From: Candidatus Micrarchaeota archaeon
GTDB lineage: Archaea > Micrarchaeota > Micrarchaeia > Anstonellales > Bilamarchaeaceae
DNA length: 64,000 nt
Direction of reading: 5' to 3'
Assembly (NCBI GenBank): GCA_038046805.1
Contig: JBBSVO010000001.1
Coordinates: 453-64,452, forward strand
Shown here piece by piece: positions 1 to 64,000 of this stretch; the stretch's first letter is position 1, and each line of letters starts with the position of its first letter. The translations under genes were made by a program, and so were the position numbers. The notes beneath the pieces are model-generated. The model had not been told where the DNA came from, made no database searches, and was given only the letters and a program-made list of their open reading frames with translations.

Positions 1-540
1 GCCATTGGTTACGAGGAAGATGCTACGGACTTCACGATTTTTTTTCAGTGCCGCAATCATTTCCGGAAGATATGGATAAATCGTAGGCTCACCTGAAAGG
101 GAAATTGCCCAATGAGAAGGAAATTTGGAAAAAGATATGTCAAATAAAGCGCGGTTTGCATCATGTGCCCCGCCAATCCCGCTCATGATTTTCTTGCGCG
201 CAGCAACACAACCTGAGATTATTTCCTCTGGCGAATCCGCCTCTTTCTTTTTCATTTTTGCAAACCGCATCCATTCCATTGGTCGCCAGCAGAACGTGCA
301 ATTTTCCTGGCACCATGCAAGAGCAGGACTCATCTGGCAGCAGCGATGGCAATCGATTCCATAGAATTTTTGTTTGTAGCAGACACCTTTTCCGCGCAAT
401 GCCTTTCTTGTCCATGTGCAGATTTGGACTCCTGAATGATTTCCGGCAAAGCCATACGTTGCCGAGGCAAATTTTTTCCGTGCGGTGTCACTGAGAACTA
501 GTTTTTTATTTGAACTTTGAGTTGAAGAAGCGGAATTCAA
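1..540 (-). CDS. taw1: 4-demethylwyosine synthase (Taw1/TYW1, radical SAM), runs off the left edge
   Basis: Manual translation (not in ORF track): TTG start at 540 after AGGTGA; HSGVQICTWT..CYKQKFYGIDCHRCCQMSP..WCQENCTFCWRP (CxxxCxxC)..AISLSGEPTIYP..FLVTNG. Confidence 0.92.
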   Translation of the reverse strand, partial: MNSASSTQSSNKKLVLSDTARKKFASATYGFAGNHSGVQICTWTRKALRGKGVCYKQKFYGIDCHRCCQMSPALAWCQENCTFCWRPMEWMRFAKMKKKEADSPEEIISGCVAARKKIMSGIGGAHDANRALFDISFSKFPSHWAISLSGEPTIYPYLPEMIAALKKNREVRSIFLVTNG

Positions 541-555
541 GATATATCACCTGTT

Positions 556-1425
556 TTATCTTACTGGCAGTGTCGCAGTCTGTTCATGCTGACGATACGC
601 TTCGCGAAGCGCGGCTGTAAAATTTATCGCCCTGCCGGAGTTTATTTCAGAGCGTATTTCATAATGCAGATGCGTCGGAGATTTGCTTCTGCGCTCTAAA
701 CCGGTGCGCGCTACATCTCCAATGCGTGTGCCTGCAGATACGAACTGCCCTGTGCGAACAGACATGTTACCCATGTGCATATAATGGTGGTATAACCCCG
801 CATGGTCATGAATAACTACATAGTTTCCGCCCTTTCCGCCAGGATCTCTATCTACTTTTACAATTTCTCCGGAAGTTGAAGAATAAACTGGGGTTCCGCC
901 ACGACAGGAGATATCTATGCCACGATGACTATGGGCAGGAACAACTTCTCCGCCTGTAGTAGTGTATTCCTCACGCGTTGCCCCAAAATTATACGCTGGT
1001 TTATGGCCTAAAATAGGTGGATGTTCAAGAACAAATGGCGAGGAGATCGATTTTCTAGTAACAGTTGCCTTGCCAGGCTCAATAATAGCAGGCATTATAA
1101 CTGGAATTAGTTTTGGAAGCGGCTTGAGAAGACCAGAAGTATTGGCACTTGCAAATGCACGAATAGTTTCAAGTGACAAAATGCCATTTGGATTTAGGAT
1201 TATCGCTTTGCCATGTTCGTCTTTCATGCCAAGGTCATTTATTTTCTCTTGCATAAGTTGAACCGCAAGACGCATGTGTGAACCAGATTTCTCTTCAGAT
1301 ATTGGACGACAGATGATAACCCCAGTGTCAATCATTCTATTGAGAAATCCGCGAAGCTGGCTAAACTGTTCTGGAGTAAGCTCAGGCTCTGCGTCATGTT
1401 TTGGTTTTCCCATAGTATGATCCAC
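556..1425 (-). CDS. M23 family metallo-endopeptidase with probable N-terminal peptidoglycan-binding domain
   Basis: HRGIDI (HxxxD), GGNYVVIHD, YMHM, PTHLHYEIR (HxH); N-terminal VQLMQEKINDLG..NPNGILSLETIRAF resembles PG_binding_1. Confidence 0.88.
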   Translation of the reverse strand: MDHTMGKPKHDAEPELTPEQFSQLRGFLNRMIDTGVIICRPISEEKSGSHMRLAVQLMQEKINDLGMKDEHGKAIILNPNGILSLETIRAFASANTSGLLKPLPKLIPVIMPAIIEPGKATVTRKSISSPFVLEHPPILGHKPAYNFGATREEYTTTGGEVVPAHSHRGIDISCRGGTPVYSSTSGEIVKVDRDPGGKGGNYVVIHDHAGLYHHYMHMGNMSVRTGQFVSAGTRIGDVARTGLERRSKSPTHLHYEIRSEINSGRAINFTAALREAYRQHEQTATLPVR

Positions 1426-1507
1426 CCATCGTTTAATTTAAACTTTACATTTACATTAATGTTTACTTATGATAACTTTATAATCCCTTCCTCAGATAAA
1501 TGATTAT

Positions 1508-2221
1508 ATGAAAGTTGCGCAGCTTTTTATACCAAAACCTAGGCCCGAGAATGCCACACAAATTGCAACCAGGATATTCCGCTCGGAAAAGGCAATATGC
1601 ACAAGTTGTGCGCAGTGTTGCAAGGGAACAAAAAGCATTGGAATCCACAGCAAAGAACCAGAATATGAGGGATTACTCGCCTTGGCAAGAGAACATGGAG
1701 CAACTGCAACAACTGCACTAGATGGAACTGCATTGGTTTTCCCGGACGATACGTGCGTTTTCCTGCATGAAATACCGGGCGCCGGCATAACCACGCTTCA
1801 AATATGCGAGATTCATAAGAAACCGATAAAACCCTGGGTGTGCACAATATTTCCATTTATTATGAAAGATTTGGCGACTGCCGACGGAACCGTGCGAACG
1901 GTTGTAGCACTGACCGCATCATGCCCTCCGGTTGCAGAACTTGTTGCTGCTGGAATAAACTGGCTGGAGCCAAGGGAATGCGTTACCTATGAAGAGCGCG
2001 AATTCAAAAAAGGAGTAACTTATTTCGTTCCAGTATCGCACATCCCGCTTCTTGGCGATGCATTATGGCCACTTATAAAATTTGGCAATGACGGGCATTC
2101 AATACTCGTACTGATGAGCGGAAAATCTGAGATAAATGGCTATTTTCTGAAAGACCGTGATGGAAGGAGTATTATACCTATTATTGAAAATTCGCCACTG
2201 AGAAAGCCGATTGATTTCTGA
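1508..2221 (+). CDS. YkgJ/CxxCxxCC family cysteine-cluster protein
   Basis: CTSCAQCC, CVFL, CEIHKKPIKPWVCTIFPF. Confidence 0.75.
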   Translation: MKVAQLFIPKPRPENATQIATRIFRSEKAICTSCAQCCKGTKSIGIHSKEPEYEGLLALAREHGATATTALDGTALVFPDDTCVFLHEIPGAGITTLQICEIHKKPIKPWVCTIFPFIMKDLATADGTVRTVVALTASCPPVAELVAAGINWLEPRECVTYEEREFKKGVTYFVPVSHIPLLGDALWPLIKFGNDGHSILVLMSGKSEINGYFLKDRDGRSIIPIIENSPLRKPIDF

Positions 2222-2316
2222 CAAGAGGATTTCTGACTAGAATAGAGGATAACAACAGTTTTGTTCCGCTTTCCGACCACTTTTGGCGATTTATGGACTG
2301 TTTTCTGAACAAAAGT

Positions 2317-2811
2317 TTATTTTTCCTCTGAACAGGGAGGGTTACGAAGCAGTGGTTTTCCAGTTAACGGGTCAAAAACAATACCCATATTCCTCAGATT
2401 TGGTCCTGTTGAATCTTCTATTAGACTTATCTGGAAACCCTCACCGATACGACGACCTAAGTTGTCCCATGTTCTTATGTTTACACCTGCTGGCGAGAAT
2501 GAAGATACGTACCTTCCGGATGTTTCGTGTGTTATACTGGCCGCAGTTAGCGCATCATCTCTAAACTTTTTCTCATCAGCCGTAATTGGTTTACTCGTAG
2601 GAGGACTATCTACTGTACAGTCCCAACCTCGACCCGACTCATCAGTCTTTTGATCTTGTGGTTTTACGTTTTCTGGATTTCCCATTGCGCCTTCAGTCGT
2701 AAGAGATTTAGACGACAAACTCGCCTTCACAGCAAACGCAAGAGCAACAGCCCTTACCTTCATTCCATGAAGTACTTCCCTGCATTTTCCTGGTTTTTGA
2801 GCTTCAATCAT
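2317..2811 (-). CDS. hypothetical protein
   Basis: 164-aa ORF filling the gap, TATA-like sequence upstream; no motif recognised. Confidence 0.5.
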   Translation of the reverse strand: MIEAQKPGKCREVLHGMKVRAVALAFAVKASLSSKSLTTEGAMGNPENVKPQDQKTDESGRGWDCTVDSPPTSKPITADEKKFRDDALTAASITHETSGRYVSSFSPAGVNIRTWDNLGRRIGEGFQISLIEDSTGPNLRNMGIVFDPLTGKPLLRNPPCSEEK

Positions 2812-2867
2812 ACGTAACCGTTGGATATAATAGTGCTCAAAAGGATATTTAAACCTATCCTTTCCAT

Positions 2868-3812
2868 CTACGACAACTTAATAAACCCCTCAACCATTTC
2901 CTTTATCCCATCCTTTAGTGGTCGAGGATTGAATCCAAGCGATTTCTTTGCTTTATCAGAATTAAAGACCCGGTCACTGGCAAGAATCAAAATATGTTCG
3001 GTGGTAACCTTTGGCTTTGTTTTTGAAAGCATTGCCTTTGATTGCTCAAACTGCGCGAACATCAGTGCGAAATCAAGCGGAACAAAATCAGATGGCGCTG
3101 AAACCCCGAGAAATTCCGCGGCAATGGAAAGAAGTTCCTGTTGTTTTAACGATTCTCCGCAAACAACGTAGATTCCAGGACTGACTTTACGCACATCCAA
3201 CGCGCCGGCCACTGCCTTTGCTACGTCCGAGACATGAACAAATGGGACGCGGTTCTGCCCATGACCAATGATTTTCATTGAACCATTTTTGATTTGGGAA
3301 AGAATCATGTTGTAATCGCTAAAACCAGGACCATAAATTGTTCCTATTCGCAAGACAACAGAGTTCGGATTGGAATCAGAAATGATTTTTTCAGCTTCAA
3401 GCTTTGTTGCTGCATAGGGAGAATCTGGATTTATCGGAGTATTCTCATCTGCAGGAACAACGCGGATTAACTTACCGTACACGGAAATGGAACTCGCAAA
3501 AACAATGCGCGCGGATTTCGGAGTTGCAGAAACAAGACGGCGAGTGAGCTCGACATTTGCAACCTTAAGCTCGACTGGATCAAGAAAATTCATTGAACCT
3601 GCGAGATGTATGATCGCACTGGCATCGCCAAGTATTTTTACCAAACTTTCTGAACTAAAATCAGTTATTATTTCGTTTTTTAATCCGCATTTTACCCTAA
3701 CTAATGGAATCGCTGCTGGAAGAAGCCTCAGGACTTCTTTTCCCAGTCTCCCGGTTGCCCCGGTCAAATAGATTTTGCCTGTTTCCGGTTTGTTGGTTCT
3801 TCCTTTCGCCAT
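2868..3812 (-). CDS. NAD-dependent epimerase/dehydratase (extended SDR)
   Basis: IYLTGATGRLG, IIHLAG, ASSISVYG, YAATK (YxxxK); start taken at MAKGRT (3812). Confidence 0.88.
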   Translation of the reverse strand: MAKGRTNKPETGKIYLTGATGRLGKEVLRLLPAAIPLVRVKCGLKNEIITDFSSESLVKILGDASAIIHLAGSMNFLDPVELKVANVELTRRLVSATPKSARIVFASSISVYGKLIRVVPADENTPINPDSPYAATKLEAEKIISDSNPNSVVLRIGTIYGPGFSDYNMILSQIKNGSMKIIGHGQNRVPFVHVSDVAKAVAGALDVRKVSPGIYVVCGESLKQQELLSIAAEFLGVSAPSDFVPLDFALMFAQFEQSKAMLSKTKPKVTTEHILILASDRVFNSDKAKKSLGFNPRPLKDGIKEMVEGFIKLS

Positions 3813-6800
3813 AATTATAGGATATGGATTGCAGTTTTTTAAATTGCGGCTTTTCAGAACTTCCTTTGCCAAAACCACCCCTGTTGCGGAACAGATAGAT
3901 TAGAATTACACCTATAACAAAAGTTGCGGAAAGCGCGAGAACAATCATGCCTTGGGATTTGTCAGTTCCTGTTTCAGATTCTGCAAGGGAAACGAGCGCA
4001 CTTTCAGTTTTAAGGGCCTTAACATAGTCTCCTTTTTCGATATAGTTCGATGCCTTTGCCATTCCCTGGTTGAATTTCTTCAGAGTTTGTTCACTCCATG
4101 AACCAAATTTGGAGGATTTCAATGCATTCAGCTGGGAGTATTCGCTATTCGCACGGCTTGAAAGGAACAAAATGGTTTCGTTCATTTTTGAGAATGATTC
4201 ATCAAGCGAACCTAGTGCTGAATGCAAATCCGAAGCTGTCGCTGCTTTCTTAGCAAGCTCTTTCTGCAATGCAGATGGATCAACCTTAAATGCCCAGGAG
4301 AATGTAGATGTTTTTCCTTCTGCGTATTCTTTTGAATAGTGCTCTAGAATTTCGGAAATAGATGATTTGACTGTATCTAGTTGTGATAAAAGTGATGCCT
4401 TTACGCCCTCCATTTCATTTTCCTTTTTCATAACTACGTCGCGTACAGAAGACAATGTCCCAAGCAGGTTGATAGCATCTGAAAGAGAGCCACTCCCCTC
4501 AAATATAGCAGAAGATTTTTCAAAATCAGGGAATTCTTTTGGAAGCCCAGATACAGACGATGCATTTGAAAGCAGGATGTATTTGTCTTTTAGCTTGCGG
4601 AATTCTGATTCGGCATCATTGAACTGTGCGGACATCTGTTTGCCAAGCCACTTCTTATCTAGTTTGGAAAGAGCATCTTCGGCCTGTTCGTTGGTCATGT
4701 TCGAAACTGAAAAGAGCGCGCTTTCAAGAACTGATTTTCTTGCCTGAAGTTTTGAAAGGAACTGACTATCCGTAGTTTCATTCAGGCTCATGAATTCCGA
4801 ACCGGATACAACACCATTTATTTCATCCTTTTCCAAAGCCAGTTCACGCACGAGCTTTGATACGGACGAGGAAAGTGCTGACGATGAGACCTCGCTCAGA
4901 AGAGATGAGACACGCTTTTGCTCTAGAAGGGAAATTGCAGATAAGGTATCGTTTCCTGCGAGTTTTGAGGAAACCATCGCCGCATCGGTTGAGTTTAATT
5001 TTGAAAGAACCGAAAGCTGCTCGGCCACATACTCCTTGGAATTATCAACAGCATACTTAACGCGGATTTTGGTTGCCTTGTTTTTCTTAAGGAAAAGGAC
5101 GTCAAAGCCAAACAGGCCATTGCCAAGCTCGCGCTTGTTTTCAATTGCCTCTCCAGTGTAGGCAAATAGAACAAACGACTTTACGTGGTCGCTCCAGTTA
5201 CCATTTACGATTAGGGTTGCGCGGTCAATATCCAATTTAGGAATTATTGAAAGATCATAGCTTACTTCCGAAGATGTGCCCTCGGCCTTTACGCTGAAAT
5301 TACCAGATTCTGTGGAAAAGGCATTCGTGGCTGATGAAACTGACCTGAGTATGTGCGGACCTTTTTCGAGTAGTTTTGAGCCGCCTCGCAATTCAAGGCC
5401 ATCGATGTAAACTTCGCTGGTAGATTCCGATGCAGATTCGTATGCAAAACGACCATTGACCAGCAGATTGAAGGTTGTTGTTTCCTCAATCTGCGCAGTG
5501 GCATCTGATTGTGCAACTATGCTGGCGGACTTTTTCGAGGTGTATGCTAGAACTGCTTTTTTTCCGATTCCAAACTGGATTGTTTCATAAGCAGATATAT
5601 TTTTCAGGACAATTTCCATTCCGTTTGTCTGTAAAAGAGTTATTTTGCTTTCGCCAGATGAAGAAGAAAACAGGGAAGCATCCGCAAAATCAATAGAGGA
5701 TGAAAGTGGAATGCGCACATTTTCCGCTGAGAAGCCGGTCGGATTGTGGACCGTAGCACTAATAGTCGCATTTACAAGTTCGTCGAGAATAATCGGGCTG
5801 AAATATTCACTGGAGGAAACAACCAGGTTTGATTCTACGATTTTGTGTGAAGAGGAGAATATTTTCTCGCTGATGTATGAATACTTTGATTCGATTTGCG
5901 CGAGTTTTCCTATGCTATCAGGATAGACGAGCGTTCCGTCCTTGTAAAACGCCCCGGATTCCACTGAAGACATGTCAAATATCAGATCCCCAAGAAACTC
6001 TGAACCAAGAGAAACCTGGTAAAGAAGCTCCGCACGCTCTTGTTCCAGAGCACCATATTGCAAGCGGGCTTTTTCAATAATTGACTCGCGAAGCTCGGAA
6101 ACAAGCGCCACTGCCCAATCCGCACCTGAAAGCACGTCACTCTTAATTACAGAGAGCATTTTCTTTTCGTATTCTACATCAATTGAATCCTTCTGCGCAT
6201 TTTTCAGAAGCAGAGAAAGGGATTCCGCTTCTGCACCCGCATCTGCCTCCTTTTCTGCGGAAACTGTTGTGAGTTTATTCCTTGCCGAACGTGCAAGCGA
6301 AGCGGATTTATCATAAAAAACGAATTTTTTTCCGAGAGTAGTTGCAGCATCACCACTTGAGAGTGCAAGAGTGGCATTTACATAAAGTGAGCGGGCGATT
6401 GAATTTGCAGGATGACCTGATGCAGCAGACTCAAATGACGAAATTTCCATTTCTGCTTCCTCCCGTGCCATGGAAACTACTTTTTCCGAATCCACAGACA
6501 GGATTTCAGAATCATTTGAAATCGCACCGAAAAGTTCTGCCGAATCCCTGAGAAAATGAATCGAATTTTTCAAATATCCAATCTTTTTGGATGATAAAAA
6601 GAAATCTGCCTGCGCAGCCATGGCTTCTGCTTTTTTCTGCGCATCCTTCAGCATGGAAAGCCGGTATGAAACAGTATATGCCTGCGCCTCGCTGAATACA
6701 CTTGATTTTACAGGGGCGGAAATCAAATGCACGTCCTGGCCGTCTAGTTTCGCCAATGAAGAGGATATTAAGGATCGCACCTGAAGCAGTGACGATTTAA

Positions 6801-7608
6801 GGGCAGTATGTTCCGCAAAACTGTTTTGAGTGGCGTTGAGCATCAGAGAACGCAGGAAGATTGAGTCTGCAAGAGAACCATCTGGTTTCCAGACAAGATT
6901 CACCATTTCATCAGAAGCGGACAGATTCGGAACAGCCATATAGACGGCTTTTTTCAATTTGGAAACAAGGGCGGCGGCTTTATCGTGTTCGGAAAGATCT
7001 CCGGTTGAAACCCCGGAAAATGCAGGAACTATTGTATCGCAGGAACTGGAAGAAGAACCGTAAAAATCAACATCACAGATTCCGAGATAATCCAATTCAG
7101 CAAAATCCTTTTTTGCCAAAAGCCAGGCAGAATCTGAAAGCTCTGCACTCCTGCCAAGCAAAAGAACTGCGTTAGTCATTGTGTTCTTCCAATAATAGCC
7201 ATAGCTTGCACATTCCGAAAAGGAATGGGAAAACAATTCTTTTGCAAAGAACTGGGCTATTTGGGAGTTAAACACCGGGAAGCCACCGGCAGATGGGTTT
7301 CCTGAAACAGTGGAAAGAACAGAATTGCACTGCACAATGGAATTATCGCTCTTATTTTTCCATTCGAGTGCGGAAATTAGATAATCCCTTGATTTATCGT
7401 CATAAATATCTCCTGCACCTTCAAATGAAAGCGTGATTGATGAAATTGATGCGTGCATTGCATTGAAATCCCAGATAGAAACCCCGAAAACATTGAAAAT
7501 ATGCGGATTGTTGCTTCCCCAGACTGCAGTTTCCCAAGGGGTATCTATGGACGCGGAAAACGCAGAAACAGACAGTGCTGACAGAATGAAGAAAACCAGA
7601 ATTCGCAT
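3697..7608 (-). CDS. large secreted, C-terminally membrane-anchored protein
   Basis: 1303-aa ORF; N-terminal signal peptide, helical Ala/Ser/Leu-rich segments, beta-rich middle, TM helix (MIVLALSATFVIGVILIYLF) followed by basic tail. Confidence 0.8.
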   Translation of the reverse strand: MRILVFFILSALSVSAFSASIDTPWETAVWGSNNPHIFNVFGVSIWDFNAMHASISSITLSFEGAGDIYDDKSRDYLISALEWKNKSDNSIVQCNSVLSTVSGNPSAGGFPVFNSQIAQFFAKELFSHSFSECASYGYYWKNTMTNAVLLLGRSAELSDSAWLLAKKDFAELDYLGICDVDFYGSSSSSCDTIVPAFSGVSTGDLSEHDKAAALVSKLKKAVYMAVPNLSASDEMVNLVWKPDGSLADSIFLRSLMLNATQNSFAEHTALKSSLLQVRSLISSSLAKLDGQDVHLISAPVKSSVFSEAQAYTVSYRLSMLKDAQKKAEAMAAQADFFLSSKKIGYLKNSIHFLRDSAELFGAISNDSEILSVDSEKVVSMAREEAEMEISSFESAASGHPANSIARSLYVNATLALSSGDAATTLGKKFVFYDKSASLARSARNKLTTVSAEKEADAGAEAESLSLLLKNAQKDSIDVEYEKKMLSVIKSDVLSGADWAVALVSELRESIIEKARLQYGALEQERAELLYQVSLGSEFLGDLIFDMSSVESGAFYKDGTLVYPDSIGKLAQIESKYSYISEKIFSSSHKIVESNLVVSSSEYFSPIILDELVNATISATVHNPTGFSAENVRIPLSSSIDFADASLFSSSSGESKITLLQTNGMEIVLKNISAYETIQFGIGKKAVLAYTSKKSASIVAQSDATAQIEETTTFNLLVNGRFAYESASESTSEVYIDGLELRGGSKLLEKGPHILRSVSSATNAFSTESGNFSVKAEGTSSEVSYDLSIIPKLDIDRATLIVNGNWSDHVKSFVLFAYTGEAIENKRELGNGLFGFDVLFLKKNKATKIRVKYAVDNSKEYVAEQLSVLSKLNSTDAAMVSSKLAGNDTLSAISLLEQKRVSSLLSEVSSSALSSSVSKLVRELALEKDEINGVVSGSEFMSLNETTDSQFLSKLQARKSVLESALFSVSNMTNEQAEDALSKLDKKWLGKQMSAQFNDAESEFRKLKDKYILLSNASSVSGLPKEFPDFEKSSAIFEGSGSLSDAINLLGTLSSVRDVVMKKENEMEGVKASLLSQLDTVKSSISEILEHYSKEYAEGKTSTFSWAFKVDPSALQKELAKKAATASDLHSALGSLDESFSKMNETILFLSSRANSEYSQLNALKSSKFGSWSEQTLKKFNQGMAKASNYIEKGDYVKALKTESALVSLAESETGTDKSQGMIVLALSATFVIGVILIYLFRNRGGFGKGSSEKPQFKKLQSISYNYGERKNQQTGNRQNLFDRGNRETGKRSPEASSSSDSIS

Positions 7609-7689
7609 CAGGAACGATTGTGAGGGGGAACGTTTTAAAGAGTATCTCGGGATAGTAAGATTAGTAACTACTTGTAGGTGGGTGTTTTG

Positions 7690-8700
7690 ATGAGAATAGC
7701 CATTAGCGGATTTGGACGAATAGGAAAGATGTTTCTAAGGGCAGTAGTAGCACAGGGAGTGCTTGGAAAAGAAATAGAAATCGTTGCAATAAATACCAGA
7801 AGTGCTGTGGAAATGCATGCACATTTGTTCAAGTATGATTCCGCGTTTGGAAAATTTGATGGTACTGTGGAAGTGAAAAATGAAAACCTAATCATAAACG
7901 GATATGAAATAAAGTGGATACGTGAAACAGACCCGCTCAAACTCCCATGGAAAGACATGAACGTGGACCTTGTGCTGGAGAGCAGTGGGGAATTCACAAA
8001 AAGGGCCGACGCCGAAAAGCACCTGAACGCAGGTGCAAAATTTGTTCTTATTTCTGCGCCGGGAAAGGGAGTTGATGCGACAATAGTTCTGGGAGTAAAC
8101 GAGGAAAAATTTGACCAGGCTACTATGAAAGTTGTTTCACTCGCATCCTGTACTACAAACTGCCTTGCGCCAGTTCTGAAGGTTCTTGATAAAAAATTCG
8201 GAATAGAATGCGGATTCCTTAGTACGGTTCATGCATATACCAATGACCAGAGACTTCTCGATGGAAGCCATGAAAAGGACTGGAGACGGGCAAGGGCAGG
8301 AGCAGTGAATATCATTCCGACAAGCACTGGCGCTGCAAAGGCAGTTGGAGAGGTATTGCCGCAATTGAATGGGAAGATGGATGGAATTGCATTCAGAGTT
8401 CCTGTACCAGATGGTTCAATGAATGATATGTCGCTTATGCTAAAGAACGCAGCAAGTGCGGAACAAATCAATGAGGAATTAAAGCGCGCGAGCCATGACG
8501 AGCTGCGCGGAATACTGGAATACACCGAAGAACCTATCGTTTCGAGCGATATTATTGGAAATCCACACTCGGCAATAGTAGATGGCCTGCTTACAAAGGC
8601 GATTGGAAATCTCGTCAAGGTCTCGGCATGGTATGATAACGAATATGGATATTCAAACAGGCTTGTTGATTTCGTGAAGCTGGTTGGAAGGAAGAAATAG
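7690..8700 (+). CDS. gap: glyceraldehyde-3-phosphate dehydrogenase, class I (bacterial type)
   Basis: GFGRIG, ASCTTNCLAP, NIIPTSTGAAKA, AWYDNEYGYS. Confidence 0.96.
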   Translation: MRIAISGFGRIGKMFLRAVVAQGVLGKEIEIVAINTRSAVEMHAHLFKYDSAFGKFDGTVEVKNENLIINGYEIKWIRETDPLKLPWKDMNVDLVLESSGEFTKRADAEKHLNAGAKFVLISAPGKGVDATIVLGVNEEKFDQATMKVVSLASCTTNCLAPVLKVLDKKFGIECGFLSTVHAYTNDQRLLDGSHEKDWRRARAGAVNIIPTSTGAAKAVGEVLPQLNGKMDGIAFRVPVPDGSMNDMSLMLKNAASAEQINEELKRASHDELRGILEYTEEPIVSSDIIGNPHSAIVDGLLTKAIGNLVKVSAWYDNEYGYSNRLVDFVKLVGRKK

Positions 8701-8840
8701 AGAACAGGAAATGACGGCATACCAGTTCCCCATCCCACCGCAATCGTTTAAATATCTTCCAGAAATAGAGAATTAGAGTGTTAACATGGCATGGAGGAAA
8801 CAGTGGTTTCCGACAGTATAAAAATTCAATGGGAATTTTT

Positions 8841-9086
8841 ATGGCATATATCGAGAGTCTTTTAACAGGAATATCAACGACATTGAAAAGTGTTGGCGGG
8901 ATTCTTTCGCTTATTCTTATCGTGCTCGCCGGCATAGTATATGGACTGTCTAATACCCAGCCTGCGGAAGTAAGGGGAAAATGGCAGACCGTAGCAGTTG
9001 GGCTTTTTGTTGGCGGAATGATAATGGCTGCAGTTGTAATGAGCGCAGGGGCAATTCAGGAGGAATCAAGCAAGCTGCTTACGTAG
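8841..9086 (+). CDS. small two-helix membrane protein, VirB2/TrbC pilin-like
   Basis: ~81 aa, two hydrophobic helices separated by a short polar loop (SNTQPAEVRGKW). Confidence 0.55.
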   Translation: MAYIESLLTGISTTLKSVGGILSLILIVLAGIVYGLSNTQPAEVRGKWQTVAVGLFVGGMIMAAVVMSAGAIQEESSKLLT

Positions 9087-9156
9087 ATATACAAAACCGA
9101 CTAAGTAATATCGATTTTCATTTTGCGATTTTATCTAGTTGGTTTTGTATAGATTG

Positions 9157-9179
9157 ATCCAACTAAAAAAGTTGGATCT
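9157..9179. terminator. inverted repeat between convergent genes
   Basis: gatccaact-aaaaa-agttggatc. Confidence 0.45.
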
Positions 9180-9188
9180 GGATATTAC

Positions 9189-9959
9189 TTATTTGGATAT
9201 TCCGAAACGCAGGCGGAACAAAAACAGAATATAACCGATTACTGTCATAACTCGTGAGCGGGTGCTCGCAGACCAGTTTGAAACCCCGTGCTTTCTTTCG
9301 AGGAAATTTACCGGAACTGTTACAATTGAAAATCCACTTCTTAATGCGACATATTGCACGTAAAAATCAAAATTAAAATCATTTGGCGGTGCAGGATTGT
9401 GCATAAATGCCATGAGAGAACGATGGAAAACTTTTGGCTGGCCGTTTATATCATTAAATCGCCCGAGATTGAAGAATAAAAGATTGGATAATGTAAGGAA
9501 CATGACCGAAAGAAACGGACTTCTTCCAATCCGGTCTCCCTTAACAAGGGTTTTTTGCATATTCGGATTCGCGGAACTTTTTAATTTTTTGTATGCCGCT
9601 ATGACATCTCCTGCATCGCATTGTTGATCGGCATGGGAATACGCAAGAGATTCTCCGCGAGCGTTCCTGAGACCGGATAAGACCCCAAAACCATACCCGA
9701 TGTTCTTATCCACTTTTACGGTTCTGGCAAAAAAATAATCCGAATTTTTCAATTCATTGGAGATTACCTGCGCGGAATTATCTGTAGATCCATTATCAAC
9801 AAGCACCAATTCTGCATTTATTCCGCTTCCTGACAAGACGGCTGCATATCTGCGAAGAACGTCGGAAATGTTCTTCTCCTCATTGTAACATGGAAGGATG
9901 ATTGATAATTCTGGTCCGCGGTTACTGCCGCAATTATCGTCGTTAGCGCTCATGCTCAT
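9189..9959 (-). CDS. glycosyltransferase family 2 (Dol-P-Man synthase-like)
   Basis: LSIILPCYNEE, LVDNGSTD, NIGYG, HADQQ; start at 9959 or 9953. Confidence 0.9.
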   Translation of the reverse strand: MSMSANDDNCGSNRGPELSIILPCYNEEKNISDVLRRYAAVLSGSGINAELVLVDNGSTDNSAQVISNELKNSDYFFARTVKVDKNIGYGFGVLSGLRNARGESLAYSHADQQCDAGDVIAAYKKLKSSANPNMQKTLVKGDRIGRSPFLSVMFLTLSNLLFFNLGRFNDINGQPKVFHRSLMAFMHNPAPPNDFNFDFYVQYVALRSGFSIVTVPVNFLERKHGVSNWSASTRSRVMTVIGYILFLFRLRFGISK

Positions 9960-10731
9960 ACCCCTCCAATTCCTCTGGCGTCCCCCAGCAGACGAACTTA
10001 TCCACGTCAAATATGTGTGCTTTTCTTCCAGATTCAACTACTTCATTCATGCACTGATCCACGTAGAATTCATTATTGACCCTATGGTTGAGGCGAATCA
10101 TCCTATCCGCTGCATCCAGAAAAACGCGTGCGGATTTGAAATAAAAGGAACCAACAATCGCGTGATCATTGAAAGGATTTGGACTAATCGGAACTTTCAC
10201 CGATACTTTTTTTATTGAGCCGCCCTGGACTCTGGACCCGGAACCCGAAACGCAATCTGTTTCCACCCAGCCCCAGGATTTTGGATTTTCTGTAAGCCGC
10301 TCGTCATGCGTGAACGTGAATGCGATTGCATCGGAATTTTTCTTTTTGTCAGCAACCAACTCCAAAAACTTCTTCCTATTCCACACCGGCGCATTGTCAC
10401 ATGCCCCGATGAATAATGGTTTGCAGTCATCCTGTTCAAGCAGATCTCTTGCAAGAAGACAGGTTGATGCCTGGCCTTCGGTGAGCTTGTCAACCGTGAT
10501 GATTTCAGCATTGGGAATCGTGCCTTTCAAAACCTTATCAAGCCCGTATTTTGAAACATGCTCGGAACGGCAAATGAAAATCCACCTATCAGCCTTAGGC
10601 ATGGATTCAATTGCACGAAGGATCATTGGAGTTCCATCAACAGGAATAAGTGGCTTGGGTAAAGAATAACCTGCATTTGCAAAACGCGCGCCTGCACCGG
10701 CCATCGGAACAAGATTTGTGAGACCTTTCAT
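9943..10731 (-). CDS. sugar/polyol-phosphate nucleotidyltransferase
   Basis: PMAGAGARF..YSLPKPLIPVDG, LTEGQASTC, NNEFYVD, WGTPEEL. Confidence 0.82.
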   Translation of the reverse strand: MKGLTNLVPMAGAGARFANAGYSLPKPLIPVDGTPMILRAIESMPKADRWIFICRSEHVSKYGLDKVLKGTIPNAEIITVDKLTEGQASTCLLARDLLEQDDCKPLFIGACDNAPVWNRKKFLELVADKKKNSDAIAFTFTHDERLTENPKSWGWVETDCVSGSGSRVQGGSIKKVSVKVPISPNPFNDHAIVGSFYFKSARVFLDAADRMIRLNHRVNNEFYVDQCMNEVVESGRKAHIFDVDKFVCWGTPEELEGYEHER

Positions 10732-11318
10732 CAAAACCACTTTTCTGGAGTTTTGGTAAGGACTGCATCGATCCTGGCTCCGAGCTCTCTCAGCTTTTTC
10801 TGGTAAGGTATGATATCCTGAGGCCTTCCAAGAAGTTCCGGGGAAACAAGGCAGATTTTGAAGTTCTTGGAAAGGCGATTATAAACGCTCTTGGTAAGAG
10901 GAAGTTTTGTAAAAACATCTACGAAAACCCATTCACACTTCCCGTTCATTGCAAGCGGGGTTTCGATTGATTCATATTCGGAAAAACGAACTGCGTTTTT
11001 TGTGAATCCGCCATTGGCGAGCTTTACGATAAACGGGAATGAGACATCAAGAAGAAAATAGTTTGTTATGTTGTTTTGCTCGAGAAGTTCGATTACGCGG
11101 CGCTCTATTCCTTCGCTCTTTATATTCGCTATAAGAAAGGCATGGTGATAATGTTTCAGGAATTCTGAAAAGCCGTCACACCGCGCCCCTGCTACAAAAG
11201 GATCATGATGAAGAATCAGTCTCTCTCCGTCATAGCGGATATCAATTTCTATTCCGAGATTTTGCGGAAGAGCCCGTAGTTCTGAAATTGTATTTACCCT
11301 GTGTTTGATGATTAACAT
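10731..11318 (-). CDS. glycerophosphodiester phosphodiesterase/PI-PLC-like small protein
   Basis: IIKHRVN, GIEIDIR, LILHHDP, NIKSEG (GDPD-type His/Glu/Asp pattern). Confidence 0.65.
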   Translation of the reverse strand: MLIIKHRVNTISELRALPQNLGIEIDIRYDGERLILHHDPFVAGARCDGFSEFLKHYHHAFLIANIKSEGIERRVIELLEQNNITNYFLLDVSFPFIVKLANGGFTKNAVRFSEYESIETPLAMNGKCEWVFVDVFTKLPLTKSVYNRLSKNFKICLVSPELLGRPQDIIPYQKKLRELGARIDAVLTKTPEKWF

Positions 11319-12122
11319 TCAAATCCTGCCCCTGAAAAAATAATCATGCCAAAATTCATAATGGCGTACGTCCGCAGGAGTCCCAAAGCAGATGAACCTT
11401 TTGACCTCGTAAACAAAAACCCGCAATCCATCTTTTATCATTGGATTGAATGGAAGGCTTGCATAGAATTCGCTTCCGGGGCCAGCACGCAGGTTGAGTT
11501 GGACCGCCGCGCGGAAATACTTTTTCATTAGCGACCCGGTACGGAAATAATATGTCCCGGTTGAAGCAAATTCGTTGAGTTTGTTATCAGTGAACGATTC
11601 CTTTTCACGGATTTCAAGAACACGAAGTTCGGATGTAGAATTAGAATCAACATGAGAATCATCAAGGCGAAGATAAGCATATTTCGTCCCTGTGAATTGC
11701 GCTGGCTGAAAACCGCGGAATGCAGGAATGCCTCCATCGGCCTTCTTGGAATGCATCTCTTTTATGAAGCGTTCATAATCCCATTCCATTGCAAAATCGC
11801 AATAATTCACGATAACTTCTTCGTTATCTGGAATGCTTTTTTCTGCGAGAAGAACTGATGTAACTGGCCCATTATTATCTGGATTTATTGGAATGATTTG
11901 TGAATTTGGCCGCACGGATTTCAAGACATCCGCAAGGTTAGTTGTATCAAGATGTTCCTTGTTGCAAATGAAAATGAATTCTATATCCGCATCGTTGGGA
12001 AATGAATCACAGGCATGCGCAACCATCGCCTTTCCTCCGATTTTTATAAGTGATTTTAATTCAGTGTAGCCTTCATCAGCGAAACGCTTTCCTGAACCGG
12101 CCATTGGCATGATGATTTTCAT
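11319..12122 (-). CDS. second sugar/polyol-phosphate nucleotidyltransferase
   Basis: MPMAGSGKRF, VNYCDF, STGTYYF, FGTPAD; paralog of 9943-10731. Confidence 0.82.
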   Translation of the reverse strand: MKIIMPMAGSGKRFADEGYTELKSLIKIGGKAMVAHACDSFPNDADIEFIFICNKEHLDTTNLADVLKSVRPNSQIIPINPDNNGPVTSVLLAEKSIPDNEEVIVNYCDFAMEWDYERFIKEMHSKKADGGIPAFRGFQPAQFTGTKYAYLRLDDSHVDSNSTSELRVLEIREKESFTDNKLNEFASTGTYYFRTGSLMKKYFRAAVQLNLRAGPGSEFYASLPFNPMIKDGLRVFVYEVKRFICFGTPADVRHYEFWHDYFFRGRI

Positions 12123-12155
12123 AGAGTTCACATCAATCAATTCACTTTTTCACAG

Positions 12156-12671
12156 CTACTTCAATTTGAATTCCGAAAGTTTCTTCCATTTTAACTTTAC
12201 TTCGTCATTCTTTACTAGATATAATGATTGAACGGAAAAGGTTAAAGATAAATTTCTCAATCCGGATTTCTTGATCATTGACTGTTTTGTATCTTTGTCG
12301 ACATCTCCATAAAAAAGGCTCATGTGCGGAATGTAATCGGTTTCTTCAAAATCAAAAATATCGCATGCGATTCTTCTTGCCTTAAGAAATTCTGGAGTTT
12401 GTTCGACATTAAGGAAAAACGAGCGGAAAAACTCATCATGGAAACTAGCACCTTTTATGGAAACAGTAAATTGACTTAATCTGGAGGCCAATTGCTCTGT
12501 CTTTTCAAGAAGTACTTTCTCCTCTTTGACAAATCCTCCAATAAGCGTTACGTGCGGTTCAAAATTCGGTCCGCCATACTCTAGACGTAGTTTCTCAATT
12601 AGTGTAGTCAGTTTATTCTTAGTGTTTCCTTCAGGCATTAACCAGATTGAATAGGATAATGGAATTCGCAT
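12156..12671 (-). CDS. 2H phosphoesterase / cyclic phosphodiesterase
   Basis: Two HxT/S motifs: FEPHVTL and YIPHMSL. Confidence 0.85.
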   Translation of the reverse strand: MRIPLSYSIWLMPEGNTKNKLTTLIEKLRLEYGGPNFEPHVTLIGGFVKEEKVLLEKTEQLASRLSQFTVSIKGASFHDEFFRSFFLNVEQTPEFLKARRIACDIFDFEETDYIPHMSLFYGDVDKDTKQSMIKKSGLRNLSLTFSVQSLYLVKNDEVKLKWKKLSEFKLK

Positions 12672-12678
12672 GTTTCAT

Positions 12679-13596
12679 CTACTCCTTCACCCATTTTCTC
12701 CAGTAATCAACAGAAGCCTTAAGGTCGTTCAGCACGTTGCTTTCGTACGGTTCCCTTTCCCGAAAACTCAATTCAAGCATTAATGCTACGTCCTTTGCAC
12801 CGCTTTTTGCAAGCGAATCAAGGACCGCGTCACCACGGACTTTTCCGATTTTATTATATTCTGGAGTAAACGGCCTGAAACCATGCTTATCCTGAAGGCT
12901 TTGTTTTAAATGAACGCATGGAGAAATTGCGCCAAAACGTTCCAACCAGGTATAAGGATTCGTATCATCTGGATTTGTTGAAGAAACATCCCCGTGATCA
13001 ACATCAAGGCACAGTTTCATAGGAATTGCTAAATCTGCATCGTCTAGCAGTTTCTGAAGAGACGCAGCTGCCTCTATGGTTTCCCCATACTCTCGGGGGA
13101 TGGACATGGGTTCCCACATAAGATATTCAAGACCTGCATCCTTGGCATATACGGCAATCTCCTTCCAACATTCGATATTCTGTTTGAGCCGCTCGTTTCG
13201 CGCGTGTTTATCTGAAAGGTCTCTCATGCTTAGGATTCCGAAATGGCTTCCCATTCCCTTTGCTCCAAGGGAAACTGAAATGACTGCATATTTTTTGAAC
13301 CAGTTTACCCAGTATTTTCTGACTGCGGCATCCGGATGAGATAGGTGATTTACTCTGGTATATGCTCCGGTGAATGTAGAATGGATCGAAACCCCATGGC
13401 GTTCGAGATTTTCGTTTATTTCTTTTGTATGCCGCTTTATTACGTCTTCTGGGAGATAGGGATTGAGCATTTCTGCGGTGAATTGAACCGAACGAAGACC
13501 AAGAACCTCGCCAACGATTCGAATCCATTCTTCATGTTCTGGAAACATATTGATGGCGAAGCCCGTGTTTATTCCAAGTGTTGTTTTGACAGTCAT
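12679..13596 (-). CDS. xylose-isomerase-like TIM barrel sugar-phosphate epimerase (EryC-like)
   Basis: LGINTGFAIN, WEPMS..RE, LDVDHG, VHLKQS, LELSFRE. Confidence 0.75.
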   Translation of the reverse strand: MTVKTTLGINTGFAINMFPEHEEWIRIVGEVLGLRSVQFTAEMLNPYLPEDVIKRHTKEINENLERHGVSIHSTFTGAYTRVNHLSHPDAAVRKYWVNWFKKYAVISVSLGAKGMGSHFGILSMRDLSDKHARNERLKQNIECWKEIAVYAKDAGLEYLMWEPMSIPREYGETIEAAASLQKLLDDADLAIPMKLCLDVDHGDVSSTNPDDTNPYTWLERFGAISPCVHLKQSLQDKHGFRPFTPEYNKIGKVRGDAVLDSLAKSGAKDVALMLELSFREREPYESNVLNDLKASVDYWRKWVKE

Positions 13597-14648
13597 GGAA
13601 AAACCACCACACGAAGCGCTTTTGGATCGCGACGCAATTCAAATGCCTTTTGGATTTCCGAAAGCCTGAAACGATGGGTGATGAGACCTGAAAACGCATC
13701 GAACAGCCTGCCAGAGGAAATAAGCTCCGTTGCAAGGCGATTCTGGCGTGGAACAGATCCATGCGACCCAGTAAGTGTGCATTCACTATAATGAAGAAGG
13801 TTTGAAGAAACAGAGATATTGCGTGCACCTGGCCCGGATGTGGGAAGCCCTCCGAAAAAGTTTATTGCCCCTCGTTTTGCAAGAACGGAAAGTGCCTGCT
13901 CCTGCGCATCTGCTGAACTGCATGCAGTGAAGATAAAATCAGCGCCTTTATCATCAGTAAGCCCAAGAATAGAATCCTTGAAATCAGGTTTGGAATTGTT
14001 TATATATTGGTCCGCGCTTCCGGATTTTTTCGCAACTGATAATTTTTCGTCCGAGACGTCCGCAAGGATTACTTTTTTTGAACCGCTTGCCTTGGCAAGC
14101 ATTGCCAGCATACAGCCGATTTGTCCTGCTCCAATTACAAGTACTGTTTTTCCAGGAACAAAACCAATTCGCTCAAATCCGTTTATGCAACATGCGAGCG
14201 GCTCCATAAAAGTAGCAAGCTCGGACGAAACATGCTGTGGAACTTTCTCAACTGCACCGTGCGAGACGACGAGCGGTTCAAGAAGACAATATTCCGCATA
14301 TCCGCCTGAAAACTGATAACCCATTGCGTAATTTACATCACAACAGTTTCCATTTCCGCTTGTACACCAGACACACTCTCCACATGGAACATCTGCCCCA
14401 ACTGCCAGCCGGTCACCATTACTAAAGCCTGAAACTCCTTCGCCGATAGCAACAACTTCACCAACAATCTCATGTCCGATTATAGCGGGATATTTTACAC
14501 GATTATTCCCGCTCGAAAGAATACGAAGATCTGAACCGCAGACTCCGCAGGCCAAAATCTTTAGTAGGATACTTCCTGGTTTGATCGTGGGGGTAGCTAC
14601 CTCCTTAAGCACAATTTTATCAACACCATCCAATAATGCGGCTTTCAT
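13593..14648 (-). CDS. Zn-dependent polyol dehydrogenase (MDR family)
   Basis: CGVCGSD, GHEIVG, CGECVWC..CC, GAGQIG. Confidence 0.9.
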   Translation of the reverse strand: MKAALLDGVDKIVLKEVATPTIKPGSILLKILACGVCGSDLRILSSGNNRVKYPAIIGHEIVGEVVAIGEGVSGFSNGDRLAVGADVPCGECVWCTSGNGNCCDVNYAMGYQFSGGYAEYCLLEPLVVSHGAVEKVPQHVSSELATFMEPLACCINGFERIGFVPGKTVLVIGAGQIGCMLAMLAKASGSKKVILADVSDEKLSVAKKSGSADQYINNSKPDFKDSILGLTDDKGADFIFTACSSADAQEQALSVLAKRGAINFFGGLPTSGPGARNISVSSNLLHYSECTLTGSHGSVPRQNRLATELISSGRLFDAFSGLITHRFRLSEIQKAFELRRDPKALRVVVFP

Positions 14649-14682
14649 AGAACAACAACTCAGACACAACAACCCAGACGTA

Positions 14683-15720
14683 TCAATCCGAAGTGAATAC
14701 CACTTTGATAAACTCCATCTTTTTTTCAGTAATGTCAGAAAAAACCTTTGAAATATCCTTAAGCTGGAAATGATGTGTGACTAAGGATTTGCAATCAATC
14801 GCTCCTTGCGCGAGAATGTCAATGCACATTTGCCAGTCATCATTTACGACCGAATTCCAACTTCCGAGAATGGAAACCTCCTTGCGCACAAGGTTCTTCT
14901 GGAGAATGTCATCTGGAATTTCAAGTTTGGATTTTGGATTTCCAACAAAAACAACAGAACCGCCCTTGCGAACCGTAAGCAATGATTGGAACTCAAACTC
15001 TGATGCCCCGGAGCATTCTACTACAAAATCAGTTCCGCGCCCTCCGGTGATTTCTGAAACAGAGGAGAGCACATTCGCACTTTGGCTATTTACAGTATGA
15101 GTTGCACCAACTTTTCTTGCGACTGAAAGTTTGAAATCGTTCCTGTCAACTACAATAATTTTTCCTGCGCCGAAAATGCGCGCCCATTGAACTGCAAAAA
15201 GACCTACTGTGCCCATCCCATAAACAAGAACAGAAGAACCCGCCTGAAGCTTCAGTTTACGCACACCGTGAAGTGCAACTGCCATCGGCTCAATTAGCGC
15301 GGCATCCTCCAAACCAACTTCCTTTGGAACCTTTACAAGGCACGACACAGGACATTTTACATATTCCGCAAAGCCACCGCTTGTCCTTGAACCAAGATAA
15401 TTATATTTTTCACAGAGTTGATGTTTTCCTTCTTTGCAGAATTCACATGAATTGCATGGAATAAGAGGGTAAATCGCGACCTTTTCCCCAATTGAAAAGC
15501 TATTCACTCCTTCGCCAATCTTTGCTACTTCCCCGGAAAATTCGTGACCCATTATTAGCGGGAATTTGTAGACCATTTTCCCACTTGAATAGCGGCCGAT
15601 ATCGGAACTGCAGATTCCTGCACATCGAACCTTAACCAGGACATCACCGGAAGAAACAGCAGGACGAGACACCTGCTCATATCTTAGGTCTCGTTCTGCG
15701 TACAAAACACCAGCATTCAT
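14683..15720 (-). CDS. Zn-dependent alditol-phosphate dehydrogenase (galactitol-1-P 5-dehydrogenase-like)
   Basis: GICSSD, GHEFSG, PLIPCNSCEFC, YLGSRTSGGFAEY, GSWNS. Confidence 0.85.
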   Translation of the reverse strand: MNAGVLYAERDLRYEQVSRPAVSSGDVLVKVRCAGICSSDIGRYSSGKMVYKFPLIMGHEFSGEVAKIGEGVNSFSIGEKVAIYPLIPCNSCEFCKEGKHQLCEKYNYLGSRTSGGFAEYVKCPVSCLVKVPKEVGLEDAALIEPMAVALHGVRKLKLQAGSSVLVYGMGTVGLFAVQWARIFGAGKIIVVDRNDFKLSVARKVGATHTVNSQSANVLSSVSEITGGRGTDFVVECSGASEFEFQSLLTVRKGGSVVFVGNPKSKLEIPDDILQKNLVRKEVSILGSWNSVVNDDWQMCIDILAQGAIDCKSLVTHHFQLKDISKVFSDITEKKMEFIKVVFTSD

Positions 15721-15768
15721 TAATGAGTCAGAATCAGATATGTAATCACCATTTGATCGTCATTTGAA

Positions 15769-16476
15769 TTACCATTTATAGTTTTTCTCCGCAAGATCAC
15801 GCATTGATTTTATTTTGTCTTTATAATTTGAAGAAGTCGCATCTTTTGTAAAAAGACCGGTAGTACCACCGATAAATATATTTGCGCCTTCAGCAGCAAG
15901 AAGCGGGATTGTCTCTCCACCAACATGCCCATCAACTGAAATATCTGGATGAAAACCCTGCTCTTTGAGAGTCTTAACGAATTTGGACATTTTCGGAAGA
16001 ACATCAGGACGGAATTTCTGGCCCATGTCCCCTGGTCTTGTTGCCATGAAAAGGATTTCATCCACCAAATCCAGGCAATCAAAAAGAATGGTCATTGGAG
16101 TTTCAACATTGAGCGCAACACCGGCATTGATTCCATGATCTTTTATTTCACGGAGGGCATAATCCGGGTTTTTGCAGCCCTCGGCATGGAAAACAATGGT
16201 GTTCACACCGGATTCTGAAAGCCTGTGAAGATAACGCGCAGGCTCATATGCCATAAGATGTACGTGAAGGGGTAGCTTAGTGGCCTTTCGTATGGAATCG
16301 ATCTGCCAAAAATTAAGGGCAAAATTCTGGACAAATGAGCCATCCATAATGTCCACATGGAATGAATCAGCACCGGCTGCTTCAAGTGATTTTATCTCAT
16401 TCCCAAGGTTAAGCCAATCAGCGCACATTAGGGAAGCAGATACTTTGACACTATGATCATTGGAAATTGAAGCCAT
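15769..16476 (-). CDS. ribulose-phosphate 3-epimerase family (Rpe/AlsE-like)
   Basis: SASLMCAD, HVDIMDG, HVHLM, SVDGH, GTTGLF. Confidence 0.88.
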   Translation of the reverse strand: MASISNDHSVKVSASLMCADWLNLGNEIKSLEAAGADSFHVDIMDGSFVQNFALNFWQIDSIRKATKLPLHVHLMAYEPARYLHRLSESGVNTIVFHAEGCKNPDYALREIKDHGINAGVALNVETPMTILFDCLDLVDEILFMATRPGDMGQKFRPDVLPKMSKFVKTLKEQGFHPDISVDGHVGGETIPLLAAEGANIFIGGTTGLFTKDATSSNYKDKIKSMRDLAEKNYKW

Positions 16477-16540
16477 ATGGTATAATATGATGGCGTTTTA
16501 ATTTAAAAAGTAAAGGTTCGGGGCCGAAACCAAGGAAGAA

Positions 16541-18973
16541 CTAGGATTGCACTTTGAATGTCAGGACGCTGTAGATAGACGTACCGCCTTCTGAAAACAC
16601 ATTTTTTAGATTGTATTCCTCAATAAACCATTCTGCTGGAAGCTCCCCATTCTCAAAAACAAGGTATTCCGGGGCATAACGCGGAATATAATTGAATGCG
16701 ATTTCTTTTTTTGCAGTTGTATCCAGATTGATTATTGTTGACGGGTCAAATGAATTCATCGAAGAAATAAACTCGCGCTCGCGCACGAAAAAATTATCTT
16801 CTTTAAATAGTGAAAAATAATCTGCGTATGCAAATGTTTTGTTGCTGGTTTCTGCTGCAGTTGAAAACGAATTCATAAAACGCGACCAGGTCTTGTTTGA
16901 GATTGTCTGCGGATCAACAACCGCAAGGTAAAAATTGAGCGTGTCGGTTGAACGTGTTATATAATCCGATTGCATCAGGATTCCCTTTGGTTTGTGTTGT
17001 TCAACAACAGCTTGCCTTCCAGATATCGCAGTGCGGATAATACCTGATGGATACCAGGACGAAGGGGCAGCCCTACCAACCGAATCTGCAAATTCGTATT
17101 GCCTTCCAAAAAGGATTACAGAGTCTTTTTGAGTTGCCGTATTCAGATAGTTAAGCGCATTGATGAGCGATTTGTCATAGAATGCCCAGCTGAAAAGAAC
17201 TGTATTTGGACAGCACCCCTGCCCCTTGAATGAAGCAGCAAACGAGACAGTATAGAGATTAACCAGAGTTACTGGATTTAACATGCCAGAAGTCCCGGAA
17301 GCACCGGACCAGGTAAAATCTGCTGACGGGACATAGATAAGAAATGCACTCGCAGCACTACTTATGAAAAGAACTGCGGTAAGAACAATGGTAGGAATTT
17401 TCTGAAGAATGCCTGTAGATGAAAGCCACCTAAACAGAAAAACAATTCCAATAAGAAAACCAGGCACTGCAAACTGATAATTGTTGTTTTCCGTAACTTC
17501 CACTAAGAAAACGCTTAGAATCAGGCTAAAAAAGATACACGCATCCAAAAGGATCGAATCTTGTGAAAATAAGGGTGAAATTGAAATTTCAGAAGAACTT
17601 TTTCTAAATCCAAGGACCATTGCAAGCGAAGCAAAGGATTTTGTCAGGAAAGATACTGCACCTGAAAGAACAAATGGAAGTGCAAAACCAAATAAAAGAA
17701 CCAGAGTAGCAACCAGTGAAATTAATGGAAATAGAATCAGCAGGATCCCACTTATTTGAGATGCTGAAGCAGTGAGCTTGAAAAATCCTGGGAAAAAAAT
17801 CCAGAGATTATGCGGGTGCGCACCACCCATAAAAACCAGAATATAGACTATGAGCGGAACAAAAACAATAAGCGGCTGGACGAAAGGTTGAAACGAGCGC
17901 TCGCGCATGGAATAAAACACGGAAACCCCAAGTACGGCAAGAATAACCGGAATTGCGATAGCAGTTTTTGTAAGTGCAAGTGCCAGAATGAAGAGATATT
18001 GAACTGGAGTTAAGGAAAACGAGCTTTCTTTAACGGTTTTGTCATCTTTAGGAGTTTTGGCTCTATGACCAGTAAGTAAAAACCCGAGCACGAGCGAGAA
18101 ACCAAGTCCAAAAGAAGACATAAATGTCAGGCGCGAAAGCAATGCGTGTTGGGGGAAACCAAGAATCACCTCCAAAGGAAGAAACAGAAGTGATGCGAAT
18201 AATGCTGTGAACGTAGCCGCAAGCGCAGCCCTCGAGGAATTTGTAACTCTAAGGGCAAAGGAATAGAACAGAACTAAAAAAACCAGAATAAAGATAATTG
18301 GAAGAACGACATAAACCGATGTAAGAGAAGGAATATTGAATGTGTTTTCCAGAAGATAGATCAAAACAGGCGCACCAAAATTATACCTGAGGTCCTTCCC
18401 GTTATAGGAAAGATCCTTTGTATCCGGAAGCCATGAAAGAGATTTGGAATTACTGATTTCATAGGTTCCGTGAAGCGCGTCCTTGAGATAAAGACCGTCG
18501 GTGGAATATATAATATTCCCGGAAATCAGAAATACTGCGGCAATATAAAATATGGAAAGCGCAGTAAACTGCGTAGAACCAAGGAAGGAAATGTCTGGTT
18601 TACAGATGGCTAAATTCTTGCGCACGAACAAAAGATAAAGTGCAGTGATTGAAACGGTAGCGAAAAACAGATAAACAACTGTTAAAAGATCAGATATGAC
18701 AAATCGTGCGAGAATAAAGAAGATTATGAATAGAGATGTGCCGAGAAGAAATGAAATGGCTGCTCCAAAAAACGGACAGGAAGAGACTTTGTCCTCGCTC
18801 CGCAAAAAAGACCAAAAAATTGCACCTGAGATGATAAAAAGGATAAAAAAAGCAAGAGAATTGAAGAAAACTTCTATGGAATCAATAATTAAATATGAAA
18901 GCGAGAGAGCAGATAATAACAGAAATATATTAAGGCAGATAATAAACAGATTTGAATTTTGTTTTGCGAACAT
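16541..18973 (-). CDS. polytopic membrane protein, possible GT-C-type glycosyl/polyol-phosphate transferase
   Basis: 810 aa, >12 hydrophobic helices, first loop with D..H and LRYNFG, soluble C-terminal domain; adjoins sugar cluster. Confidence 0.55.
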   Translation of the reverse strand: MFAKQNSNLFIICLNIFLLLSALSLSYLIIDSIEVFFNSLAFFILFIISGAIFWSFLRSEDKVSSCPFFGAAISFLLGTSLFIIFFILARFVISDLLTVVYLFFATVSITALYLLFVRKNLAICKPDISFLGSTQFTALSIFYIAAVFLISGNIIYSTDGLYLKDALHGTYEISNSKSLSWLPDTKDLSYNGKDLRYNFGAPVLIYLLENTFNIPSLTSVYVVLPIIFILVFLVLFYSFALRVTNSSRAALAATFTALFASLLFLPLEVILGFPQHALLSRLTFMSSFGLGFSLVLGFLLTGHRAKTPKDDKTVKESSFSLTPVQYLFILALALTKTAIAIPVILAVLGVSVFYSMRERSFQPFVQPLIVFVPLIVYILVFMGGAHPHNLWIFFPGFFKLTASASQISGILLILFPLISLVATLVLLFGFALPFVLSGAVSFLTKSFASLAMVLGFRKSSSEISISPLFSQDSILLDACIFFSLILSVFLVEVTENNNYQFAVPGFLIGIVFLFRWLSSTGILQKIPTIVLTAVLFISSAASAFLIYVPSADFTWSGASGTSGMLNPVTLVNLYTVSFAASFKGQGCCPNTVLFSWAFYDKSLINALNYLNTATQKDSVILFGRQYEFADSVGRAAPSSWYPSGIIRTAISGRQAVVEQHKPKGILMQSDYITRSTDTLNFYLAVVDPQTISNKTWSRFMNSFSTAAETSNKTFAYADYFSLFKEDNFFVREREFISSMNSFDPSTIINLDTTAKKEIAFNYIPRYAPEYLVFENGELPAEWFIEEYNLKNVFSEGGTSIYSVLTFKVQS

Positions 18974-19004
18974 AACATCACGTCCAGTAACTAGAAGCTA
19001 GCCC

Positions 19005-19997
19005 CTATTCCTGACTTGCCTTCCATGCATCGCTGGTATCTTTTCCTACAACGTCGCTTATATAGTTTTTGAATTTGGAATCAGATATGGCCTTAGTGGT
19101 TTTTTCAAATTCCTTGTCAATAAGCAGGAAAATTGAGCCATAATCATTGAAATCAAATCCATAATATTTACAGAGGAGGAATGGCGCCTTTGCAAAACTG
19201 AAAATAGACTGATCACAGGCAGTAGATACGGGTTTAAAGTCGCCATCCGTCGTTCCATTACCACCCCAGTTTCCGCTTATGTGGAATGAAATTGCCTTTG
19301 CAAACTGCTCCTGGATATTGTAAGAAACCGTTGTGCGCTTGTAAAACATAACATGCACGGCCTCATGAACAAATAAAAGCTGGTCCTGGATGCGGAGTGC
19401 ATTTTCCTCGTTGAAAGGAAGAATCCGGTTTTTCTTTTCGTAATCAAATGTGCAAATATGCGCTGTGCCATAGTCGGAACCACTGGAAATCAGATAAAAA
19501 CCGGTGGACTCGTTGGTAGCCTGACCACAAGTGGTATCGCCATTAAGATGAACGCGAATTGGCTTAACCCCATCGGTAAAGTCTACAGACAAAAGTTTCT
19601 TGAGTTTATTTACTGCGGCCGTCATTCCCTTGTGCTTTGCAATCAAGGTTGAACGTGGGATTGGACAGGGTCTTTCACACACTGTGCGGATGTCACCGTC
19701 ATCATCAGAAATCATAAAGGAGTAAGTATCATCCGTGATTATCTTCAGCCCTTCGTTGCCAAAAACTTTTTTCTCGGATACGTTGAATGTATTGTTCGAA
19801 ATAGCGGAGTCAGACAAATTATTTTTTTCTAATTGATTCTGGAGAGGAAGTGGATTTGGAGAAATTAGATTGGAAACCGGATTTTGTAAAGAAGAATCCG
19901 ATTTTTCTTTTTCCTGTGGTGACAGACAACCGAAAAGCGCGAGAGAGAGCACGACAAAAACAATCAATATTATGATGGGGATTTTCATATGTATCAC
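19005..19997 (-). CDS. lipoprotein-like zinc metallopeptidase (gluzincin-like)
   Basis: Signal peptide ending LFGC; FVHEAVH followed by IQEQFA. Confidence 0.6.
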   Translation of the reverse strand: MIHMKIPIIILIVFVVLSLALFGCLSPQEKEKSDSSLQNPVSNLISPNPLPLQNQLEKNNLSDSAISNNTFNVSEKKVFGNEGLKIITDDTYSFMISDDDGDIRTVCERPCPIPRSTLIAKHKGMTAAVNKLKKLLSVDFTDGVKPIRVHLNGDTTCGQATNESTGFYLISSGSDYGTAHICTFDYEKKNRILPFNEENALRIQDQLLFVHEAVHVMFYKRTTVSYNIQEQFAKAISFHISGNWGGNGTTDGDFKPVSTACDQSIFSFAKAPFLLCKYYGFDFNDYGSIFLLIDKEFEKTTKAISDSKFKNYISDVVGKDTSDAWKASQE

Positions 19998-20023
19998 GAG
20001 GCCATATTTTCAGTTTCATAAAC

Positions 20024-20612
20024 CTAATTAATCAATGCTGCAGTAATAGTGATGACTAAATTGAATAAATCAATGAAAGATAAAAGGGTTACCCCAATTA
20101 TATAAAGACAAAGAAGCAGGTAAGCTGCGACGCGAATAAAGGAGACGGATTTTGATTTGTAAATAGAATAAAAAAACTCGGAAAGGAGTATTGAAAAGAA
20201 GAAAAATATAAAGTAGGAACATTGGTATAAGAACAACTTCGGTTACGGTTCGGATTAAAGAGCCAATAACAAAAAACACTGTAAAAAGAAGAAGTGTTAA
20301 AGCAGCAAAGTTAGATGCAACGAGCTTGAATTCTTGGTCTATTGTATTAAATCTAGTTAGTTTTAGGATAATAAAAGAAACCAATACAAATGGAATAATA
20401 AACTGACCAAAGGAACCAAAAAGGCGAAAAAGAGAGTCTTGAGATACAACAGGATATGACACAAGAAGTTGACTCAATAAAATAAAAATTGCAAAGAAAA
20501 ATGGTTTTTTGAAAAAGCCTTTATACGCATTTTCTATAAGCAATGTGATCAAAGGAGCCAGATATGGTGCTAATATCCCACCACTATCTGGTCGCATATT
20601 TTTGCTAGCCAT
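20024..20612 (-). CDS. AT-rich membrane protein, possibly frameshifted
   Basis: Two overlapping hydrophobic ORFs (20070-20612 and 20024-20236) that join at T-runs near 20170-20206. Confidence 0.45.
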
Positions 20613-20615
20613 ATA

Positions 20616-21239
20616 TTATAGAACACACACAGATTTAATAAAATATTCGTGAAACGCGGTTGTTGAAAGTTCGGGATGAAATGTTGTCGCAAGATAGAAA
20701 TTCCGGCCCACTCGCTCGGAAACTGCAACTATTTCGCCATTAGCCCGCTTTGCAAGGACTTCACAAGTGACCCCTGCTTTTTTTATTTTGGGAGCGCGAA
20801 TGAAAATTGCGTCCAGAATTCGAGGCGTTGTTTTGTCTGCCCCGAGTCGCACGTGTATCTTTTCTTCAAACGACTCTGTCTGCGAACCGTACGCATTTCT
20901 GTCCACCTCGATATTCATAATGCCAAGTGAATCCTGACCCCCATCTTCCTGCCCGAAAACTTTTTTTGCAAGAAGAATTGCGCCGGCGCAGGTCCCAAAA
21001 ATATTTGGAATTGAACGGATCTCGTCCCAGCAATTTTCCCTAGTTATAAGACGTGAAAGAACTGTGCTTTCTCCACCAGGAATGATAAGCGCATCCAGCT
21101 CCACGAGTTCTTTTTTTCGTTTCACTGCAACAACTTCGCATTCACCACGCCCGATGGCTCGCACTGCATTTATCGTCGCAGAAATGTGTTCGGAAACACC
21201 ACCCTGAAATGAAAGCGCGCCAATTTTAATCTTTTTCAT
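20616..21239 (-). CDS. pdxT: pyridoxal 5'-phosphate synthase glutaminase subunit
   Basis: QGGVSEH, PGGESTV, GTCAG, RNAYGSQ, FIRAP, FHPEL. Confidence 0.95.
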   Translation of the reverse strand: MKKIKIGALSFQGGVSEHISATINAVRAIGRGECEVVAVKRKKELVELDALIIPGGESTVLSRLITRENCWDEIRSIPNIFGTCAGAILLAKKVFGQEDGGQDSLGIMNIEVDRNAYGSQTESFEEKIHVRLGADKTTPRILDAIFIRAPKIKKAGVTCEVLAKRANGEIVAVSERVGRNFYLATTFHPELSTTAFHEYFIKSVCVL

Positions 21240-21402
21240 AAAAAAATCTCCGAGGTTAAATACCTAAACGAGTGAAAAACCTCCGAAAAATGCGTTAAAA
21301 AATCAAATTCCTGAAAAAAATCACGACGAAGAATTTTTCTTCTTGATAACCTTTAAAAGCATTATTTTTATTAATGAATGCAAATAAGAGGAAAAGATCA
21401 AA

Positions 21403-21828
21403 ATGAATGGATTGATACATCTGCATTTAACGGTCAACGCGCGAATAAGCCCGAAATTTTCCGAGCTTCCGAAAGATGCGGCACAGCAATTTGTAAATGA
21501 ATTGCTCCGCACCGTTGGGATGAAGCCTTTGGGCCAGCTGCAATGGGCAGACGCCGTGGACCTGGATTTCCCGGGGCAAAGCATGGTTCAGATGATAACG
21601 ACTAGCCACTGCTCACTACATTTCTTCGCCCACACTGATGGAACAAATGAAATATACTTTGATTTGTATTCCTGCAAGCCATTTGACACAAACAAGGTTA
21701 TTGATGTCCTTGACAAAAAATTCGGGCTTGAGGAATGGCACGGAGTATTATATCATAGGGCGACTGGCAGCGCACCCAAGGTCAAAACACTTACCGGAGA
21801 GAAAAATTCTCTGGTAATGAGGGCGTAA
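21403..21828 (+). CDS. S-adenosylmethionine decarboxylase-like proenzyme (class 1B fold)
   Basis: GQSMVQMITTSHCSLH..YFDLYSCKPFD. Confidence 0.72.
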   Translation: MNGLIHLHLTVNARISPKFSELPKDAAQQFVNELLRTVGMKPLGQLQWADAVDLDFPGQSMVQMITTSHCSLHFFAHTDGTNEIYFDLYSCKPFDTNKVIDVLDKKFGLEEWHGVLYHRATGSAPKVKTLTGEKNSLVMRA

Positions 21829-21858
21829 AACATTTTTTCTTATTTTGATTTTTTCTTT

Positions 21859-22509
21859 TCATCTATCAAAATATGTGGTTGCACCAATGGTCACGTCACA
21901 CACCAACACACCATTGGTTTTTATACATGAACGCCTGTCCTTTGCATATAGTGACATCAACCGATCTTTCAGTTCATTAAAAACAGAAGAATTTTGAGAC
22001 ACCCGAACGTCCCATGAAAAGATTATCGCATCAGCATTGAGAGTATCCAATTGCTCGGAAATATTTTTATCACAGCTTAGCTCGACGTATAAAGAACCAT
22101 CGGAAATATCCGTGTTTACAGGACGACACATGATTGGATATTTATTGAGAAGAGTAAATGATGTGCTGGCCTTTTTTGAGAGATATATCTTTGGCCAGCT
22201 GTCAAACGTTGATAAAAAAACGTGCCCTCCCTGTGCTTCAAGCGAAAGAACTATGCGATCATCGGAATGAACATCGAAAAATTTGCACCGGACGATATCC
22301 TGTGGCCAACAGGTCGTAAGCGACGATTGCGTGAAATAAACACTGGTGAGTAAAATATACGATAGCACTATAATTGAAAGGATTGGAACGATTAAAGATC
22401 TGATAGTGAAGCCGGCATTTGACATGAGAAAAAATAACAATATAGGTTTAATTATATTCGCTACAAAGAAAAAATATGGAAAAGAAAGAGGAATGTGGGG
22501 TAGCAGCAA
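21859..22509 (-). CDS. hypothetical membrane-anchored protein
   Basis: N-terminal TM then Cys-containing domain; true start probably near MSNAGFT (~22425). Confidence 0.5.
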   Translation of the reverse strand: MLLPHIPLSFPYFFFVANIIKPILLFFLMSNAGFTIRSLIVPILSIIVLSYILLTSVYFTQSSLTTCWPQDIVRCKFFDVHSDDRIVLSLEAQGGHVFLSTFDSWPKIYLSKKASTSFTLLNKYPIMCRPVNTDISDGSLYVELSCDKNISEQLDTLNADAIIFSWDVRVSQNSSVFNELKDRLMSLYAKDRRSCIKTNGVLVCDVTIGATTYFDR

Positions 22510-23885
22510 TATTCTCGAAAAAAGGGAAACAGATCACCCACCATATTTACCATATGTTAATTGCGCTTCAGCACCGCGGACAGGATGCGGCCGGGATTGC
22601 AATCTGGAATGGAAAAAATCTTGTTATTAAAAAGGGCCTTGGCCTTGTGACAGAAGTTTTCACGGAAAACGACCTGAATTCATGGGCATTGGCAAACGGA
22701 ACCATGGGTATAGGCCACACAAGATATCCGACAACAGGCAGGTGTCTTCCAGTAGACGTGCAACCGATAATCCACCAGAATATAGCAGTAGCGCACAATG
22801 GCCATATAGCAAACTATCACGAAGTCAGAAAAGAACTGGAAAGAAGCGGTTATGAATTCAAAAGTACAGTTGATTCCGAACCGATCGCATTCCTGCTGCA
22901 TGAAAAAGAAGGGGAGGGAGAACGCAAGGCAGTCAAAAATGCAATGGATGTGTTAGATGGATCGTATTCTGTTGTTTCTATATTCAAAGGTAAGCTCTTA
23001 GTTTTCCGGGATCCGCATGCATTAAGGCCACTAGTATGGGGAGAAAACGAGGATTTCGTATGTTTTGCATCTGAAAGCGCAGCGTTGGACATAATTGGGG
23101 TGCCACACTGCGGAACAGTTGACGGTGGAACCATGCGAGTCGTAGATGTTGATGGGACCAAGGAAGCCACAATAAAAAAGAGTGAAACAAAGAATTGTAT
23201 GTTTGAATATGTCTATTTTGCAAGGCCAGACTCGATAATAAATGAAAAATACGTGTATGAGATAAGAAAAAGGCTTGGGCAGATTTTGGCAAAGGAACAT
23301 CCGGTCAAGGCGGATGTGGTTGTTCCGGTTCCGGATACTTCAAGAACAGCTGCCGAAGAGTTTTCAAAAGAAACAGGAATCCCGATTGAAGAGGGACTCA
23401 TAAAAAACAGATATATTGGAAGAACATTCATAATGCCCACACAGGATAAACGGGCGTATGCTGTAAGAGTAAAATTAAACACAATAAAAAAGATACTTGA
23501 AAACAAAAGAGTCGTGCTCGTGGATGATAGCATCGTGCGCGGGACAACACTACGCGAGATTGTACGGATGGTTCGGGAAGCAGGTGCAAAGGAAGTGCAT
23601 CTGCGGATAACCTGCCCTCCTCTAAAGGCACCGTGCTTTTACGGGGTGGATATGTCAACGTACGAAGAGTTGATAGCAGGACACAAGACGGTTGATGAAG
23701 TGAAAACGTTTATGGGTGCAGATAGTTTGGGTTATGTTTCAATCGACGGATTAACGAAAGCAATAGGGCTTCCGATATGCACGGGCTGCCTTAATGAGGA
23801 TTATCCTACAGAAACTGCAAAAAGACTGGCAAAGGAGAGAAAAGGAAGTAAAACTAAAAGTGGTGAAAGAGATGGCTGTGGTTGA
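22476..23885 (+). CDS. purF: amidophosphoribosyltransferase
   Basis: EECGVA, QHRGQDAAG, VLVDDSIVRGTT, PCFYGVDM. Confidence 0.96.
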   Translation: MEKKEECGVAAIFSKKGKQITHHIYHMLIALQHRGQDAAGIAIWNGKNLVIKKGLGLVTEVFTENDLNSWALANGTMGIGHTRYPTTGRCLPVDVQPIIHQNIAVAHNGHIANYHEVRKELERSGYEFKSTVDSEPIAFLLHEKEGEGERKAVKNAMDVLDGSYSVVSIFKGKLLVFRDPHALRPLVWGENEDFVCFASESAALDIIGVPHCGTVDGGTMRVVDVDGTKEATIKKSETKNCMFEYVYFARPDSIINEKYVYEIRKRLGQILAKEHPVKADVVVPVPDTSRTAAEEFSKETGIPIEEGLIKNRYIGRTFIMPTQDKRAYAVRVKLNTIKKILENKRVVLVDDSIVRGTTLREIVRMVREAGAKEVHLRITCPPLKAPCFYGVDMSTYEELIAGHKTVDEVKTFMGADSLGYVSIDGLTKAIGLPICTGCLNEDYPTETAKRLAKERKGSKTKSGERDGCG

Positions 23886-25512
23886 ATTTGATATTAATGA
23901 TCTGAAAAAAATGTGCATGGGAATTAGTGAAGAAAAGCTTGTTGAGACCCTTACAAATATCGGAGCACCATGCGAAATCGCAGACGGGGATGGAACAGAC
24001 AGCGGCAGAGCTGGCGAAAAAAAGAAATTGGTTGTTGAAATAACACCGAACAGGCCGGACTTTTTCTTTATAGAGGGTTTGGCAAGAGCAGTCAATACAT
24101 TCCAAAAGAGAAAACCGAGAGAGTATGTGGCAAAAAAAAGCGAATACGTCGTAATTGTTGATGCGTCAGTAAATAAAATCAGACCATGCTCATTATGCGC
24201 AGTTGTGAAGGACCTGAGCCTGGATGCGAGAAGAATTGACTATCTTATTCAAGCGCAGGAAAAACTCATGACGACAATAGGTAGAAAGACAAGAAAGTTC
24301 GGAATGGGATTCTTTGATTTGAAAAAAATCACGTTCCCGATAAAATATACCACACGAAAGCCAGAGGAAATAGTATACAGGCCGCTTAATTACCCAAAAA
24401 CCGCAAATGCAAGGGAGATTCTGGCCAAACACCCGAAAGGGATTGAAAACGGATATATAATAGAAAAATTTGACAGATACCCGCTTTATGAGGACGCGAA
24501 TGGAAGGATTCTTGTATTTATTCCGATTGTAAACTCTGATGAATGTGGGAAGATAGACGAGCAAACCACCGATGTTTTCATAGAAGTAACGGGCACTGAT
24601 ATGCGTGTAATGGAACAAGTACTGAATATCGTAATCTGCAGCTTAATCGACATGGGAGGCACAGCACATTCAGTTGAAATGAGATATCCAGATAGGAAAT
24701 TCCAGTCACTGGGGGGGCTGGTGAAATGGGAGATGGAACTCGATATTGAATCTGCTAACAGAACGCTTGGTTTGGAGTTGGATAAAAAAGAGATTGGAAG
24801 GCTTCTGGCAAAAATGGGCTATAAAACTACAGGTAAAAAAGTGATGGTACCCCCGTATAGAATGGATATTATGCACTTCGTAGATATTGTTGAGGATATC
24901 GCAATTGCATACGGATATGAAAAATTCGAGCCTGTACTTCCGGACTTTTTTACAAGTGGAAAAACCATTGGAAAAACTGAAAAAAAGATTGATGACGCAT
25001 TAAAGGGAATGGGCTTCATGGAAATAGTATCCCCGATTCTCACAAGCCCGGATTCAATAAAAAGCATTGGAATGAAGCAAAGTGAAAGTGCTGAAGTAAA
25101 AAATTCAAAAAGTGAGGAGTTCAGCATAATCCGGCCTTCGCTTGCATTGAGCATTATTGAATGTTTTGCGCGAAACAAAACAAAAGGATTGCCACAAAAG
25201 TTTTATGAGATAGGAGATATATTCGATGATGGGGAACTGGAACGCACCATGATATTTGCAGTGGCAGATAAAAATACGAGTTTTGCAGACATACGTGGAT
25301 ATGCACAAACGCTTTTCGATGAGGTCGGACTGGGATTGAAAATAGAAAACAGAACTTCAGAACAAAGCAGCGGATTAATGGATGAAGAAAAAAGCGGGGT
25401 AATAGTAATTGGGGAAGAAGTACGCGGAAGGATTGGATTGGTAAATGAAGAAATCCTGAAGCGATTTAATTTACAGAGTAAAGTCGCAATATGCGAGATC
25501 ATGTTGGATTAG
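23872..25512 (+). CDS. pheT: phenylalanyl-tRNA synthetase beta subunit (archaeal type)
   Basis: VEITPNRPD, EGLARA, VPPYRMDIMH..DIVEDIAIAYGY. Confidence 0.93.
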   Translation: MAVVEFDINDLKKMCMGISEEKLVETLTNIGAPCEIADGDGTDSGRAGEKKKLVVEITPNRPDFFFIEGLARAVNTFQKRKPREYVAKKSEYVVIVDASVNKIRPCSLCAVVKDLSLDARRIDYLIQAQEKLMTTIGRKTRKFGMGFFDLKKITFPIKYTTRKPEEIVYRPLNYPKTANAREILAKHPKGIENGYIIEKFDRYPLYEDANGRILVFIPIVNSDECGKIDEQTTDVFIEVTGTDMRVMEQVLNIVICSLIDMGGTAHSVEMRYPDRKFQSLGGLVKWEMELDIESANRTLGLELDKKEIGRLLAKMGYKTTGKKVMVPPYRMDIMHFVDIVEDIAIAYGYEKFEPVLPDFFTSGKTIGKTEKKIDDALKGMGFMEIVSPILTSPDSIKSIGMKQSESAEVKNSKSEEFSIIRPSLALSIIECFARNKTKGLPQKFYEIGDIFDDGELERTMIFAVADKNTSFADIRGYAQTLFDEVGLGLKIENRTSEQSSGLMDEEKSGVIVIGEEVRGRIGLVNEEILKRFNLQSKVAICEIMLD

Positions 25513-25526
25513 GGGGCAACGGACAA

Positions 25527-26657
25527 ATGCTCAAAAATATTACGAATAATGGATTCACAAGACTTGTTTTGATTTTCGTATTCTGGATGGCGATAGCAAA
25601 GCTCATGGCAGAGATGTTTGATTACAAGTACCTTGTGGATGGCGGATTTGACATCGGACTTTTGATGCTGCTTACGATTGTAGAATTCGCAGCACCTGCA
25701 CTGCTTGCAGCAATAATAAAACAAAATGAATCCAAAAAATTCGTGATTATTGGAGCAGCAATCAGAATAATCGCATTCCTCGCACTCATTTATTGGAAGG
25801 GACTGCCGGGGGCAATGATTTACTTCATTCTCACGAGCCTCACGAATGTTTTGTTTTGGGTTCCATTCAATATTGCATATTTCAGGAAACAACACGAAAG
25901 AAGCGCGTTTGTAAGTGCAGTATATTATAATGTCGGGCCAATGCTTGGAATTGTTCTTCCGGTATTGGGAGGGGCATTGATAGAAGGAGTTAGTTTTGAA
26001 AGTTTATTTCTTCTTATGGTGGCTGGGTATATCCTCTGGCTTATAAGTGTGATAAAATTCTGGCCAGATGAAAGACAAGACATAGACATACGTGCGGAAC
26101 TAAAAAAATTAAAAGGAATGAAAACGCTTCTTTTTGCAGAAAGCGGATATGCATCAGCAGCAATGCTCGGAATCCCGTTAGTGACAATTCTTTACTTTCA
26201 GAAACCAAGCGAACTCGGGCTCGTTGCGTCCGCAATGTCAATAGTAGCGGTTGCATTTTCGTTCATGTTCGCGAAAATCTCGGATAAAACCAAAGAACGG
26301 ATGAAATATCTTGTCCCATTCGCAATATTCTTAGGTTTGGCAATGATTGCAAGCGTGCTGGCATACGATGCAGTCACCTGGTTTGTTATACTCGTGATTA
26401 TGACTATAGGAAGGGTATTGTTCTTCCCGTTCACAACGACAATCCTGATGGATAACCAACAAAAGCCCGAAGAGGTAATGTACGGACGAGAACTCGTTCT
26501 AAATGTCGGAAGGGTGTTTTGGATGGCAGTAATATATATTATATATGCGACAACCAACAGTCTTCAGATAGGAATCGCAGTGTGTGGATTGGGAATGATC
26601 ATATATCCATTTGCGGCACGATTAAAGGAGAAAGAAGGACATATTGAATTGTCTTAA
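25527..26657 (+). CDS. MFS transporter
   Basis: ~12 TM helices, FAKISDKTKER loop motif. Confidence 0.8.
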   Translation: MLKNITNNGFTRLVLIFVFWMAIAKLMAEMFDYKYLVDGGFDIGLLMLLTIVEFAAPALLAAIIKQNESKKFVIIGAAIRIIAFLALIYWKGLPGAMIYFILTSLTNVLFWVPFNIAYFRKQHERSAFVSAVYYNVGPMLGIVLPVLGGALIEGVSFESLFLLMVAGYILWLISVIKFWPDERQDIDIRAELKKLKGMKTLLFAESGYASAAMLGIPLVTILYFQKPSELGLVASAMSIVAVAFSFMFAKISDKTKERMKYLVPFAIFLGLAMIASVLAYDAVTWFVILVIMTIGRVLFFPFTTTILMDNQQKPEEVMYGRELVLNVGRVFWMAVIYIIYATTNSLQIGIAVCGLGMIIYPFAARLKEKEGHIELS

Positions 26658-26731
26658 GACGCGCCCACAGCTCAAGGCCCACGGCCCGGGGCAGGCCAAG
26701 GATTTTAATCCACACCTTATTATACTGCACC

Positions 26732-27358
26732 ATGTCAGACATGCTCGCAGATTTCGAACTTCTTAAAAAATATGGGATTCCGCTTTTGCCATACCATATC
26801 GCGAAAAGCGAGAGCGAAGCATTAGAGTCCGCGAAAAAAATTGGCTACCCGATTGTGCTGAAAATCGTTTCTCCAGAGATAGAGCATAAAACGGATGTTG
26901 GGGGGGTAAAGATCGGGATAAAAACCGAAGCGATGTTGCGAATTGCATATAAAGAACTTGTTGAGAATGCAAACGGGCGACGGCTCACCGGCATCCTTGT
27001 TCAAAAAATGGCAAGGAAGGGAGTGGAGCTTATTATAGGCGGAAAAAAAGATGAACAGTTTGGACATATGGTGGTGTTGGGTTTAGGAGGGGTGTTTGTC
27101 GAGGTTTTCAGAGACATAACTGCAAGAGTTTGCCCAATAAAGGAAGCAGATGTGCGCGAGATGATAACAGAACTAAAAGCACACCCGATAATTACCGGCA
27201 CGCGTGGCAGAAAACCAATTCATATCAAATCATTGTGCGATATTGCGATAAAGACGTGTAAGATGATGCACGAGAATAATATTTCTGAGATAGACATAAA
27301 CCCGGCGGTATTTGATGAAAACGGGTGTGATATAATCGATGTAAGGATAATTAGATAA
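26732..27358 (+). CDS. acdB: ADP-forming acetyl-CoA synthetase beta subunit (ATP-grasp)
   Basis: IGYPIVLKIVSP..HKTDVGGV, GLGGVFVE, DINP. Confidence 0.9.
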   Translation: MSDMLADFELLKKYGIPLLPYHIAKSESEALESAKKIGYPIVLKIVSPEIEHKTDVGGVKIGIKTEAMLRIAYKELVENANGRRLTGILVQKMARKGVELIIGGKKDEQFGHMVVLGLGGVFVEVFRDITARVCPIKEADVREMITELKAHPIITGTRGRKPIHIKSLCDIAIKTCKMMHENNISEIDINPAVFDENGCDIIDVRIIR

Positions 27359-27377
27359 ACGAACTTAGATGTGGTGG

Positions 27378-28787
27378 ATGAAAAATATGCGCGACCTTGT
27401 AAAAAACCTGAAATATGTTTTCGAACCGTCATCCGTTGCGATTATAGGGGCAAGCAACACGCCAAACAAACTGGGAAATGTATTGATGAAGAATTTTACT
27501 GAAGGCGGGTTTGAAGGAAAGGTTATCCCAGTAAATCCAAAATACGAAACAGTCTCTGGAAAAAAATGTTACCAGACAATTACGAGCGTATCTGGAAGGA
27601 TAGATTGCGCAATAATCGCAACACCAGCCGAAACAGTTCCGCAGGTTCTTGAAGAATGTGGAAAAAAAGGGATACGAGGCGCCATTGTTTTAAGCAGTGG
27701 ATTTGGCGAAAGCGGTAAAACAGATTTGGAGAATAAACTGCGCGAAGCTGCGGAACGGAACGATATCGCGTGTATTGGACCGAACTGCCTTGGCGTGCTT
27801 AACCCATACAACCACGTAGATAGCATATTCCTTCCGATGTACAAGATGGAAAGACCAAAACCAGGTTCGATTTCTTTCATAACGCAAAGTGGGGGAGTCG
27901 GCACGTGTATTGTTGATGTTGCAGCACATTATAGCGTCGGATTCTCGAAATTTGTATCGTATGGAAATGGCGCAGTGATTAATGAGATAGATTTGTTGGA
28001 ATATTTTATAGAAGATAAAAAAACAGAGGAGATCGTGCTTTATTTAGAGGGAACTAAAGATGGCAGAAGGCTTTTGGAAGTTATGAAATGGGCGAACAAA
28101 GAGAAACCGATAATTGCACTAAAGGCCGGGAAATACGGCGGGGCGTTGAAAGCTGCGAAATCCCACACTGGAAATCTTGCTGGGAATTACACTGCGTATA
28201 AAGCAGCATTCCGACAGGCAAAGATAACCGAAGCTGAAAGCCTTGATGAATTATTTAATTTTGTGAAGATATTTCGTCAACCACTCCCAAAAGGACGAAG
28301 AATAATGGTAATAACAAATGGAGGGGGGTTGGGAGTTCTTGCCGCAGATGCGATGGAAGAGAATGGATTGATGCTTGCAGAACCAACTGAGGAAACGTTG
28401 AAAAAATGCAGCGCAGCAGTTCCTTCATATGCGACGGTATCGAATCCGCTGGATATGACTGCAGATGCGACAGTTGAGGGGTATGCGACAGTAATCGATG
28501 CTGTGATGGATGATGAAAATATCGATGGTATTATACTTATGGCATTGCTGCAGACGCCAAATCTAGATGAGAGGATGTTAGACGTGCTTATCAAGGCATC
28601 AGATGATAGAAGAAAACCAATTGTTGCAGTAGCAGTTGGCGGGACATATACCGATGCTAAACGAAAAATCCTTGATGGTCGTGGTGTACCGACGTATGGC
28701 GCGCCATTCGCAGCAGTACGCGCAATGAAAAAATTCTGTGAATATTCTTTGACGAGTAATTGTAAGAAGTGTGTTGTGAAAAGATAG
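27378..28787 (+). CDS. acdA: ADP-forming acetyl-CoA synthetase alpha subunit
   Basis: SVAIIGAS, GPNCLG, TQSGG, SHTGNLAG, NGGGLGV, NPLDM. Confidence 0.92.
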   Translation: MKNMRDLVKNLKYVFEPSSVAIIGASNTPNKLGNVLMKNFTEGGFEGKVIPVNPKYETVSGKKCYQTITSVSGRIDCAIIATPAETVPQVLEECGKKGIRGAIVLSSGFGESGKTDLENKLREAAERNDIACIGPNCLGVLNPYNHVDSIFLPMYKMERPKPGSISFITQSGGVGTCIVDVAAHYSVGFSKFVSYGNGAVINEIDLLEYFIEDKKTEEIVLYLEGTKDGRRLLEVMKWANKEKPIIALKAGKYGGALKAAKSHTGNLAGNYTAYKAAFRQAKITEAESLDELFNFVKIFRQPLPKGRRIMVITNGGGLGVLAADAMEENGLMLAEPTEETLKKCSAAVPSYATVSNPLDMTADATVEGYATVIDAVMDDENIDGIILMALLQTPNLDERMLDVLIKASDDRRKPIVAVAVGGTYTDAKRKILDGRGVPTYGAPFAAVRAMKKFCEYSLTSNCKKCVVKR

Positions 28788-28891
28788 CACTGAAACCCGA
28801 GGAGACCCGAAACCACTAAACTAGTGGGGGGTCATAATTCCACTAATTATGTTTAAAATAAAAAACAAAAAAAGGAAAAGAAAAATATATA

Positions 28892-28911
28892 AATGTAACC
28901 ATGGTTACATT
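28892..28911. promoter_or_regulatory. perfect 20-bp palindrome just downstream of a TATA-like box (operator-like)
   Basis: AATGTAACCATGGTTACATT following aaaaatatataaa. Confidence 0.7.
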
Positions 28912-28915
28912 AAAA

Positions 28916-29293
28916 ATGAAAAGAAATGAAAAACTATTAAATAAAAAAATACCAAACAAAAAATCAGGAACAACAAAAAATCCAAGATCTAAACAAAAAA
29001 ATACAACAAAAAGAAAAAGGAGAACAACAAGGGAAACCAAAAAAACACAACACACAACCCAAATTCTTTACCTTTACGACGTAAAATGCAAAGTTAAGGA
29101 CTATAATCGCCTGAAACGTGTTTTCTATTATCGCTTCAACAAGCTCGGGCTCGGCAAGCTTGCATGGAAATCAAAATCTGCACTTCTTGTTCCTTTGTAT
29201 ATGGAAAATCTAGCTGATAATTTCTTTCATGGTTTCAAAGGCTGTGTTGAAGTGTATAAAGTGGAACTCATTTCCATTACCCGACTCCACTAA
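28916..29293 (+). CDS. small basic protein, Lys-rich N-terminus and ferredoxin-like (Cas2/PaaX-like) C-terminal domain
   Basis: LYLYDVK..RLKRVFYY..LGL..SALLVP..FF..VEVYKVE; probable leaderless start at 28916 (alternative 28901). Confidence 0.6.
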   Translation: MKRNEKLLNKKIPNKKSGTTKNPRSKQKNTTKRKRRTTRETKKTQHTTQILYLYDVKCKVKDYNRLKRVFYYRFNKLGLGKLAWKSKSALLVPLYMENLADNFFHGFKGCVEVYKVELISITRLH

Positions 29294-29333
29294 GTAAATT
29301 TAATCCCATTTTTGTCACTAAGTAAATTTAATC
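29288..29333. repeat. 18-bp perfect direct repeat, 2 copies, 28-bp period
   Basis: cactaagtaaatttaatc at 29288-29305 and 29316-29333. Confidence 0.85.
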
Positions 29334-29481
29334 TTAATTTCTCAACCCTTCTGGTATTTTAATCCTGAAAGAATACTCGAACAATGACCCCTCCCCACTA
29401 TCATACAACACTCTATTTCTTTACCACATTTCTTCCCAGGATTAAAGGAACCTTTATAAATCTATTTTTAATAAGCCTAAC

Positions 29482-32400
29482 ATGAACGAACGCTTTGTGT
29501 TATTTTTGGCACTGTCTTTGGTTTTATCCGGCTTGATTTTTGCCGACCTGTCTGTTTCTGCCCCGTATGTTGGCAAGATGAACGAATCCTTTAACTTCAC
29601 AGGTACATTTACTAATTCATCTGGCTCAGCGCAAGCTAATGTTAACGTATCAATTAACGTCAGTGGGCACGTTTATTCCGGCGTGACTGGTTCTGACGGT
29701 ACATTTTCTATTGCAACAAATGCTTCCAACACTACTGGCAACAGCACGATATATACATCAAGCAATGGTTCTTCAACTGCCTATACTTTCATTGAATATG
29801 TTACAAATGTGACAAATGTTACCTTCACATTCAACAGCACCACAACTACTTTTAGTGCAGGCACATCCTTTATCGTCAACCTCACCTTACTCAATGGAAG
29901 TGCTGCAGTTGCAAGCTATTTCCCAATGGTTTATGTTTACAAGGCAAACGGCGAAAGGCAATCATGGATGCTGAGAAATCTATCTGCGGTAACCGATTCC
30001 AATGGTGTTATTCAATATAATATTACAATTCCATCAGATGCAGTTGGCATCTTCTTCATTTCTGTTGAACACGGTAGAGGTATACAGCAGATCTCCACCA
30101 AATATGATGCAATAGACTTTTTCATCGGTTCAAACAACAACGGCAGTGTTTCAACCTCAACATTCGGTCAGGGTGCAACCGTGGAGCTTTTCTCAAAGCT
30201 TCTTGATAATAATGATTCTGCAGTAAGCAACGCTTCAATCCGCGTTTTTGTAAAAAAGCCAGATGGAAACTACACAAACTACACTCTTACAGAGCAGGAT
30301 GAGAACAATTTTTCAGGTTACTATAATTCTTCCTATAACAATACATCCACAATCGGAACTTACGAAGTAGAAACATACACATCATCAAACGGAGTGACAA
30401 TCAGAAGAGCATTCACATTCTCAGTAAGCCCGATTTCAATCTCCCTTGTTTCAGATACAGAAAGTGATAAGATGTTTGAATTCGGTGGCTTCAGAGGCGC
30501 AAGGCCAGGAAGTGAGGCATCGTTTTTCCTTGTGGTTGAAAATACCTCCAATGGAAACATGCTCAATGCAACTGCCAACGGAGTCAATGGCCAGGTAAAC
30601 TGTTCTAAAATAGCACTGGTTGATTTTGTGAGAACTGCCAATTCAACCTCTTACAAAGGCACCATAACCTCTTCGTTCAGTGCAACAAATGTTGATACTT
30701 TCTTTAGTGGCGCCCAAACCTGTCTTGTCAATTTCACAAGCCCGTCCGATACGGGGGTTTACAGGCTTGCAATAAGATTGGAATACTCTGGTACAAATTA
30801 CACTGCAAATGGTTATGTTCCTCTTCAGAAATATGTCCTTAGTATAATGCCACAACAGACTACTGCTGGTGGGGGCACTGGTGGTTTCGGCGGCGGTATG
30901 GGCATGGGCGGCGGCGAAATGGGCCCATCTGGCTTTATGTACAAACCTGGTTCAAATATTACCTTCAAAGTTCTTGCATATGATGTTAACGGAACCCAGA
31001 TTTCAACAATATCCGGCATTTCAGTTGTCAGACTCAGAAATCTTCCGACAGCAACTATTTTCCAACCGTCCAACAGCTCTACTCCGGGTACTGGTTACTT
31101 CAGGGCAATCTCAAGTGATGACACAGATACAGTTTCAATCCAGATTCCGGAAAACTATTCAGACATGTTCTCTCTTGAAGTCCAGGCAACCAATGTCAGC
31201 AATGATCTTGCACTGGGAAGTGGATATGTAATGGCAAAATGGATCATGGGCTTCCTTAATCCAAAAGTTAGTTGGGGTGGTGGTTATGGTATGGGCCCAA
31301 TGGGTGGTGGTGACGTCAGATGCACAAATGGCGTTAACTTTACCGGTGACGTCCGCCTTGCAGAAACTGGGGAAACTGCGAGCGGGGTCGTACTTCGTTC
31401 GGTGCCGACAATGCTTATTCAGGAAGATACTGGTCAAAGCGTAAGGAATTGCTTTACCTTTAATACTACTCAGAGCACGAATTCATCCTGGAACAATATC
31501 AATACCACGGCAACTTTCAATACTTCCTGCCATTCATGGGGTGGGGAATATTTCGGCCTGGCAAATGTGACTTATACCGACCCTGACGGAACATCGCATT
31601 CTGACGGCATACCATTCTTCATGAAATGCTCCAATATCCGCGGCAATGTTGATATGCGGGGAACAAGCGGCAACTGGAAGGTTGGTGGTTTAGAAGGAAT
31701 CAACATTTCAATTACTAATGCAGAATACACTAATGGAACATCACTTACAAGCGGTTCACTTTCTGTTCAGAGCATGGTCTCATTTGGCCAATACTTTGGT
31801 CCGCCAGAATTCATTTCTCCGTCCGCAACACTTAATTCATCGATAGTTGGTGGAAGTGCTAATCTTGTGATATACTCATCAAACTTCTCAAAAGCAACCT
31901 GGGCAGATGATGATACATTTGTTGATTTCAGGCTGAGATTCTGCGATACTTCTGGTATATGCGACACAATGCGACGAGGACTCATGGTCGGCGGTAATAA
32001 GCCCGACATGTGGTGGGACTTCTGGGGTGTTCAGGGTTTTAGCTGGCCAACTACAGTCTCTCCAGGAACAAGATTGTCGCTTATATTCCGCATAAAAAGC
32101 AATCTTACTGAGACGAACAATACCGGGACCCAGGGAACCAACATCACAGTGACCTTTGAATCAATGGGTATGGGTAACTCAATAAAGGCGACCCATGAAA
32201 ACAATTCCACGAGAATATCCGACGATTGGAACAGCTCCATAGATGGCACAGGCGAGTTATGGATGGTTAATGTAACCGTTCCAAACGGTCTTGCAAAAGG
32301 AGGAGTAAAGATAAAACTTCAGGTCAAAGACTACCTTGGAACAAAGATAACGACTGACATGTGGACGTCTGTTGCCGGAGTGCGTGTTTCAGTTGCTCGC

Positions 32401-33960
32401 AATAATATATTCGCGGATAGTGAGTCAACTAGAATTACAGAGGCTGGGAATAATGCGACATTACTGACAAAAGGCTGGAATATGTCATTCCTGACGCGTT
32501 CCACTGCGTTTAGCAACCTCTTTACCGGATATACTCCAACCACGCCTGTTTGCGCAAGAAATGACCTCGGTTTCAATGAAATGATGGGCGGAGGAGGAGG
32601 CGGAGGAGGTTATGGTGGTTATTCTGGTGGGTTTACCAACATTTCAATAAAACTACTAGTCTATGATTCGAATGCTGACGCGGTATATGATCGCGTGGTA
32701 ATACGAAAAATGAGTGCCGCTGGTGCAAATACGAACAACACTAGTGTCGGAGCAAATGCAATGTATGTCTTTGCTAATACAACCCCCGCGAATCGTTCGC
32801 TTAGAGTTCACGGGCTTGTGCTTGATGCAATTAAAGACTGCAACTTCGTTTCAGTAGTCAATACAACCTATACTCCATCTTATGGTATGGATTCATCCTC
32901 TGGTGGTGGTATGGGTGGAACCTGGGCAGGACAGGAAGTAACCAGTACATCATTCCAACTGCCATTCCTTGTAAGAAAGGGAATCACTCCTGTGGCCGGC
33001 GTTACTGTCAATATTTCAGGAGTATTTGAAGAAAGTTATATGGGGTATGGTTTTGGTACTCCGCTCGCAGCAACTAACTGGTCAGTCACACCTGGGGATA
33101 CAGACGCAGATGGTCTTGCCTTTGTAACTCTTCAGGTAAACCGATCTGGTATGTATAAATTCTTCTGGAAAATAAACGGAAGCACGAATGATTCTGCTTC
33201 GTTCAGCGACCCGGTAAGAATGGATATCCGTGCGTTCCAGATGTTTGGAATGAGATTGACTACACTTGGAAACAGCACAGTCACTCTTTCAAATGTCTCT
33301 ACAGTTTCCCCGGAGATTTTCCAGGGAAATGTAACGGGTTTCATGGGCGTAACTGCGTTGACCACGATAACCTATAATGAAACTGCTGGCATGCTTAATG
33401 TCAGTACAGGTAGTTTGAATTGGTCGTGTAGTGGTAGTAACGAGGCTTTGTGCGCGCCATCAGCCGCTCGTAATTATGGTGGTCTCCAATACGCAATTGG
33501 TTTGAATGACTCGCCGACCGCAGCAACAAAAAGACTTGCTTTCTTCCTAGAACCAACGTCTGGCTTTGCTTATAATTCACAACCTCTAAACCAGACAGAA
33601 AATCTTTACGCGGCAATCTGCCTGAATGACTTTGCAAAGCCGTCTCCGAACAAGCTCACTACAAATGCCACGATCTCTGGTCTGGTCCTCAAACAATACG
33701 GAATGAACGGTCAGCAGACCACGGTGGTGCAATCAACACACATTCTCAATGGTTCGGCAATAAGTTCAGTTCCTGTTGGTCCATATGGGTGTGCATTGCT
33801 TAACATCTCCTCGTCCAATTGGCCGACAGTTAACTCGTCCAGTGGTGGGGGGATGCTAAACCTTCAGGGAACGGGTTCTGCAAGTATGAGTGGCACACAA
33901 CAGTCGATGACTGTAGATATGTTGCCCCCGTTTATGGTCGGTTCCTATAACTACTGGTGA
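29482..33960 (+). CDS. giant secreted glycoprotein (S-layer/adhesin-like, tandem beta-sandwich domains)
   Basis: 1492 aa; signal peptide; very many N-x-S/T sequons; Gly/Met-rich inserts; no C-terminal TM. Confidence 0.8.
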   Translation: MNERFVLFLALSLVLSGLIFADLSVSAPYVGKMNESFNFTGTFTNSSGSAQANVNVSINVSGHVYSGVTGSDGTFSIATNASNTTGNSTIYTSSNGSSTAYTFIEYVTNVTNVTFTFNSTTTTFSAGTSFIVNLTLLNGSAAVASYFPMVYVYKANGERQSWMLRNLSAVTDSNGVIQYNITIPSDAVGIFFISVEHGRGIQQISTKYDAIDFFIGSNNNGSVSTSTFGQGATVELFSKLLDNNDSAVSNASIRVFVKKPDGNYTNYTLTEQDENNFSGYYNSSYNNTSTIGTYEVETYTSSNGVTIRRAFTFSVSPISISLVSDTESDKMFEFGGFRGARPGSEASFFLVVENTSNGNMLNATANGVNGQVNCSKIALVDFVRTANSTSYKGTITSSFSATNVDTFFSGAQTCLVNFTSPSDTGVYRLAIRLEYSGTNYTANGYVPLQKYVLSIMPQQTTAGGGTGGFGGGMGMGGGEMGPSGFMYKPGSNITFKVLAYDVNGTQISTISGISVVRLRNLPTATIFQPSNSSTPGTGYFRAISSDDTDTVSIQIPENYSDMFSLEVQATNVSNDLALGSGYVMAKWIMGFLNPKVSWGGGYGMGPMGGGDVRCTNGVNFTGDVRLAETGETASGVVLRSVPTMLIQEDTGQSVRNCFTFNTTQSTNSSWNNINTTATFNTSCHSWGGEYFGLANVTYTDPDGTSHSDGIPFFMKCSNIRGNVDMRGTSGNWKVGGLEGINISITNAEYTNGTSLTSGSLSVQSMVSFGQYFGPPEFISPSATLNSSIVGGSANLVIYSSNFSKATWADDDTFVDFRLRFCDTSGICDTMRRGLMVGGNKPDMWWDFWGVQGFSWPTTVSPGTRLSLIFRIKSNLTETNNTGTQGTNITVTFESMGMGNSIKATHENNSTRISDDWNSSIDGTGELWMVNVTVPNGLAKGGVKIKLQVKDYLGTKITTDMWTSVAGVRVSVARNNIFADSESTRITEAGNNATLLTKGWNMSFLTRSTAFSNLFTGYTPTTPVCARNDLGFNEMMGGGGGGGGYGGYSGGFTNISIKLLVYDSNADAVYDRVVIRKMSAAGANTNNTSVGANAMYVFANTTPANRSLRVHGLVLDAIKDCNFVSVVNTTYTPSYGMDSSSGGGMGGTWAGQEVTSTSFQLPFLVRKGITPVAGVTVNISGVFEESYMGYGFGTPLAATNWSVTPGDTDADGLAFVTLQVNRSGMYKFFWKINGSTNDSASFSDPVRMDIRAFQMFGMRLTTLGNSTVTLSNVSTVSPEIFQGNVTGFMGVTALTTITYNETAGMLNVSTGSLNWSCSGSNEALCAPSAARNYGGLQYAIGLNDSPTAATKRLAFFLEPTSGFAYNSQPLNQTENLYAAICLNDFAKPSPNKLTTNATISGLVLKQYGMNGQQTTVVQSTHILNGSAISSVPVGPYGCALLNISSSNWPTVNSSSGGGMLNLQGTGSASMSGTQQSMTVDMLPPFMVGSYNYW

Positions 33961-35204
33961 TTCTGATGATAAACACACAACGGTTTTCTTTATTTGGATT
34001 TTTGTTTTTTTTCGCCTTGTTTGCCTCAGTGGCTTTTGCGCAGTCCTGTTCAGCAACGCTGACAACCTCCGCATCAAGTAGCGCTACGATTGGTTCTGAC
34101 GTGACCGTTACGGTTTCGTATTCCAATGCAAGCAGCTGTACTTCTGCAAACATTGTTGATGACACGGGTGGGCTTATAATAACCCCGAGTTCGCAGAGCA
34201 TTTCCGGCTCAAGTGGTTCAACATCATTTACCATCTCCGCAGCCTCAACAGGAACTTACAGCTATCATGCTGCGAGCGGTTCCTCAACAAGCTCAACTGC
34301 AAACGTGGAATTCTCTTCATGGAGCAATCTGTTCGGTATTTCTCCATTACCCTCAGCTTCGAATGGTCAAAGTTCATTCACACTCGTATTTACAGTAACC
34401 AATGTTGCGAGCGGTTCTGCAACATCAGCGTATACCGTTACTGCTGACAGCGGCCTTGGAGTTTCCGGTTCTACGAGCGGAACAATCACTCTTGCTCAAG
34501 GCGCGCAGACTCAGGTAAGTGTAACAGTCACCGCAACTCCCTGTTTCAGCGGAACAAAACAAGTTAGTTTCAACTTGGGAAGCACAACCGGTGCGTCCAC
34601 AGTTAGCGTGACAAACCAATGTTCAACTACTACCTCATCTACTACGGCATCTCAAGGTTCAAGCGTCCAGGCAGTAGACGCAGCAATCACTACAACTGCC
34701 ACAACTGCAGCAGCAACTACACCCTCAACCACTACAACTCCATCCTCAACTCCTCCAGCTTTACCAGAAACCAAACCATCTGAAGAACCCTCTGAATCTC
34801 CAGCAGCTCCGGCACCAACTCCAAACAAGGACAATTCCTATTCTCTCATAAGTTCAGTGCAAAAGGAGATTTCTTCACTCAAAGCCTCTGGCGTAGACAC
34901 AGTTGAAGTTCAAAAACTTCTTTCAGCTGCATTAAATGCGTTTAATGCCGGAGATTACGCAAAGGCAATCGAACTTGCCCAGCAGGCAAAAGCCGCGGCA
35001 GCAAAGGCAAAATCAGCTGCATTAACAACCGGCGCCGCAGCACTTCCATCTGCTCCTGGCGCGCAACCCTCCGGATTCCCAGGCTGGCTGCTTCCACTTA
35101 TTCTGGTGGTCGTAGTAGTCGTGATCCTCGCAGCCTATTTCCTGATGAAGGGCGGAAAAGGCAGCTCTGGTAGTTCTGGCGGGAATTACAAATATAAGAA
35201 GTAG
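33957..35204 (+). CDS. Ser/Thr-rich secreted protein with Pro/Thr linker and C-terminal membrane anchor
   Basis: Signal peptide, beta-rich domains, TTPSTTT/PAPAP linker, helical segment, TM (WLLPLILVVVVVVILAAYFLM) and basic tail. Confidence 0.8.
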   Translation: MILMINTQRFSLFGFLFFFALFASVAFAQSCSATLTTSASSSATIGSDVTVTVSYSNASSCTSANIVDDTGGLIITPSSQSISGSSGSTSFTISAASTGTYSYHAASGSSTSSTANVEFSSWSNLFGISPLPSASNGQSSFTLVFTVTNVASGSATSAYTVTADSGLGVSGSTSGTITLAQGAQTQVSVTVTATPCFSGTKQVSFNLGSTTGASTVSVTNQCSTTTSSTTASQGSSVQAVDAAITTTATTAAATTPSTTTTPSSTPPALPETKPSEEPSESPAAPAPTPNKDNSYSLISSVQKEISSLKASGVDTVEVQKLLSAALNAFNAGDYAKAIELAQQAKAAAAKAKSAALTTGAAALPSAPGAQPSGFPGWLLPLILVVVVVVILAAYFLMKGGKGSSGSSGGNYKYKK

Positions 35205-35228
35205 ATTATGTTAGCAGTGGGACATTTA

Positions 35229-35320
35229 CAACTTCCGCAGAAGTTGGAAAGACGGGAAAATCTCGCAGGATTTTCACGGATGAGCCGTGGGCATTAAGCT
35301 CGCGGCCGCGTTCTTTTTTT
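35229..35320. other. three-hairpin structured element followed by a T-tract
   Basis: caacttc-CGCA-gaagttg; gaaaatct-CGCA-ggattttc; gccgtgggc-attaa-gctcgcggc; then ttcttttttt. Confidence 0.55.
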
Positions 35321-35335
35321 ATTTTATTGTTCTTC

Positions 35336-36721
35336 TTACTTTTTAGCTTCTGCACTCTCAGCCCGTGTTGCATGAGCTGTTCCGATTTGGACTTCTCCCT
35401 CAGTTATGAAACTCACCTTGCAGCTTGTTCCTCCGAGCGGTGCGCCAAATCCATCTGAACAGAAATGTGCGAACCCAGCATTGTTTGCGTCGTCTAATGA
35501 TCTCCCAAGGAATTTCATTGGTGTGAGGTCACTGCCTCGCGGAGCGTATTCCTGGCAGTAACGGATAATTCCCTCGTTGTCTCGCATCTCACCGACATTA
35601 CAGGAAAAGGAAAAACTCTGTACAAAATGTTTTTCTCCGCTTTCTTTTCCATCAGAGTATATAAATTCCATGACCACGTCGTTAACTTCCAGCATCCTTT
35701 CATAGAATTCCGGTGCTTCCATATGCACAATTTCACTATCTACCCGTTCTTTCATAGCTTGTGGTTCTGCCATGATAACTGCATCCATTGCCTCGCGTAT
35801 GCTGCCTCTTTCGGCCATTTCAAACATAAAGTTTATCCTCCCCATTGCATGTGATTCATCATCGCCACTTTTCAAGACCATGAATGAAACCCAGCTTTCG
35901 AGTATTTCCTCCGGAATCCTGCGGCAAACATCTGGCTTCAATAAAAGCGGCATTCCATCATTATCCAAATATATCTCCCCTTCAATTGTATCTGCACCCC
36001 CACTAGTGCCTATTCTGTTCCTACACGATACCAAATCCAAATAAAATCCAATTGCTTCGGACGTGAATTCATTAGAACTTTTATTGAATTCTACATTGTC
36101 CTTTGCATGCCCCATCTCGTGAAATACAACACTAAGAGTGGTTTCAAGGTCTTCCATAGTGGGCATATATATTGTATTATTATCGTCGATGTAGAATGCT
36201 TCGGCTACTTCCAATCCACTTCTGAAGTTTCCCAGTATTTGTTTTAGCCTATCAAATTCATACGCTCCCATGATTGCAAGAAGCGTTGATGGCGGCGCGT
36301 CATACCCAAATGCATTTCTATGAATTGCGCGGACGTATGGAAGTAAAAGTTTAGTTCCTGCATCCATATCGCCCTGTTCTAGAAGTTTGAATCCGGTTTC
36401 GGCCATTGTAAATGCCTTTATCAAGTCGCTCTCTACTCCAATTCCTATTCTAACTGCCGGTACAAAATTAAGAAGTGCGGTTTCACCAAAATTAATCTCA
36501 AACTGTCTCATACTATCCTCGTCACAGATTGTGCTATTGCATTTCATGGAAATCTGCTGATCGCCCCCTTGTTTCGCAGCCTCTTTATCCTGCAGTATCT
36601 TTCCGATTGTTGGGCAAGCAATCGTTTCAAATAATACTGCCGCAGCTAAAGCAATGGTTCCAATCGCTCGTTTAGCCCTGTTGCTCGTCATCTGCATTTT
36701 CATATACATATATCTCCACAA
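35336..36721 (-). CDS. secreted acidic zinc metallopeptidase-like protein
   Basis: N-terminal signal-like segment; VFHEMGH followed by NEFTSE. Confidence 0.55.
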   Translation of the reverse strand: MWRYMYMKMQMTSNRAKRAIGTIALAAAVLFETIACPTIGKILQDKEAAKQGGDQQISMKCNSTICDEDSMRQFEINFGETALLNFVPAVRIGIGVESDLIKAFTMAETGFKLLEQGDMDAGTKLLLPYVRAIHRNAFGYDAPPSTLLAIMGAYEFDRLKQILGNFRSGLEVAEAFYIDDNNTIYMPTMEDLETTLSVVFHEMGHAKDNVEFNKSSNEFTSEAIGFYLDLVSCRNRIGTSGGADTIEGEIYLDNDGMPLLLKPDVCRRIPEEILESWVSFMVLKSGDDESHAMGRINFMFEMAERGSIREAMDAVIMAEPQAMKERVDSEIVHMEAPEFYERMLEVNDVVMEFIYSDGKESGEKHFVQSFSFSCNVGEMRDNEGIIRYCQEYAPRGSDLTPMKFLGRSLDDANNAGFAHFCSDGFGAPLGGTSCKVSFITEGEVQIGTAHATRAESAEAKK

Positions 36722-36773
36722 TTAGTAATTTAAAACCTATCCTTTCGAGTCGGTGCGCGCAGGTAGGCTTATT

Positions 36774-36899
36774 TCACGCTTGCAATAAGTTTTTTGAGCA
36801 GTTCCAGCACATATACTTCGTGCCACCCAACGATTCCTGATAAAATACAAAATAAAACGTATCCGGCATACTATCCTGGCATTTCATACAACTAACCAT
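36774..36899 (-). CDS. 41-aa Cys4 zinc-finger microprotein
   Basis: GAGGTGA RBS then MVSCMKCQDSMPDTFYFVFYQESLGGTKYMCWNCSKNLLQA (manual translation). Confidence 0.7.
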   Translation of the reverse strand: MVSCMKCQDSMPDTFYFVFYQESLGGTKYMCWNCSKNLLQA

Positions 36900-36950
36900 A
36901 TTTTCACCTCAGTTTTGTTAGCGGTTCGTTCCACTTTTTATAATCTTGTT

Positions 36951-37886
36951 TTATCTTTTCCCAAGCAAGAACAGCATTATTGCCTTTTGCGCATGCAAAC
37001 GATTCTCTGCCTGGTCAAAAACAATGCTTTGCGGGCCGTCAATCACATCTACGGTCTGCTCATATCCCCGCATTGCCGGAAGACAGTTCATGAATATCGC
37101 ATCCGGTTTTGCGCATTTCATAAGTTCAGCGTTTACCTGATACGGGGTCAGAACGGCTATTCGTTCGGATTCCTTTTCTTTAGGAAGATGATAACTCATC
37201 CAACTGTCTGTGTAAACAATATCTGCGCCTTTAACTGCTTCTCCTGCGTCATGCGTAACAACGAGTTTGCATTTGTTCCGCACTGCGTTCTTTTTTCCAA
37301 TCCCGAGAACTGCATCGTGCGGCTCAACTTCCTTTCCTCTCGGACACGCAACACTAATATCTATTCCAACTTTCGTGCACCCTTCTATAAGAGAATGTGT
37401 GATATTGTTGTTTCCGTCTCCGCAATACGCGAGCTTCAATCCCCCAAGCTTTTTTTTCTTTTCCCGTATTGTCTGCAAATCCGCGATTATCTGACATGGG
37501 TGCGCGAAGTTTGTAAGAGCATTGATTACCGGAACATTGGAATATTTTGCGTATTCTTCTATATCCTCATGTCCGAAAAGCCGCGCCATTACAATATCGA
37601 CATATCTCGCCGCAGTCCGTGCGGTGTCCGCGATGCTCTCTTTTTTTCCCATTGGCGAGGTTGAAAGGTCGTAATATATACCATGCCCGCCCATCTGCGT
37701 CATTCCCACCTCAAAACTAAGGCGCGTGCGAAGGGACGGCTTTGCAAAAATCATGAGCAGCGTCTTATCCTTGAGCACAGTCGCATACTGCCCGGGATTC
37801 TTTTTTATCCTGTCCGCAAAGTCAAGAATGTCCAAAAGTTCTTTATCCGTCAAATCATTTAGGGTAAGAAGATGCCGAATTGCCAT
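36951..37886 (-). CDS. argF: ornithine carbamoyltransferase
   Basis: KPSLRTRLSFE, HPCQ, YTDSWMS, FMNCLPA, DQAENRLHAQKA. Confidence 0.95.
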   Translation of the reverse strand: MAIRHLLTLNDLTDKELLDILDFADRIKKNPGQYATVLKDKTLLMIFAKPSLRTRLSFEVGMTQMGGHGIYYDLSTSPMGKKESIADTARTAARYVDIVMARLFGHEDIEEYAKYSNVPVINALTNFAHPCQIIADLQTIREKKKKLGGLKLAYCGDGNNNITHSLIEGCTKVGIDISVACPRGKEVEPHDAVLGIGKKNAVRNKCKLVVTHDAGEAVKGADIVYTDSWMSYHLPKEKESERIAVLTPYQVNAELMKCAKPDAIFMNCLPAMRGYEQTVDVIDGPQSIVFDQAENRLHAQKAIMLFLLGKR

Positions 37887-38012
37887 AATACCACGGCATT
37901 ATAATGGCGGGTAGGTTAAAAAACTTAGTTTATCGGCCATTTATCGGCCAAATTACCCCCTCCCCCCTGCTTAGATTTAAATACTACATCATTTCTTCCT
38001 TAGTATTACCTA

Positions 38013-38100
38013 AGGGGCGCATTACGCCCCTGATATTGTCTCGTGTCTCGGGTTCTGCGTCTTGCGCGCATAACATAGAACCCGAAGCTCCTGACATAGT
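38013..38100 (+). promoter_or_regulatory. structured 5' leader (two hairpins) upstream of the small gene and radA
   Basis: aggggcg-catta-cgcccct (38013-38031); tcgggttct..agaacccga (38048-38085); lies between TATA-like tttaaata (~37976) and GGAGG RBS. Confidence 0.5.
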
Positions 38101-38114
38101 TTGGAGGTTTTATT

Positions 38115-38417
38115 ATGCGCACGATTGATGAAAAAGTTGATGATGACCGCGATGGTTTTGTGGAGGTTCCAATTTCCCCGCAAAGTGGGAAGAAGGGAAG
38201 CCCTGGTAGTTCAGGGAGTTCTGGTGAGCAACCTGTAGACCAAAAAGGCAACCCGCCAGATTTTCGCATTGTCCAGCCAGAGGTTGACAAGGATGGAAAA
38301 ACAATGTATCACAGTGTTGGTGGGATGTGGAAGCGCGTTTCAAAGAATGGAAATGAATTCTATTCCCTTATGATCGGAAACCTGAAGCTTTTGGTTTTCC
38401 CGAATGACAAGAAGTAA
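38115..38417 (+). CDS. small DUF736-like protein
   Basis: PPDFRIV..VGGMWKRVSKNGNEFYSL; strong GGAGG RBS. Confidence 0.6.
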   Translation: MRTIDEKVDDDRDGFVEVPISPQSGKKGSPGSSGSSGEQPVDQKGNPPDFRIVQPEVDKDGKTMYHSVGGMWKRVSKNGNEFYSLMIGNLKLLVFPNDKK

Positions 38418-38469
38418 TTAATCCGCGCATAGCGCACCGTGTACTTCGCATATTTATCTGGTGATGAAA

Positions 38470-39453
38470 ATGGCAGAAAAAAACGAAAAAACAGAAAAAG
38501 ATGACAAAAAGAAGAAGTATTATAGAGAGCTTGAAGATCTTCCTGGAATTGGGGATGCAAGCGCTGAAAAACTTAGAAAGGCAGGTTATTCTGATTTCAA
38601 AACCATTGCTGCTGCAAGTCCGCATGAGCTTGCAGAGGCAGCCGAAATCGGAGTTGAAAATGCAAAAAAGGCAATTGCCGGTGCAAAAGAAACAGTTGAA
38701 ATCGGTTTTGAAACCGCAGATACTATTTTTGAGCGCAGGAAATCTATAGGACGGATAAAGACTGGTTCCGAAGCTCTTGATGAATTACTTGGCGGTGGTG
38801 TGGAAACACAATCGATAACGGAATGCTATGGAAAATTTAGCAGTGGAAAGAGCCAGGTCGGCTTCCAACTCAGCGTTAATGCCCAAAAATCTCCAGAGCA
38901 AGGTGGTCTTGGTGGGAAAGTTCTCTTTATCGATAGTGAAGCCACGTTTCGACCAGATCGCATTGCTCATCTTGCCGAAGCAGCGGGAATGAATAAAGAA
39001 GAGGTTTTGAAAAGCATATTTGTTGCAAGGGCTGAAGATAGTGCCCATCAGATGATTCTTATCGAAAAGGCTGAGGAGACGATACAGCAAAACAACATCA
39101 AGTTGATTATTGTTGACTCCCTCACCTCCCACTTTAGGGCAGACTTTTTAGGTCGCGGTTCTCTTGGAGAGCGGCAACAGAAACTAAACAAACACGTCCA
39201 TGATTTACAAAAGCTTTCGGAAAAGTACAATCTTGCGATTTATATTACGAATCAGGTTATGGATAATCCCGGTATAATGTTTGGTGATCCGACCACTCCA
39301 ATTGGTGGCCACGTGCTTGGGCATATGTCAACATATAGAGTGTATCTGCGTAAGAGCAAGGAAGAGAAACGAATCGCCCGTCTTGTTGATTCTCCGAATT
39401 TACCCGAAGGCGAATGTGTTTTCAAGGTAACAAAAGATGGGATTGCGGATTAA
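38470..39453 (+). CDS. radA: DNA repair and recombination protein RadA
   Basis: HhH LEDLPGIG, GKFSSGKSQ, FIDSEATFRPDRI, IIVDSLTSHFR, RLVDSPNLPEGE. Confidence 0.97.
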   Translation: MAEKNEKTEKDDKKKKYYRELEDLPGIGDASAEKLRKAGYSDFKTIAAASPHELAEAAEIGVENAKKAIAGAKETVEIGFETADTIFERRKSIGRIKTGSEALDELLGGGVETQSITECYGKFSSGKSQVGFQLSVNAQKSPEQGGLGGKVLFIDSEATFRPDRIAHLAEAAGMNKEEVLKSIFVARAEDSAHQMILIEKAEETIQQNNIKLIIVDSLTSHFRADFLGRGSLGERQQKLNKHVHDLQKLSEKYNLAIYITNQVMDNPGIMFGDPTTPIGGHVLGHMSTYRVYLRKSKEEKRIARLVDSPNLPEGECVFKVTKDGIAD

Positions 39454-39537
39454 GTTTCTATTCTGGAGATTTAGGGATAAGGCGATTAATTAAAGGGATA
39501 ATTGAAGGAATTTAACCGAAGTGGGTTGTGAGTTAAA

Positions 39538-40089
39538 ATGTCTATAAAATCTATTCAAAAACCTGCTCTCACAAATTTCTCCGGGACCATAATCGATCTG
39601 GAAACAATCGGTTCGTTTGATAGACAATATTCTGACAGCCGTGCATATGCAAACCATAAAATAGTTATCTTCGGAGCAATTTCAGGGGGCGCGTTAATCC
39701 AACATTACATTGATTCTTCGGAACACATCTCCCTGCTCGCAAGCGTAATTGAACAATTTCTTAATTCATTCCCGCGTCCATTCCATTCGTTCAACACACA
39801 TTTTGAAGTCGGAGTCCTTTCCCATGCACTCGGACGACGCATTACGTTCGAAAAGGAATTGAACCGCACGAAATATGAGAAAAAACAGCACGTGGTTATT
39901 GGTTTGGAAATTCCAGAGTATGAAGACCCGTTTTTTGGAGATGGATTCAAATGCATGGAGGCATGGAAAACTGGTGTTGAGGGGGTACAAAAGGCGCTTG
40001 CGCATAATCGGGCGTGCCTTCTAAAGGAGCGGGATATCCTACTGAAGCGGGGTTCGAGGGAACCGGAACCTATAGAGATACGATTTTGA
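39538..40089 (+). CDS. DEDD/RNase H-like exonuclease (YprB/RNase_H_2-like)
   Basis: IIDLETIG, SFNTHFE, AHNRACL. Confidence 0.55.
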   Translation: MSIKSIQKPALTNFSGTIIDLETIGSFDRQYSDSRAYANHKIVIFGAISGGALIQHYIDSSEHISLLASVIEQFLNSFPRPFHSFNTHFEVGVLSHALGRRITFEKELNRTKYEKKQHVVIGLEIPEYEDPFFGDGFKCMEAWKTGVEGVQKALAHNRACLLKERDILLKRGSREPEPIEIRF

Positions 40090-40103
40090 TAGATTATTTG
40101 TTC

Positions 40104-41207
40104 TTAAACCAATCTGGTAGCGCTTCCAACAATCTCAATTCCATCACCAGTTTGCGTCGGGTCGCCTGGTTTAACGAACTCACATGTACGTCTGTAAACA
40201 TATGGAAACAGATCCTGAAGCACTTTCACCATTGTCTCTCCTGTTTGCGAAGTGCTTGTGCAACAACCACTTGTTGGCTCTTTTAGATAAAATGTGCCAT
40301 TTATCTGCATGGCACCATATAATCCGCGCAATATCATTTCAATTTCTTGCACATTAAACATATGAACAAATATTTCCGAATTCAGAAGGCCGAATGATCC
40401 TGATCCCAGATTGAACTCACGTACATCCCGTTCACAAACAACTACATCCTTCCGTTCCTTTAATCTTATATACGTCCTAAGGATCTCAGCAGTTAATGGA
40501 TGGTTATCAACCAGTATATTTCCTCGTCTTCCAGATGCTTCAACCTGAATCAATCCGTTGAGGCCGCATCCTATGGAAAGCACTGGGCCATTTGGTTGAT
40601 ATGACGAGATTCGTGCATATTGCTCTAATCTTTCATTTAATCTTCGAGATAATAATCTAAATACTGCATTCTGCAAATCTTCAACAAATAGTTTAGCAAC
40701 GAGCATCACAGTCTTGTCAAAAACTTCTGCGCAAATTCTGTGGTTATCCTTAAGAAAATTCAATAATGTTGCGAATTCGGTTACTAAGACTTTATGGATT
40801 TTTGATAAAATTAAGTTTTCATCTGGCTTAATGACCTGGTTATGAGGTGGCGTCATTTCATAGAACATTAAGAATTCGAAAAATTCTTCCCCGGAAACTC
40901 GGCCGTATTCATACTTATCTACACCAGCCCTTGTGAAGAAATATGCGATTTCAGGAAAACTCGAACCTGCAAAAGGATGGCATTTGATATCAAATGTTTT
41001 CATCAAGGCAAATGCAAGCGTATATGGTGCTAATGCTGAAAAACCAGTTGGATTTGGAACATACGGACGAAGTATAGAACGCACCTGTTCTGCCTCAGCC
41101 TCTGCTGGCTGTTGGACAAGCAAACGCGAACTGGAATGAGTGGTCTGTCTGAACAAGTCAATCGCCTGTCTAAATATCAGTGGTGCAGTACTAGTTTTGA
41201 GAAGCAT
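40104..41207 (-). CDS. hypothetical protein with C-terminal class I SAM-methyltransferase-like domain
   Basis: VLSIGCGLNG, ILVDN, RDVRE, GTFYLKE. Confidence 0.55.
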   Translation of the reverse strand: MLLKTSTAPLIFRQAIDLFRQTTHSSSRLLVQQPAEAEAEQVRSILRPYVPNPTGFSALAPYTLAFALMKTFDIKCHPFAGSSFPEIAYFFTRAGVDKYEYGRVSGEEFFEFLMFYEMTPPHNQVIKPDENLILSKIHKVLVTEFATLLNFLKDNHRICAEVFDKTVMLVAKLFVEDLQNAVFRLLSRRLNERLEQYARISSYQPNGPVLSIGCGLNGLIQVEASGRRGNILVDNHPLTAEILRTYIRLKERKDVVVCERDVREFNLGSGSFGLLNSEIFVHMFNVQEIEMILRGLYGAMQINGTFYLKEPTSGCCTSTSQTGETMVKVLQDLFPYVYRRTCEFVKPGDPTQTGDGIEIVGSATRLV

Positions 41208-41304
41208 AATAACCCATGTGTCCGCAAATGGTTATAAATATGTGTATTCGAACTGAGTAATCTGGTTGGAATAGAATAAAAACCTGATTTCCGAATGGGA
41301 ATGC

Positions 41305-42423
41305 ATGGTTGCTGATTTTGAAGTCACCCCCTGGGAAGTTTCAGGAAAGATTGATTACGACAAGCTCATCCGCGAATTTGGATTGCAGCAGCTGCATTCC
41401 ATACCAAAGGAATTCGAGAAATCTGTATTGTTTAGAAGGGGGATTATATTTGCGCACAGGGATTTGAAACAGATAATTGATGCAATTGCTCAGAAAAAAC
41501 CATTTGTCATGATGACTGGCCTTATGCCGTCTGGTAAATTTCATTTTGGCCATAAAATGGTGGCCGAACAGATTATTTTTTATCAGTCACTGGGTGCAAA
41601 GATATATCTTGCAGTAGCGGATGTCGAGGCATACAATTCACGAAATCCGAATATGAAGGAATTGCGAGAAACCGCTATCCATGAGTATTTGCTTAATTAT
41701 ATTGCGCTTGGATTAAAACCTGAGAAATGCGATTTTTATTTCCAATCACAAAGAGCCAAAGATGGAAGAAAAGCAAATGCATATTACAGTCTTGCCTCAA
41801 TGCTCGCACGGCACGCAACATTCAATGAATTCAAGGCAATCTATGGGGATATTTCTCCTGGAAAAATGGTATCTGCATTATTACAAGCATCTGATATGCT
41901 TCATCCACAACTTCCGGAATTTGAAGGCGGACCTATACCGGTTATTGTACCGGTTGGCGCTGACCAGGATCCGCATCTGCGATTGGCACGCGATGTTTCC
42001 CAGCGGATTAAAGAGCATAAATTCATGCAAATAAGTTCTACTTATCATAAGTTCCTTCCGGGTTTGAAAGGCGGTAAGATGTCTTCATCTGACCCACTTT
42101 CATATATCTCTCTTACTGATAGCCCTGGTGAAGCAGAGTCAAAAATCAAGAAATACGCATTTTCAGGAGGCCAGCCAACAATTGAAGAGCACAGAAAGCT
42201 TGGAGGAAATCCAGATATTGATATCCCGTTCCAGATGCTGAAATACGGGCTGGAACCAGATGATGCAAAACTTAAGGCAATTGAGGATGATTACAGGTCA
42301 GGAAAATTACTTACTGGCGAATTAAAACAAATCGTTGCTGAAAATTTAATTAAATTCCTACAAGAGCACCAGAAAAAGAGAAAGCAGGCTGAAAAATCTG
42401 TTGGGAAGTTTATGTTTGGTTGA
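41305..42423 (+). CDS. trpS: tryptophanyl-tRNA synthetase
   Basis: VTPWEV, PSGKFHFGH, GADQDPH, KMSSS, YAFSGG. Confidence 0.96.
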   Translation: MVADFEVTPWEVSGKIDYDKLIREFGLQQLHSIPKEFEKSVLFRRGIIFAHRDLKQIIDAIAQKKPFVMMTGLMPSGKFHFGHKMVAEQIIFYQSLGAKIYLAVADVEAYNSRNPNMKELRETAIHEYLLNYIALGLKPEKCDFYFQSQRAKDGRKANAYYSLASMLARHATFNEFKAIYGDISPGKMVSALLQASDMLHPQLPEFEGGPIPVIVPVGADQDPHLRLARDVSQRIKEHKFMQISSTYHKFLPGLKGGKMSSSDPLSYISLTDSPGEAESKIKKYAFSGGQPTIEEHRKLGGNPDIDIPFQMLKYGLEPDDAKLKAIEDDYRSGKLLTGELKQIVAENLIKFLQEHQKKRKQAEKSVGKFMFG

Positions 42424-42437
42424 GCCCCTTTTTCTCT

Positions 42438-43220
42438 CTACACAACCTCAAATGTAATCTTCAGCCAGTACATTATCACAATTCCAAGAATCATCATTAC
42501 AAACTGGGCAATCGTCCTATTCAGGCTCGTTTCCTTGTGTAATGTCGGAATCAGGTCTGCACTTGCAATGTAAATAAATCCACCCGCAGCAATCGGAATG
42601 AGCATTGTTCCGAAAGCGGAAATACTGTTTATGAAATAATATGCGAGAATCGCCCCAAGAACTGCGAACAATGCGCTCCCTAAATTATAAAGAAGTGCCT
42701 TTTTCTTGTCCATTCCACTGTGAATTAGCACCCCGTAGTCTCCTATTTCCTGCGGAATTTCATGGATTACTATTGCGATTGTGCTTGCGATTCCAGTTCC
42801 TATTCCGGCACTAAATCCGGTTGCAATTACAATTCCGTCCATGAAATTGTGCACTGCATCCCCAACAATATTCAGGTATGCTGTTGGGTGGATTTTGCAT
42901 CCGTCTTTTTCCGCGTCCCCACTTTCATGGCAATGTCTCCAATGGACAAATTTTTCTATTATAAAAAAGATAATTATGCCAAGAAGAACATAGAGAAATA
43001 TTGGTAATATCCCGCCAGCAGCTGCTCCGCCCTCAGCCTCTTCAACGGCTTCAGGCAAAAGATGCAAAAATGCACTTCCGAGCATTGCCCCGGTTGCAAA
43101 ACTTACCAATAGAGAAATGATCTTTCCCATCAGCTTCTCCTTTAATCCAAGCACTGCTATTCCAATAAGAGAAATCAAGCTGACTGCGATTACTGAAATA
43201 AGAATGTACCAAAAAACCAT
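42438..43220 (-). CDS. ZIP family metal transporter
   Basis: HLLPEA, DAVHNFMDG, HEIPQEIGD, FIYIASADLIP. Confidence 0.93.
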   Translation of the reverse strand: MVFWYILISVIAVSLISLIGIAVLGLKEKLMGKIISLLVSFATGAMLGSAFLHLLPEAVEEAEGGAAAGGILPIFLYVLLGIIIFFIIEKFVHWRHCHESGDAEKDGCKIHPTAYLNIVGDAVHNFMDGIVIATGFSAGIGTGIASTIAIVIHEIPQEIGDYGVLIHSGMDKKKALLYNLGSALFAVLGAILAYYFINSISAFGTMLIPIAAGGFIYIASADLIPTLHKETSLNRTIAQFVMMILGIVIMYWLKITFEVV

Positions 43221-43256
43221 AAAATCACTATAAGGCATTGTGCCGCACGAATAATT

Positions 43257-43400
43257 TCAAATTCCTTCCCTTTGTTTTATGCAACTGCCGCACATCCATC
43301 CAGACCCATCACTGTTGCTATTGGTCAAGCTGAACTGACTATTCGGATTGACATAGAAAACAATTCCGTTGCTATATCCACAAGAGCCGCAACTCGGCAT
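43257..43400 (-). CDS. 47-aa Cys4 zinc-finger microprotein
   Basis: GGTGA RBS then MPSCGSCGYSNGIVFYVNPNSQFSLTNSNSDGSGWMCGSCIKQREGI (manual translation). Confidence 0.7.
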   Translation of the reverse strand: MPSCGSCGYSNGIVFYVNPNSQFSLTNSNSDGSGWMCGSCIKQREGI

Positions 43401-43443
43401 AGAATCACCAGAATACAAAGCCATCGCGGTTCTTTAATCTTTT

Positions 43444-44400
43444 CTATTTCGTCGTAATTTTATTCCCGTTTTCCGTTACGATTACAGTATGTTCAGCCTG
43501 TGAAACCAGTCCATTACCGCCATCTCTAAGAACAGGGTATCCCCGTATTATTTGGGCCTCAAGCATTTCCTTCAATGCCGCGCTTACAAGGAGCTTTGAT
43601 TTGAATTCCGGGTTTTTTCTTACCCATCTCTCTGCAAAGGGCATAACTCCAAAATTTTCTAAGATATATTGAAGTATTTTTCTGCTTTGCCTCATTCGTA
43701 CCTGATGTGGAATATATAATCCGAATATTTCTACCTGCTCTAAATCAGTTACAAATCCGCTTCCGGTTGTTGCAAACGGTTCAACTGCGAAAATATCTCC
43801 GACCTGAAACTCGTAATTATCATTTGTTTTGATATTCGGAATTTCAACACCCGCGTGAAGTTCGTTTGTTTTTATCATGTGCCCGGTCAGGTTGCTGATG
43901 GGCTTAAAACCCCGTGCCCGGATTTTTTCCTCGATTATCCCGCCGATATCCCCAACATTTGCCCCGGGTTTTATTGCCCCAAGCGCAGCTGCCAGGGCCT
44001 CTTCGCTTGCCTTAACAAGGGAATCGTGCCTTCCATCATCAGAAAGGTCAATAGTATAAGCCGTATCTGCTATCGCACCGTTTAGATAAGTGCCAAGGTC
44101 TATTTTTACAATACTGTTCTCCTCCAGTGTTCTTGTGCAATCAAATTCCGGAGTATAATGCGCTGCGATTTCGTTTATTGAAATATTGACTGGAAATGCC
44201 ATTTCCGCGCCTTCATCATTTATCATCTGTTCAACGGTCTCAGCAATATCTAACAATGGTTCACCAATCATAATCAGTTTTTTGCTGTCTTCCCGCACGC
44301 GTGAGGCTATCTTGCCGGCTTCCTCAAATTCGCTGAGGCTGGCTTCGTGGGAGCAATCCTCCGAGTGAATGTGCTTGTCAGAATGTTCGTCTTCTTCCAT
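43444..44400 (-). CDS. map: methionine aminopeptidase type II
   Basis: AFPVNISINEIAAHYTP, KIDLG, DTAYT, NLTGH, AVEPFAT, QAEHT. Confidence 0.96.
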   Translation of the reverse strand: MEEDEHSDKHIHSEDCSHEASLSEFEEAGKIASRVREDSKKLIMIGEPLLDIAETVEQMINDEGAEMAFPVNISINEIAAHYTPEFDCTRTLEENSIVKIDLGTYLNGAIADTAYTIDLSDDGRHDSLVKASEEALAAALGAIKPGANVGDIGGIIEEKIRARGFKPISNLTGHMIKTNELHAGVEIPNIKTNDNYEFQVGDIFAVEPFATTGSGFVTDLEQVEIFGLYIPHQVRMRQSRKILQYILENFGVMPFAERWVRKNPEFKSKLLVSAALKEMLEAQIIRGYPVLRDGGNGLVSQAEHTVIVTENGNKITTK

Positions 44401-44515
44401 AATGTAATTTTTGTCGGATTGGATTAAAAAACGATTGCACCTGCAGAACAAATCGGAGATGCGCAAAGGTCGGAGCCAACCCCTCTTGGTAAGACATATA
44501 ACTTTAGTCCTATAG

Positions 44516-45430
44516 TCACCCAATAGCGCTCAGCCATAAATCCAGCGCATTTTCTACATTGTTTGCAATAAATGTGGTTATTGGGTACAGGTCCCCAGCA
44601 TCTGCTTTCTCCAATGCTGTGTAATACGAACGCCTTTGAGTTTTTAGCAGCACGATCGGAGGGAAACCGCCCCTCATTAACTTAAGGTTGAGCAAAAGTC
44701 TTGAAACCCTTCCGTTACCATCCGTAAATGGGTGAATCCAGGTTAAACGATGGTGGATTCGAGCAGCAGTTTTTACTATTTCTATATCTCTTTCGTTTTT
44801 ATTCATCATTTTATTTACTTCTTTCATTAATTCTGCCACTTTTTCGGCTGGCGGTGGCACGTGTACTGCCCCCTCAATATAAACCTGATGTTGACGGTAT
44901 TTACCAGCAATACTTTCATCAATTTTTTCCATTACCAGCTTATGGAGTTCGAGCAGGTCTTCCCTCGAAATCTTATGTTTTGCATCAACTAACGTGTCCA
45001 AATGTTGTATTGCTTCCAGATGATTCTTTGCTTCCAGATGCTCCTGCAAGCTCTTACCTCCGATTGTTACACCCCTCCTGAGCACAAGCCACGTCTCCCT
45101 CAAGGTCAGTCGATTACCTTCAATGGCATTTGAGTTATACGTCATATCGACTTCAAATTTTTCTTTTAGTTTTTTTACTGCGGTTTCCGGAAGCGGTCTT
45201 AGTGAATTAAGCCGTTTTAGTTTTTCTTCGATTTTCTTCTCAAGAGAATGCGGAATGACGTTTTCCGTTTCTATCTTTCGGATTCCCTTTTTTTCACAAT
45301 AAAGATTTGCCGCTTCCAATGTTGGGAAATATTCGAGTACTTTCTGAACACTCTTGCCATTTTCCCATGCGCTTTCAACAAGTTCATAGTAAAACGTGCT
45401 CCCTCTTTTCTTTCTTCTTATAAATGCCAT
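44516..45430 (-). CDS. Fic family protein
   Basis: YNSNAIEGN, IHPFTDGNGRVSR. Confidence 0.93.
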   Translation of the reverse strand: MAFIRRKKRGSTFYYELVESAWENGKSVQKVLEYFPTLEAANLYCEKKGIRKIETENVIPHSLEKKIEEKLKRLNSLRPLPETAVKKLKEKFEVDMTYNSNAIEGNRLTLRETWLVLRRGVTIGGKSLQEHLEAKNHLEAIQHLDTLVDAKHKISREDLLELHKLVMEKIDESIAGKYRQHQVYIEGAVHVPPPAEKVAELMKEVNKMMNKNERDIEIVKTAARIHHRLTWIHPFTDGNGRVSRLLLNLKLMRGGFPPIVLLKTQRRSYYTALEKADAGDLYPITTFIANNVENALDLWLSAIG

Positions 45431-45540
45431 GCATAAACCTAGTGGGGAAGTATTTTTAATATTTCCTATTTTTTGTAGGCAGCAGGAAAAAGCAATTGCG
45501 GCACAACAAATATTAATCTCCTTCAGCATATTCCTTTCAT

Positions 45541-48126
45541 ATGACAACCGTAGTGGAACTCATCCGCGAGCGTTTCGGTTCCCTTACCGAAATACAAAAG
45601 CTCACGATGCCGAAAATACTTGCAGGCGAGAATGTGCTTGTACTGGCACCCACTGGCAGCGGCAAGACCGAGGCAGTTATTTTGCCAATTTTGGAGAAAA
45701 TTGACCGCGCCGCACCTGGAATCCAGGCACTCTACATAACTCCTCTTCGCAGCCTTAATCGCGACCTTCTCAAGCGTTTTTCATGGTGGTGCGAACGGCT
45801 CGGTATTTCCCATGCAGTGCGTCATGGTGATACAACCCAGTCCGAGCGGGATGCTCATAGGAAAAATCCACCACAGATTCTGCTGACTACGTGCGAATCG
45901 CTTCAGGCACTTCTTGTAGCTCCAATCATGCGTCGCCATATCACCAGAGTTCGTTTCGTAATCTGCGATGAAATCCATGACATTCTTGACAACAAGCGCG
46001 GGGCACAGCTTTCTCTTGGGCTAGAGCGACTTTCCGAAATTGCCAAATTCCAAAGAATCGGGATAACCGCGACCGTTGCAAATGAGCGCGAGGCAGCAGC
46101 CCTTTTATTCGGTTCCGGAAATTCAGAGAATCAGGAATATGAAATCGCCGAGACGGGTAAAGGAAGAAAATTCGAGCTGGAAATATGCGATGTAACGGAC
46201 CGCCCTGCGCGCATAGTGCGAATAAAAAAAGAATCCGAAACCCACCGCTCGCTTATTTTCGTAAATACCAGAAGCACTGCCGAGGAATTAGGCGCGGACT
46301 TACGCGCTGCCGGAGCCCCGATTGAAGTCCATCACGGTTCTCTTTCAAAAGAGGTCCGTATTTCCGCTGAGGATAAATTTAAATCTGGAGAAATCCGTTC
46401 CCTTCTGGCAACATCTTCCCTCGAACTCGGAATAGATATCGGGGATATAGATCTGATGATTCAATTCAATTCTCCTCGTCAGGCATTCCGTCTTCTTCAG
46501 CGTATAGGAAGAAGCGGGCATGCGCTTGACAAAACCCCCAAAGGAATAATCATCCCGGAAAATCTTGACGAGTTTATCGAGGCAACCGCGATACAAATTC
46601 GTGCTGAAAACGGATGGATGGAAAACAAATTGGTTGAACGCGGAGCACTAGATGTTATTGCACACCAAGTTGTTGGTTTGCTGCTTGAATACGGACGAAC
46701 CGAACTCTCGGCAATTCACAAAATTCTTTCCCGCTCGTGTGCATACTCAATCGGAATCCAGAAACTTAAGAAAATAGCGCTCCAGCTTCACGATGAAGGT
46801 CTTATCTACTGCGATGACGTATCAGAGAATGACGCAAATCTCAAGGCAACCTCCCGTGCACGTGAATATTATTTTTCAAACCTTTCAACGATTCCAAAAG
46901 AGCGCCGCTTCCTTCTCAGGGACCTTTCCTCTAATCGTCCAATCGCCTCGCTTGGGGAAGAATTCGTTTCAAATCTTGATGAAGGAACAAGCTTTCTTTC
47001 AAAAGGCCAGCCCTGGCGCGTAATTGATATAACCGAAACTGAAATAATCGCTGAACCGAGTTTTGCAACCGATATCGCGATTCCAGAATGGGCAGGGGAG
47101 GATATCCCGGTTGATTTTGAGATTGCACAGGACGTCGGAAGATTAAGAAGAGGATATTCAGGCGAGGATGCAAAATCTGACTTAAGCCATCCGAACATTG
47201 TCATTGAAATCATCGAAGACCTTGTAATAATCCATTCTTGTTCTGGCACACGGGTAAACCAATCCCTTGCCCGCATTCTTTCATTTAAGATTTCAGAACT
47301 GGTCGGGGAATCGGTGCGTGCGGTCGCGGACCCGTACAGGGTAATAATGAAGTTTCCTTACCCTCTGGATGAAAAACATATTCGAAGTGCTTTGCTTTCT
47401 GTTGGTTCTGTTCAATCCGTGCTTGAAGAAAGCATTCACAATTCCTCTTTATTGCGGAACAAATTCATAAATTCCGCCCGTTTATTCGGTCTTCTCGGTG
47501 AAAACTCATCCATGAACAGTCGTTTGATAAATTTCATGCGCAACTCAGTAGTCTATGAAGAGGCGATGCGTTCAATCTTCTTCAGGTATTTTGATGCCGG
47601 GCGCACGCAACAACTTCTGGATTCAATCAGGAGCGGTTCAACAAAACTCATAATTGACAAAAGGAAAAATCCAAGCAAATTTGCAGAGCTTGGAATCTCC
47701 CGAGCCAGCGGAAAGGGTGGCGGCGAGGCAGTGGGTGGATTTGAGCCGCGCGCACAGATGATTGCGGCATTAAGGGACCGCACCTTGACAAAAACACTCC
47801 AGCTCCAGTGCTTTTCCTGCGGCTCAACCCAGTTCCTTCATCTCGCAGGCGCCCCGGATTTCCCGAAATGCCACAGGTGCAAAGCTGGTTCGCTGTTCAT
47901 TATGTCTGAGAAGTTTCAAAAGCCCCAGACGGAAAAAGAATACGAATCCGGTTTAATCCGCAATTTCGGAAAGCGCGGCCTTTTTGCCCTGTCCTGCTAC
48001 GGCATCGGCGCACGCACAGCAGATACAATCCTTGGCCGCCTTCCAAAGGATGATGAAACCTTCTGGTGGTCGATTCTTGAAGCCCAGAGGAATTTCGCGA
48101 AGAATAAGAAATATTGGAAGATATAG
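45541..48126 (+). CDS. lhr: Lhr-like SF2 helicase
   Basis: APTGSGKT, DEIH, HHGSLS, TSSLELGIDIG, QRIGRSGH, C-terminal CxxC..CxxC. Confidence 0.92.
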   Translation: MTTVVELIRERFGSLTEIQKLTMPKILAGENVLVLAPTGSGKTEAVILPILEKIDRAAPGIQALYITPLRSLNRDLLKRFSWWCERLGISHAVRHGDTTQSERDAHRKNPPQILLTTCESLQALLVAPIMRRHITRVRFVICDEIHDILDNKRGAQLSLGLERLSEIAKFQRIGITATVANEREAAALLFGSGNSENQEYEIAETGKGRKFELEICDVTDRPARIVRIKKESETHRSLIFVNTRSTAEELGADLRAAGAPIEVHHGSLSKEVRISAEDKFKSGEIRSLLATSSLELGIDIGDIDLMIQFNSPRQAFRLLQRIGRSGHALDKTPKGIIIPENLDEFIEATAIQIRAENGWMENKLVERGALDVIAHQVVGLLLEYGRTELSAIHKILSRSCAYSIGIQKLKKIALQLHDEGLIYCDDVSENDANLKATSRAREYYFSNLSTIPKERRFLLRDLSSNRPIASLGEEFVSNLDEGTSFLSKGQPWRVIDITETEIIAEPSFATDIAIPEWAGEDIPVDFEIAQDVGRLRRGYSGEDAKSDLSHPNIVIEIIEDLVIIHSCSGTRVNQSLARILSFKISELVGESVRAVADPYRVIMKFPYPLDEKHIRSALLSVGSVQSVLEESIHNSSLLRNKFINSARLFGLLGENSSMNSRLINFMRNSVVYEEAMRSIFFRYFDAGRTQQLLDSIRSGSTKLIIDKRKNPSKFAELGISRASGKGGGEAVGGFEPRAQMIAALRDRTLTKTLQLQCFSCGSTQFLHLAGAPDFPKCHRCKAGSLFIMSEKFQKPQTEKEYESGLIRNFGKRGLFALSCYGIGARTADTILGRLPKDDETFWWSILEAQRNFAKNKKYWKI
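48085..48125 (+). repeat. 41-bp direct repeat, copy 1 (3' end of lhr)
   Basis: 36/41 identical to 49469-49509. Confidence 0.85.
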
Positions 48127-48171
48127 CCTGCCATTGAATGGCAGTAAACCTGTTATCCGAGATACAAACCG

Positions 48172-48198
48172 ATAAGATTAAAAATAGTTCAATCTTAT
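48172..48198. promoter_or_regulatory. inverted repeat overlapping the promoter of the toxin gene
   Basis: ataagatt-N11-aatcttat. Confidence 0.45.
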
Positions 48199-48206
48199 AA
48201 TACTGT

Positions 48207-48881
48207 ATGGATATATTTACAAGATGGAACTGGATAAAGCGAAATTGGCAATACGTGCTAGGAGAAGCGCAGCATCTTGGGTTGGTTTTCGTAGGAGGGA
48301 CTGCCATTAATCTGGTTATTTTTGACGAATATCGTGCATCCGAGGATATAGATCTGTATAACCCGGATTCAAAAGGGCCTGATAATCCCAATGGAAAAAG
48401 CGAAGAAGAGCTTGCGAAAATCCTGAGTGAACTGCTTGCCAAAAAAGGATTTGAAATCAAGGACGCAAAAGGCAGGATGTTTTATATCGGGCCAAACATA
48501 CGAGTCGAGATCTTCCATGATGCTACTCCGTTCAGGAAAATTAATGCGATTGAAATGGACGGAACAAAATTCAATGTCTTTGATGCAAACACTTATGCAG
48601 AAATGAAGATGGCCGCTCTTTTGTGCAGAACAATCTATGACCCGCGGGACCTTGTGGACGTGTTTGTTATCCATGAGCGCGGAAAAATTACTCTTCCAAT
48701 GCCTGACAGGGAATGCGAAATGCTTGAGCATTCATTCAGCAAAAGATTGGCCGAGATAAAGAAAACCGGGCTTAAGGACCTTCTTCTGTTTCAAAGCAAG
48801 GAACAGATAGATTCCCTGCCTTATGAAAAATTCAAGGAATTCAAGAGGTGGTTAGTTGAGTGGCTATCAAAATTTTTATAG
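48207..48881 (+). CDS. AbiEii-like nucleotidyltransferase toxin
   Basis: FVGGTAI..YRASEDIDL, KMAAL..R..PRDLVD. Confidence 0.88.
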   Translation: MDIFTRWNWIKRNWQYVLGEAQHLGLVFVGGTAINLVIFDEYRASEDIDLYNPDSKGPDNPNGKSEEELAKILSELLAKKGFEIKDAKGRMFYIGPNIRVEIFHDATPFRKINAIEMDGTKFNVFDANTYAEMKMAALLCRTIYDPRDLVDVFVIHERGKITLPMPDRECEMLEHSFSKRLAEIKKTGLKDLLLFQSKEQIDSLPYEKFKEFKRWLVEWLSKFL

Positions 48882-49452
48882 GCTGTTTAAGCCAAAAACG
48901 TTTGTTGCTTCCAAAGAGATAGCATCAAAATTCAAATTGCAAAATGCGCTCGCTTCCAACTTCGTAATCCCATCCTTTTTCAAAGGAGTGTATTATGTTC
49001 CATCTCAGAGGGAAAGAAAAGGCAGGTTTATAGAAAAACCCTCAGAATTTTTCATCGACCTTTTCAATTTCATCTACGGGCAGAGCGGATGGTATTGGTC
49101 TTTGTCAACCGCGGCAAGGTTTTATGGCCTTGAATGGAGCTCTGGCAGGATTCTGGAAGTGGTTGTCGCCATCAAATCAAAAAAAATAGACATCGTTGCA
49201 AGGGTGGCTTCGCTGGAGAATAAAAAATCATATCGCTCCAAGGTTCTTTCAGGAATTTTATCCACGCTTGGCATAAATTTTGTAATAATACATAAGGGCA
49301 AAAAAGATTCTCTAAAGGAAGTAACGTTTGATTCGGAAATCGGATCTGTTGCGACAAAAAGCCGAATGATAAAAGACATAGAATTATTCCTGTCAAAAAC
49401 AAGATCGAGGCCACAGAGAAGGCTGTATCGCGCGATTATTTCCAGAATTTGA
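48856..49452 (+). CDS. putative AbiEi-like antitoxin
   Basis: Basic; FKGVYYVP, WYWSLSTAARFYG; overlaps toxin gene. Confidence 0.6.
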   Translation: MSGYQNFYRLFKPKTFVASKEIASKFKLQNALASNFVIPSFFKGVYYVPSQRERKGRFIEKPSEFFIDLFNFIYGQSGWYWSLSTAARFYGLEWSSGRILEVVVAIKSKKIDIVARVASLENKKSYRSKVLSGILSTLGINFVIIHKGKKDSLKEVTFDSEIGSVATKSRMIKDIELFLSKTRSRPQRRLYRAIISRI

Positions 49453-49468
49453 ATATCTGCCCAGGGTA

Positions 49469-49509
49469 CAGAAGAATTTTATGAAGAATAAGAAGTATTG
49501 GAAGATATA
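49469..49509 (+). repeat. 41-bp direct repeat, copy 2 (displaced lhr 3' end)
   Basis: Encodes QKNFMKNKKYWKI vs QRNFAKNKKYWKI in lhr. Confidence 0.85.
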
Positions 49510-49533
49510 TTTAACTACTGAATTTTCTATAAT

Positions 49534-50841
49534 CTATTCCTTTTCTCGTTTCCATTTTCTCTTTGGGCGGGTATTTTCGCCAGAGGAAAAATCCTCAATA
49601 GAATCAGTCATTGCACACTCCATTGCTTTGTTTTTAATTGCAACCTCTATCGCGGCAGCCGTCAGGCTTAAGAATGCGGCAGGATTATTTTGTGGTCTGG
49701 AGCATTCGCTTAAAACAATAATCGCAGTATCTTGGGCAAGATCAAAGTACTCGCCATGTGCAGTATGCCCATTGTTTTCTATTGTATGGTAAGCACATCT
49801 CCTTGCATTGTCCAAAATAGTTTGCACATCATTTTCAACAACAGCTCTTCTCAAATCCACGTAAAGCGGTTTATCACTTGAATAATGCTTAAATCTGCCA
49901 CTCAATTTTTTTAATAATAAATAGTGCAGTTCAGGAGAAGCACCAATATCTTCAAGTAATTCCATTTGATCGTGAATGTATTTTGGAGAATTTACAATTA
50001 ATCTCCACAGCCCTTTTTCTTCATCTCTCCAGTCAATCTGGTAACTGTCAAGTGTTTCAATACTTGTATCTGTTTTCCCAGTAGTACAAGCCAAAAATGG
50101 CCAATAACGCCTGACTGTATATTCATGTGCTTCAAGCATATGTAAAACCCTATCCTTCATATATGCAACAGAAGTAATTCCAAACTTTATATCATGAGGG
50201 AAATATTCTATTCTCGCATCTATCAAAAATTGTTCTCTGGCCCTACGTTCTTCGGGGGTCACGAACCGTGTATTTGGTTTTTTTATGCCTGCGGCCTCGA
50301 TAACTGCTTGAGCGTCCCTAGGACCAACTCCCGCCTCTTGACCAATTCTTTTAAATGTCCATTCAGGATGTTCTGCAACTGCTGCAAGTACAATCCTTCT
50401 ATGTCTGTTGGCTTCAGTATCTCTTGTTTTTCTGTTAGGACACCAGCTTTTCCTTATTTGGCGTATTTGTTCATGTACTATTCCAACAAAACCCGCCTCT
50501 CTCATTCTTTCTGAGATTTCACATTCATTCAAACCAGTTTCAAAAAGTTGCTTTAAAATCCCTCTTCCATTTGCAATGCGCCAGAATTTTTCATAGGTTT
50601 GTAAATCCTTTTTTCTAACCAAAGGGCTTTTTGACTTTCCACGTGAATTTAGAGGAGATTTCAGATGATCTAACCAAGCCTGAACCGAACCTGTTTTTGC
50701 ACAATTTTTATCTAAGGCCACCTGGGTTGTTGCATGCCTTTCTTCAAATGTTGAAGTCCAAGTAAGAAAAGGGTTTCTCCTGTATTTTTTTGGTTCGATT
50801 TCCCGTTGCTGTGTCTTCGGAATCTGTACTTGGGTACTCAT
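49534..50841 (-). CDS. hypothetical DNA-binding protein (HTH-like segments; sigma70 region 2-like C-terminus)
   Basis: GLNECEISERM, HPEWTFKRIGQEAGVG, ARRCAY..EYFDLAQD..F..AAIEVAIKN. Confidence 0.5.
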   Translation of the reverse strand: MSTQVQIPKTQQREIEPKKYRRNPFLTWTSTFEERHATTQVALDKNCAKTGSVQAWLDHLKSPLNSRGKSKSPLVRKKDLQTYEKFWRIANGRGILKQLFETGLNECEISERMREAGFVGIVHEQIRQIRKSWCPNRKTRDTEANRHRRIVLAAVAEHPEWTFKRIGQEAGVGPRDAQAVIEAAGIKKPNTRFVTPEERRAREQFLIDARIEYFPHDIKFGITSVAYMKDRVLHMLEAHEYTVRRYWPFLACTTGKTDTSIETLDSYQIDWRDEEKGLWRLIVNSPKYIHDQMELLEDIGASPELHYLLLKKLSGRFKHYSSDKPLYVDLRRAVVENDVQTILDNARRCAYHTIENNGHTAHGEYFDLAQDTAIIVLSECSRPQNNPAAFLSLTAAAIEVAIKNKAMECAMTDSIEDFSSGENTRPKRKWKREKE

Positions 50842-51198
50842 AAGAATTCCTCAATTAGAAACCTGTCCGCATTAGAAAAACAAAAGCCAGCATGATACTG
50901 GCAATGTTTCTATGTTTGCCATTTGTTGCGCGTATTGCAACCCGCAATACAATATCGGGATTTTTCAAATCCTTTAGCATTGATGCAAATTTTTCCAGTA
51001 TTATACTTCTAACCAAATATTGAACAAAGATTTTTTATAGCATTAGTTACGGCATCTGCCCGCGTACGCAGCAAGGGCCTCAAAACGGCACAAAAACACT
51101 CAAAAATATGCTCAGACGTTGGCTGTTTTACTGCAGTTATTACATTTCATAACTGGGTTAAAACAAACAATTTTAAATCCTCGCGCGGAAATCAATCC

Positions 51199-51792
51199 AT
51201 GGAGAAAAAACTGCGGTCAAGATACCAGCACATACTTGAATCATTGGAAGACATAGCTGATTGCACAAATGGCGAGCTGGTTTTAATCGGCGGGACTGCG
51301 CTTGCAGTATTTTACTTAAAACACAGAGTAAGTGTGGATTTGGATTTTGTACCTATTGAAAATAAAGATGACGTAGAACTTAAGGAAAAATTCAAGGGAG
51401 CATTATCGCGAAAAGGGTACAATACCGGACGTACTACGTTTACAAATCAGTTTGTGATCCAGTTTGGGGATTCGAGCGTAAGGGTGGAAGTGTTTCAACC
51501 AAAAAGGAAAATAAAACAAATTGATGAGTTATATGTCGGCGAGCACAAGATAAAGGTTGCGAGCCTCGCAGATTTATTGGAAATGAAGATAGATGCCTAT
51601 AGCGAACGAAAGGAAGCACGTGATATATACGACATAGTTTCCATATTCAAAAAAACCGGGGAAGAGACGGGCCGCGCTGTTGCCTTGGTTAAAGAATACG
51701 GGAAACCAAAAAATTTAGAGGAATTAAAAGTAATGGTAAATGACGCAGAATGTTATAGTGCTCTGGAAGAGGTGCTGAAACATGCTGATTAA
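51199..51792 (+). CDS. AbiEii-like nucleotidyltransferase toxin (second copy)
   Basis: LIGGTALA..HRVSVDLDF, MKIDAYSERKEARDIYD. Confidence 0.9.
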   Translation: MEKKLRSRYQHILESLEDIADCTNGELVLIGGTALAVFYLKHRVSVDLDFVPIENKDDVELKEKFKGALSRKGYNTGRTTFTNQFVIQFGDSSVRVEVFQPKRKIKQIDELYVGEHKIKVASLADLLEMKIDAYSERKEARDIYDIVSIFKKTGEETGRAVALVKEYGKPKNLEELKVMVNDAECYSALEEVLKHAD

Positions 51793-52309
51793 GCAAGTAG
51801 TGAGCCACAAAAGTTTATTAGAAAGTGGCACTCCCAGAGCCAAAATACGGGTGATGAGTACAAACCTTGTATTATTTCCGACTCCTTTCAAAAAGATATA
51901 TTATTTGCCATCCCCGGAAGAGAGAAAGGCAACGACAATTGACAAACCTACCCTGGTATTAACCAGGGCGATTGCAGCTTACCTCGGCACAGATCAATTC
52001 TATTATAGCTGTCGAACTGCAGAGGAATTCTTTGCGATAAAATGGCAACCAATCGGAGAGGTCCATGTAATCAATACAAAACTTAGCAGAAAAATAAACT
52101 TGGAAGTCAGAACCAATAGAAATCTCAAGAAAAATAATTACAGAGCAAAGAGAATTGCGGATATATTGTCCATCTACGGAAGAATAATCATCTTCCACAA
52201 GGTCAAAAGCATTGCAGGCGCGAAGTTCAAGCGCACTCCATATGGAGCTTATGCGCTACGCTCGCAGATAAGGAAAGATAAAAAAAGGTTCAGGGAAAGA
52301 ATGGATTAA
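51782..52309 (+). CDS. putative AbiEi-like antitoxin, paralog of 48856-49452
   Basis: PFKKIYYLPS.EERK..I.KP, FYYSCRTA, I.W, YR.K, IIFHK shared with the first copy. Confidence 0.6.
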   Translation: MLIKQVVSHKSLLESGTPRAKIRVMSTNLVLFPTPFKKIYYLPSPEERKATTIDKPTLVLTRAIAAYLGTDQFYYSCRTAEEFFAIKWQPIGEVHVINTKLSRKINLEVRTNRNLKKNNYRAKRIADILSIYGRIIIFHKVKSIAGAKFKRTPYGAYALRSQIRKDKKRFRERMD

Positions 52310-52322
52310 CAGGATTGATCTT

Positions 52323-52859
52323 ATGGTGAACCCCCGAATAGTTCTAGTGTTCCTCTTGGCATTTTTCATCTTTGGTTGCATCCAGCAGGCAGACCAACAA
52401 GAAACCAAAACACTCTCTGATTTACTTAACATAACCAATGAAACTGCAGTTCCGCAGCTTCCGTTTGAAATAAACGACAGCGGCTTCAACGAATCCGATT
52501 CCGAACTTGAAAACCTGTCTGCAGAGCTTGGTTCGCTCCCAACAATCTATTACTATCATTCAACCATGTGTGCGATCTCAAAGGCAGTTCGTCCAACAGT
52601 TGATTCCATTCATGAAAAATTCAACAAAACCGTGGACTGGAAGGAGTTTAATGTGGTGAATATTCAGGGGCTAACTGCGTTCAACAAACATGCAGACCTG
52701 TTTAATATTTCAAATGAAACGCGTCTTGTTCCAATGTTGGTTGTTGGTGGCAAACATTTTGTTGGCATCGAAAGCATTAATGGTTCAGTTCCGATCAATG
52801 AAACCATAGTTTCCGCGGAAATCTCCAGGTGGCTTAACAATGAAACTGATTCGTCTTGA
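52323..52859 (+). CDS. lipoprotein-like thioredoxin-fold protein (CxxS)
   Basis: IFGC lipobox-like; YYHSTMCAIS; VPMLVVG cis-Pro loop. Confidence 0.65.
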   Translation: MVNPRIVLVFLLAFFIFGCIQQADQQETKTLSDLLNITNETAVPQLPFEINDSGFNESDSELENLSAELGSLPTIYYYHSTMCAISKAVRPTVDSIHEKFNKTVDWKEFNVVNIQGLTAFNKHADLFNISNETRLVPMLVVGGKHFVGIESINGSVPINETIVSAEISRWLNNETDSS

Positions 52860-53877
52860 CAATAAAACCGGAGAGGCAAAGATTGCGATAGATACAGTAG
52901 ATGATTTGTGGCATCTCGAGAAGATACTTTCAACCGGAGATAGAGTTACGGCCCACTCCATGCGAAGCGTTCGCATCGGAACAAAAGAGGAAAAAAAACA
53001 CGTCAAGCTCACAGTTGCGGTTGAAACTGTCGAATTTTCAAAATCAGTGAACCGTCTTCGTGTTCATGGAAAAATCGTATGGGGCGAGCCTGAGGATTTC
53101 ATCCAGCTTGGCCGTTATCACACTATAGATATTGAGCCGGGGGACAAGTTTGAAGTGACTAAGGAATGGCATTCCTATCAACTAGGTCGTCTCAAGGATG
53201 CAGAAAAGGAATCCAAAAGGCCGCAGGTGCGTATAATCGTCATGGATGATGAAAAAGCCCTCACCGCAGTTCTTCATGGTTATGGCATAGACTACGGAAA
53301 GGAGTTTCATAATTCCGCACGAAAGCGAGATGAAAAATACGATGAAAGGACTGCGCAGTACTTCGGGGATATTACTGCGGAAATTAGTGGGCATACTGAA
53401 AAATATATTGTGGCAGGCCCAGGGTTCACAAAAGACAATCTCAAAAAATTCATAGGAAAAAAAGATTCGGCACTTCTTAGTCGCATTATTTTCGAATCAT
53501 GTAGTTATGCAGAACGGAACGGAGTAAGCGAGCTTCTAAAACGAGGGGCTATAGAAAAAATTGTCGGAGAGGCTCGTCTTGAACAGGAGGAGCGAATAAT
53601 GGAAGAATTTCTCGTAGAATTGAACAAGGGAAGCAATCTGGTGGCATACGGGCTTAAAGAGAGTGTCAATGCCTCTGAAATGTCTGCAGTAAGCAGGCTT
53701 CTGGTTCTTGATTCTCTTCTTCGCACTTCAAAAGATGCAGAGAAAATTGCTGACAGTGTAAGTCGTTCAAAAGGAAAAATCTTTATAATGTCTGAAGAGG
53801 GCGATGCTGGTTTACGTCTGAAAGGTTTTGGAGGAATAGTAGCATTTTTAAAGTTCAGTGTCAAAACAGACACTTAA
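52840..53877 (+). CDS. pelA: pelota (Dom34) ribosome rescue factor
   Basis: DDLWHL, LRVHG, GRYHT, IVAGPGFTK, AYG, GFGGIVAFLKF. Confidence 0.95.
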   Translation: MKLIRLDNKTGEAKIAIDTVDDLWHLEKILSTGDRVTAHSMRSVRIGTKEEKKHVKLTVAVETVEFSKSVNRLRVHGKIVWGEPEDFIQLGRYHTIDIEPGDKFEVTKEWHSYQLGRLKDAEKESKRPQVRIIVMDDEKALTAVLHGYGIDYGKEFHNSARKRDEKYDERTAQYFGDITAEISGHTEKYIVAGPGFTKDNLKKFIGKKDSALLSRIIFESCSYAERNGVSELLKRGAIEKIVGEARLEQEERIMEEFLVELNKGSNLVAYGLKESVNASEMSAVSRLLVLDSLLRTSKDAEKIADSVSRSKGKIFIMSEEGDAGLRLKGFGGIVAFLKFSVKTDT

Positions 53878-53880
53878 TGA

Positions 53881-53931
53881 TTTGAAAAACGAAAAGCGTT
53901 TTTCAAAGTTTTGAACGAAATGCCGTTCAAA
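53881..53931. terminator. two adjacent hairpins after pelota
   Basis: tttgaaaaacg-aaaag-cgtttttcaaa; tttgaacg-aaatgc-cgttcaaa. Confidence 0.45.
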
Positions 53932-53966
53932 TGATTTGAAAAATTATTTTAAAGGTGAAATTTTTT

Positions 53967-55100
53967 ATGATAGCTAAAAAACAAACTTCGGCAGAGAGCG
54001 GTTCAGTCAAATTTAAGCCAAATAATAATGTTGGTGTGCAAGCACAGCAGGCAAAACCAATTTCGTCGCAGCCTGCTTCTACTGCTGGTTCATCTTCTTC
54101 AATTGCACTTGGAAAAAACGAAATGGTTCTTCTTGCACTTGCAGTTATTTTACTAGGAATTGTAGCTTACTTTGCCTTTGTCGCACCACAAGCTGTACAG
54201 CCGTCTGCTTTGACAGGAAATGAATCTACTTCGTCGCCAGTGAACGTGATAAAAACCCCGTTAACACCTGTTTCCATAACTGTGATTAAGGATTCAATTT
54301 GCAATGATTGTCAGGGTGCAGACTATCTTGTCACAGCACTTGCGAACAATGCAAATCTTCTTGAAATAGAAATCGCAAAGGTGGACAGTGTTTATTCAAC
54401 AGATGAAAAAGGAATCGAACTTATCAAAAAATACTCAATAACCAAAGTTCCTGCCCTTATTATAACCGGAAAACTTGCGGAAGATTCCAAACTCGTCAGT
54501 TCGTGGGTGAATTTTGGAACCCGTGAAAGCGATGGAACTCTGGTATTCCGCTCTCCGTATCCACCCTATTTTGACCTTGATTCAAAGAAGATAATCGGAG
54601 GAGTTTCAGTAACTGAGCTCGTGGATGCCACATGCACCGACTGTTATAATGTTTCCATGCATCAGGGTCTTCTTAAAACCAAATTCGCAATGCGCCTTAC
54701 CGAAATATCAACGTTTGATGTCTCTTCCGAAGATGGCAAAGCGCTTATATCAAAATACAAAATAACCAAAGTGCCGACCATTGTTATTTCAAATGATGCA
54801 CTTGCTTATCCGAATTTTGACCAGATTTGGGAGCAAGTGGGTTCAATAGAATCTGATGGTTCACTGGTATTTCGCGCGGTTGAGCAGATAACAAGCGGGT
54901 CGTATACGGATCTGAGCGTTAGTTCGGAAGCTTCGGCGTCTGCATCCGCCTCTTCATCCGCATCAACAACTGCAGATAACACCACTATGGCCACTGCGGG
55001 CGGTTCAACATACGGGGTTATCTCGTCGTCTTCCTCTTCAACAGAGACAAAGGCACCGATAACCGGAACGCAGACAAAGCCGCCAATGCCGCCACAGTAA
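53967..55100 (+). CDS. membrane-anchored protein with two tandem thioredoxin-like CxxC domains
   Basis: TM helix; CNDC..KYSITKVPALII..ESDGTLVFR and CTDC..KYKITKVPTIVI..ESDGSLVFR. Confidence 0.72.
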   Translation: MIAKKQTSAESGSVKFKPNNNVGVQAQQAKPISSQPASTAGSSSSIALGKNEMVLLALAVILLGIVAYFAFVAPQAVQPSALTGNESTSSPVNVIKTPLTPVSITVIKDSICNDCQGADYLVTALANNANLLEIEIAKVDSVYSTDEKGIELIKKYSITKVPALIITGKLAEDSKLVSSWVNFGTRESDGTLVFRSPYPPYFDLDSKKIIGGVSVTELVDATCTDCYNVSMHQGLLKTKFAMRLTEISTFDVSSEDGKALISKYKITKVPTIVISNDALAYPNFDQIWEQVGSIESDGSLVFRAVEQITSGSYTDLSVSSEASASASASSSASTTADNTTMATAGGSTYGVISSSSSSTETKAPITGTQTKPPMPPQ

Positions 55101-55218
55101 TTGAGTCTTGCTGGTCATCTGCCCGTCTCGCGTTCAGAGTCTCGCGCAGTTAGTCAGCACGTTCTTTATTTTTCCATTTTTGATAACTTTTTAATTCTTC
55201 CTGTTCAAAACCAGTAAT

Positions 55219-55851
55219 ATGGGGCTTATAATCAAACATCAAGATCCAATCATGCGCAGAAACCTATCCGATAGGATGTGGAAAGGCCTGGACCCGTTTA
55301 ATGCAATTCCTAATTCAGCTCTTCTTGTAGATGATGGATTTAATCTCGGGGTCAATCGCCTTTCAAACAGAATTCGTAGGGTGACTGGCTGCTCAAGAAA
55401 TACTTTGATTTACGGGACTCTGGCAACAGGAGCCGTTGCTGATTTTTCTCTTCTTAATATTGCCGAGAGGGTGGATACTCTCACGAATATGGTTCTTGTT
55501 GCATTCTTTGGCGCGACCTCTTATATCTTTGGAAGACTTTTGGTAAAGCTATCCAATAAAGAGCATAGCCTGAGCGGGGAACCGGTATTAATTCCCGAAG
55601 AAAGTCTACAACAGCCAGTATCAAGTGTTACTGCGCTTCGCATAGTTATTCTTGGAATTTCCATGTTTGACATTTTTCGAGGAGTATTGTCCGATAGTTC
55701 CGGCAAGTTAATTGCAGCTTCCGCCCTATTCTTTTTTGCCATTTCCACGCATATAGCATCCATAACCAACGGAACAATCGACCGATTAAAGGATTTTTTG
55801 AAAGAAGCAAGAGGAGAACCCGTCACAACTGCGCCAACTGACACAGGCTGA
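55219..55851 (+). CDS. hypothetical membrane protein
   Basis: 210-aa ORF with ~4 hydrophobic segments and its own TATA-like promoter. Confidence 0.55.
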   Translation: MGLIIKHQDPIMRRNLSDRMWKGLDPFNAIPNSALLVDDGFNLGVNRLSNRIRRVTGCSRNTLIYGTLATGAVADFSLLNIAERVDTLTNMVLVAFFGATSYIFGRLLVKLSNKEHSLSGEPVLIPEESLQQPVSSVTALRIVILGISMFDIFRGVLSDSSGKLIAASALFFFAISTHIASITNGTIDRLKDFLKEARGEPVTTAPTDTG

Positions 55852-55897
55852 TTACCAACGTCCATCTTTTTATTTTCTTTCTGCAGTCTTATTCTTC

Positions 55898-56959
55898 ATG
55901 ATTGACAAGCTTCGCGCAGTTGCCGCACATATTTCTGAGTTTAATTCCAAAACTGCGGATGAGGCAAGGTTCGTTCGCGCGAATTATGGAATACATGGTT
56001 CTGCACAGTCAGTTTCGCTGGACGGCGCACTCGAATCCAATCTCGCAATTCCAGTATCAGGAACAAAAATCGAAGGAAAAGTCTGCGCAGTTGATAGCGG
56101 CCTTCTTTCATCCGAACTTCATGGAATAGACATTGTGGTTTGCCGTCCCGCGTGTTCCTGCTTTTCCTATTCTGATTCCCATGTTGTGTCTGCATCGTAT
56201 CATCCATCCCGTGTTCCAGAGCCAGCCATAGATGTGCGCATTGGTCTTGATCATTCGGAAGCGCAGATATTTAGGCAACTCTTTCGTCTTGAACAGGAAA
56301 TTTCATGCGCGATTTCTGTTGCGGAAAACAAAACCCTGCGCCCGAACATTCTTTTCCTTGATGGTTCAATCGTTCCGCTTCCAAGTGATAAGCCGAGTTC
56401 CGAAAGCGTATTATCCCCCCAATACTCCAAACTAATCGAAAATTACGTGAGGCTCTATTCAATTTGCGAAAAAGAAAACATAATCCTCATGGGGCTTTCA
56501 AAAGATTCCCGCGGAAGACGATTCGTTGATTCAGTAAAGCCGCAACTATCGACCCGTGCTTCGGATTCAGTATTTCTCAATCATCTTCTAGCCGCGCGCG
56601 AGCGCACGTTTTCAATGAGTTACACACCATTTCCAAAAAAGCATCCAATCCTTCGCGATATTGGAATATCCGATTTTGCGGATAAATTAAACCTGTTTTA
56701 TATAAAATGTGTTGAAGGTGATTATCCTTTGAGAGTAGAATTTCTTTTTTCGTCATCAGTTAGTGCGGATACCGTTGCCTCGATAGTTCTTTCGCTATCC
56801 GCTATAAACAAGAATTACGCTTATCCAGCAGTATTGATTGATGCGGACCTGCGTGCGGCTCTCGATCCTTTAGAATTAGAACGTGTTCAAAAAGCCTTAA
56901 TCACACTGTCTCCGAATTCAATAAGGCAAATGAGACGAAATGCAAGACCGTTTCGATAA
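55898..56959 (+). CDS. nurA: NurA nuclease
   Basis: CAVDSG, RLEQEI, LFLDGSI, GLSKDSR, YAYPAVLIDAD. Confidence 0.85.
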   Translation: MIDKLRAVAAHISEFNSKTADEARFVRANYGIHGSAQSVSLDGALESNLAIPVSGTKIEGKVCAVDSGLLSSELHGIDIVVCRPACSCFSYSDSHVVSASYHPSRVPEPAIDVRIGLDHSEAQIFRQLFRLEQEISCAISVAENKTLRPNILFLDGSIVPLPSDKPSSESVLSPQYSKLIENYVRLYSICEKENIILMGLSKDSRGRRFVDSVKPQLSTRASDSVFLNHLLAARERTFSMSYTPFPKKHPILRDIGISDFADKLNLFYIKCVEGDYPLRVEFLFSSSVSADTVASIVLSLSAINKNYAYPAVLIDADLRAALDPLELERVQKALITLSPNSIRQMRRNARPFR

Positions 56960-56970
56960 TAGAAATCCCG

Positions 56971-57414
56971 CTAAGCAGCTCTTAGTGCGGGTTTTCCTGC
57001 ACGTGCTGCTGGAACCAGAGCACCAGCGTCAGGAGGGCGAATGAAATACTCACCAAAAGTTTTTTCCTTTGGTCTAACATACTCAAGAGCACTCCTTGCT
57101 TCGGTTCGTATCCATTTATCCTGGTGTTTTGTAAGTGCCGTGATTTTTGGGCGAATCTGTCTTTCTTCTCTCCAAAGCATTTTCTTTACACAAGAAATAG
57201 CGGTATAAACCAGATTCGGGTCATCGTGATCCAATGCGCGCGAAACAATTGCAATCATCTGCTGCCGTTCTATGTTCGGGAATTCCCTTTCTCCATTAAA
57301 ATACTCTAGCACATCCCCAAGGCATCTTCCTTCTCCAAAGCATGCAACGCGCAATTCCCCCATAGTCCTGTTGTCAGTTATCATAAATACATCCAAGACT
57401 ATATAATATAACAT
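56971..57414 (-). CDS. HEAT-repeat-like protein
   Basis: ALDHDDPNLVYTAI..ALTKHQDKWIRTEARSAL; start uncertain. Confidence 0.55.
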   Translation of the reverse strand: MLYYIVLDVFMITDNRTMGELRVACFGEGRCLGDVLEYFNGEREFPNIERQQMIAIVSRALDHDDPNLVYTAISCVKKMLWREERQIRPKITALTKHQDKWIRTEARSALEYVRPKEKTFGEYFIRPPDAGALVPAARAGKPALRAA

Positions 57415-57468
57415 ATTAGGTTATAATTCTATGTCCCAGACCCGGAATTCGGCGAAAAGCAGAAAAGT

Positions 57469-57819
57469 TCAAAGCAGTTTCAACTTCCCGAACAATTCAT
57501 CCAGTTTCTTCTCATTCCACGGGCCTATCCCGATACACGTAATCGTTCCTGGCTCAACCTGGGTATGGCCAGCATCCCTAATCAGTTCGCATGGAATTCC
57601 TGCAGATTTCGCAAGTTTGAACTGTTCCAGCAATTCCGCTTCTCCGTCAACCTTCAGCACGATTTTCTTCTGCCCTTCCTGTTCCCACTCGTTTGCAATC
57701 TCCGGGAATTTTTTCCGCACGATGTTATATGAGCTGACCGATGCATGCGAACATTGCCCTCCTATTTTTCCCTTTCCTAGCTTCAGATCAGAGCGGATGA
57801 TTATTGTTTGTTTGTACAT
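57469..57819 (-). CDS. pth2: peptidyl-tRNA hydrolase Pth2
   Basis: KQTIIIRSDL..GKIGGQCSHA, DAGHTQV.PGT.T..GIGP. Confidence 0.96.
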   Translation of the reverse strand: MYKQTIIIRSDLKLGKGKIGGQCSHASVSSYNIVRKKFPEIANEWEQEGQKKIVLKVDGEAELLEQFKLAKSAGIPCELIRDAGHTQVEPGTITCIGIGPWNEKKLDELFGKLKLL

Positions 57820-57924
57820 ATCTTCATCTTTCGTCAGCCTGTTTTTTTACCCTTTCCTTCTGTCATTCCGAACCTTTACAAATTCAGTAACATTTATTAA
57901 TTCGCACGTTTACAATAGATTATC

Positions 57925-58332
57925 ATGGTCAGCATAAGAAAGCTCTCGTTTGATAAAGCAGGCAAAAAGGCGAGCGGAGCTGCTGCAGTTCTAAGCGGAA
58001 TCGAAGCTGAAATAATGGACGTCGTATGGGACAATAGCCCAGTTCATTGCTGCGACGTGCGAAGTGTGTTAAAAAGAAAAGTTGCTCCAACTACTGTTGC
58101 TGTAATGCTTGATCGTCTTTATGACCGCGGTCTTGTTATGCGAAAGGCGGAAACCGCGAGAGGTGGTGTCCGCTATCTTTATTCCCCGAAAGTAACCCGT
58201 GACGGATTTTGCAGAACCGTTGTTGAGCAGACAGTTGATAATCTCATCACCGCATTCGGTCCTTCAGCAGTTAATTTCTTCAATGAGAAATTCAGAAGCA
58301 CTTCAATTGTGCAGCCAAAGAGGGAAAAATAA
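57925..58332 (+). CDS. BlaI/MecI/CopY family transcriptional regulator
   Basis: LSGIEAEIMDVVW, APTTVAVMLDRLYDRGLV, YLYSP. Confidence 0.88.
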   Translation: MVSIRKLSFDKAGKKASGAAAVLSGIEAEIMDVVWDNSPVHCCDVRSVLKRKVAPTTVAVMLDRLYDRGLVMRKAETARGGVRYLYSPKVTRDGFCRTVVEQTVDNLITAFGPSAVNFFNEKFRSTSIVQPKREK

Positions 58333-59075
58333 TGGAATTGATGCTTGACCATCTGGCGTTCAATATTCAGAATTTCATTACCGATCCGGCCAAAATGGTA
58401 CTCGTCCTGTTGTCAATCCTTGTGCTGTTCTATTCTCACCGCGCTCTTTCATCCGCAAGAACTGTCCGTTCACGCGTTGCGTTTTCATTTTTACATGTTC
58501 TTTCAATAGTTTTCCCGCTTTTGCTATTCGGAATCTCGCTGACCTGCACGCAGTTGAAAATGGATTGTTCAGTTGCTATTACGCAGGCACTGGCTTTTTC
58601 CATCCCAACCGCAATAATTCTCACAATGTTGTTCGGTATTTTTATCGTGCCGCTTTTATTCGCGAGAAAAAGCAGGATTCTCGCAGGAAAATGGGTAGCA
58701 TATACTCGTGCCACCGCGTCAAATCTAGGGTTAGCCAAACCTCCTGTGTTATATGCATTTGATTCAGGAACCCCCCAGGCGTTTTCTCATTCATTCGGTA
58801 CTCCGGCCATATTTCTTTCAGTAGGTTTGCTTGAAAGTATGGGCAATAGTGAAATTGAAGCCGTGATCCTCCACGAGATTGGTCATATATCTTCAAAATC
58901 CTCAATTTCCAAACTTGTTTTCGGAATCCTTTCAAGGTTCTCCCCGTTGGGAGTTCAGCCAATGTTTCATGCGCTTATTTCAGATGAGGAATCAATCGCA
59001 GACAGGTTTGCAGTACGGGTTCAGGGAACCAGGAAGCACCTGAACGCTGCAAAAAGAAAACTTGATTCATTTTGA
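58332..59075 (+). CDS. M56/M48 membrane zinc protease (BlaR1-like, no sensor domain)
   Basis: 3 TM helices, PQAFS, LSVGLL, EAVILHEIGH, EESIADRFA. Confidence 0.82.
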   Translation: MELMLDHLAFNIQNFITDPAKMVLVLLSILVLFYSHRALSSARTVRSRVAFSFLHVLSIVFPLLLFGISLTCTQLKMDCSVAITQALAFSIPTAIILTMLFGIFIVPLLFARKSRILAGKWVAYTRATASNLGLAKPPVLYAFDSGTPQAFSHSFGTPAIFLSVGLLESMGNSEIEAVILHEIGHISSKSSISKLVFGILSRFSPLGVQPMFHALISDEESIADRFAVRVQGTRKHLNAAKRKLDSF

Positions 59076-59150
59076 GTTAGTTGTCTTTTTTTTGCCCAGA
59101 GCCTTTGGCATTGAGCCTTATTTTTATTTCTTTCCGCTTCTTTTATTGTC

Positions 59151-59915
59151 ATGCTCACAGAACTTTCAGATGCAATCCAGCGCTCCATAGAAGAGAGCAT
59201 GGAGGATCGGGTAGCGGTTTCATTTTCAGGAGGACTCGACAGCTCGCTTATAGCTCATGTTGCAAAGAAAACTGCGGAAGTCCATCTTTTTTCTGCTGGG
59301 ACTGAAGACTGCGAGGATTTGCAATTCGCGGAAAAGGTCGCGGGAAAATTATTTTTGCCGCTTGAACGTGCAGTCTTATCCGAAAAAGATATTCTCGCCA
59401 TTTACGCGAAATGCTATGAAATCGTTCCGTCAAATCTTTTGAAGGTTGAGCTTCTTGTTCCGGTTTATGCTGTCGCCAGGCTTGCGAAATCTGCTGGTCT
59501 TGATGCAATTATGTTTGGCTCAGGCGCAGAGGAGCTTTTCGTTGGCTATGAGAGGTATTACTCTTACAATGAAGAGGGGTTGGACCTTGACAAAATCCTG
59601 CGCGAAGAATTCAAAACCCTAAAGGACCGTGACATTGCGGCAACAAAAAAACTATGCAACAGAATCGGAATAGAAGCAAGATTTCCTTTATACAATAATC
59701 GAATAGCAGAATTGGCATTCTCGGTCCCACTCGAGGAAAGAATGGCCGAAAGAGAGCTGAAGAAAGGGATTCTAAGGGACGCAGGAAAACTTCTCGGAGT
59801 TCCAGAAATCGCTCTCAAAAGAAAAAAACGTGCAATGCAATATGGAAGCGGGATTCACAAGATACTGTTGAAGCATGCAGAAGAGATCAACACGAAGTTT
59901 CCTGCGAAATCATGA
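59151..59915 (+). CDS. asparagine synthase C-terminal domain protein
   Basis: SFSGGLDSS, GSGAEELFVGY, RKKRAMQYGSG; no glutaminase domain. Confidence 0.85.
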   Translation: MLTELSDAIQRSIEESMEDRVAVSFSGGLDSSLIAHVAKKTAEVHLFSAGTEDCEDLQFAEKVAGKLFLPLERAVLSEKDILAIYAKCYEIVPSNLLKVELLVPVYAVARLAKSAGLDAIMFGSGAEELFVGYERYYSYNEEGLDLDKILREEFKTLKDRDIAATKKLCNRIGIEARFPLYNNRIAELAFSVPLEERMAERELKKGILRDAGKLLGVPEIALKRKKRAMQYGSGIHKILLKHAEEINTKFPAKS

Positions 59916-59984
59916 ACTTTTCATTTCTTTTGTTCGTGTCTCCTTATCATCACCTTTTTAAACATTTCCAGTAACAATACTACC

Positions 59985-61073
59985 ATGGCAAGTCAAGGCG
60001 CCGTAGTTTCTATTCAGGAAAGGATTTCAGGTAGCAGGAGAGCTGCAGCCGTCGATCGTGCGTGGAAGGTTGCAAAGTCTTTGGAAGGCGAGCATCAATT
60101 AGCGGCTTTGAAATGGATTGAACCAGTTAGTGAAGGTAAAGGAGGGTTATCCAGACGAATCGATTTTGAAAAAGATTTTCCGCAAGGAGTTTCCACGCTT
60201 TTGCCCCTGCCGATTAATTTTAACGTGTTCGCACCTTCAAGTTTAGTTGTTCCAAATGAAGAAGGCATGAGTTTTGCCTGGACAATGCCTTTATTGGTTA
60301 GGACAAGACCAGAAGAACCAATTCCATCAGAAGTGAGTGGTAGATTCGGTTGGTCATTCTATGCCTCACGCCAAAAACGCCCTATAATTGAGGTTGTCAC
60401 ATTTTTGCCGTTTCCAAGGGCGGGTGCCCCTCAAGAAGAGCAGTTTACTCCTCAATTTGTTGTATCAATGGATATTGACCGCAGGCAACTCGGTTCAGAA
60501 GATAATTATTTTGGTTCAATGGTACGCTTTGGAGGCAAAGTCGTTTCCCAATTTGTTACTTCCCAGCGTACTTCTTCGCTTGTTTTTGCAGACCCGTATC
60601 ATTCAACTCCTTTCCGTGCAGAGTTGCTGGCAACCTTAAGCCAGGACGAACTTGCAAGCACTCCTGAGAATGCAGGAACCTTGGACATATTCATTTATCG
60701 TTTGTCAAAAGTATTAGATATAAAATCAATCATCAGCACTTCAGAAAGTGCGTCGCAAGGTTTATCTTCAACTTCTTGGGGCCAGTTTCGTGGCTTGCGA
60801 GGAGACTACACATTATCTGCGCCATCCAGAGGTCTTACGAGCATATCTGGCGGTGGGCAAAAACCAAGTTTGCCAAGCCCTTCAAAAGTTCAGAAAGAAG
60901 TAGGGGATACGCGCGTTGGTGAAGGTACCCAAGGAGAAGCAGTAAAATTTGATCATCTGGAAGGTTATGGCTTTGATTCGAATTTTCCAATGCAGCAGAT
61001 TTCCATTCGAGTTTTAGGGGTAAGAGAAGGTGCAAGGGAAGCACTGGTCAGAACATTGGAAAGTATATGTTAA
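59985..61073 (+). CDS. hypothetical protein
   Basis: 362-aa ORF with TATA-like upstream; no motif recognised. Confidence 0.6.
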   Translation: MASQGAVVSIQERISGSRRAAAVDRAWKVAKSLEGEHQLAALKWIEPVSEGKGGLSRRIDFEKDFPQGVSTLLPLPINFNVFAPSSLVVPNEEGMSFAWTMPLLVRTRPEEPIPSEVSGRFGWSFYASRQKRPIIEVVTFLPFPRAGAPQEEQFTPQFVVSMDIDRRQLGSEDNYFGSMVRFGGKVVSQFVTSQRTSSLVFADPYHSTPFRAELLATLSQDELASTPENAGTLDIFIYRLSKVLDIKSIISTSESASQGLSSTSWGQFRGLRGDYTLSAPSRGLTSISGGGQKPSLPSPSKVQKEVGDTRVGEGTQGEAVKFDHLEGYGFDSNFPMQQISIRVLGVREGAREALVRTLESIC

Positions 61074-61087
61074 ATGCAATGGATAAC

Positions 61088-63385
61088 TTATTTCTCCTTA
61101 CTCTCCTTTGCCGCAGCTCCGCCCGCCTTCTTCGCCGCAATCTCATCCTTTACAATGGTCTTGAACATCGGCTCCCATTTTGTCCATGCTTCCTTGAAAT
61201 CAATTTGTCCCTCTTCTTTTTCTAATGAGGTCAGCAGCTTTCCAGCTGCTGTATTGCAATTCAGCACGAAATCAAGTTCCAATAGTGTCTGGTCACCGGT
61301 TTCCTCTGCCGCACGTTTTATGCCCTCGTACATCTTTCCCTTGAAGAATGCCTGCATGATATATTGTTCCGGATTTATTCCGCTTTCCTCGCTTCTGCGT
61401 GCAAGTGCCGGAGGGATAAATGCAATGTCCAGTTCCTTTTCCAGTTTTCCGAGATCTACTTTCTCAAGACTTGCAGCAGATGCCTCTGGATTCCTAAGGA
61501 ATTTCGCTTCTAGTATGCATTTGTCTATTCCGTCACCACGCTTAAAGCGGAATACTTCCACGAACTTTTTCTCCTCCTGGTCGCTTTCATATTCATAACC
61601 AAGAACGCGGTATACTCTTCCTCGTCTTCCGAATCGCACCTTCTTTAAGAACGTATATCTGTCAGTTGCGTACATGCTCGCAGAAGGAATACCGAACACC
61701 AGTTCTAATCTGTCCTGAATGTCCCGCAGCGATTCCGCATGCAGATTGTAGAGCAGGAACACACCTGGCTGGGTGTTTAGCAGGTTAATTATTCCCTGCA
61801 CTGCGATCCTTGACCTGACTTCGTTGATTATCAGTGCAGCATCACCCATTCTCAACAGTGCGTTTGCCATTGAAACAAGATCAAGCTCTTTTGTATTAGT
61901 CTCCTCAACATCAGAACTCTGCACCCTCGCGGCCCCTATATGAAACCCGCGCTTTCTGAATGCCCTGGTTGGAATTTCCTCGATATCCTGAACCGGAATT
62001 ATTCTTCTGCGTGTTCCAATTGCCGCAATCTTTGCTGCAGTGAATGCGGTTTTACCTACTCCTTTTAGTCCAAGAACTGCCTCGCTGCACCCAATAGATA
62101 CCAGCACATCATCATACCCAGCAAAGAACGGGCTCATGGAATGATATGCAAGATATTGTGCATATGTGAATGGCTGCTCCTTCATTATCCTCAATGCTCC
62201 CTGCAATTCGTCAAACGTTGCTGGAGGCCTTTGGAGGTGACATCTCATGCTAAGACGCTTAAGAACAACATCTACAATCGGGCTGGTCTCATCAAACTTT
62301 CTTGTTCCTTTTAGTGTGTAGACAATATCCTTGAATGCATGCTCAAGCAGATCCCTGTTATATCTGAATAATGTGTGACATATTCCATATTCGCTATGTT
62401 CTATATACAATGGCGAGTTTTCTGCGTCAATGTAAATATCTGTAACATGATTCCGGTCAATTGCTAAATTCTCTATCGGAGCCCCAAGACCAACGATCCA
62501 TGCCGCGGCTTCTCTTCCCATCGCCATTGCCTGCTGCGGCGTAATCTGAATACTGTTCAATATGGCCTGATCCAGAAAGTACTGCCTGTACTCTCTGGTT
62601 TTCAAATCCATCAAAATATTGTAATCTGCATTTTCAAATTGTTCCTTCAACTGTTCAGTGATAAGTCTTTTGAGCATCTTCCTCAGATCATCGCCAAGCT
62701 CTTCTATCTCCTTATTCCTTTGCACATAAAGATATGCATCAGCTCCAGGAACCTCGTATATCTGAACCTCTATTCCATAAGACAACGAGTAAGCTGCATT
62801 TGCTGATTTTATTGGCTTTGCTTCTGCAGGAATATCAAGAATGATCGATGATACGAAATACATGCTTTTGAGCCCTACAACCGAAAGGAATGCAAGTCTC
62901 ATATCTCCGGTTTTTTTGGTTAGGGCATACATTTTTGTTTCTGTGAATCTTTTCAGTATTCCATTAACCCATGCCTTGAATGTTTGGTATCCCTTCATGA
63001 ACACCTGCTTTTCCGGTGCCTCCTCCTTGTATTCATCAAGTTCTCTTCCAGCCATTACAGGGTTCATGAATGCGTATTCATAGAATTTGCGAAGTTTTTT
63101 TCTCCTATTGTCAAATTGCGGGTCTTGCTTGTTTCCGTATATTTCTTCTTTCATAAGAAGCGATTCTATCTGCCTGATAATTCCAGAGTATTCTGTTAGT
63201 ATCGTAGTCTGTTGCTCAGTGAGTTCTATGACTATTTCTTCTTCGTACCGTATCGTCTTGATGGGTTTTTCTATGGTAGATAAATCCTTCAGATGAAGAT
63301 TCAAAAACTCTGGCGATGCGAATTCGTACGGGCATTTGGCCATATCCAATATTGCTCTTGTTCCTTCAAGGACCAGGTTGCACAT
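61088..63385 (-). CDS. divergent type II/IV secretion ATPase (VirB11/TadA/ArlI-like)
   Basis: VTDIYID, GLKGVGKT (Walker A), VQDIEEI, LLRMGDAALIINEVR, LHAES. Confidence 0.78.
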   Translation of the reverse strand: MCNLVLEGTRAILDMAKCPYEFASPEFLNLHLKDLSTIEKPIKTIRYEEEIVIELTEQQTTILTEYSGIIRQIESLLMKEEIYGNKQDPQFDNRRKKLRKFYEYAFMNPVMAGRELDEYKEEAPEKQVFMKGYQTFKAWVNGILKRFTETKMYALTKKTGDMRLAFLSVVGLKSMYFVSSIILDIPAEAKPIKSANAAYSLSYGIEVQIYEVPGADAYLYVQRNKEIEELGDDLRKMLKRLITEQLKEQFENADYNILMDLKTREYRQYFLDQAILNSIQITPQQAMAMGREAAAWIVGLGAPIENLAIDRNHVTDIYIDAENSPLYIEHSEYGICHTLFRYNRDLLEHAFKDIVYTLKGTRKFDETSPIVDVVLKRLSMRCHLQRPPATFDELQGALRIMKEQPFTYAQYLAYHSMSPFFAGYDDVLVSIGCSEAVLGLKGVGKTAFTAAKIAAIGTRRRIIPVQDIEEIPTRAFRKRGFHIGAARVQSSDVEETNTKELDLVSMANALLRMGDAALIINEVRSRIAVQGIINLLNTQPGVFLLYNLHAESLRDIQDRLELVFGIPSASMYATDRYTFLKKVRFGRRGRVYRVLGYEYESDQEEKKFVEVFRFKRGDGIDKCILEAKFLRNPEASAASLEKVDLGKLEKELDIAFIPPALARRSEESGINPEQYIMQAFFKGKMYEGIKRAAEETGDQTLLELDFVLNCNTAAGKLLTSLEKEEGQIDFKEAWTKWEPMFKTIVKDEIAAKKAGGAAAKESKEK

Positions 63386-63482
63386 GAAAGCGGTTTCGCA
63401 GATATGGTTTTTAAAGTTGTGAGTGCACTTTTCCAGGGTATTCTCCTTATTTTAAAAATGTTAACCTGTATAAGAAAGTGTT

Positions 63483-64000
63483 ATGCGTCTAGTCCATAAT
63501 GAATTAACAAAACCACAACGAATGTTGCGGGCATATACGAATCGCGATGTGCCACCTTATGGCTTTAAGGGCAACCCGATGCTTTTTGATGATGGCAGGA
63601 GAATAGAGCATGACCTTACGCATTTTCACCTGAGCCGCTATACCTATCTGTTGACCGTTCTTGTTTCTTCTGCATGCGAATTGTTTGACCACGAGATTTT
63701 AAAAGGGCCGGATAGCGATGAATGGCAGTATAAGCCCAAGGCGAGAGTAACCCACGACGAGATTATGGCAGCCGGCAGGTCAACTGCATACCTACATGAA
63801 AGGGTTAAAGAGTATGGGCGCGAACGCTGCCAAAAATTTTTGGCAGTGATGGATAGATTGGATGACGAAGTGCTTGCTATTGTCAATGACATTTATGAAC
63901 GGGCTGTTCGAAACCTTGAATCTTGTATATCCTACATCGTACTGCTCCATCTGCCAGAAAGAGAAAAAGACCTTCTGGATTCAATGCGTGCGTATGGAAA
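63483..64000 (+). CDS. hypothetical protein, runs off the right edge
   Basis: Open frame from ATG 63483 (MRLVHNELTKPQRMLRAY...) to window end. Confidence 0.55.
   Translation, partial: MRLVHNELTKPQRMLRAYTNRDVPPYGFKGNPMLFDDGRRIEHDLTHFHLSRYTYLLTVLVSSACELFDHEILKGPDSDEWQYKPKARVTHDEIMAAGRSTAYLHERVKEYGRERCQKFLAVMDRLDDEVLAIVNDIYERAVRNLESCISYIVLLHLPEREKDLLDSMRAYG

Follow-up and report, generated by a model that had tools for sequence, protein, structure and literature searches.

An M23 metallopeptidase encoded in a Micrarchaeota genome carries a divergent PG_binding_1-like domain at its N-terminus, and both this two-domain architecture and the archaeal origin of the gene can be assigned with high confidence. 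We lean slightly towards reading the protein as a PG_binding_1 plus M23B endopeptidase of a native groundwater Micrarchaeota that acts on bacterial murein and is made without a classical export signal. The gene lies in a 64,000-nt stretch of DNA (hereafter the window), which corresponds to C1:453-64452 of a 1,200,822-base, 16-contig genome of the Micrarchaeota (DPANN) with 86% completeness and 0% contamination. No tRNA or Rfam elements were detected in the window.

The positions of the gene, its domains and its neighbours are given in Table 1. The database copy of the protein is identical to the translated open reading frame but begins at M5, which corresponds to the ATG at 1413-1411, and has 285 amino acids. 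Because the database copy begins there and the TATA-like box TTTAAATT is located about 25 nt upstream, we take this ATG as the likely true start, giving a protein of 285 amino acids. The position of the box, as read by eye, suggests a leaderless or short-leader archaeal transcript of the gene. One contig of 204 nt in a metatranscriptome library is an exact match to window positions 1344-1547; it covers the 5' end of the M23 gene, the entire divergent intergenic region and the start of the CxxCxxCC gene. As carried-over DNA would look alike, we discarded this contig as proof of M23 transcription; DNA carry-over, read-through and antisense RNA would all be possible sources.

Table 1. Features of the M23 locus, with positions counted from the first nucleotide of the window.
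Feature	Window position	Strand	Residues	Remarks
TYW1 radical-SAM enzyme (archaeal tRNA wyosine pathway)	1..540	-		15 bp downstream of the M23 gene; cut by the window edge; TIGR03972, E 1.2e-54
M23 open reading frame	556..1425	-		289 aa from GTG 1425; stop codon 556-558
M23 (LytM/lysostaphin-type) metallopeptidase domain	622..1050	-	~126-268	
HxH motif (HLH)	664..672	-	H252-L-H254	Read directly from the sequence
Conserved catalytic histidine column (YMHM)	775..777	-	H217	Invariant in both alignments
HxxxD motif (HRGID)	913..927	-	H167-R-G-I-D171	Read directly from the sequence
Proline-rich, length-variable linker	1051..1137	-	97-125	From alignments
Divergent PG_binding_1-like three-helix domain	1138..1377	-	~17-96	From hhalign, AF2 and VIA-align
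N-domain loop 2			80-87	NGILSLET; N-G-x5-T retained
N-domain insertion			67-79	13 residues
N-domain loop 1			44-52	EEKSGSHMR, degenerate; DGKYGDET / DGKYGxET in relatives
TATA-like box	1434..1441	-		About 25 nt upstream of ATG 1413
CxxCxxCC zinc/iron-chelating domain protein	1508..2221	+		Divergent upstream neighbour; Pfam PF03692, 24.9 bits

The C-terminal half of the protein was recognised by the Pfam model Peptidase_M23 (PF01551) at residues 166-260 (window 646-930) with 82.6 bits (cut-off 28.7; E 2.3e-23), in agreement with the original prediction, which had been made from the DNA sequence alone and had named the motifs HRGID and HLH as intact. Both motifs were confirmed at residues 167-171 and 252-254. 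Moreover, H167, D171, H217, H252 and H254 are invariant in an alignment of six sequences, bacterial M23 proteins among them, as well as in an alignment of the four family members, and the motif columns of the query coincide with those of ShyA and a phage protein. By analogy, H167 and D171 would act as Zn ligands, and the catalytic residues would have counterparts in LytM. A profile of the family matched 39 PDB sequences at E<=10, including a phage internal protein (1.5e-15), ShyA (6.3e-15), LytM (4.6e-12) and lysostaphin (9.4e-10). Judged from the sequence, the M23 catalytic apparatus looks complete. The 13 NCBIfam matches (MepM, ShyA, NlpD and others) all fall within the M23 domain and stay far under the equivalog cut-offs, so that membership of the MepM, ShyA, NlpD or DipM equivalogs is not indicated (best score: MepM, 55.1 bits vs 341). 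Matches to PHROGs were found at the level of the M23 domain only (best 65.9 bits) and add nothing to the Pfam result. A full-length AF2 model with an MSA of three sequences, run on the M23 beta-sheet fold, reached a pLDDT of 33.9 and was set aside as unusable.

The N-terminal part is far less conspicuous. The segment AVQLMQEKINDLG..NPNGILSLETIRAF, in which the original prediction had seen a probable PG-binding domain, is present at residues 54-91. Pfam PG_binding_1 (PF01471, cut-off 23 bits) did not support this assignment directly: there was no match, even at E<=10, for the query, for its N-terminal 150 residues or for the two closest homologs P0002 and P0003. A weak match was obtained for the more distant homolog P0007 (15.0 bits, E 0.028), and the best score in a scan of the genome, 13.9 bits, belonged to a different gene. 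In a phmmer search of residues 1-150 against 1.84 billion representatives only P0002 was found, and an ESM Atlas feature search with residues 1-135 was uninformative (best score 0.76). At the level of the single sequence, the domain thus looks like an orphan.

Profiles built from relatives within the phylum gave a clearer picture. The family profile, searched over 401 phylum genomes, matched other proteins by the N-domain only. Three such N-domain-only proteins (genomes G044, G355 and G162) show the pattern G-x-x-V-x-x-Q...DGKYGxET...DGYFGIET, score just below the Pfam cut-off of 23 bits on PF01471 (21.0, 13.4 and 14.7 bits), and one of them is matched by the query in BLASTP with an E-value of 2e-7. 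A profile of six N-domain sequences had matches in 18 of the 401 genomes at E<=1e-3, and 9 of 21 additional ORFs taken from these matches passed the Pfam cut-off for PG_binding_1. We then have a reference set of eight domains from the same phylum, each of them above that cut-off, against which the N-termini of three family members aligned in hhalign over 64 columns (97.8%, E 8.2e-13). With the profile of this reference set, 13 sequences are matched at E<=0.01, with solved PG-binding domains among them (those of SleC, SleB, 1lbu, phiKZ gp144 and an L,D-transpeptidase). Searched directly against PDB sequences, the six-sequence profile gave nothing significant, with the PG-binding domain of an endolysin at 0.045; its top match, a ParM fusion (0.0015), was judged to be spurious.

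The structural analysis points in the same direction. An AF2 model of residues 1-105 (25-row MSA) folds into a three-helix bundle (helices 18-34, 49-65 and 85-96) with a pLDDT of 77.2 and a pTM of 0.64, a model that is not independent of the sequence result, as its MSA was made of PG_binding_1-like sequences. Modelling was confined to these 105 residues; a combined MSA of 49 rows placed N-domain fragments onto the M23 domain and was dropped. That the N-terminus models as a PG-binding domain is supported by this fold and by an exhaustive VIA-align comparison; Foldseek against the PDB returned no match at E<=1e-3 (SleC at ranks 2-4, probability 0.44-0.63). The top 13 rows of VIA-align (Z 7.8-5.4, where values below 8 count as middling by the tool's own note) are SleC, SleB, AP3 endolysin, proMMP-2 (two entries), CtpB, SltB3, 5tv7, 4xxt, 1lbu, 4lpq, proMMP-9 and phiKZ gp144, all of which, judged by the chain titles and the families concerned, contain a PG_binding_1-type domain.

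The segment singled out in the original prediction therefore does belong to a PG_binding_1-like domain according to hhalign and AF2, but this domain is wider (residues ~17-96) and the register has to be shifted: in the hhalign alignment, residues 54-91 correspond to helix 2, loop 2 and helix 3. The weak Pfam match of P0007 follows the register assumed before (helix 1, loop 1, helix 2), and both registers look plausible because the fold is internally pseudo-repeated. The DG-x-x-G-x-x-T loop motifs of PG_binding_1 are not preserved as such, since the first loop is degenerate and the second one keeps N-G-x5-T. By sequence comparison and modelling, residues ~17-96 represent a divergent domain of the PG_binding_1 fold with a 13-residue insertion and a degenerate first loop. 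Given the state of this DGxxGxxT-type loop, binding of murein by the N-domain may be weakened or lost. The linker between both domains also varies within the family, with an insertion of about 35 residues in P0003.

A word-indexed search of 5.8 billion proteins returned six proteins at E<=1e-3 among 1425 candidates. Three of these make up the family, namely the window's own protein, P0002 (72% identity) and P0003 (66%), and the other three are bacterial-type M23 proteins that share 34-38% identity with the query across one third of its length. P0002 is encoded in a genome of the same genus (G001, UBA10214 record) and annotated as 'M23 family metallopeptidase [Candidatus Micrarchaeota archaeon]'. 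P0007, a protein of 345 amino acids from another Micrarchaeota MAG, is a distant fourth full-length member (30% identity over 274 columns, E 3e-29). When the search was restricted to the catalytic domain, the nearest bacterial M23 domains, which belong to MepM-like coiled-coil M23 proteins, were 34-42% identical (12 proteins at E<=10 among 125 candidates). Of 61 genomes of close relatives, 11 have M23 domains, and in the phylum as a whole the count was 50 among 401 genomes sampled (E<=1e-5).

In a quick maximum-likelihood tree of 43 M23 domains (134 columns; L026 and L034, two short M23 matches, were left out), the four family members group together with an SH-aLRT of 92. The family sits in a weakly supported cluster (85) with eight other Micrarchaeota M23 domains and apart from most of the bacterial rows from databases; these rows had been picked by similarity to the query, and 22 of the 40 inner branches are unresolved. 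The tree argues against a recent transfer and names no donor. A chimeric contig, which had been put forward as an outcome that would overturn the original prediction, was not found at this site: the gene order CxxCxxCC - M23 - TYW1 is common to the window and G001, and contigs of separate, independent groundwater studies span the TYW1/M23 junction (294-745) as well as the M23/CxxCxxCC junction (1245-1517 and 1396-2094) without any difference. Since the GC content at the M23 gene is also unremarkable, with no compositional anomaly, we rejected the interpretation as chimera or contaminant.

The organism itself appears, from its gene content, not to make murein. The only match to Mur_ligase_M in the genome is FolC (TIGR01499, 367.7 bits), and PBP transpeptidase, SLT, Amidase_2 and YkuD_2 domains were not found in the assembly, which is 86% complete. 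This fits the earlier assumption that archaea of this type lack peptidoglycan. The M23 gene is the sole PF01551 match in the genome.

The protein shows no signal peptide, hydrophobic N-terminus, twin-arginine motif or TM-like segment. Its N-terminus is polar, and the highest 19-residue Kyte-Doolittle mean (1.35) falls into the proline-rich linker and is not TM-like. The whole open frame comprises 293 amino acids, with just four in-frame codons upstream of the GTG, so that a hidden signal peptide would not fit in. The initial impression that a classical signal peptide is missing was thus correct. The same is true for most relatives of the N-domain: 20 of the 21 PG_binding_1-like proteins of the phylum that were examined, including the query, have no hydrophobic N-terminus. 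We also reconstructed 28 other Micrarchaeota M23 ORFs, none of which contains a PG_binding_1-like domain (local HMM, E<=0.01). The N-terminus was within the locus for 16 of them and is strongly hydrophobic in seven. The phylum thus has apparently secreted M23 proteins as well as this signal-less fused form. A contractile-injection sheath (PF04984) was not found in the genome (86% complete). Some M23 domains of the phylum lie inside giant open frames of 2,425 aa (L023, G152) and 2,907 aa (L024, G158), others in frames of about 860-1,090 aa; the giant ones may represent giant surface proteins with a lytic module.

In the model that we favour, the divergent PG_binding_1 three-helix bundle (residues ~17-96) would most likely dock the enzyme on murein, and the M23B zinc endopeptidase domain (residues ~126-268) would cut peptide cross-links or stem peptides of bacterial peptidoglycan. 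Such cutting might serve to attack or scavenge the walls of bacteria that live nearby or act as hosts. With neither a Sec nor a Tat signal, the enzyme would have to get to its substrate in another way, for example by lysis, vesicles or cell-cell contact. Judging from the sequence, a function in peptidoglycan attack hangs about evenly in the balance; the substrate, the extracellular action and the ecological role are suggested by family membership. Support for this model comes from two fusion proteins of the same phylum that contain the PG_binding_1-like module. In one, it is joined to a YkuD_2 L,D-transpeptidase domain (L061:781-1827:-, G355; 197.8 bits); the other has Amidase_2, an N-acetylmuramoyl-L-alanine amidase domain, in that place (L071:928-2196:-, G371; 118.4 bits). 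The module thus travels with murein-active catalytic domains, which seem to recur across the phylum.

A different reading would place the peptidase inside the cell or on a substrate other than murein. It might process imported muropeptides or oligopeptides for amino-acid scavenging, glycine-rich peptides, or a protein of the archaeal envelope or of a host, with the N-domain binding a different ligand. We consider this fairly unlikely. The lack of a signal peptide, TM segment and sheath gene, together with the 20 of 21 relatives without a hydrophobic N-terminus, fits an intracellular role or another ligand equally well, and the degenerate loop 1 points the same way. The fold is also shared with the pro-domains of matrix metalloproteinases (VIA-align ranks 4, 6 and 12), for which murein binding is not known. 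On the other hand, the module co-occurs in the phylum with the murein-specific YkuD_2 and Amidase_2 domains, the catalytic residues of the M23 domain are all of the murein-hydrolase type, and 68% of the archaeal PG hydrolases in a published survey also have no recognised signal peptide (Strock et al., 2025; PMC12352652).

The metalloproteinase pro-domains suggest yet another role, in which the N-domain would mainly keep the enzyme latent as a pro-domain, covering the M23 active site until activation instead of anchoring the protein to the wall. Comparable are the MMP pro-domain, zymogenic SleC and the N-terminal region by which LytM is occluded. Among the structures, zymogenic SleC indeed matches best (Z 7.8), proMMP-2 and proMMP-9 occupy the ranks mentioned above, Cys39 is conserved in three close family members and the murein-binding loop is degenerate. 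However, Cys39 is missing from P0007 and the full-length AF2 run (pLDDT 33.9) gave no inter-domain model, so that we regard a predominantly masking function as quite improbable; it does not exclude docking on murein. It is extremely improbable that the protein lacks catalytic activity and serves as an M23 regulator like EnvC/NlpD: the weak partial matches to NlpD and ActS models would agree with it, but all metal-binding and catalytic histidines as well as the aspartate are present and invariant, and no amidase partner was found in the genome. Just as improbable, and largely refuted, is an origin from contaminating bacteria, from a chimeric assembly or by recent transfer of the gene from a bacterium or phage. 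The gene lies about 1 kb from the contig end and its M23 domain has matches among phage virion proteins and lysis proteins as well, but the archaeal TYW1 lies further towards the contig end in an order kept in G001, both junctions are spanned by independent contigs, identity to the closest bacterial M23 domains is just 34-42%, and the tree groups the family (SH-aLRT 92) within the weak cluster (85) that it forms with eight other Micrarchaeota M23 domains. Docking on, and cleavage of, bacterial murein remains our preferred interpretation.

Several further proteins were noted during the analysis. The window's genome encodes a second protein with the N-domain module (G000:C3:46213-46356 (-), E 1.5e-8), a 307-aa open frame (L062:928-1848:-) with an ortholog in G001 (L067:1369-2208:+); the rest of this protein matches no Pfam, NCBIfam or PHROG model, and its N-terminus is not hydrophobic. 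In G044, G355 and G162, a conserved family of 341-379 aa (L040:802-1827:-, L041:843-1958:- and L042:1066-2205:+) combines a near-canonical PG_binding_1 domain with a following K/E-rich region, has no signal peptide and, at two of these three loci, is the neighbour of a multi-pass membrane protein that is conserved. Within the window, positions 3697-7608 (-) encode a serine-rich protein of 1,303 aa whose N-terminus (MRILVFFILSALSVSAFSA) resembles a signal peptide and whose C-terminus holds a TM-like segment. No Pfam family scored above its cut-off on this protein, which is probably a surface or S-layer-type protein. The 3' end of its ORF overlaps the 5' end of an NAD-dependent epimerase ORF on the same strand (2868-3878) by up to 182 nt (3697-3878). 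As the Pfam match of the epimerase starts at residue 36, an overlap of at least about 75 nt remains, or the start is mis-called.

Cultured Micrarchaeota have wall-less archaea as hosts, a point against the murein model, and the accepted view is that members of this phylum associate with such archaea only. A broader and, in our estimation, improbable scenario would be that the Micrarchaeota possess a lineage-wide, largely Pfam-invisible PG_binding_1-like module on M23, YkuD_2, Amidase_2 and many uncharacterised proteins, nearly all without signal peptides, and that some groundwater members physically meet bacteria, as prey or as cross-domain hosts, and deliver wall-remodelling enzymes to them by a non-classical, contact-dependent route. 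If the enzyme described here is active on murein, the Micrarchaeota would join the archaea that carry hydrolases against bacteria or for wall scavenging, which until now come mainly from Halobacteriales, Nanoarchaeota/Woesearchaeota and Thermoplasmatota. As its binding domain was found only by profile-profile or structural comparison, screens that need a Pfam-recognised binding module under-count such enzymes. The missing signal peptides in the query and its relatives in the phylum turn effector export in DPANN archaea into a testable question. In practical terms the gain is modest: a lysin candidate that is small and compact and belongs to a lineage not yet in culture.

Archaeal PG hydrolases, including proteins that combine M23 and PG_binding_1, and an M23B peptidase of the Micrarchaeota are already published (PMC12352652; PMC8561730). 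Compared with these reports our additions are modest: a binding domain that is cryptic, its occurrence across the phylum alongside other domains active on murein, and a systematic absence of export signals. In the survey of Strock et al. (2025; PMC12352652), 175 of 3,706 archaeal genomes encode modular PG hydrolases, among them proteins with M23 and PG_binding_1 from Halobacteriales and M23 from four Nanoarchaeia; signal peptides are reported for only 32% of the hydrolases, and killing activity is demonstrated for one. Neither the main text of that study, with regard to Micrarchaeota, nor the supplement files searched (possibly without the S2 Table), with regard to Micrarchaeota and Micrarchaeia, contains a mention of this lineage. 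Its definition of a modular PG hydrolase calls for a catalytic and a binding Pfam domain detected by HMMER; in the query only PF01551 is recognised, so that it would have escaped this screen. Further reports concern murein transglycosylases of the GH23 type from Woesearchaeota (Vigneron et al., 2022; PMC9723730) and an extracellular lysostaphin-like M23B peptidase in the Micrarchaeota MAG 'Ca. Norongarragalina meridionalis', possibly directed against bacterial walls (Vazquez-Campos et al., 2021; PMC8561730). A full-text literature search found no paper that joins Micrarchaeota, peptidoglycan and M23, and among the papers listed for Micrarchaeota and peptidoglycan, judged by title or the start of the abstract, none was on this subject.

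Among the known systems, Woldo (PMC12352652) resembles the query as an archaeal protein of the M23 plus PG_binding_1 type with patchy distribution in organisms without murein. In Woldo, however, the M23 domain comes first and is followed by two canonical PG_binding_1 domains, and the protein has a Tat signal, whereas the query has one Pfam-invisible domain before M23 and no signal peptide; the host lineages also differ (Halobacteriales vs Micrarchaeota). The M23B peptidase of 'Ca. Norongarragalina meridionalis' (PMC8561730), compared here by its description only, stems from the same phylum and is called extracellular, in contrast to the query with its additional N-terminal domain and lacking export signal. 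With LytM, lysostaphin, MepM and ShyA the query shares a catalytic domain with HxxxD, H and HxH motifs, but targeting domains (coiled-coil, LysM or SH3b) and a signal peptide are missing from it, and its nearest bacterial domains reach only 34-42% identity. Finally, the three-helix bundle of the N-domain is shared with the PG_binding_1 domains of SleC/SleB, the Streptomyces DD-peptidase 1lbu and phiKZ gp144/AP3 (Z 5.4-7.8). From these it differs in the 13-residue insertion before the last helix, in the loss of the first DGxxGxxT-like loop and in being unscored by the Pfam model, and it is linked to SleC, SleB, 1lbu and phiKZ gp144 by sequence profile through its relatives in the phylum.

Follow-up and report, generated by a model that had tools for sequence, protein, structure and literature searches.

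Replication origins in archaea are usually recognized by their adjacency to orc1/cdc6 (PMC3528665). The oriC of Pyrococcus contains two inverted 34-bp elements (ORB1 and ORB2), 13-bp mini-ORBs and AT-rich regions, and is bound by Cdc6/Orc1; the ORB1/2 sequences of P. furiosus are printed as 'CCCCCC..TTCCACTGGAA' (PMC1904270). A common ORB motif is given as 'TCCA-GAAAC' with a G-string 'GGGGT', and the leading strand of P. abyssi, our reference for skew polarity, as G/T-rich (PMC4164010). Haloarchaeal origins of the oriC1 type likewise have ORBs that end in G-strings and are inverted around an unwinding element (PMC1868953, PMC3528665, PMC4010727), one ORB-like element reading 'CAGCGGAAACAGTGGGGT' (PMC3528665). 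In Sulfolobus, distinct initiators encoded nearby specify the origins, among them a factor other than Orc1 (PMC3607249), named WhiP (PMC4164010). No paper on the module described below was found, and no Micrarchaeota replication origin is described in the papers searched.

The window analysed here is a stretch of 64,000 nucleotides on contig C1 of a Micrarchaeota genome (G000). Between an acdA-like gene and a gene for a protein of about 1492 aa it holds a small single-copy module, which runs from an ORB-like box through an AT-rich spacer, a palindrome and, where present, a small gene to a second, inverted ORB-like box (Table 1). We think it probable, while some way from certain, that this module is the chromosomal replication origin (oriC) of this DPANN archaeon; most likely it marks where copying of the chromosome starts and, less likely, where copying ends. 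An earlier sequence-only reading had proposed a non-canonical origin architecture. This does not describe the locus in cis, since two inverted ORB-like boxes with G/C-strings around an AT-rich spacer, which that reading missed, are the classic archaeal layout, and we would sooner call it an origin that is canonical in cis and distant from orc1. What is unusual is that distance, the conserved central palindrome, the gene between the boxes and, if the module is an origin, a skew polarity opposite to the Pyrococcus and bacterial rule.

Table 1. Features of the module and its surroundings, in window positions
Feature	Position	Strand	Remarks
ATP-grasp subunit, partner of the acdA-like gene	26732-27358		Pfam ATP-grasp_5 3.6e-65
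Left flanking gene, acdA-like ADP-forming acyl-CoA synthetase alpha subunit	27369..28787	+	Pfam Succ_CoA_lig 2.4e-48, CoA_binding_2, Ligase_CoA_2
Switch point of replication-associated strand composition	28788..29481	.	Cumulative skew peak, permutation p<=1e-4
Dyad CCACTA-AAC-TAGTGG abutting the G-string	28813..28827	.	Sole match to the dyad pattern in the genome
Left ORB-like element	28816..28849	-	Plus strand reads GGGGGG-TCATAA-TTCCACTAAT
AT-rich spacer, candidate unwinding element	28849..28891	.	43 nt, 70% A, 19% T (89% A+T)
Perfect palindrome AATGTAACCATGGTTACATT, core TGTAAC-N4-GTTACA	28892..28911	.	Unique at <=1 mismatch in 1.2 Mb
Small gene, 125 aa from ATG at 28916	28916..29293	+	
Direct repeats CACTAAGTAAATTTAATC, two copies	29288-29305, 29316-29333	+	Sole copies in the genome at <=3 mismatches
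Inverted repeat TTTAATCCTG (29358-29367) / CAGGATTAAA (29437-29446)	29358..29446	.	100% complementary, upstream of the ~1492-aa gene
Right ORB-like element, inverted, partly degenerate: AATACTCGAACAATGACCCCTCCCCACTAT	29370..29403	+	
Right flanking gene, ~1492-aa protein, N-terminal hydrophobic segment	29482..33960	+	Only a weak MG2 match, below cut-off

The change in strand composition that drew attention to the locus is real. Purine skew was computed on the plus strand at third codon positions, with a correction (c=0.045) for coding-strand bias across the genome. It is positive in 25 of the 28 genes to the left of the locus (mean r=+0.136) and negative in 23 of the 32 to its right (mean r=-0.083, or -0.063 without the ~1492-aa gene), which bears out the switch from purines to pyrimidines seen earlier by eye. 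Genes on the plus and minus strands shift together around the locus, so that the switch is not an effect of gene orientation. The cumulative curve for C1 peaks after the gene ending at 29293, inside the interval in which an extremum had been proposed, and none of 10,000 permutations of gene order equalled the observed deviation, with or without the ~1492-aa gene. Purine content at all positions is 0.531 over 1-28787 and 0.573 over 16000-28787, against 0.488 over 29482-64000. The other contigs of the genome have skew of consistent sign, and the opposite extremum is a plateau on contig C4, at about 40-85 kb.

The switch coincides with the dense set of repeats that the sequence-only reading had noticed, direct, inverted and palindromic alike. 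The direct repeats, the first of which starts within TCCACTAA, an ORB-core-like word, are specific to this genome. The inverted repeat was not seen in relatives and may possibly be regulatory for the ~1492-aa gene. A search of 28500-29800 against Rfam gave nothing at E<=1.

The two boxes share a TTCCACTA core and a G/C-string. With a 34-nt matrix derived from 21 sites in 11 relatives, G000 not among them, the left box comes first (26.6 bits) and the right box second (26.1 bits) in the 1.2-Mb genome, the next unrelated match scoring 17.2 bits, and the two are the only inverted pair of the form TAGTGGGG..GGTCAT. In G031, G032 and G033, which lie outside the matrix set, the top matches of the sampled contigs again lie, inverted, on the two sides of the small gene. 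A further 12-bit search covered 71 Micrarchaeota loci that have at least 300 nt on either side of the small gene, some of them from genomes used for the matrix. Boxes of at least 12 bits in the expected orientation were found upstream at 40 of these loci and downstream at 37, with 36 loci having them on both sides (about half of the loci only), and boxes in the wrong orientation were found in none upstream and one downstream. In 620 bp of the locus there are 5 copies of the hexamer CCACTA/TAGTGG (0.13 expected); no cluster in the genome is denser, the runner-up having 3. A comparison by eye with printed ORB sequences finds a half-core AGTGGAA/TTCCACT and a G/C-string (GGGGt) in common, the second half of the canonical TCCA..TGGA dyad not being conserved in the boxes; the consensus of the right-hand box, AATAGTGGAAnTgnGGGGt, aligns with the haloarchaeal element. 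The dyad at the left box can pair with 28840-28845 as a hairpin, and a scan for terminator-like structures picks out a stem at 28822-28845. Several points about the boxes count against an origin: they have only one half of the dyad, they were detected at only about half of the small-gene loci, a protein-coding gene lies between them, and the left one, which can fold as a hairpin after acdA, may simply be a terminator.

A search of relatives for the same motif and gene arrangement, suggested along with the first reading, shows that the module recurs in the Micrarchaeota. Of 121 genomes of the order, 42 have the palindrome and a box core within 30-60 nt of each other, each of them once (two strict-pattern matches in G011 are the two arms of one module), and the reversed pattern, used as a control, occurs in none of the 121. 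Large contigs with the module include G090:C4 (at 802 kb), G112:C8 (634 kb), G064:C1 (380 kb), G091:C1 (298 kb) and G100:C2 (252 kb). The neighbour acdA/acdB is kept in at least six genera, an acdA-like gene preceding the module in G015, G011, G012 and at loci L018 and L028. In G011 and G012 the module directly follows acdA/acdB in a gene-less form of about 150 bp (box, AT-rich stretch, palindrome, AT-rich stretch, box), which indicates that the boxes and the AT-rich core are a unit of their own.

Five further genomes, from four families, have an extremum of third-position skew at the module. Genes longer than 1200 aa were left out of all curves for relatives, because giant genes dominate the raw cumulative skew in G015 (20 of its genes exceed 1500 aa, the longest having 13,676 aa). 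G015 is a complete contig of 1.57 Mb with a two-replichore curve of near-equal arms (about 773 and 798 kb); its GC3 maximum lies at 846-866 kb and its module at 865.5-866.3 kb, with the opposite extremum at about 55-75 kb. The skew maxima of G031 lie at 494-497 kb with the module at 497.9 kb, and the maximum of G029 lies at 116,880 with the module at 117,137. G033 has a GC3 minimum at 118.9 kb and the module at 115.1 kb, and in G032 a rise ends at 96 kb and gives way to a plateau, the module lying at 96.5 kb. The presence of the same single-copy module at the skew extremum in these genomes makes the switch a genuine landmark of replication, origin or terminus as the sequence-only reading had it, and rules out misassembly or a private inversion as its cause.

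The initiator gene lies elsewhere. No cdc6 had been noticed in the window, and the TIGR02928 profile, run over all contigs of G000, has no match on the whole of C1; matches above the cut-off are found only on contigs C3 and C6. Where relatives have the module and the main orc1 on one contig, the two are 19-94 kb apart, and there is no skew inflection at orc1 in any relative tested. In G015 the box match that ranks third genome-wide (22.9 bits) is found 98 nt in front of the main orc1. Over 30 orc1 upstream regions a strong copy of the box was found in only 1 and weak ones in 3-4, and this scarcity, like the lack of an adjacent orc1/cdc6, counts against an origin; the 1.5 kb upstream of the C3 orc1 in G000 has no box-type repeat, only an unrelated 31-nt imperfect inverted repeat. 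The words TAGTGGGG and TCCACTAA near the orc1 paralogue on C6 were dropped, as they lie within coding sequence.

The stretch 28855-29050 had been described as almost pure A, at a place with an AT-rich tract that could unwind. It is indeed A-rich (67% A), but most of it is the coding sequence of a Lys-rich N-terminal extension of the small gene rather than a free unwinding tract: the frame at 28916-29062 stays open over all its 49 codons, where the other two contain 2 and 3 stops, and encodes a Lys/Thr/Asn-rich extension, with a conserved domain of about 77 aa encoded by 29063-29290. The candidate unwinding element is instead the spacer before the palindrome, which is probably also the promoter of the small gene. 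Its equivalent in 27 related loci is 25-41 nt long and 68-100% A+T, even at loci of 50-59% G+C, and the gene-less modules are AT-rich on either side of the palindrome. A homologue of the small gene is present in 36 of 41 related genomes; all 18 of the relatives' copies that were translated are 76-81 aa long and lack the extension, and one 119-aa homologue, P0003, has it too.

The small protein is predicted by AlphaFold2 to have a beta-alpha-beta-beta-alpha-beta fold (core pLDDT >90), the first strand of which ends in an invariant Y-x-Y-D. Cas2 has its catalytic Asp at this place. The top 10 PDB rows of a Foldseek search are all Cas2 (E 0.015-0.045, prob 0.96-0.99), and a wide structural search gave generic ferredoxin-like matches only (best Z 8.2 for a DUF3240 protein, Cas2 Z 6.8), in which generic domains rank on a par with Cas2 at Z 6-8. 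In Pfam and NCBIfam, 23 members of the family match no Cas2, VapD or consistent family at E<=1; a sequence-profile search of the PDB gave no relevant match, and the ESM Atlas nothing usable. Cas1 (PF01867) was not found in G000 (86% complete), G015 (a single contig) or G031, which all carry the small gene; in G029 and G032 it was found away from the module. The protein is like the small ferredoxin-fold nucleases Cas2 and VapD in size and topology, and unlike them in its lack of a sequence-profile match and in its occurrence in three genomes where no Cas1 was found. Two copies of the conserved domain (residues 48-125) scored 0.37 as a homodimer, against a mark of 0.42 and controls of 0.00-0.01. 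At 68 of 77 related loci the palindrome precedes the small gene; it has perfect half-sites in 42 of 74 loci and forms the centre of the gene-less modules. No covariation between palindrome variants and protein residues was obvious, the palindrome being too invariant for the test.

Set beside the Pyrococcus oriC, the module is alike in having two long inverted boxes around AT-rich DNA, a TTCCACT/AGTGGAA core with a homopolymer G/C string nearby, extra short copies of the core in the vicinity, and an essentially unique site at a skew extremum. It differs in five respects: cdc6/orc1 is adjacent in Pyrococcus; the full dyad TTCCA-N-TGGAA is present there, one half being conserved in the module; core and string are about 10 nt apart there and 4-6 nt here; polarity is opposite in 4 of 6 genomes; and the module has a conserved palindrome, often with a gene, between its boxes. 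The haloarchaeal origins share the inverted layout, but there are several per genome and they adjoin orc/cdc6, while the Micrarchaeota module is present once per genome and has no adjacent initiator. Of the features of an ORB-DUE-ORB origin, the inverted pair of ORB-like boxes, the AT-rich element between them and the cumulative-skew extremum are present, an adjacent orc1/cdc6 is not, and the skew polarity of a known archaeal origin (leading strand G/T-rich) is not seen either, only G033 having the classical minimum. Sulfolobus offers a precedent for an archaeal origin with a specificity factor that is a small protein encoded at the origin, and by analogy a model for the idea that the embedded protein could bind the palindrome. 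The two cases differ in that the fold of about 77 aa is ferredoxin-like here, without homology to the winged-helix Cdt1 relative, and in that Orc1-type boxes are still present.

If the module is an origin, Orc1/Cdc6, encoded on C3 in G000, would bind at both inverted boxes by way of their TTCCACT/AGTGGAA core and G/C-string, melt the AT-rich spacer adjoining the left box and load MCM for two diverging forks. The palindrome could be the binding site of a dimeric factor, possibly the embedded ferredoxin-fold protein, and might also control the promoter of the small gene in the same spacer; in G000 that gene has gained its Lys-rich extension, which gives rise to the long A-run. The leading strand would then be C-rich at third positions (in G000 also T-rich), the reverse of the bacterial and Pyrococcus rule. 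There are weak hints of direction. In G000, 582 of 1045 genes lie on the would-be leading strand, a bias that is significant in this genome only and whose significance is overstated as genes in operons are not independent; gene orientation is not significant in relatives (674/1293 in G015, 164/312 in G031, 146/291 in G032, 46/97 in G033), which counts against an origin. Where 23S rRNA or uL2 genes share a contig with the module, they are directed away from it in 4 of 6 cases.

Polarity is what chiefly commends a replication terminus, at which forks would converge, the inverted boxes acting as polar Ter-like fork barriers and the palindrome as a dif-like site of resolution or decatenation. In G000, G015, G031 and G029 the module sits at a GC3 maximum, with G>C to its left and C>G to its right on the plus strand at third positions; in bacteria and Pyrococcus this is the pattern of converging forks, so by the classical rule the site would be a terminus, which counts against an origin. 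In G015 T>A accompanies G>C, which is the keto pattern of the classical rule. A fork trap would likewise be expected to leave a sharp switch, genes for tyrosine recombinases are present in G000 (3), G015 (3) and G031 (1), and archaeal dif sites share with the palindrome a short conserved inverted repeat, AT-rich conserved flanks, a position at skew inversions and a distance from the recombinase gene (PMC2958812). We nevertheless regard a terminus as unlikely. Polarity, in sum the only point that we count in its favour, is inverted at the same module in G033, which alone has the classical minimum, and is therefore no fixed guide in this group. The dif of P. abyssi is a strictly single-copy 28-bp site with imperfect inverted arms of 11 bp and a 6-bp spacer (PMC2958812), whereas the palindrome is built 6-4-6 (or 7-6-7), and the only 11-6-11 candidate common to G000 and G015 is one low-complexity pair. 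Several recombination sites per chromosome would be harmful, yet the palindrome, unique in G000, occurs in perfect form 6 times in 300 kb of G032, and G011 and G012 each have it a second time, in front of the relocated small gene. It also persists where no Xer recombinase is found, PF00589 giving no match in G032 (93% complete) and a 43-aa fragment only in G033 (97% complete). Were the module a terminus, the origin would lie at the other extremum, without orc1, box or AT-rich intergenic region: a single ORF-free gap of at least 250 nt, 60% A+T, lies at 35-95 kb of C4, where there is no origin-like non-coding region, and G015 has no such gap at 20-130 kb. The boxes, finally, resemble Orc1 binding sites, one of them lying in the orc1 promoter of G015.

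We consider it very unlikely that the module merely serves local gene regulation, supplying the small gene and acdA with promoter, operator and terminators, and that the switch stems from an old inversion breakpoint or from the biased ~1492-aa gene. That gene has a strong third-position pyrimidine excess of its own and accounts for -331 in the skew sum, or about one third of the curve's fall, but its removal does not shift the change point from its gene boundary (p<=1e-4). The palindrome accompanies the small gene even without boxes (68 of 77 loci, against 40 of 71 for boxes), and the left-box hairpin is followed by a T-rich run just past the acdA stop, as this explanation would have it; against it stand the gene-less modules, which keep boxes and palindrome with no gene between to regulate, the two-replichore curve of G015 with its near-equal arms, and a skew extremum in five further genomes (within 0.3-4 kb of the module in G029, G031 and G033), which is unexpected for a promoter. 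Least credible, and hardly probable at all, is a remnant of a captured mobile or extrachromosomal element, now origin or inert: a small gene within inverted repeats of about 30 nt, present or absent between them, does look like a miniature element, and in many assemblies a break falls no more than about 1.2 kb away, but the module is single-copy in 42 of 42 strict-pattern genomes, keeps its acdA/acdB neighbour across genera, has no transposase, integrase or visible target duplication, and marks the skew extremum in six genomes, which implies a fixed chromosomal role.

A fuller version of the origin reading is tentative, and we rather doubt that it holds as a whole: Micrarchaeota would have one fixed origin uncoupled from the initiator gene; a tiny Cas2-like protein of ferredoxin fold, whose gene lies or once lay inside the origin, would bind the palindrome and might act as an origin-binding or licensing factor and as its own repressor; and replication would leave a strand bias whose polarity is reversed (a C-rich leading strand) and has reverted in at least one lineage of low G+C. 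Prediction tools that look for ORBs beside orc1/cdc6 (PMC4164010, PMC3528665) would miss such a module. If the module is an origin, it would give a precise oriC for a whole DPANN phylum, useful for growth rates from metagenome coverage and for assembly checks; ORB-type origins could drift up to about 90 kb from the initiator gene, and the small protein would be a candidate for a new origin-associated protein. The polarity of GC skew could then not be read by the bacterial rule, curated genomes rotated to the skew minimum would start at the terminus, and the Micrarchaeota would be a natural system for studying what sets the sign of replication skew.

The genome studied here (G000) comprises 1.2 Mb in 16 contigs, with 43% G+C and a completeness of 86%, and the window (bases 453-64452 of contig C1) carries an archaeal gene set including RadA, PheT, PurF and subunits of an ADP-forming acyl-CoA synthetase. 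The strand-skew inversion noticed in the sequence-only reading is real. Measured as the purine excess of the + strand at third codon positions, minus the genome-wide coding-strand bias (0.045), and using crude gene calls (greedy ORFs of at least 100 aa), 25 of 28 genes to the left of the locus are purine-rich (mean +0.136) and 23/32 to the right have a pyrimidine excess (mean -0.083; -0.063 when the 1492-aa gene at 29482-33960 is left out). Over all positions, + strand purine content is 53.1% on the left versus 48.8% on the right. Genes of both strands change skew jointly at the locus, and the switch is therefore not transcriptional. The expected extremum of cumulative third-position skew is also present, the C1 curve reaching its maximum after the gene ending at 29293; in 10,000 permutations of the gene order the observed deviation was never reached, whether the 1492-aa gene was included or not. 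Contigs C2, C6, C9 and C13 have negative values along their whole length, those of C3 and C7 are positive, and the opposite extremum is a plateau on C4 (about 40 to 85 kb). The genome thus shows strand asymmetry of the replication type that switches at two main points, this locus being one of them. The 1492-aa gene is itself very rich in pyrimidines at third positions (-0.18); its product carries an N-terminal hydrophobic segment and gave a sub-threshold MG2 match only.

The switch coincides with a compact module between acdA and the 1492-aa gene, the elements of which are listed in the table. The A-rich tract at 28855-29050 (67% A) consists of the spacer and the first 49 codons of the 125-aa ORF (hereafter the small gene); these contain no stop in the ORF frame, versus two and three in the other frames, and encode a Lys/Thr/Asn-rich tail.

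Elements of the module and its borders (window coordinates)
Feature	Position	Description
acdA stop	28787	Precedes the elements below
Dyad		CCACTAAACTAGTGG, first element after the acdA stop
Left box	28816-28849	G6 run and word TTCCACTAAT
Spacer		43 nt, 89% A+T, between left box and palindrome
Palindrome	28892-28911	Perfect, 20 bp
Small gene	28916-29293	ORF of 125 aa, from ATG
Direct repeats	29288, 29316	Two copies
Right box	29370-29403	Inverted, partly degenerate copy of the left box
Further inverted repeat		10 nt, upstream of the 1492-aa gene
1492-aa gene	29482	Start

The C-terminal 77 or so residues of the ORF are matched in 36 of 41 related genomes, once in each except G010, where a second match is weak and partial. 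The small protein is encoded at 80 public loci, all of them labelled Micrarchaeota or Micrarchaeia-type; the 18 copies translated from relatives all measure 76-81 aa and are tail-less, whereas one 119-aa homologue (P0003) has the tail as well. As the earlier reading had proposed, we looked for the same motif and arrangement in relatives (which are not mutually independent), and the module recurs there. Regardless of the neighbouring genes, the shared layout reads G-string-N5-8-TTCCACTA(T/A)T, an AT-rich stretch of 25-41 nt, the palindrome TGTAAC-N4-GTTACA, the gene and finally A(A/T)TAGTGGAA-N4-GGGG(T)CCC. A strict search pattern, in which 30-60 nt separate the palindrome from a box core, is matched in 42 of the 121 genomes of the order searched, once each except in G011, where both arms match; the reversed pattern is matched in 0/121. 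A 34-nt box matrix, built from 21 sites in 11 relatives with G000 excluded, ranks the two boxes first and second genome-wide in G000 (26.6 and 26.1 bits; next 17.2), and the best matches in the sampled contigs of G031, G032 and G033, three genomes outside the matrix, flank the small gene too. At the 71 public loci with enough flanking sequence, some of them from matrix genomes, 40 have a box of at least 12 bits upstream, 37 have one downstream and 36 have both, with none wrongly oriented upstream and one downstream. The palindrome lies 5' of the small gene at 68/77 loci. Where both boxes reach at least 15 bits (27 loci), the median inner length is 294 nt, and A+T makes up 68-100% of the spacer.

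In many draft assemblies a contig end falls no more than about 1.2 kb from the small gene or the module (G021:C8:924, G023:C1:1043, G025:C13:1211, G010:C16:12, G028:C30:584 and G030:C32:39; also loci L206, L207, L213, L215, L218-L220, L226, L232, L256 and L269), so that the locus tends to break contigs, possibly through adjoining strain variation or repeats. At locus L023 (G001:C50, from the same genus as G000) the small gene is tail-less, and neither boxes nor palindrome were found within the searched limits; a local rearrangement is suggested by the adjoining ORF, which by eye resembles a TnpB-like protein of the IS200/IS605 type.

In G011 and G012 the small gene has been relocated, accompanied by its palindrome alone, and a module of about 150 bp without the gene, in which two inverted boxes enclose AT-rich DNA with the palindrome at its centre, directly follows acdA or acdB. 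The boxes, AT-rich DNA and palindrome therefore form a unit in their own right, of which the small gene is an occupant in most genomes, G000 among them. The palindrome, single-copy in G000, thus accompanies the gene when it leaves the module, and perfect copies (TGTAAC-TAT(A/G)-GTTACA) are found six times in 300 kb of G032:C1, mostly intergenic (35751, 86169, 90965, 96446, 116016 and 202316; loci L140-L154). Given both observations, the simplest idea is that some dimeric factor would bind it, perhaps the small protein itself. In the AlphaFold2 model, built with 23 sequences, the beta-alpha-beta-beta-alpha-beta core is predicted with confidence (pLDDT >90), whereas the tail is disordered. Cas2 and VapD are the PDB entries that Foldseek matched best, with weak E-values, and an independent structural search returned generic ferredoxin-like domains only; profile searches gave no sequence-family match, and a search for Cas1 found none in three genomes that carry the small gene.

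Genes longer than 1200 aa were excluded from the relatives' skew curves because of their huge own biases. G015 has twenty genes above 1500 aa (the largest 13,676 aa) with extreme strand bias, for example at 337404-378431, 310666-330843, 1399728-1424693 and 4-24177; they dominate its raw cumulative skew, and the replication signal is visible only after their removal. About 8 kb to the left of its module is a 3987-aa gene with a bias of -0.39. The filtered GC3 curve of this single contig (1,571,539 bases) has two arms of about 773 and 798 kb, with a minimum at about 55-75 kb and a maximum at 846-866 kb, and the module lies at 865.5-866.3 kb. Skew maxima fall at 493.8-497.1 kb in G031 (module 497.6-498.3 kb) and at 116,880 in G029 (small gene 117,137). 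In G032 the rise stops at 96 kb (small gene 96,461), followed until about 200 kb by a plateau, between the palindrome copies at 96 kb and 202 kb. G033:C3 (28% G+C) shows a V-shaped GC3 minimum at 118.9 kb, the small gene being at 115.1 kb (loci L155-L159, L179-L187). The module is thus at a minimum in G033 versus a maximum in G000, G015, G031 and G029, which implies that the sign of the replication skew flipped within the order. No inflection was seen at the main orc1, 19.5 to 94 kb from the module, in G015, G031, G029, G032 or G033.

A chromosomal replication origin is the probable function of the module. Classic archaeal origins have inverted ORBs with terminal G-strings around AT-rich DNA (PMC1868953, PMC4010727), which is the layout here, and the core word and G/C-string of the boxes, which are unique within the G000 genome, resemble published ORBs as judged by eye against printed sequences. 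The third-best matrix match in G015 lies 98 nt 5' of orc1; on the other hand, and counting against an origin, a strong box was found in only 1/30 orc1 promoters. The absence of cdc6 noted for the window extends to all of C1, the two Orc1/Cdc6 profile matches over cut-off being a full-length one on C3 and one on C6 that covers positions 1-276 of the 366 in the model. The C6 paralogue (116852-117649, - strand) has its C-terminal winged-helix part unmatched, and similar short paralogues occur in G015, G032, G018 and G030. The opposite extremum is broader, and no box, orc1 or AT-rich intergenic region was found there; for Thermococcus kodakarensis, a sharp origin with a broad termination zone opposite has been reported (PMC2958812). 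The plateau contains a single ORF-free gap of at least 250 nt (C4:47188-47602), which by eye looks less like an origin than like the gene of a structured RNA, and one of the three G000 genes for tyrosine recombinases of about 410 aa (C4:78368-78868, + strand). Weak directional hints agree with an origin, namely the 582/1045 G000 genes on the would-be leading strand and the 23S rRNA or uL2 genes sharing a contig with the module, which are directed away from it in 4/6 cases; against an origin, gene-orientation bias is not significant in G015, G031, G032 or G033.

If the origin were here, third positions of the leading strand would be rich in C in four genomes, opposite to what holds in bacteria and P. 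abyssi, by whose rule the site would be a terminus. On a terminus reading the palindrome would be a dif-like site. We consider this unlikely. Polarity is given less weight, since G033 shows the inverse sign at this module. The palindrome, which is not 11-6-11, is present six times without mismatch in 300 kb of G032, where no tyrosine recombinase is detectable, and twice each in G011 and G012.

In the literature searched, no account of such an origin in Micrarchaeota or DPANN came to light; its single DPANN example is a Diapherotrites genome whose skew-predicted origin adjoins cdc6 (PMC5905446). A misassembly or private inversion, which the sequence-only reading had allowed for, does not account for the switch, as the skew extremum of relatives also falls at the module. 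The module is therefore a fixed replication landmark, and in our judgement is probably the origin.
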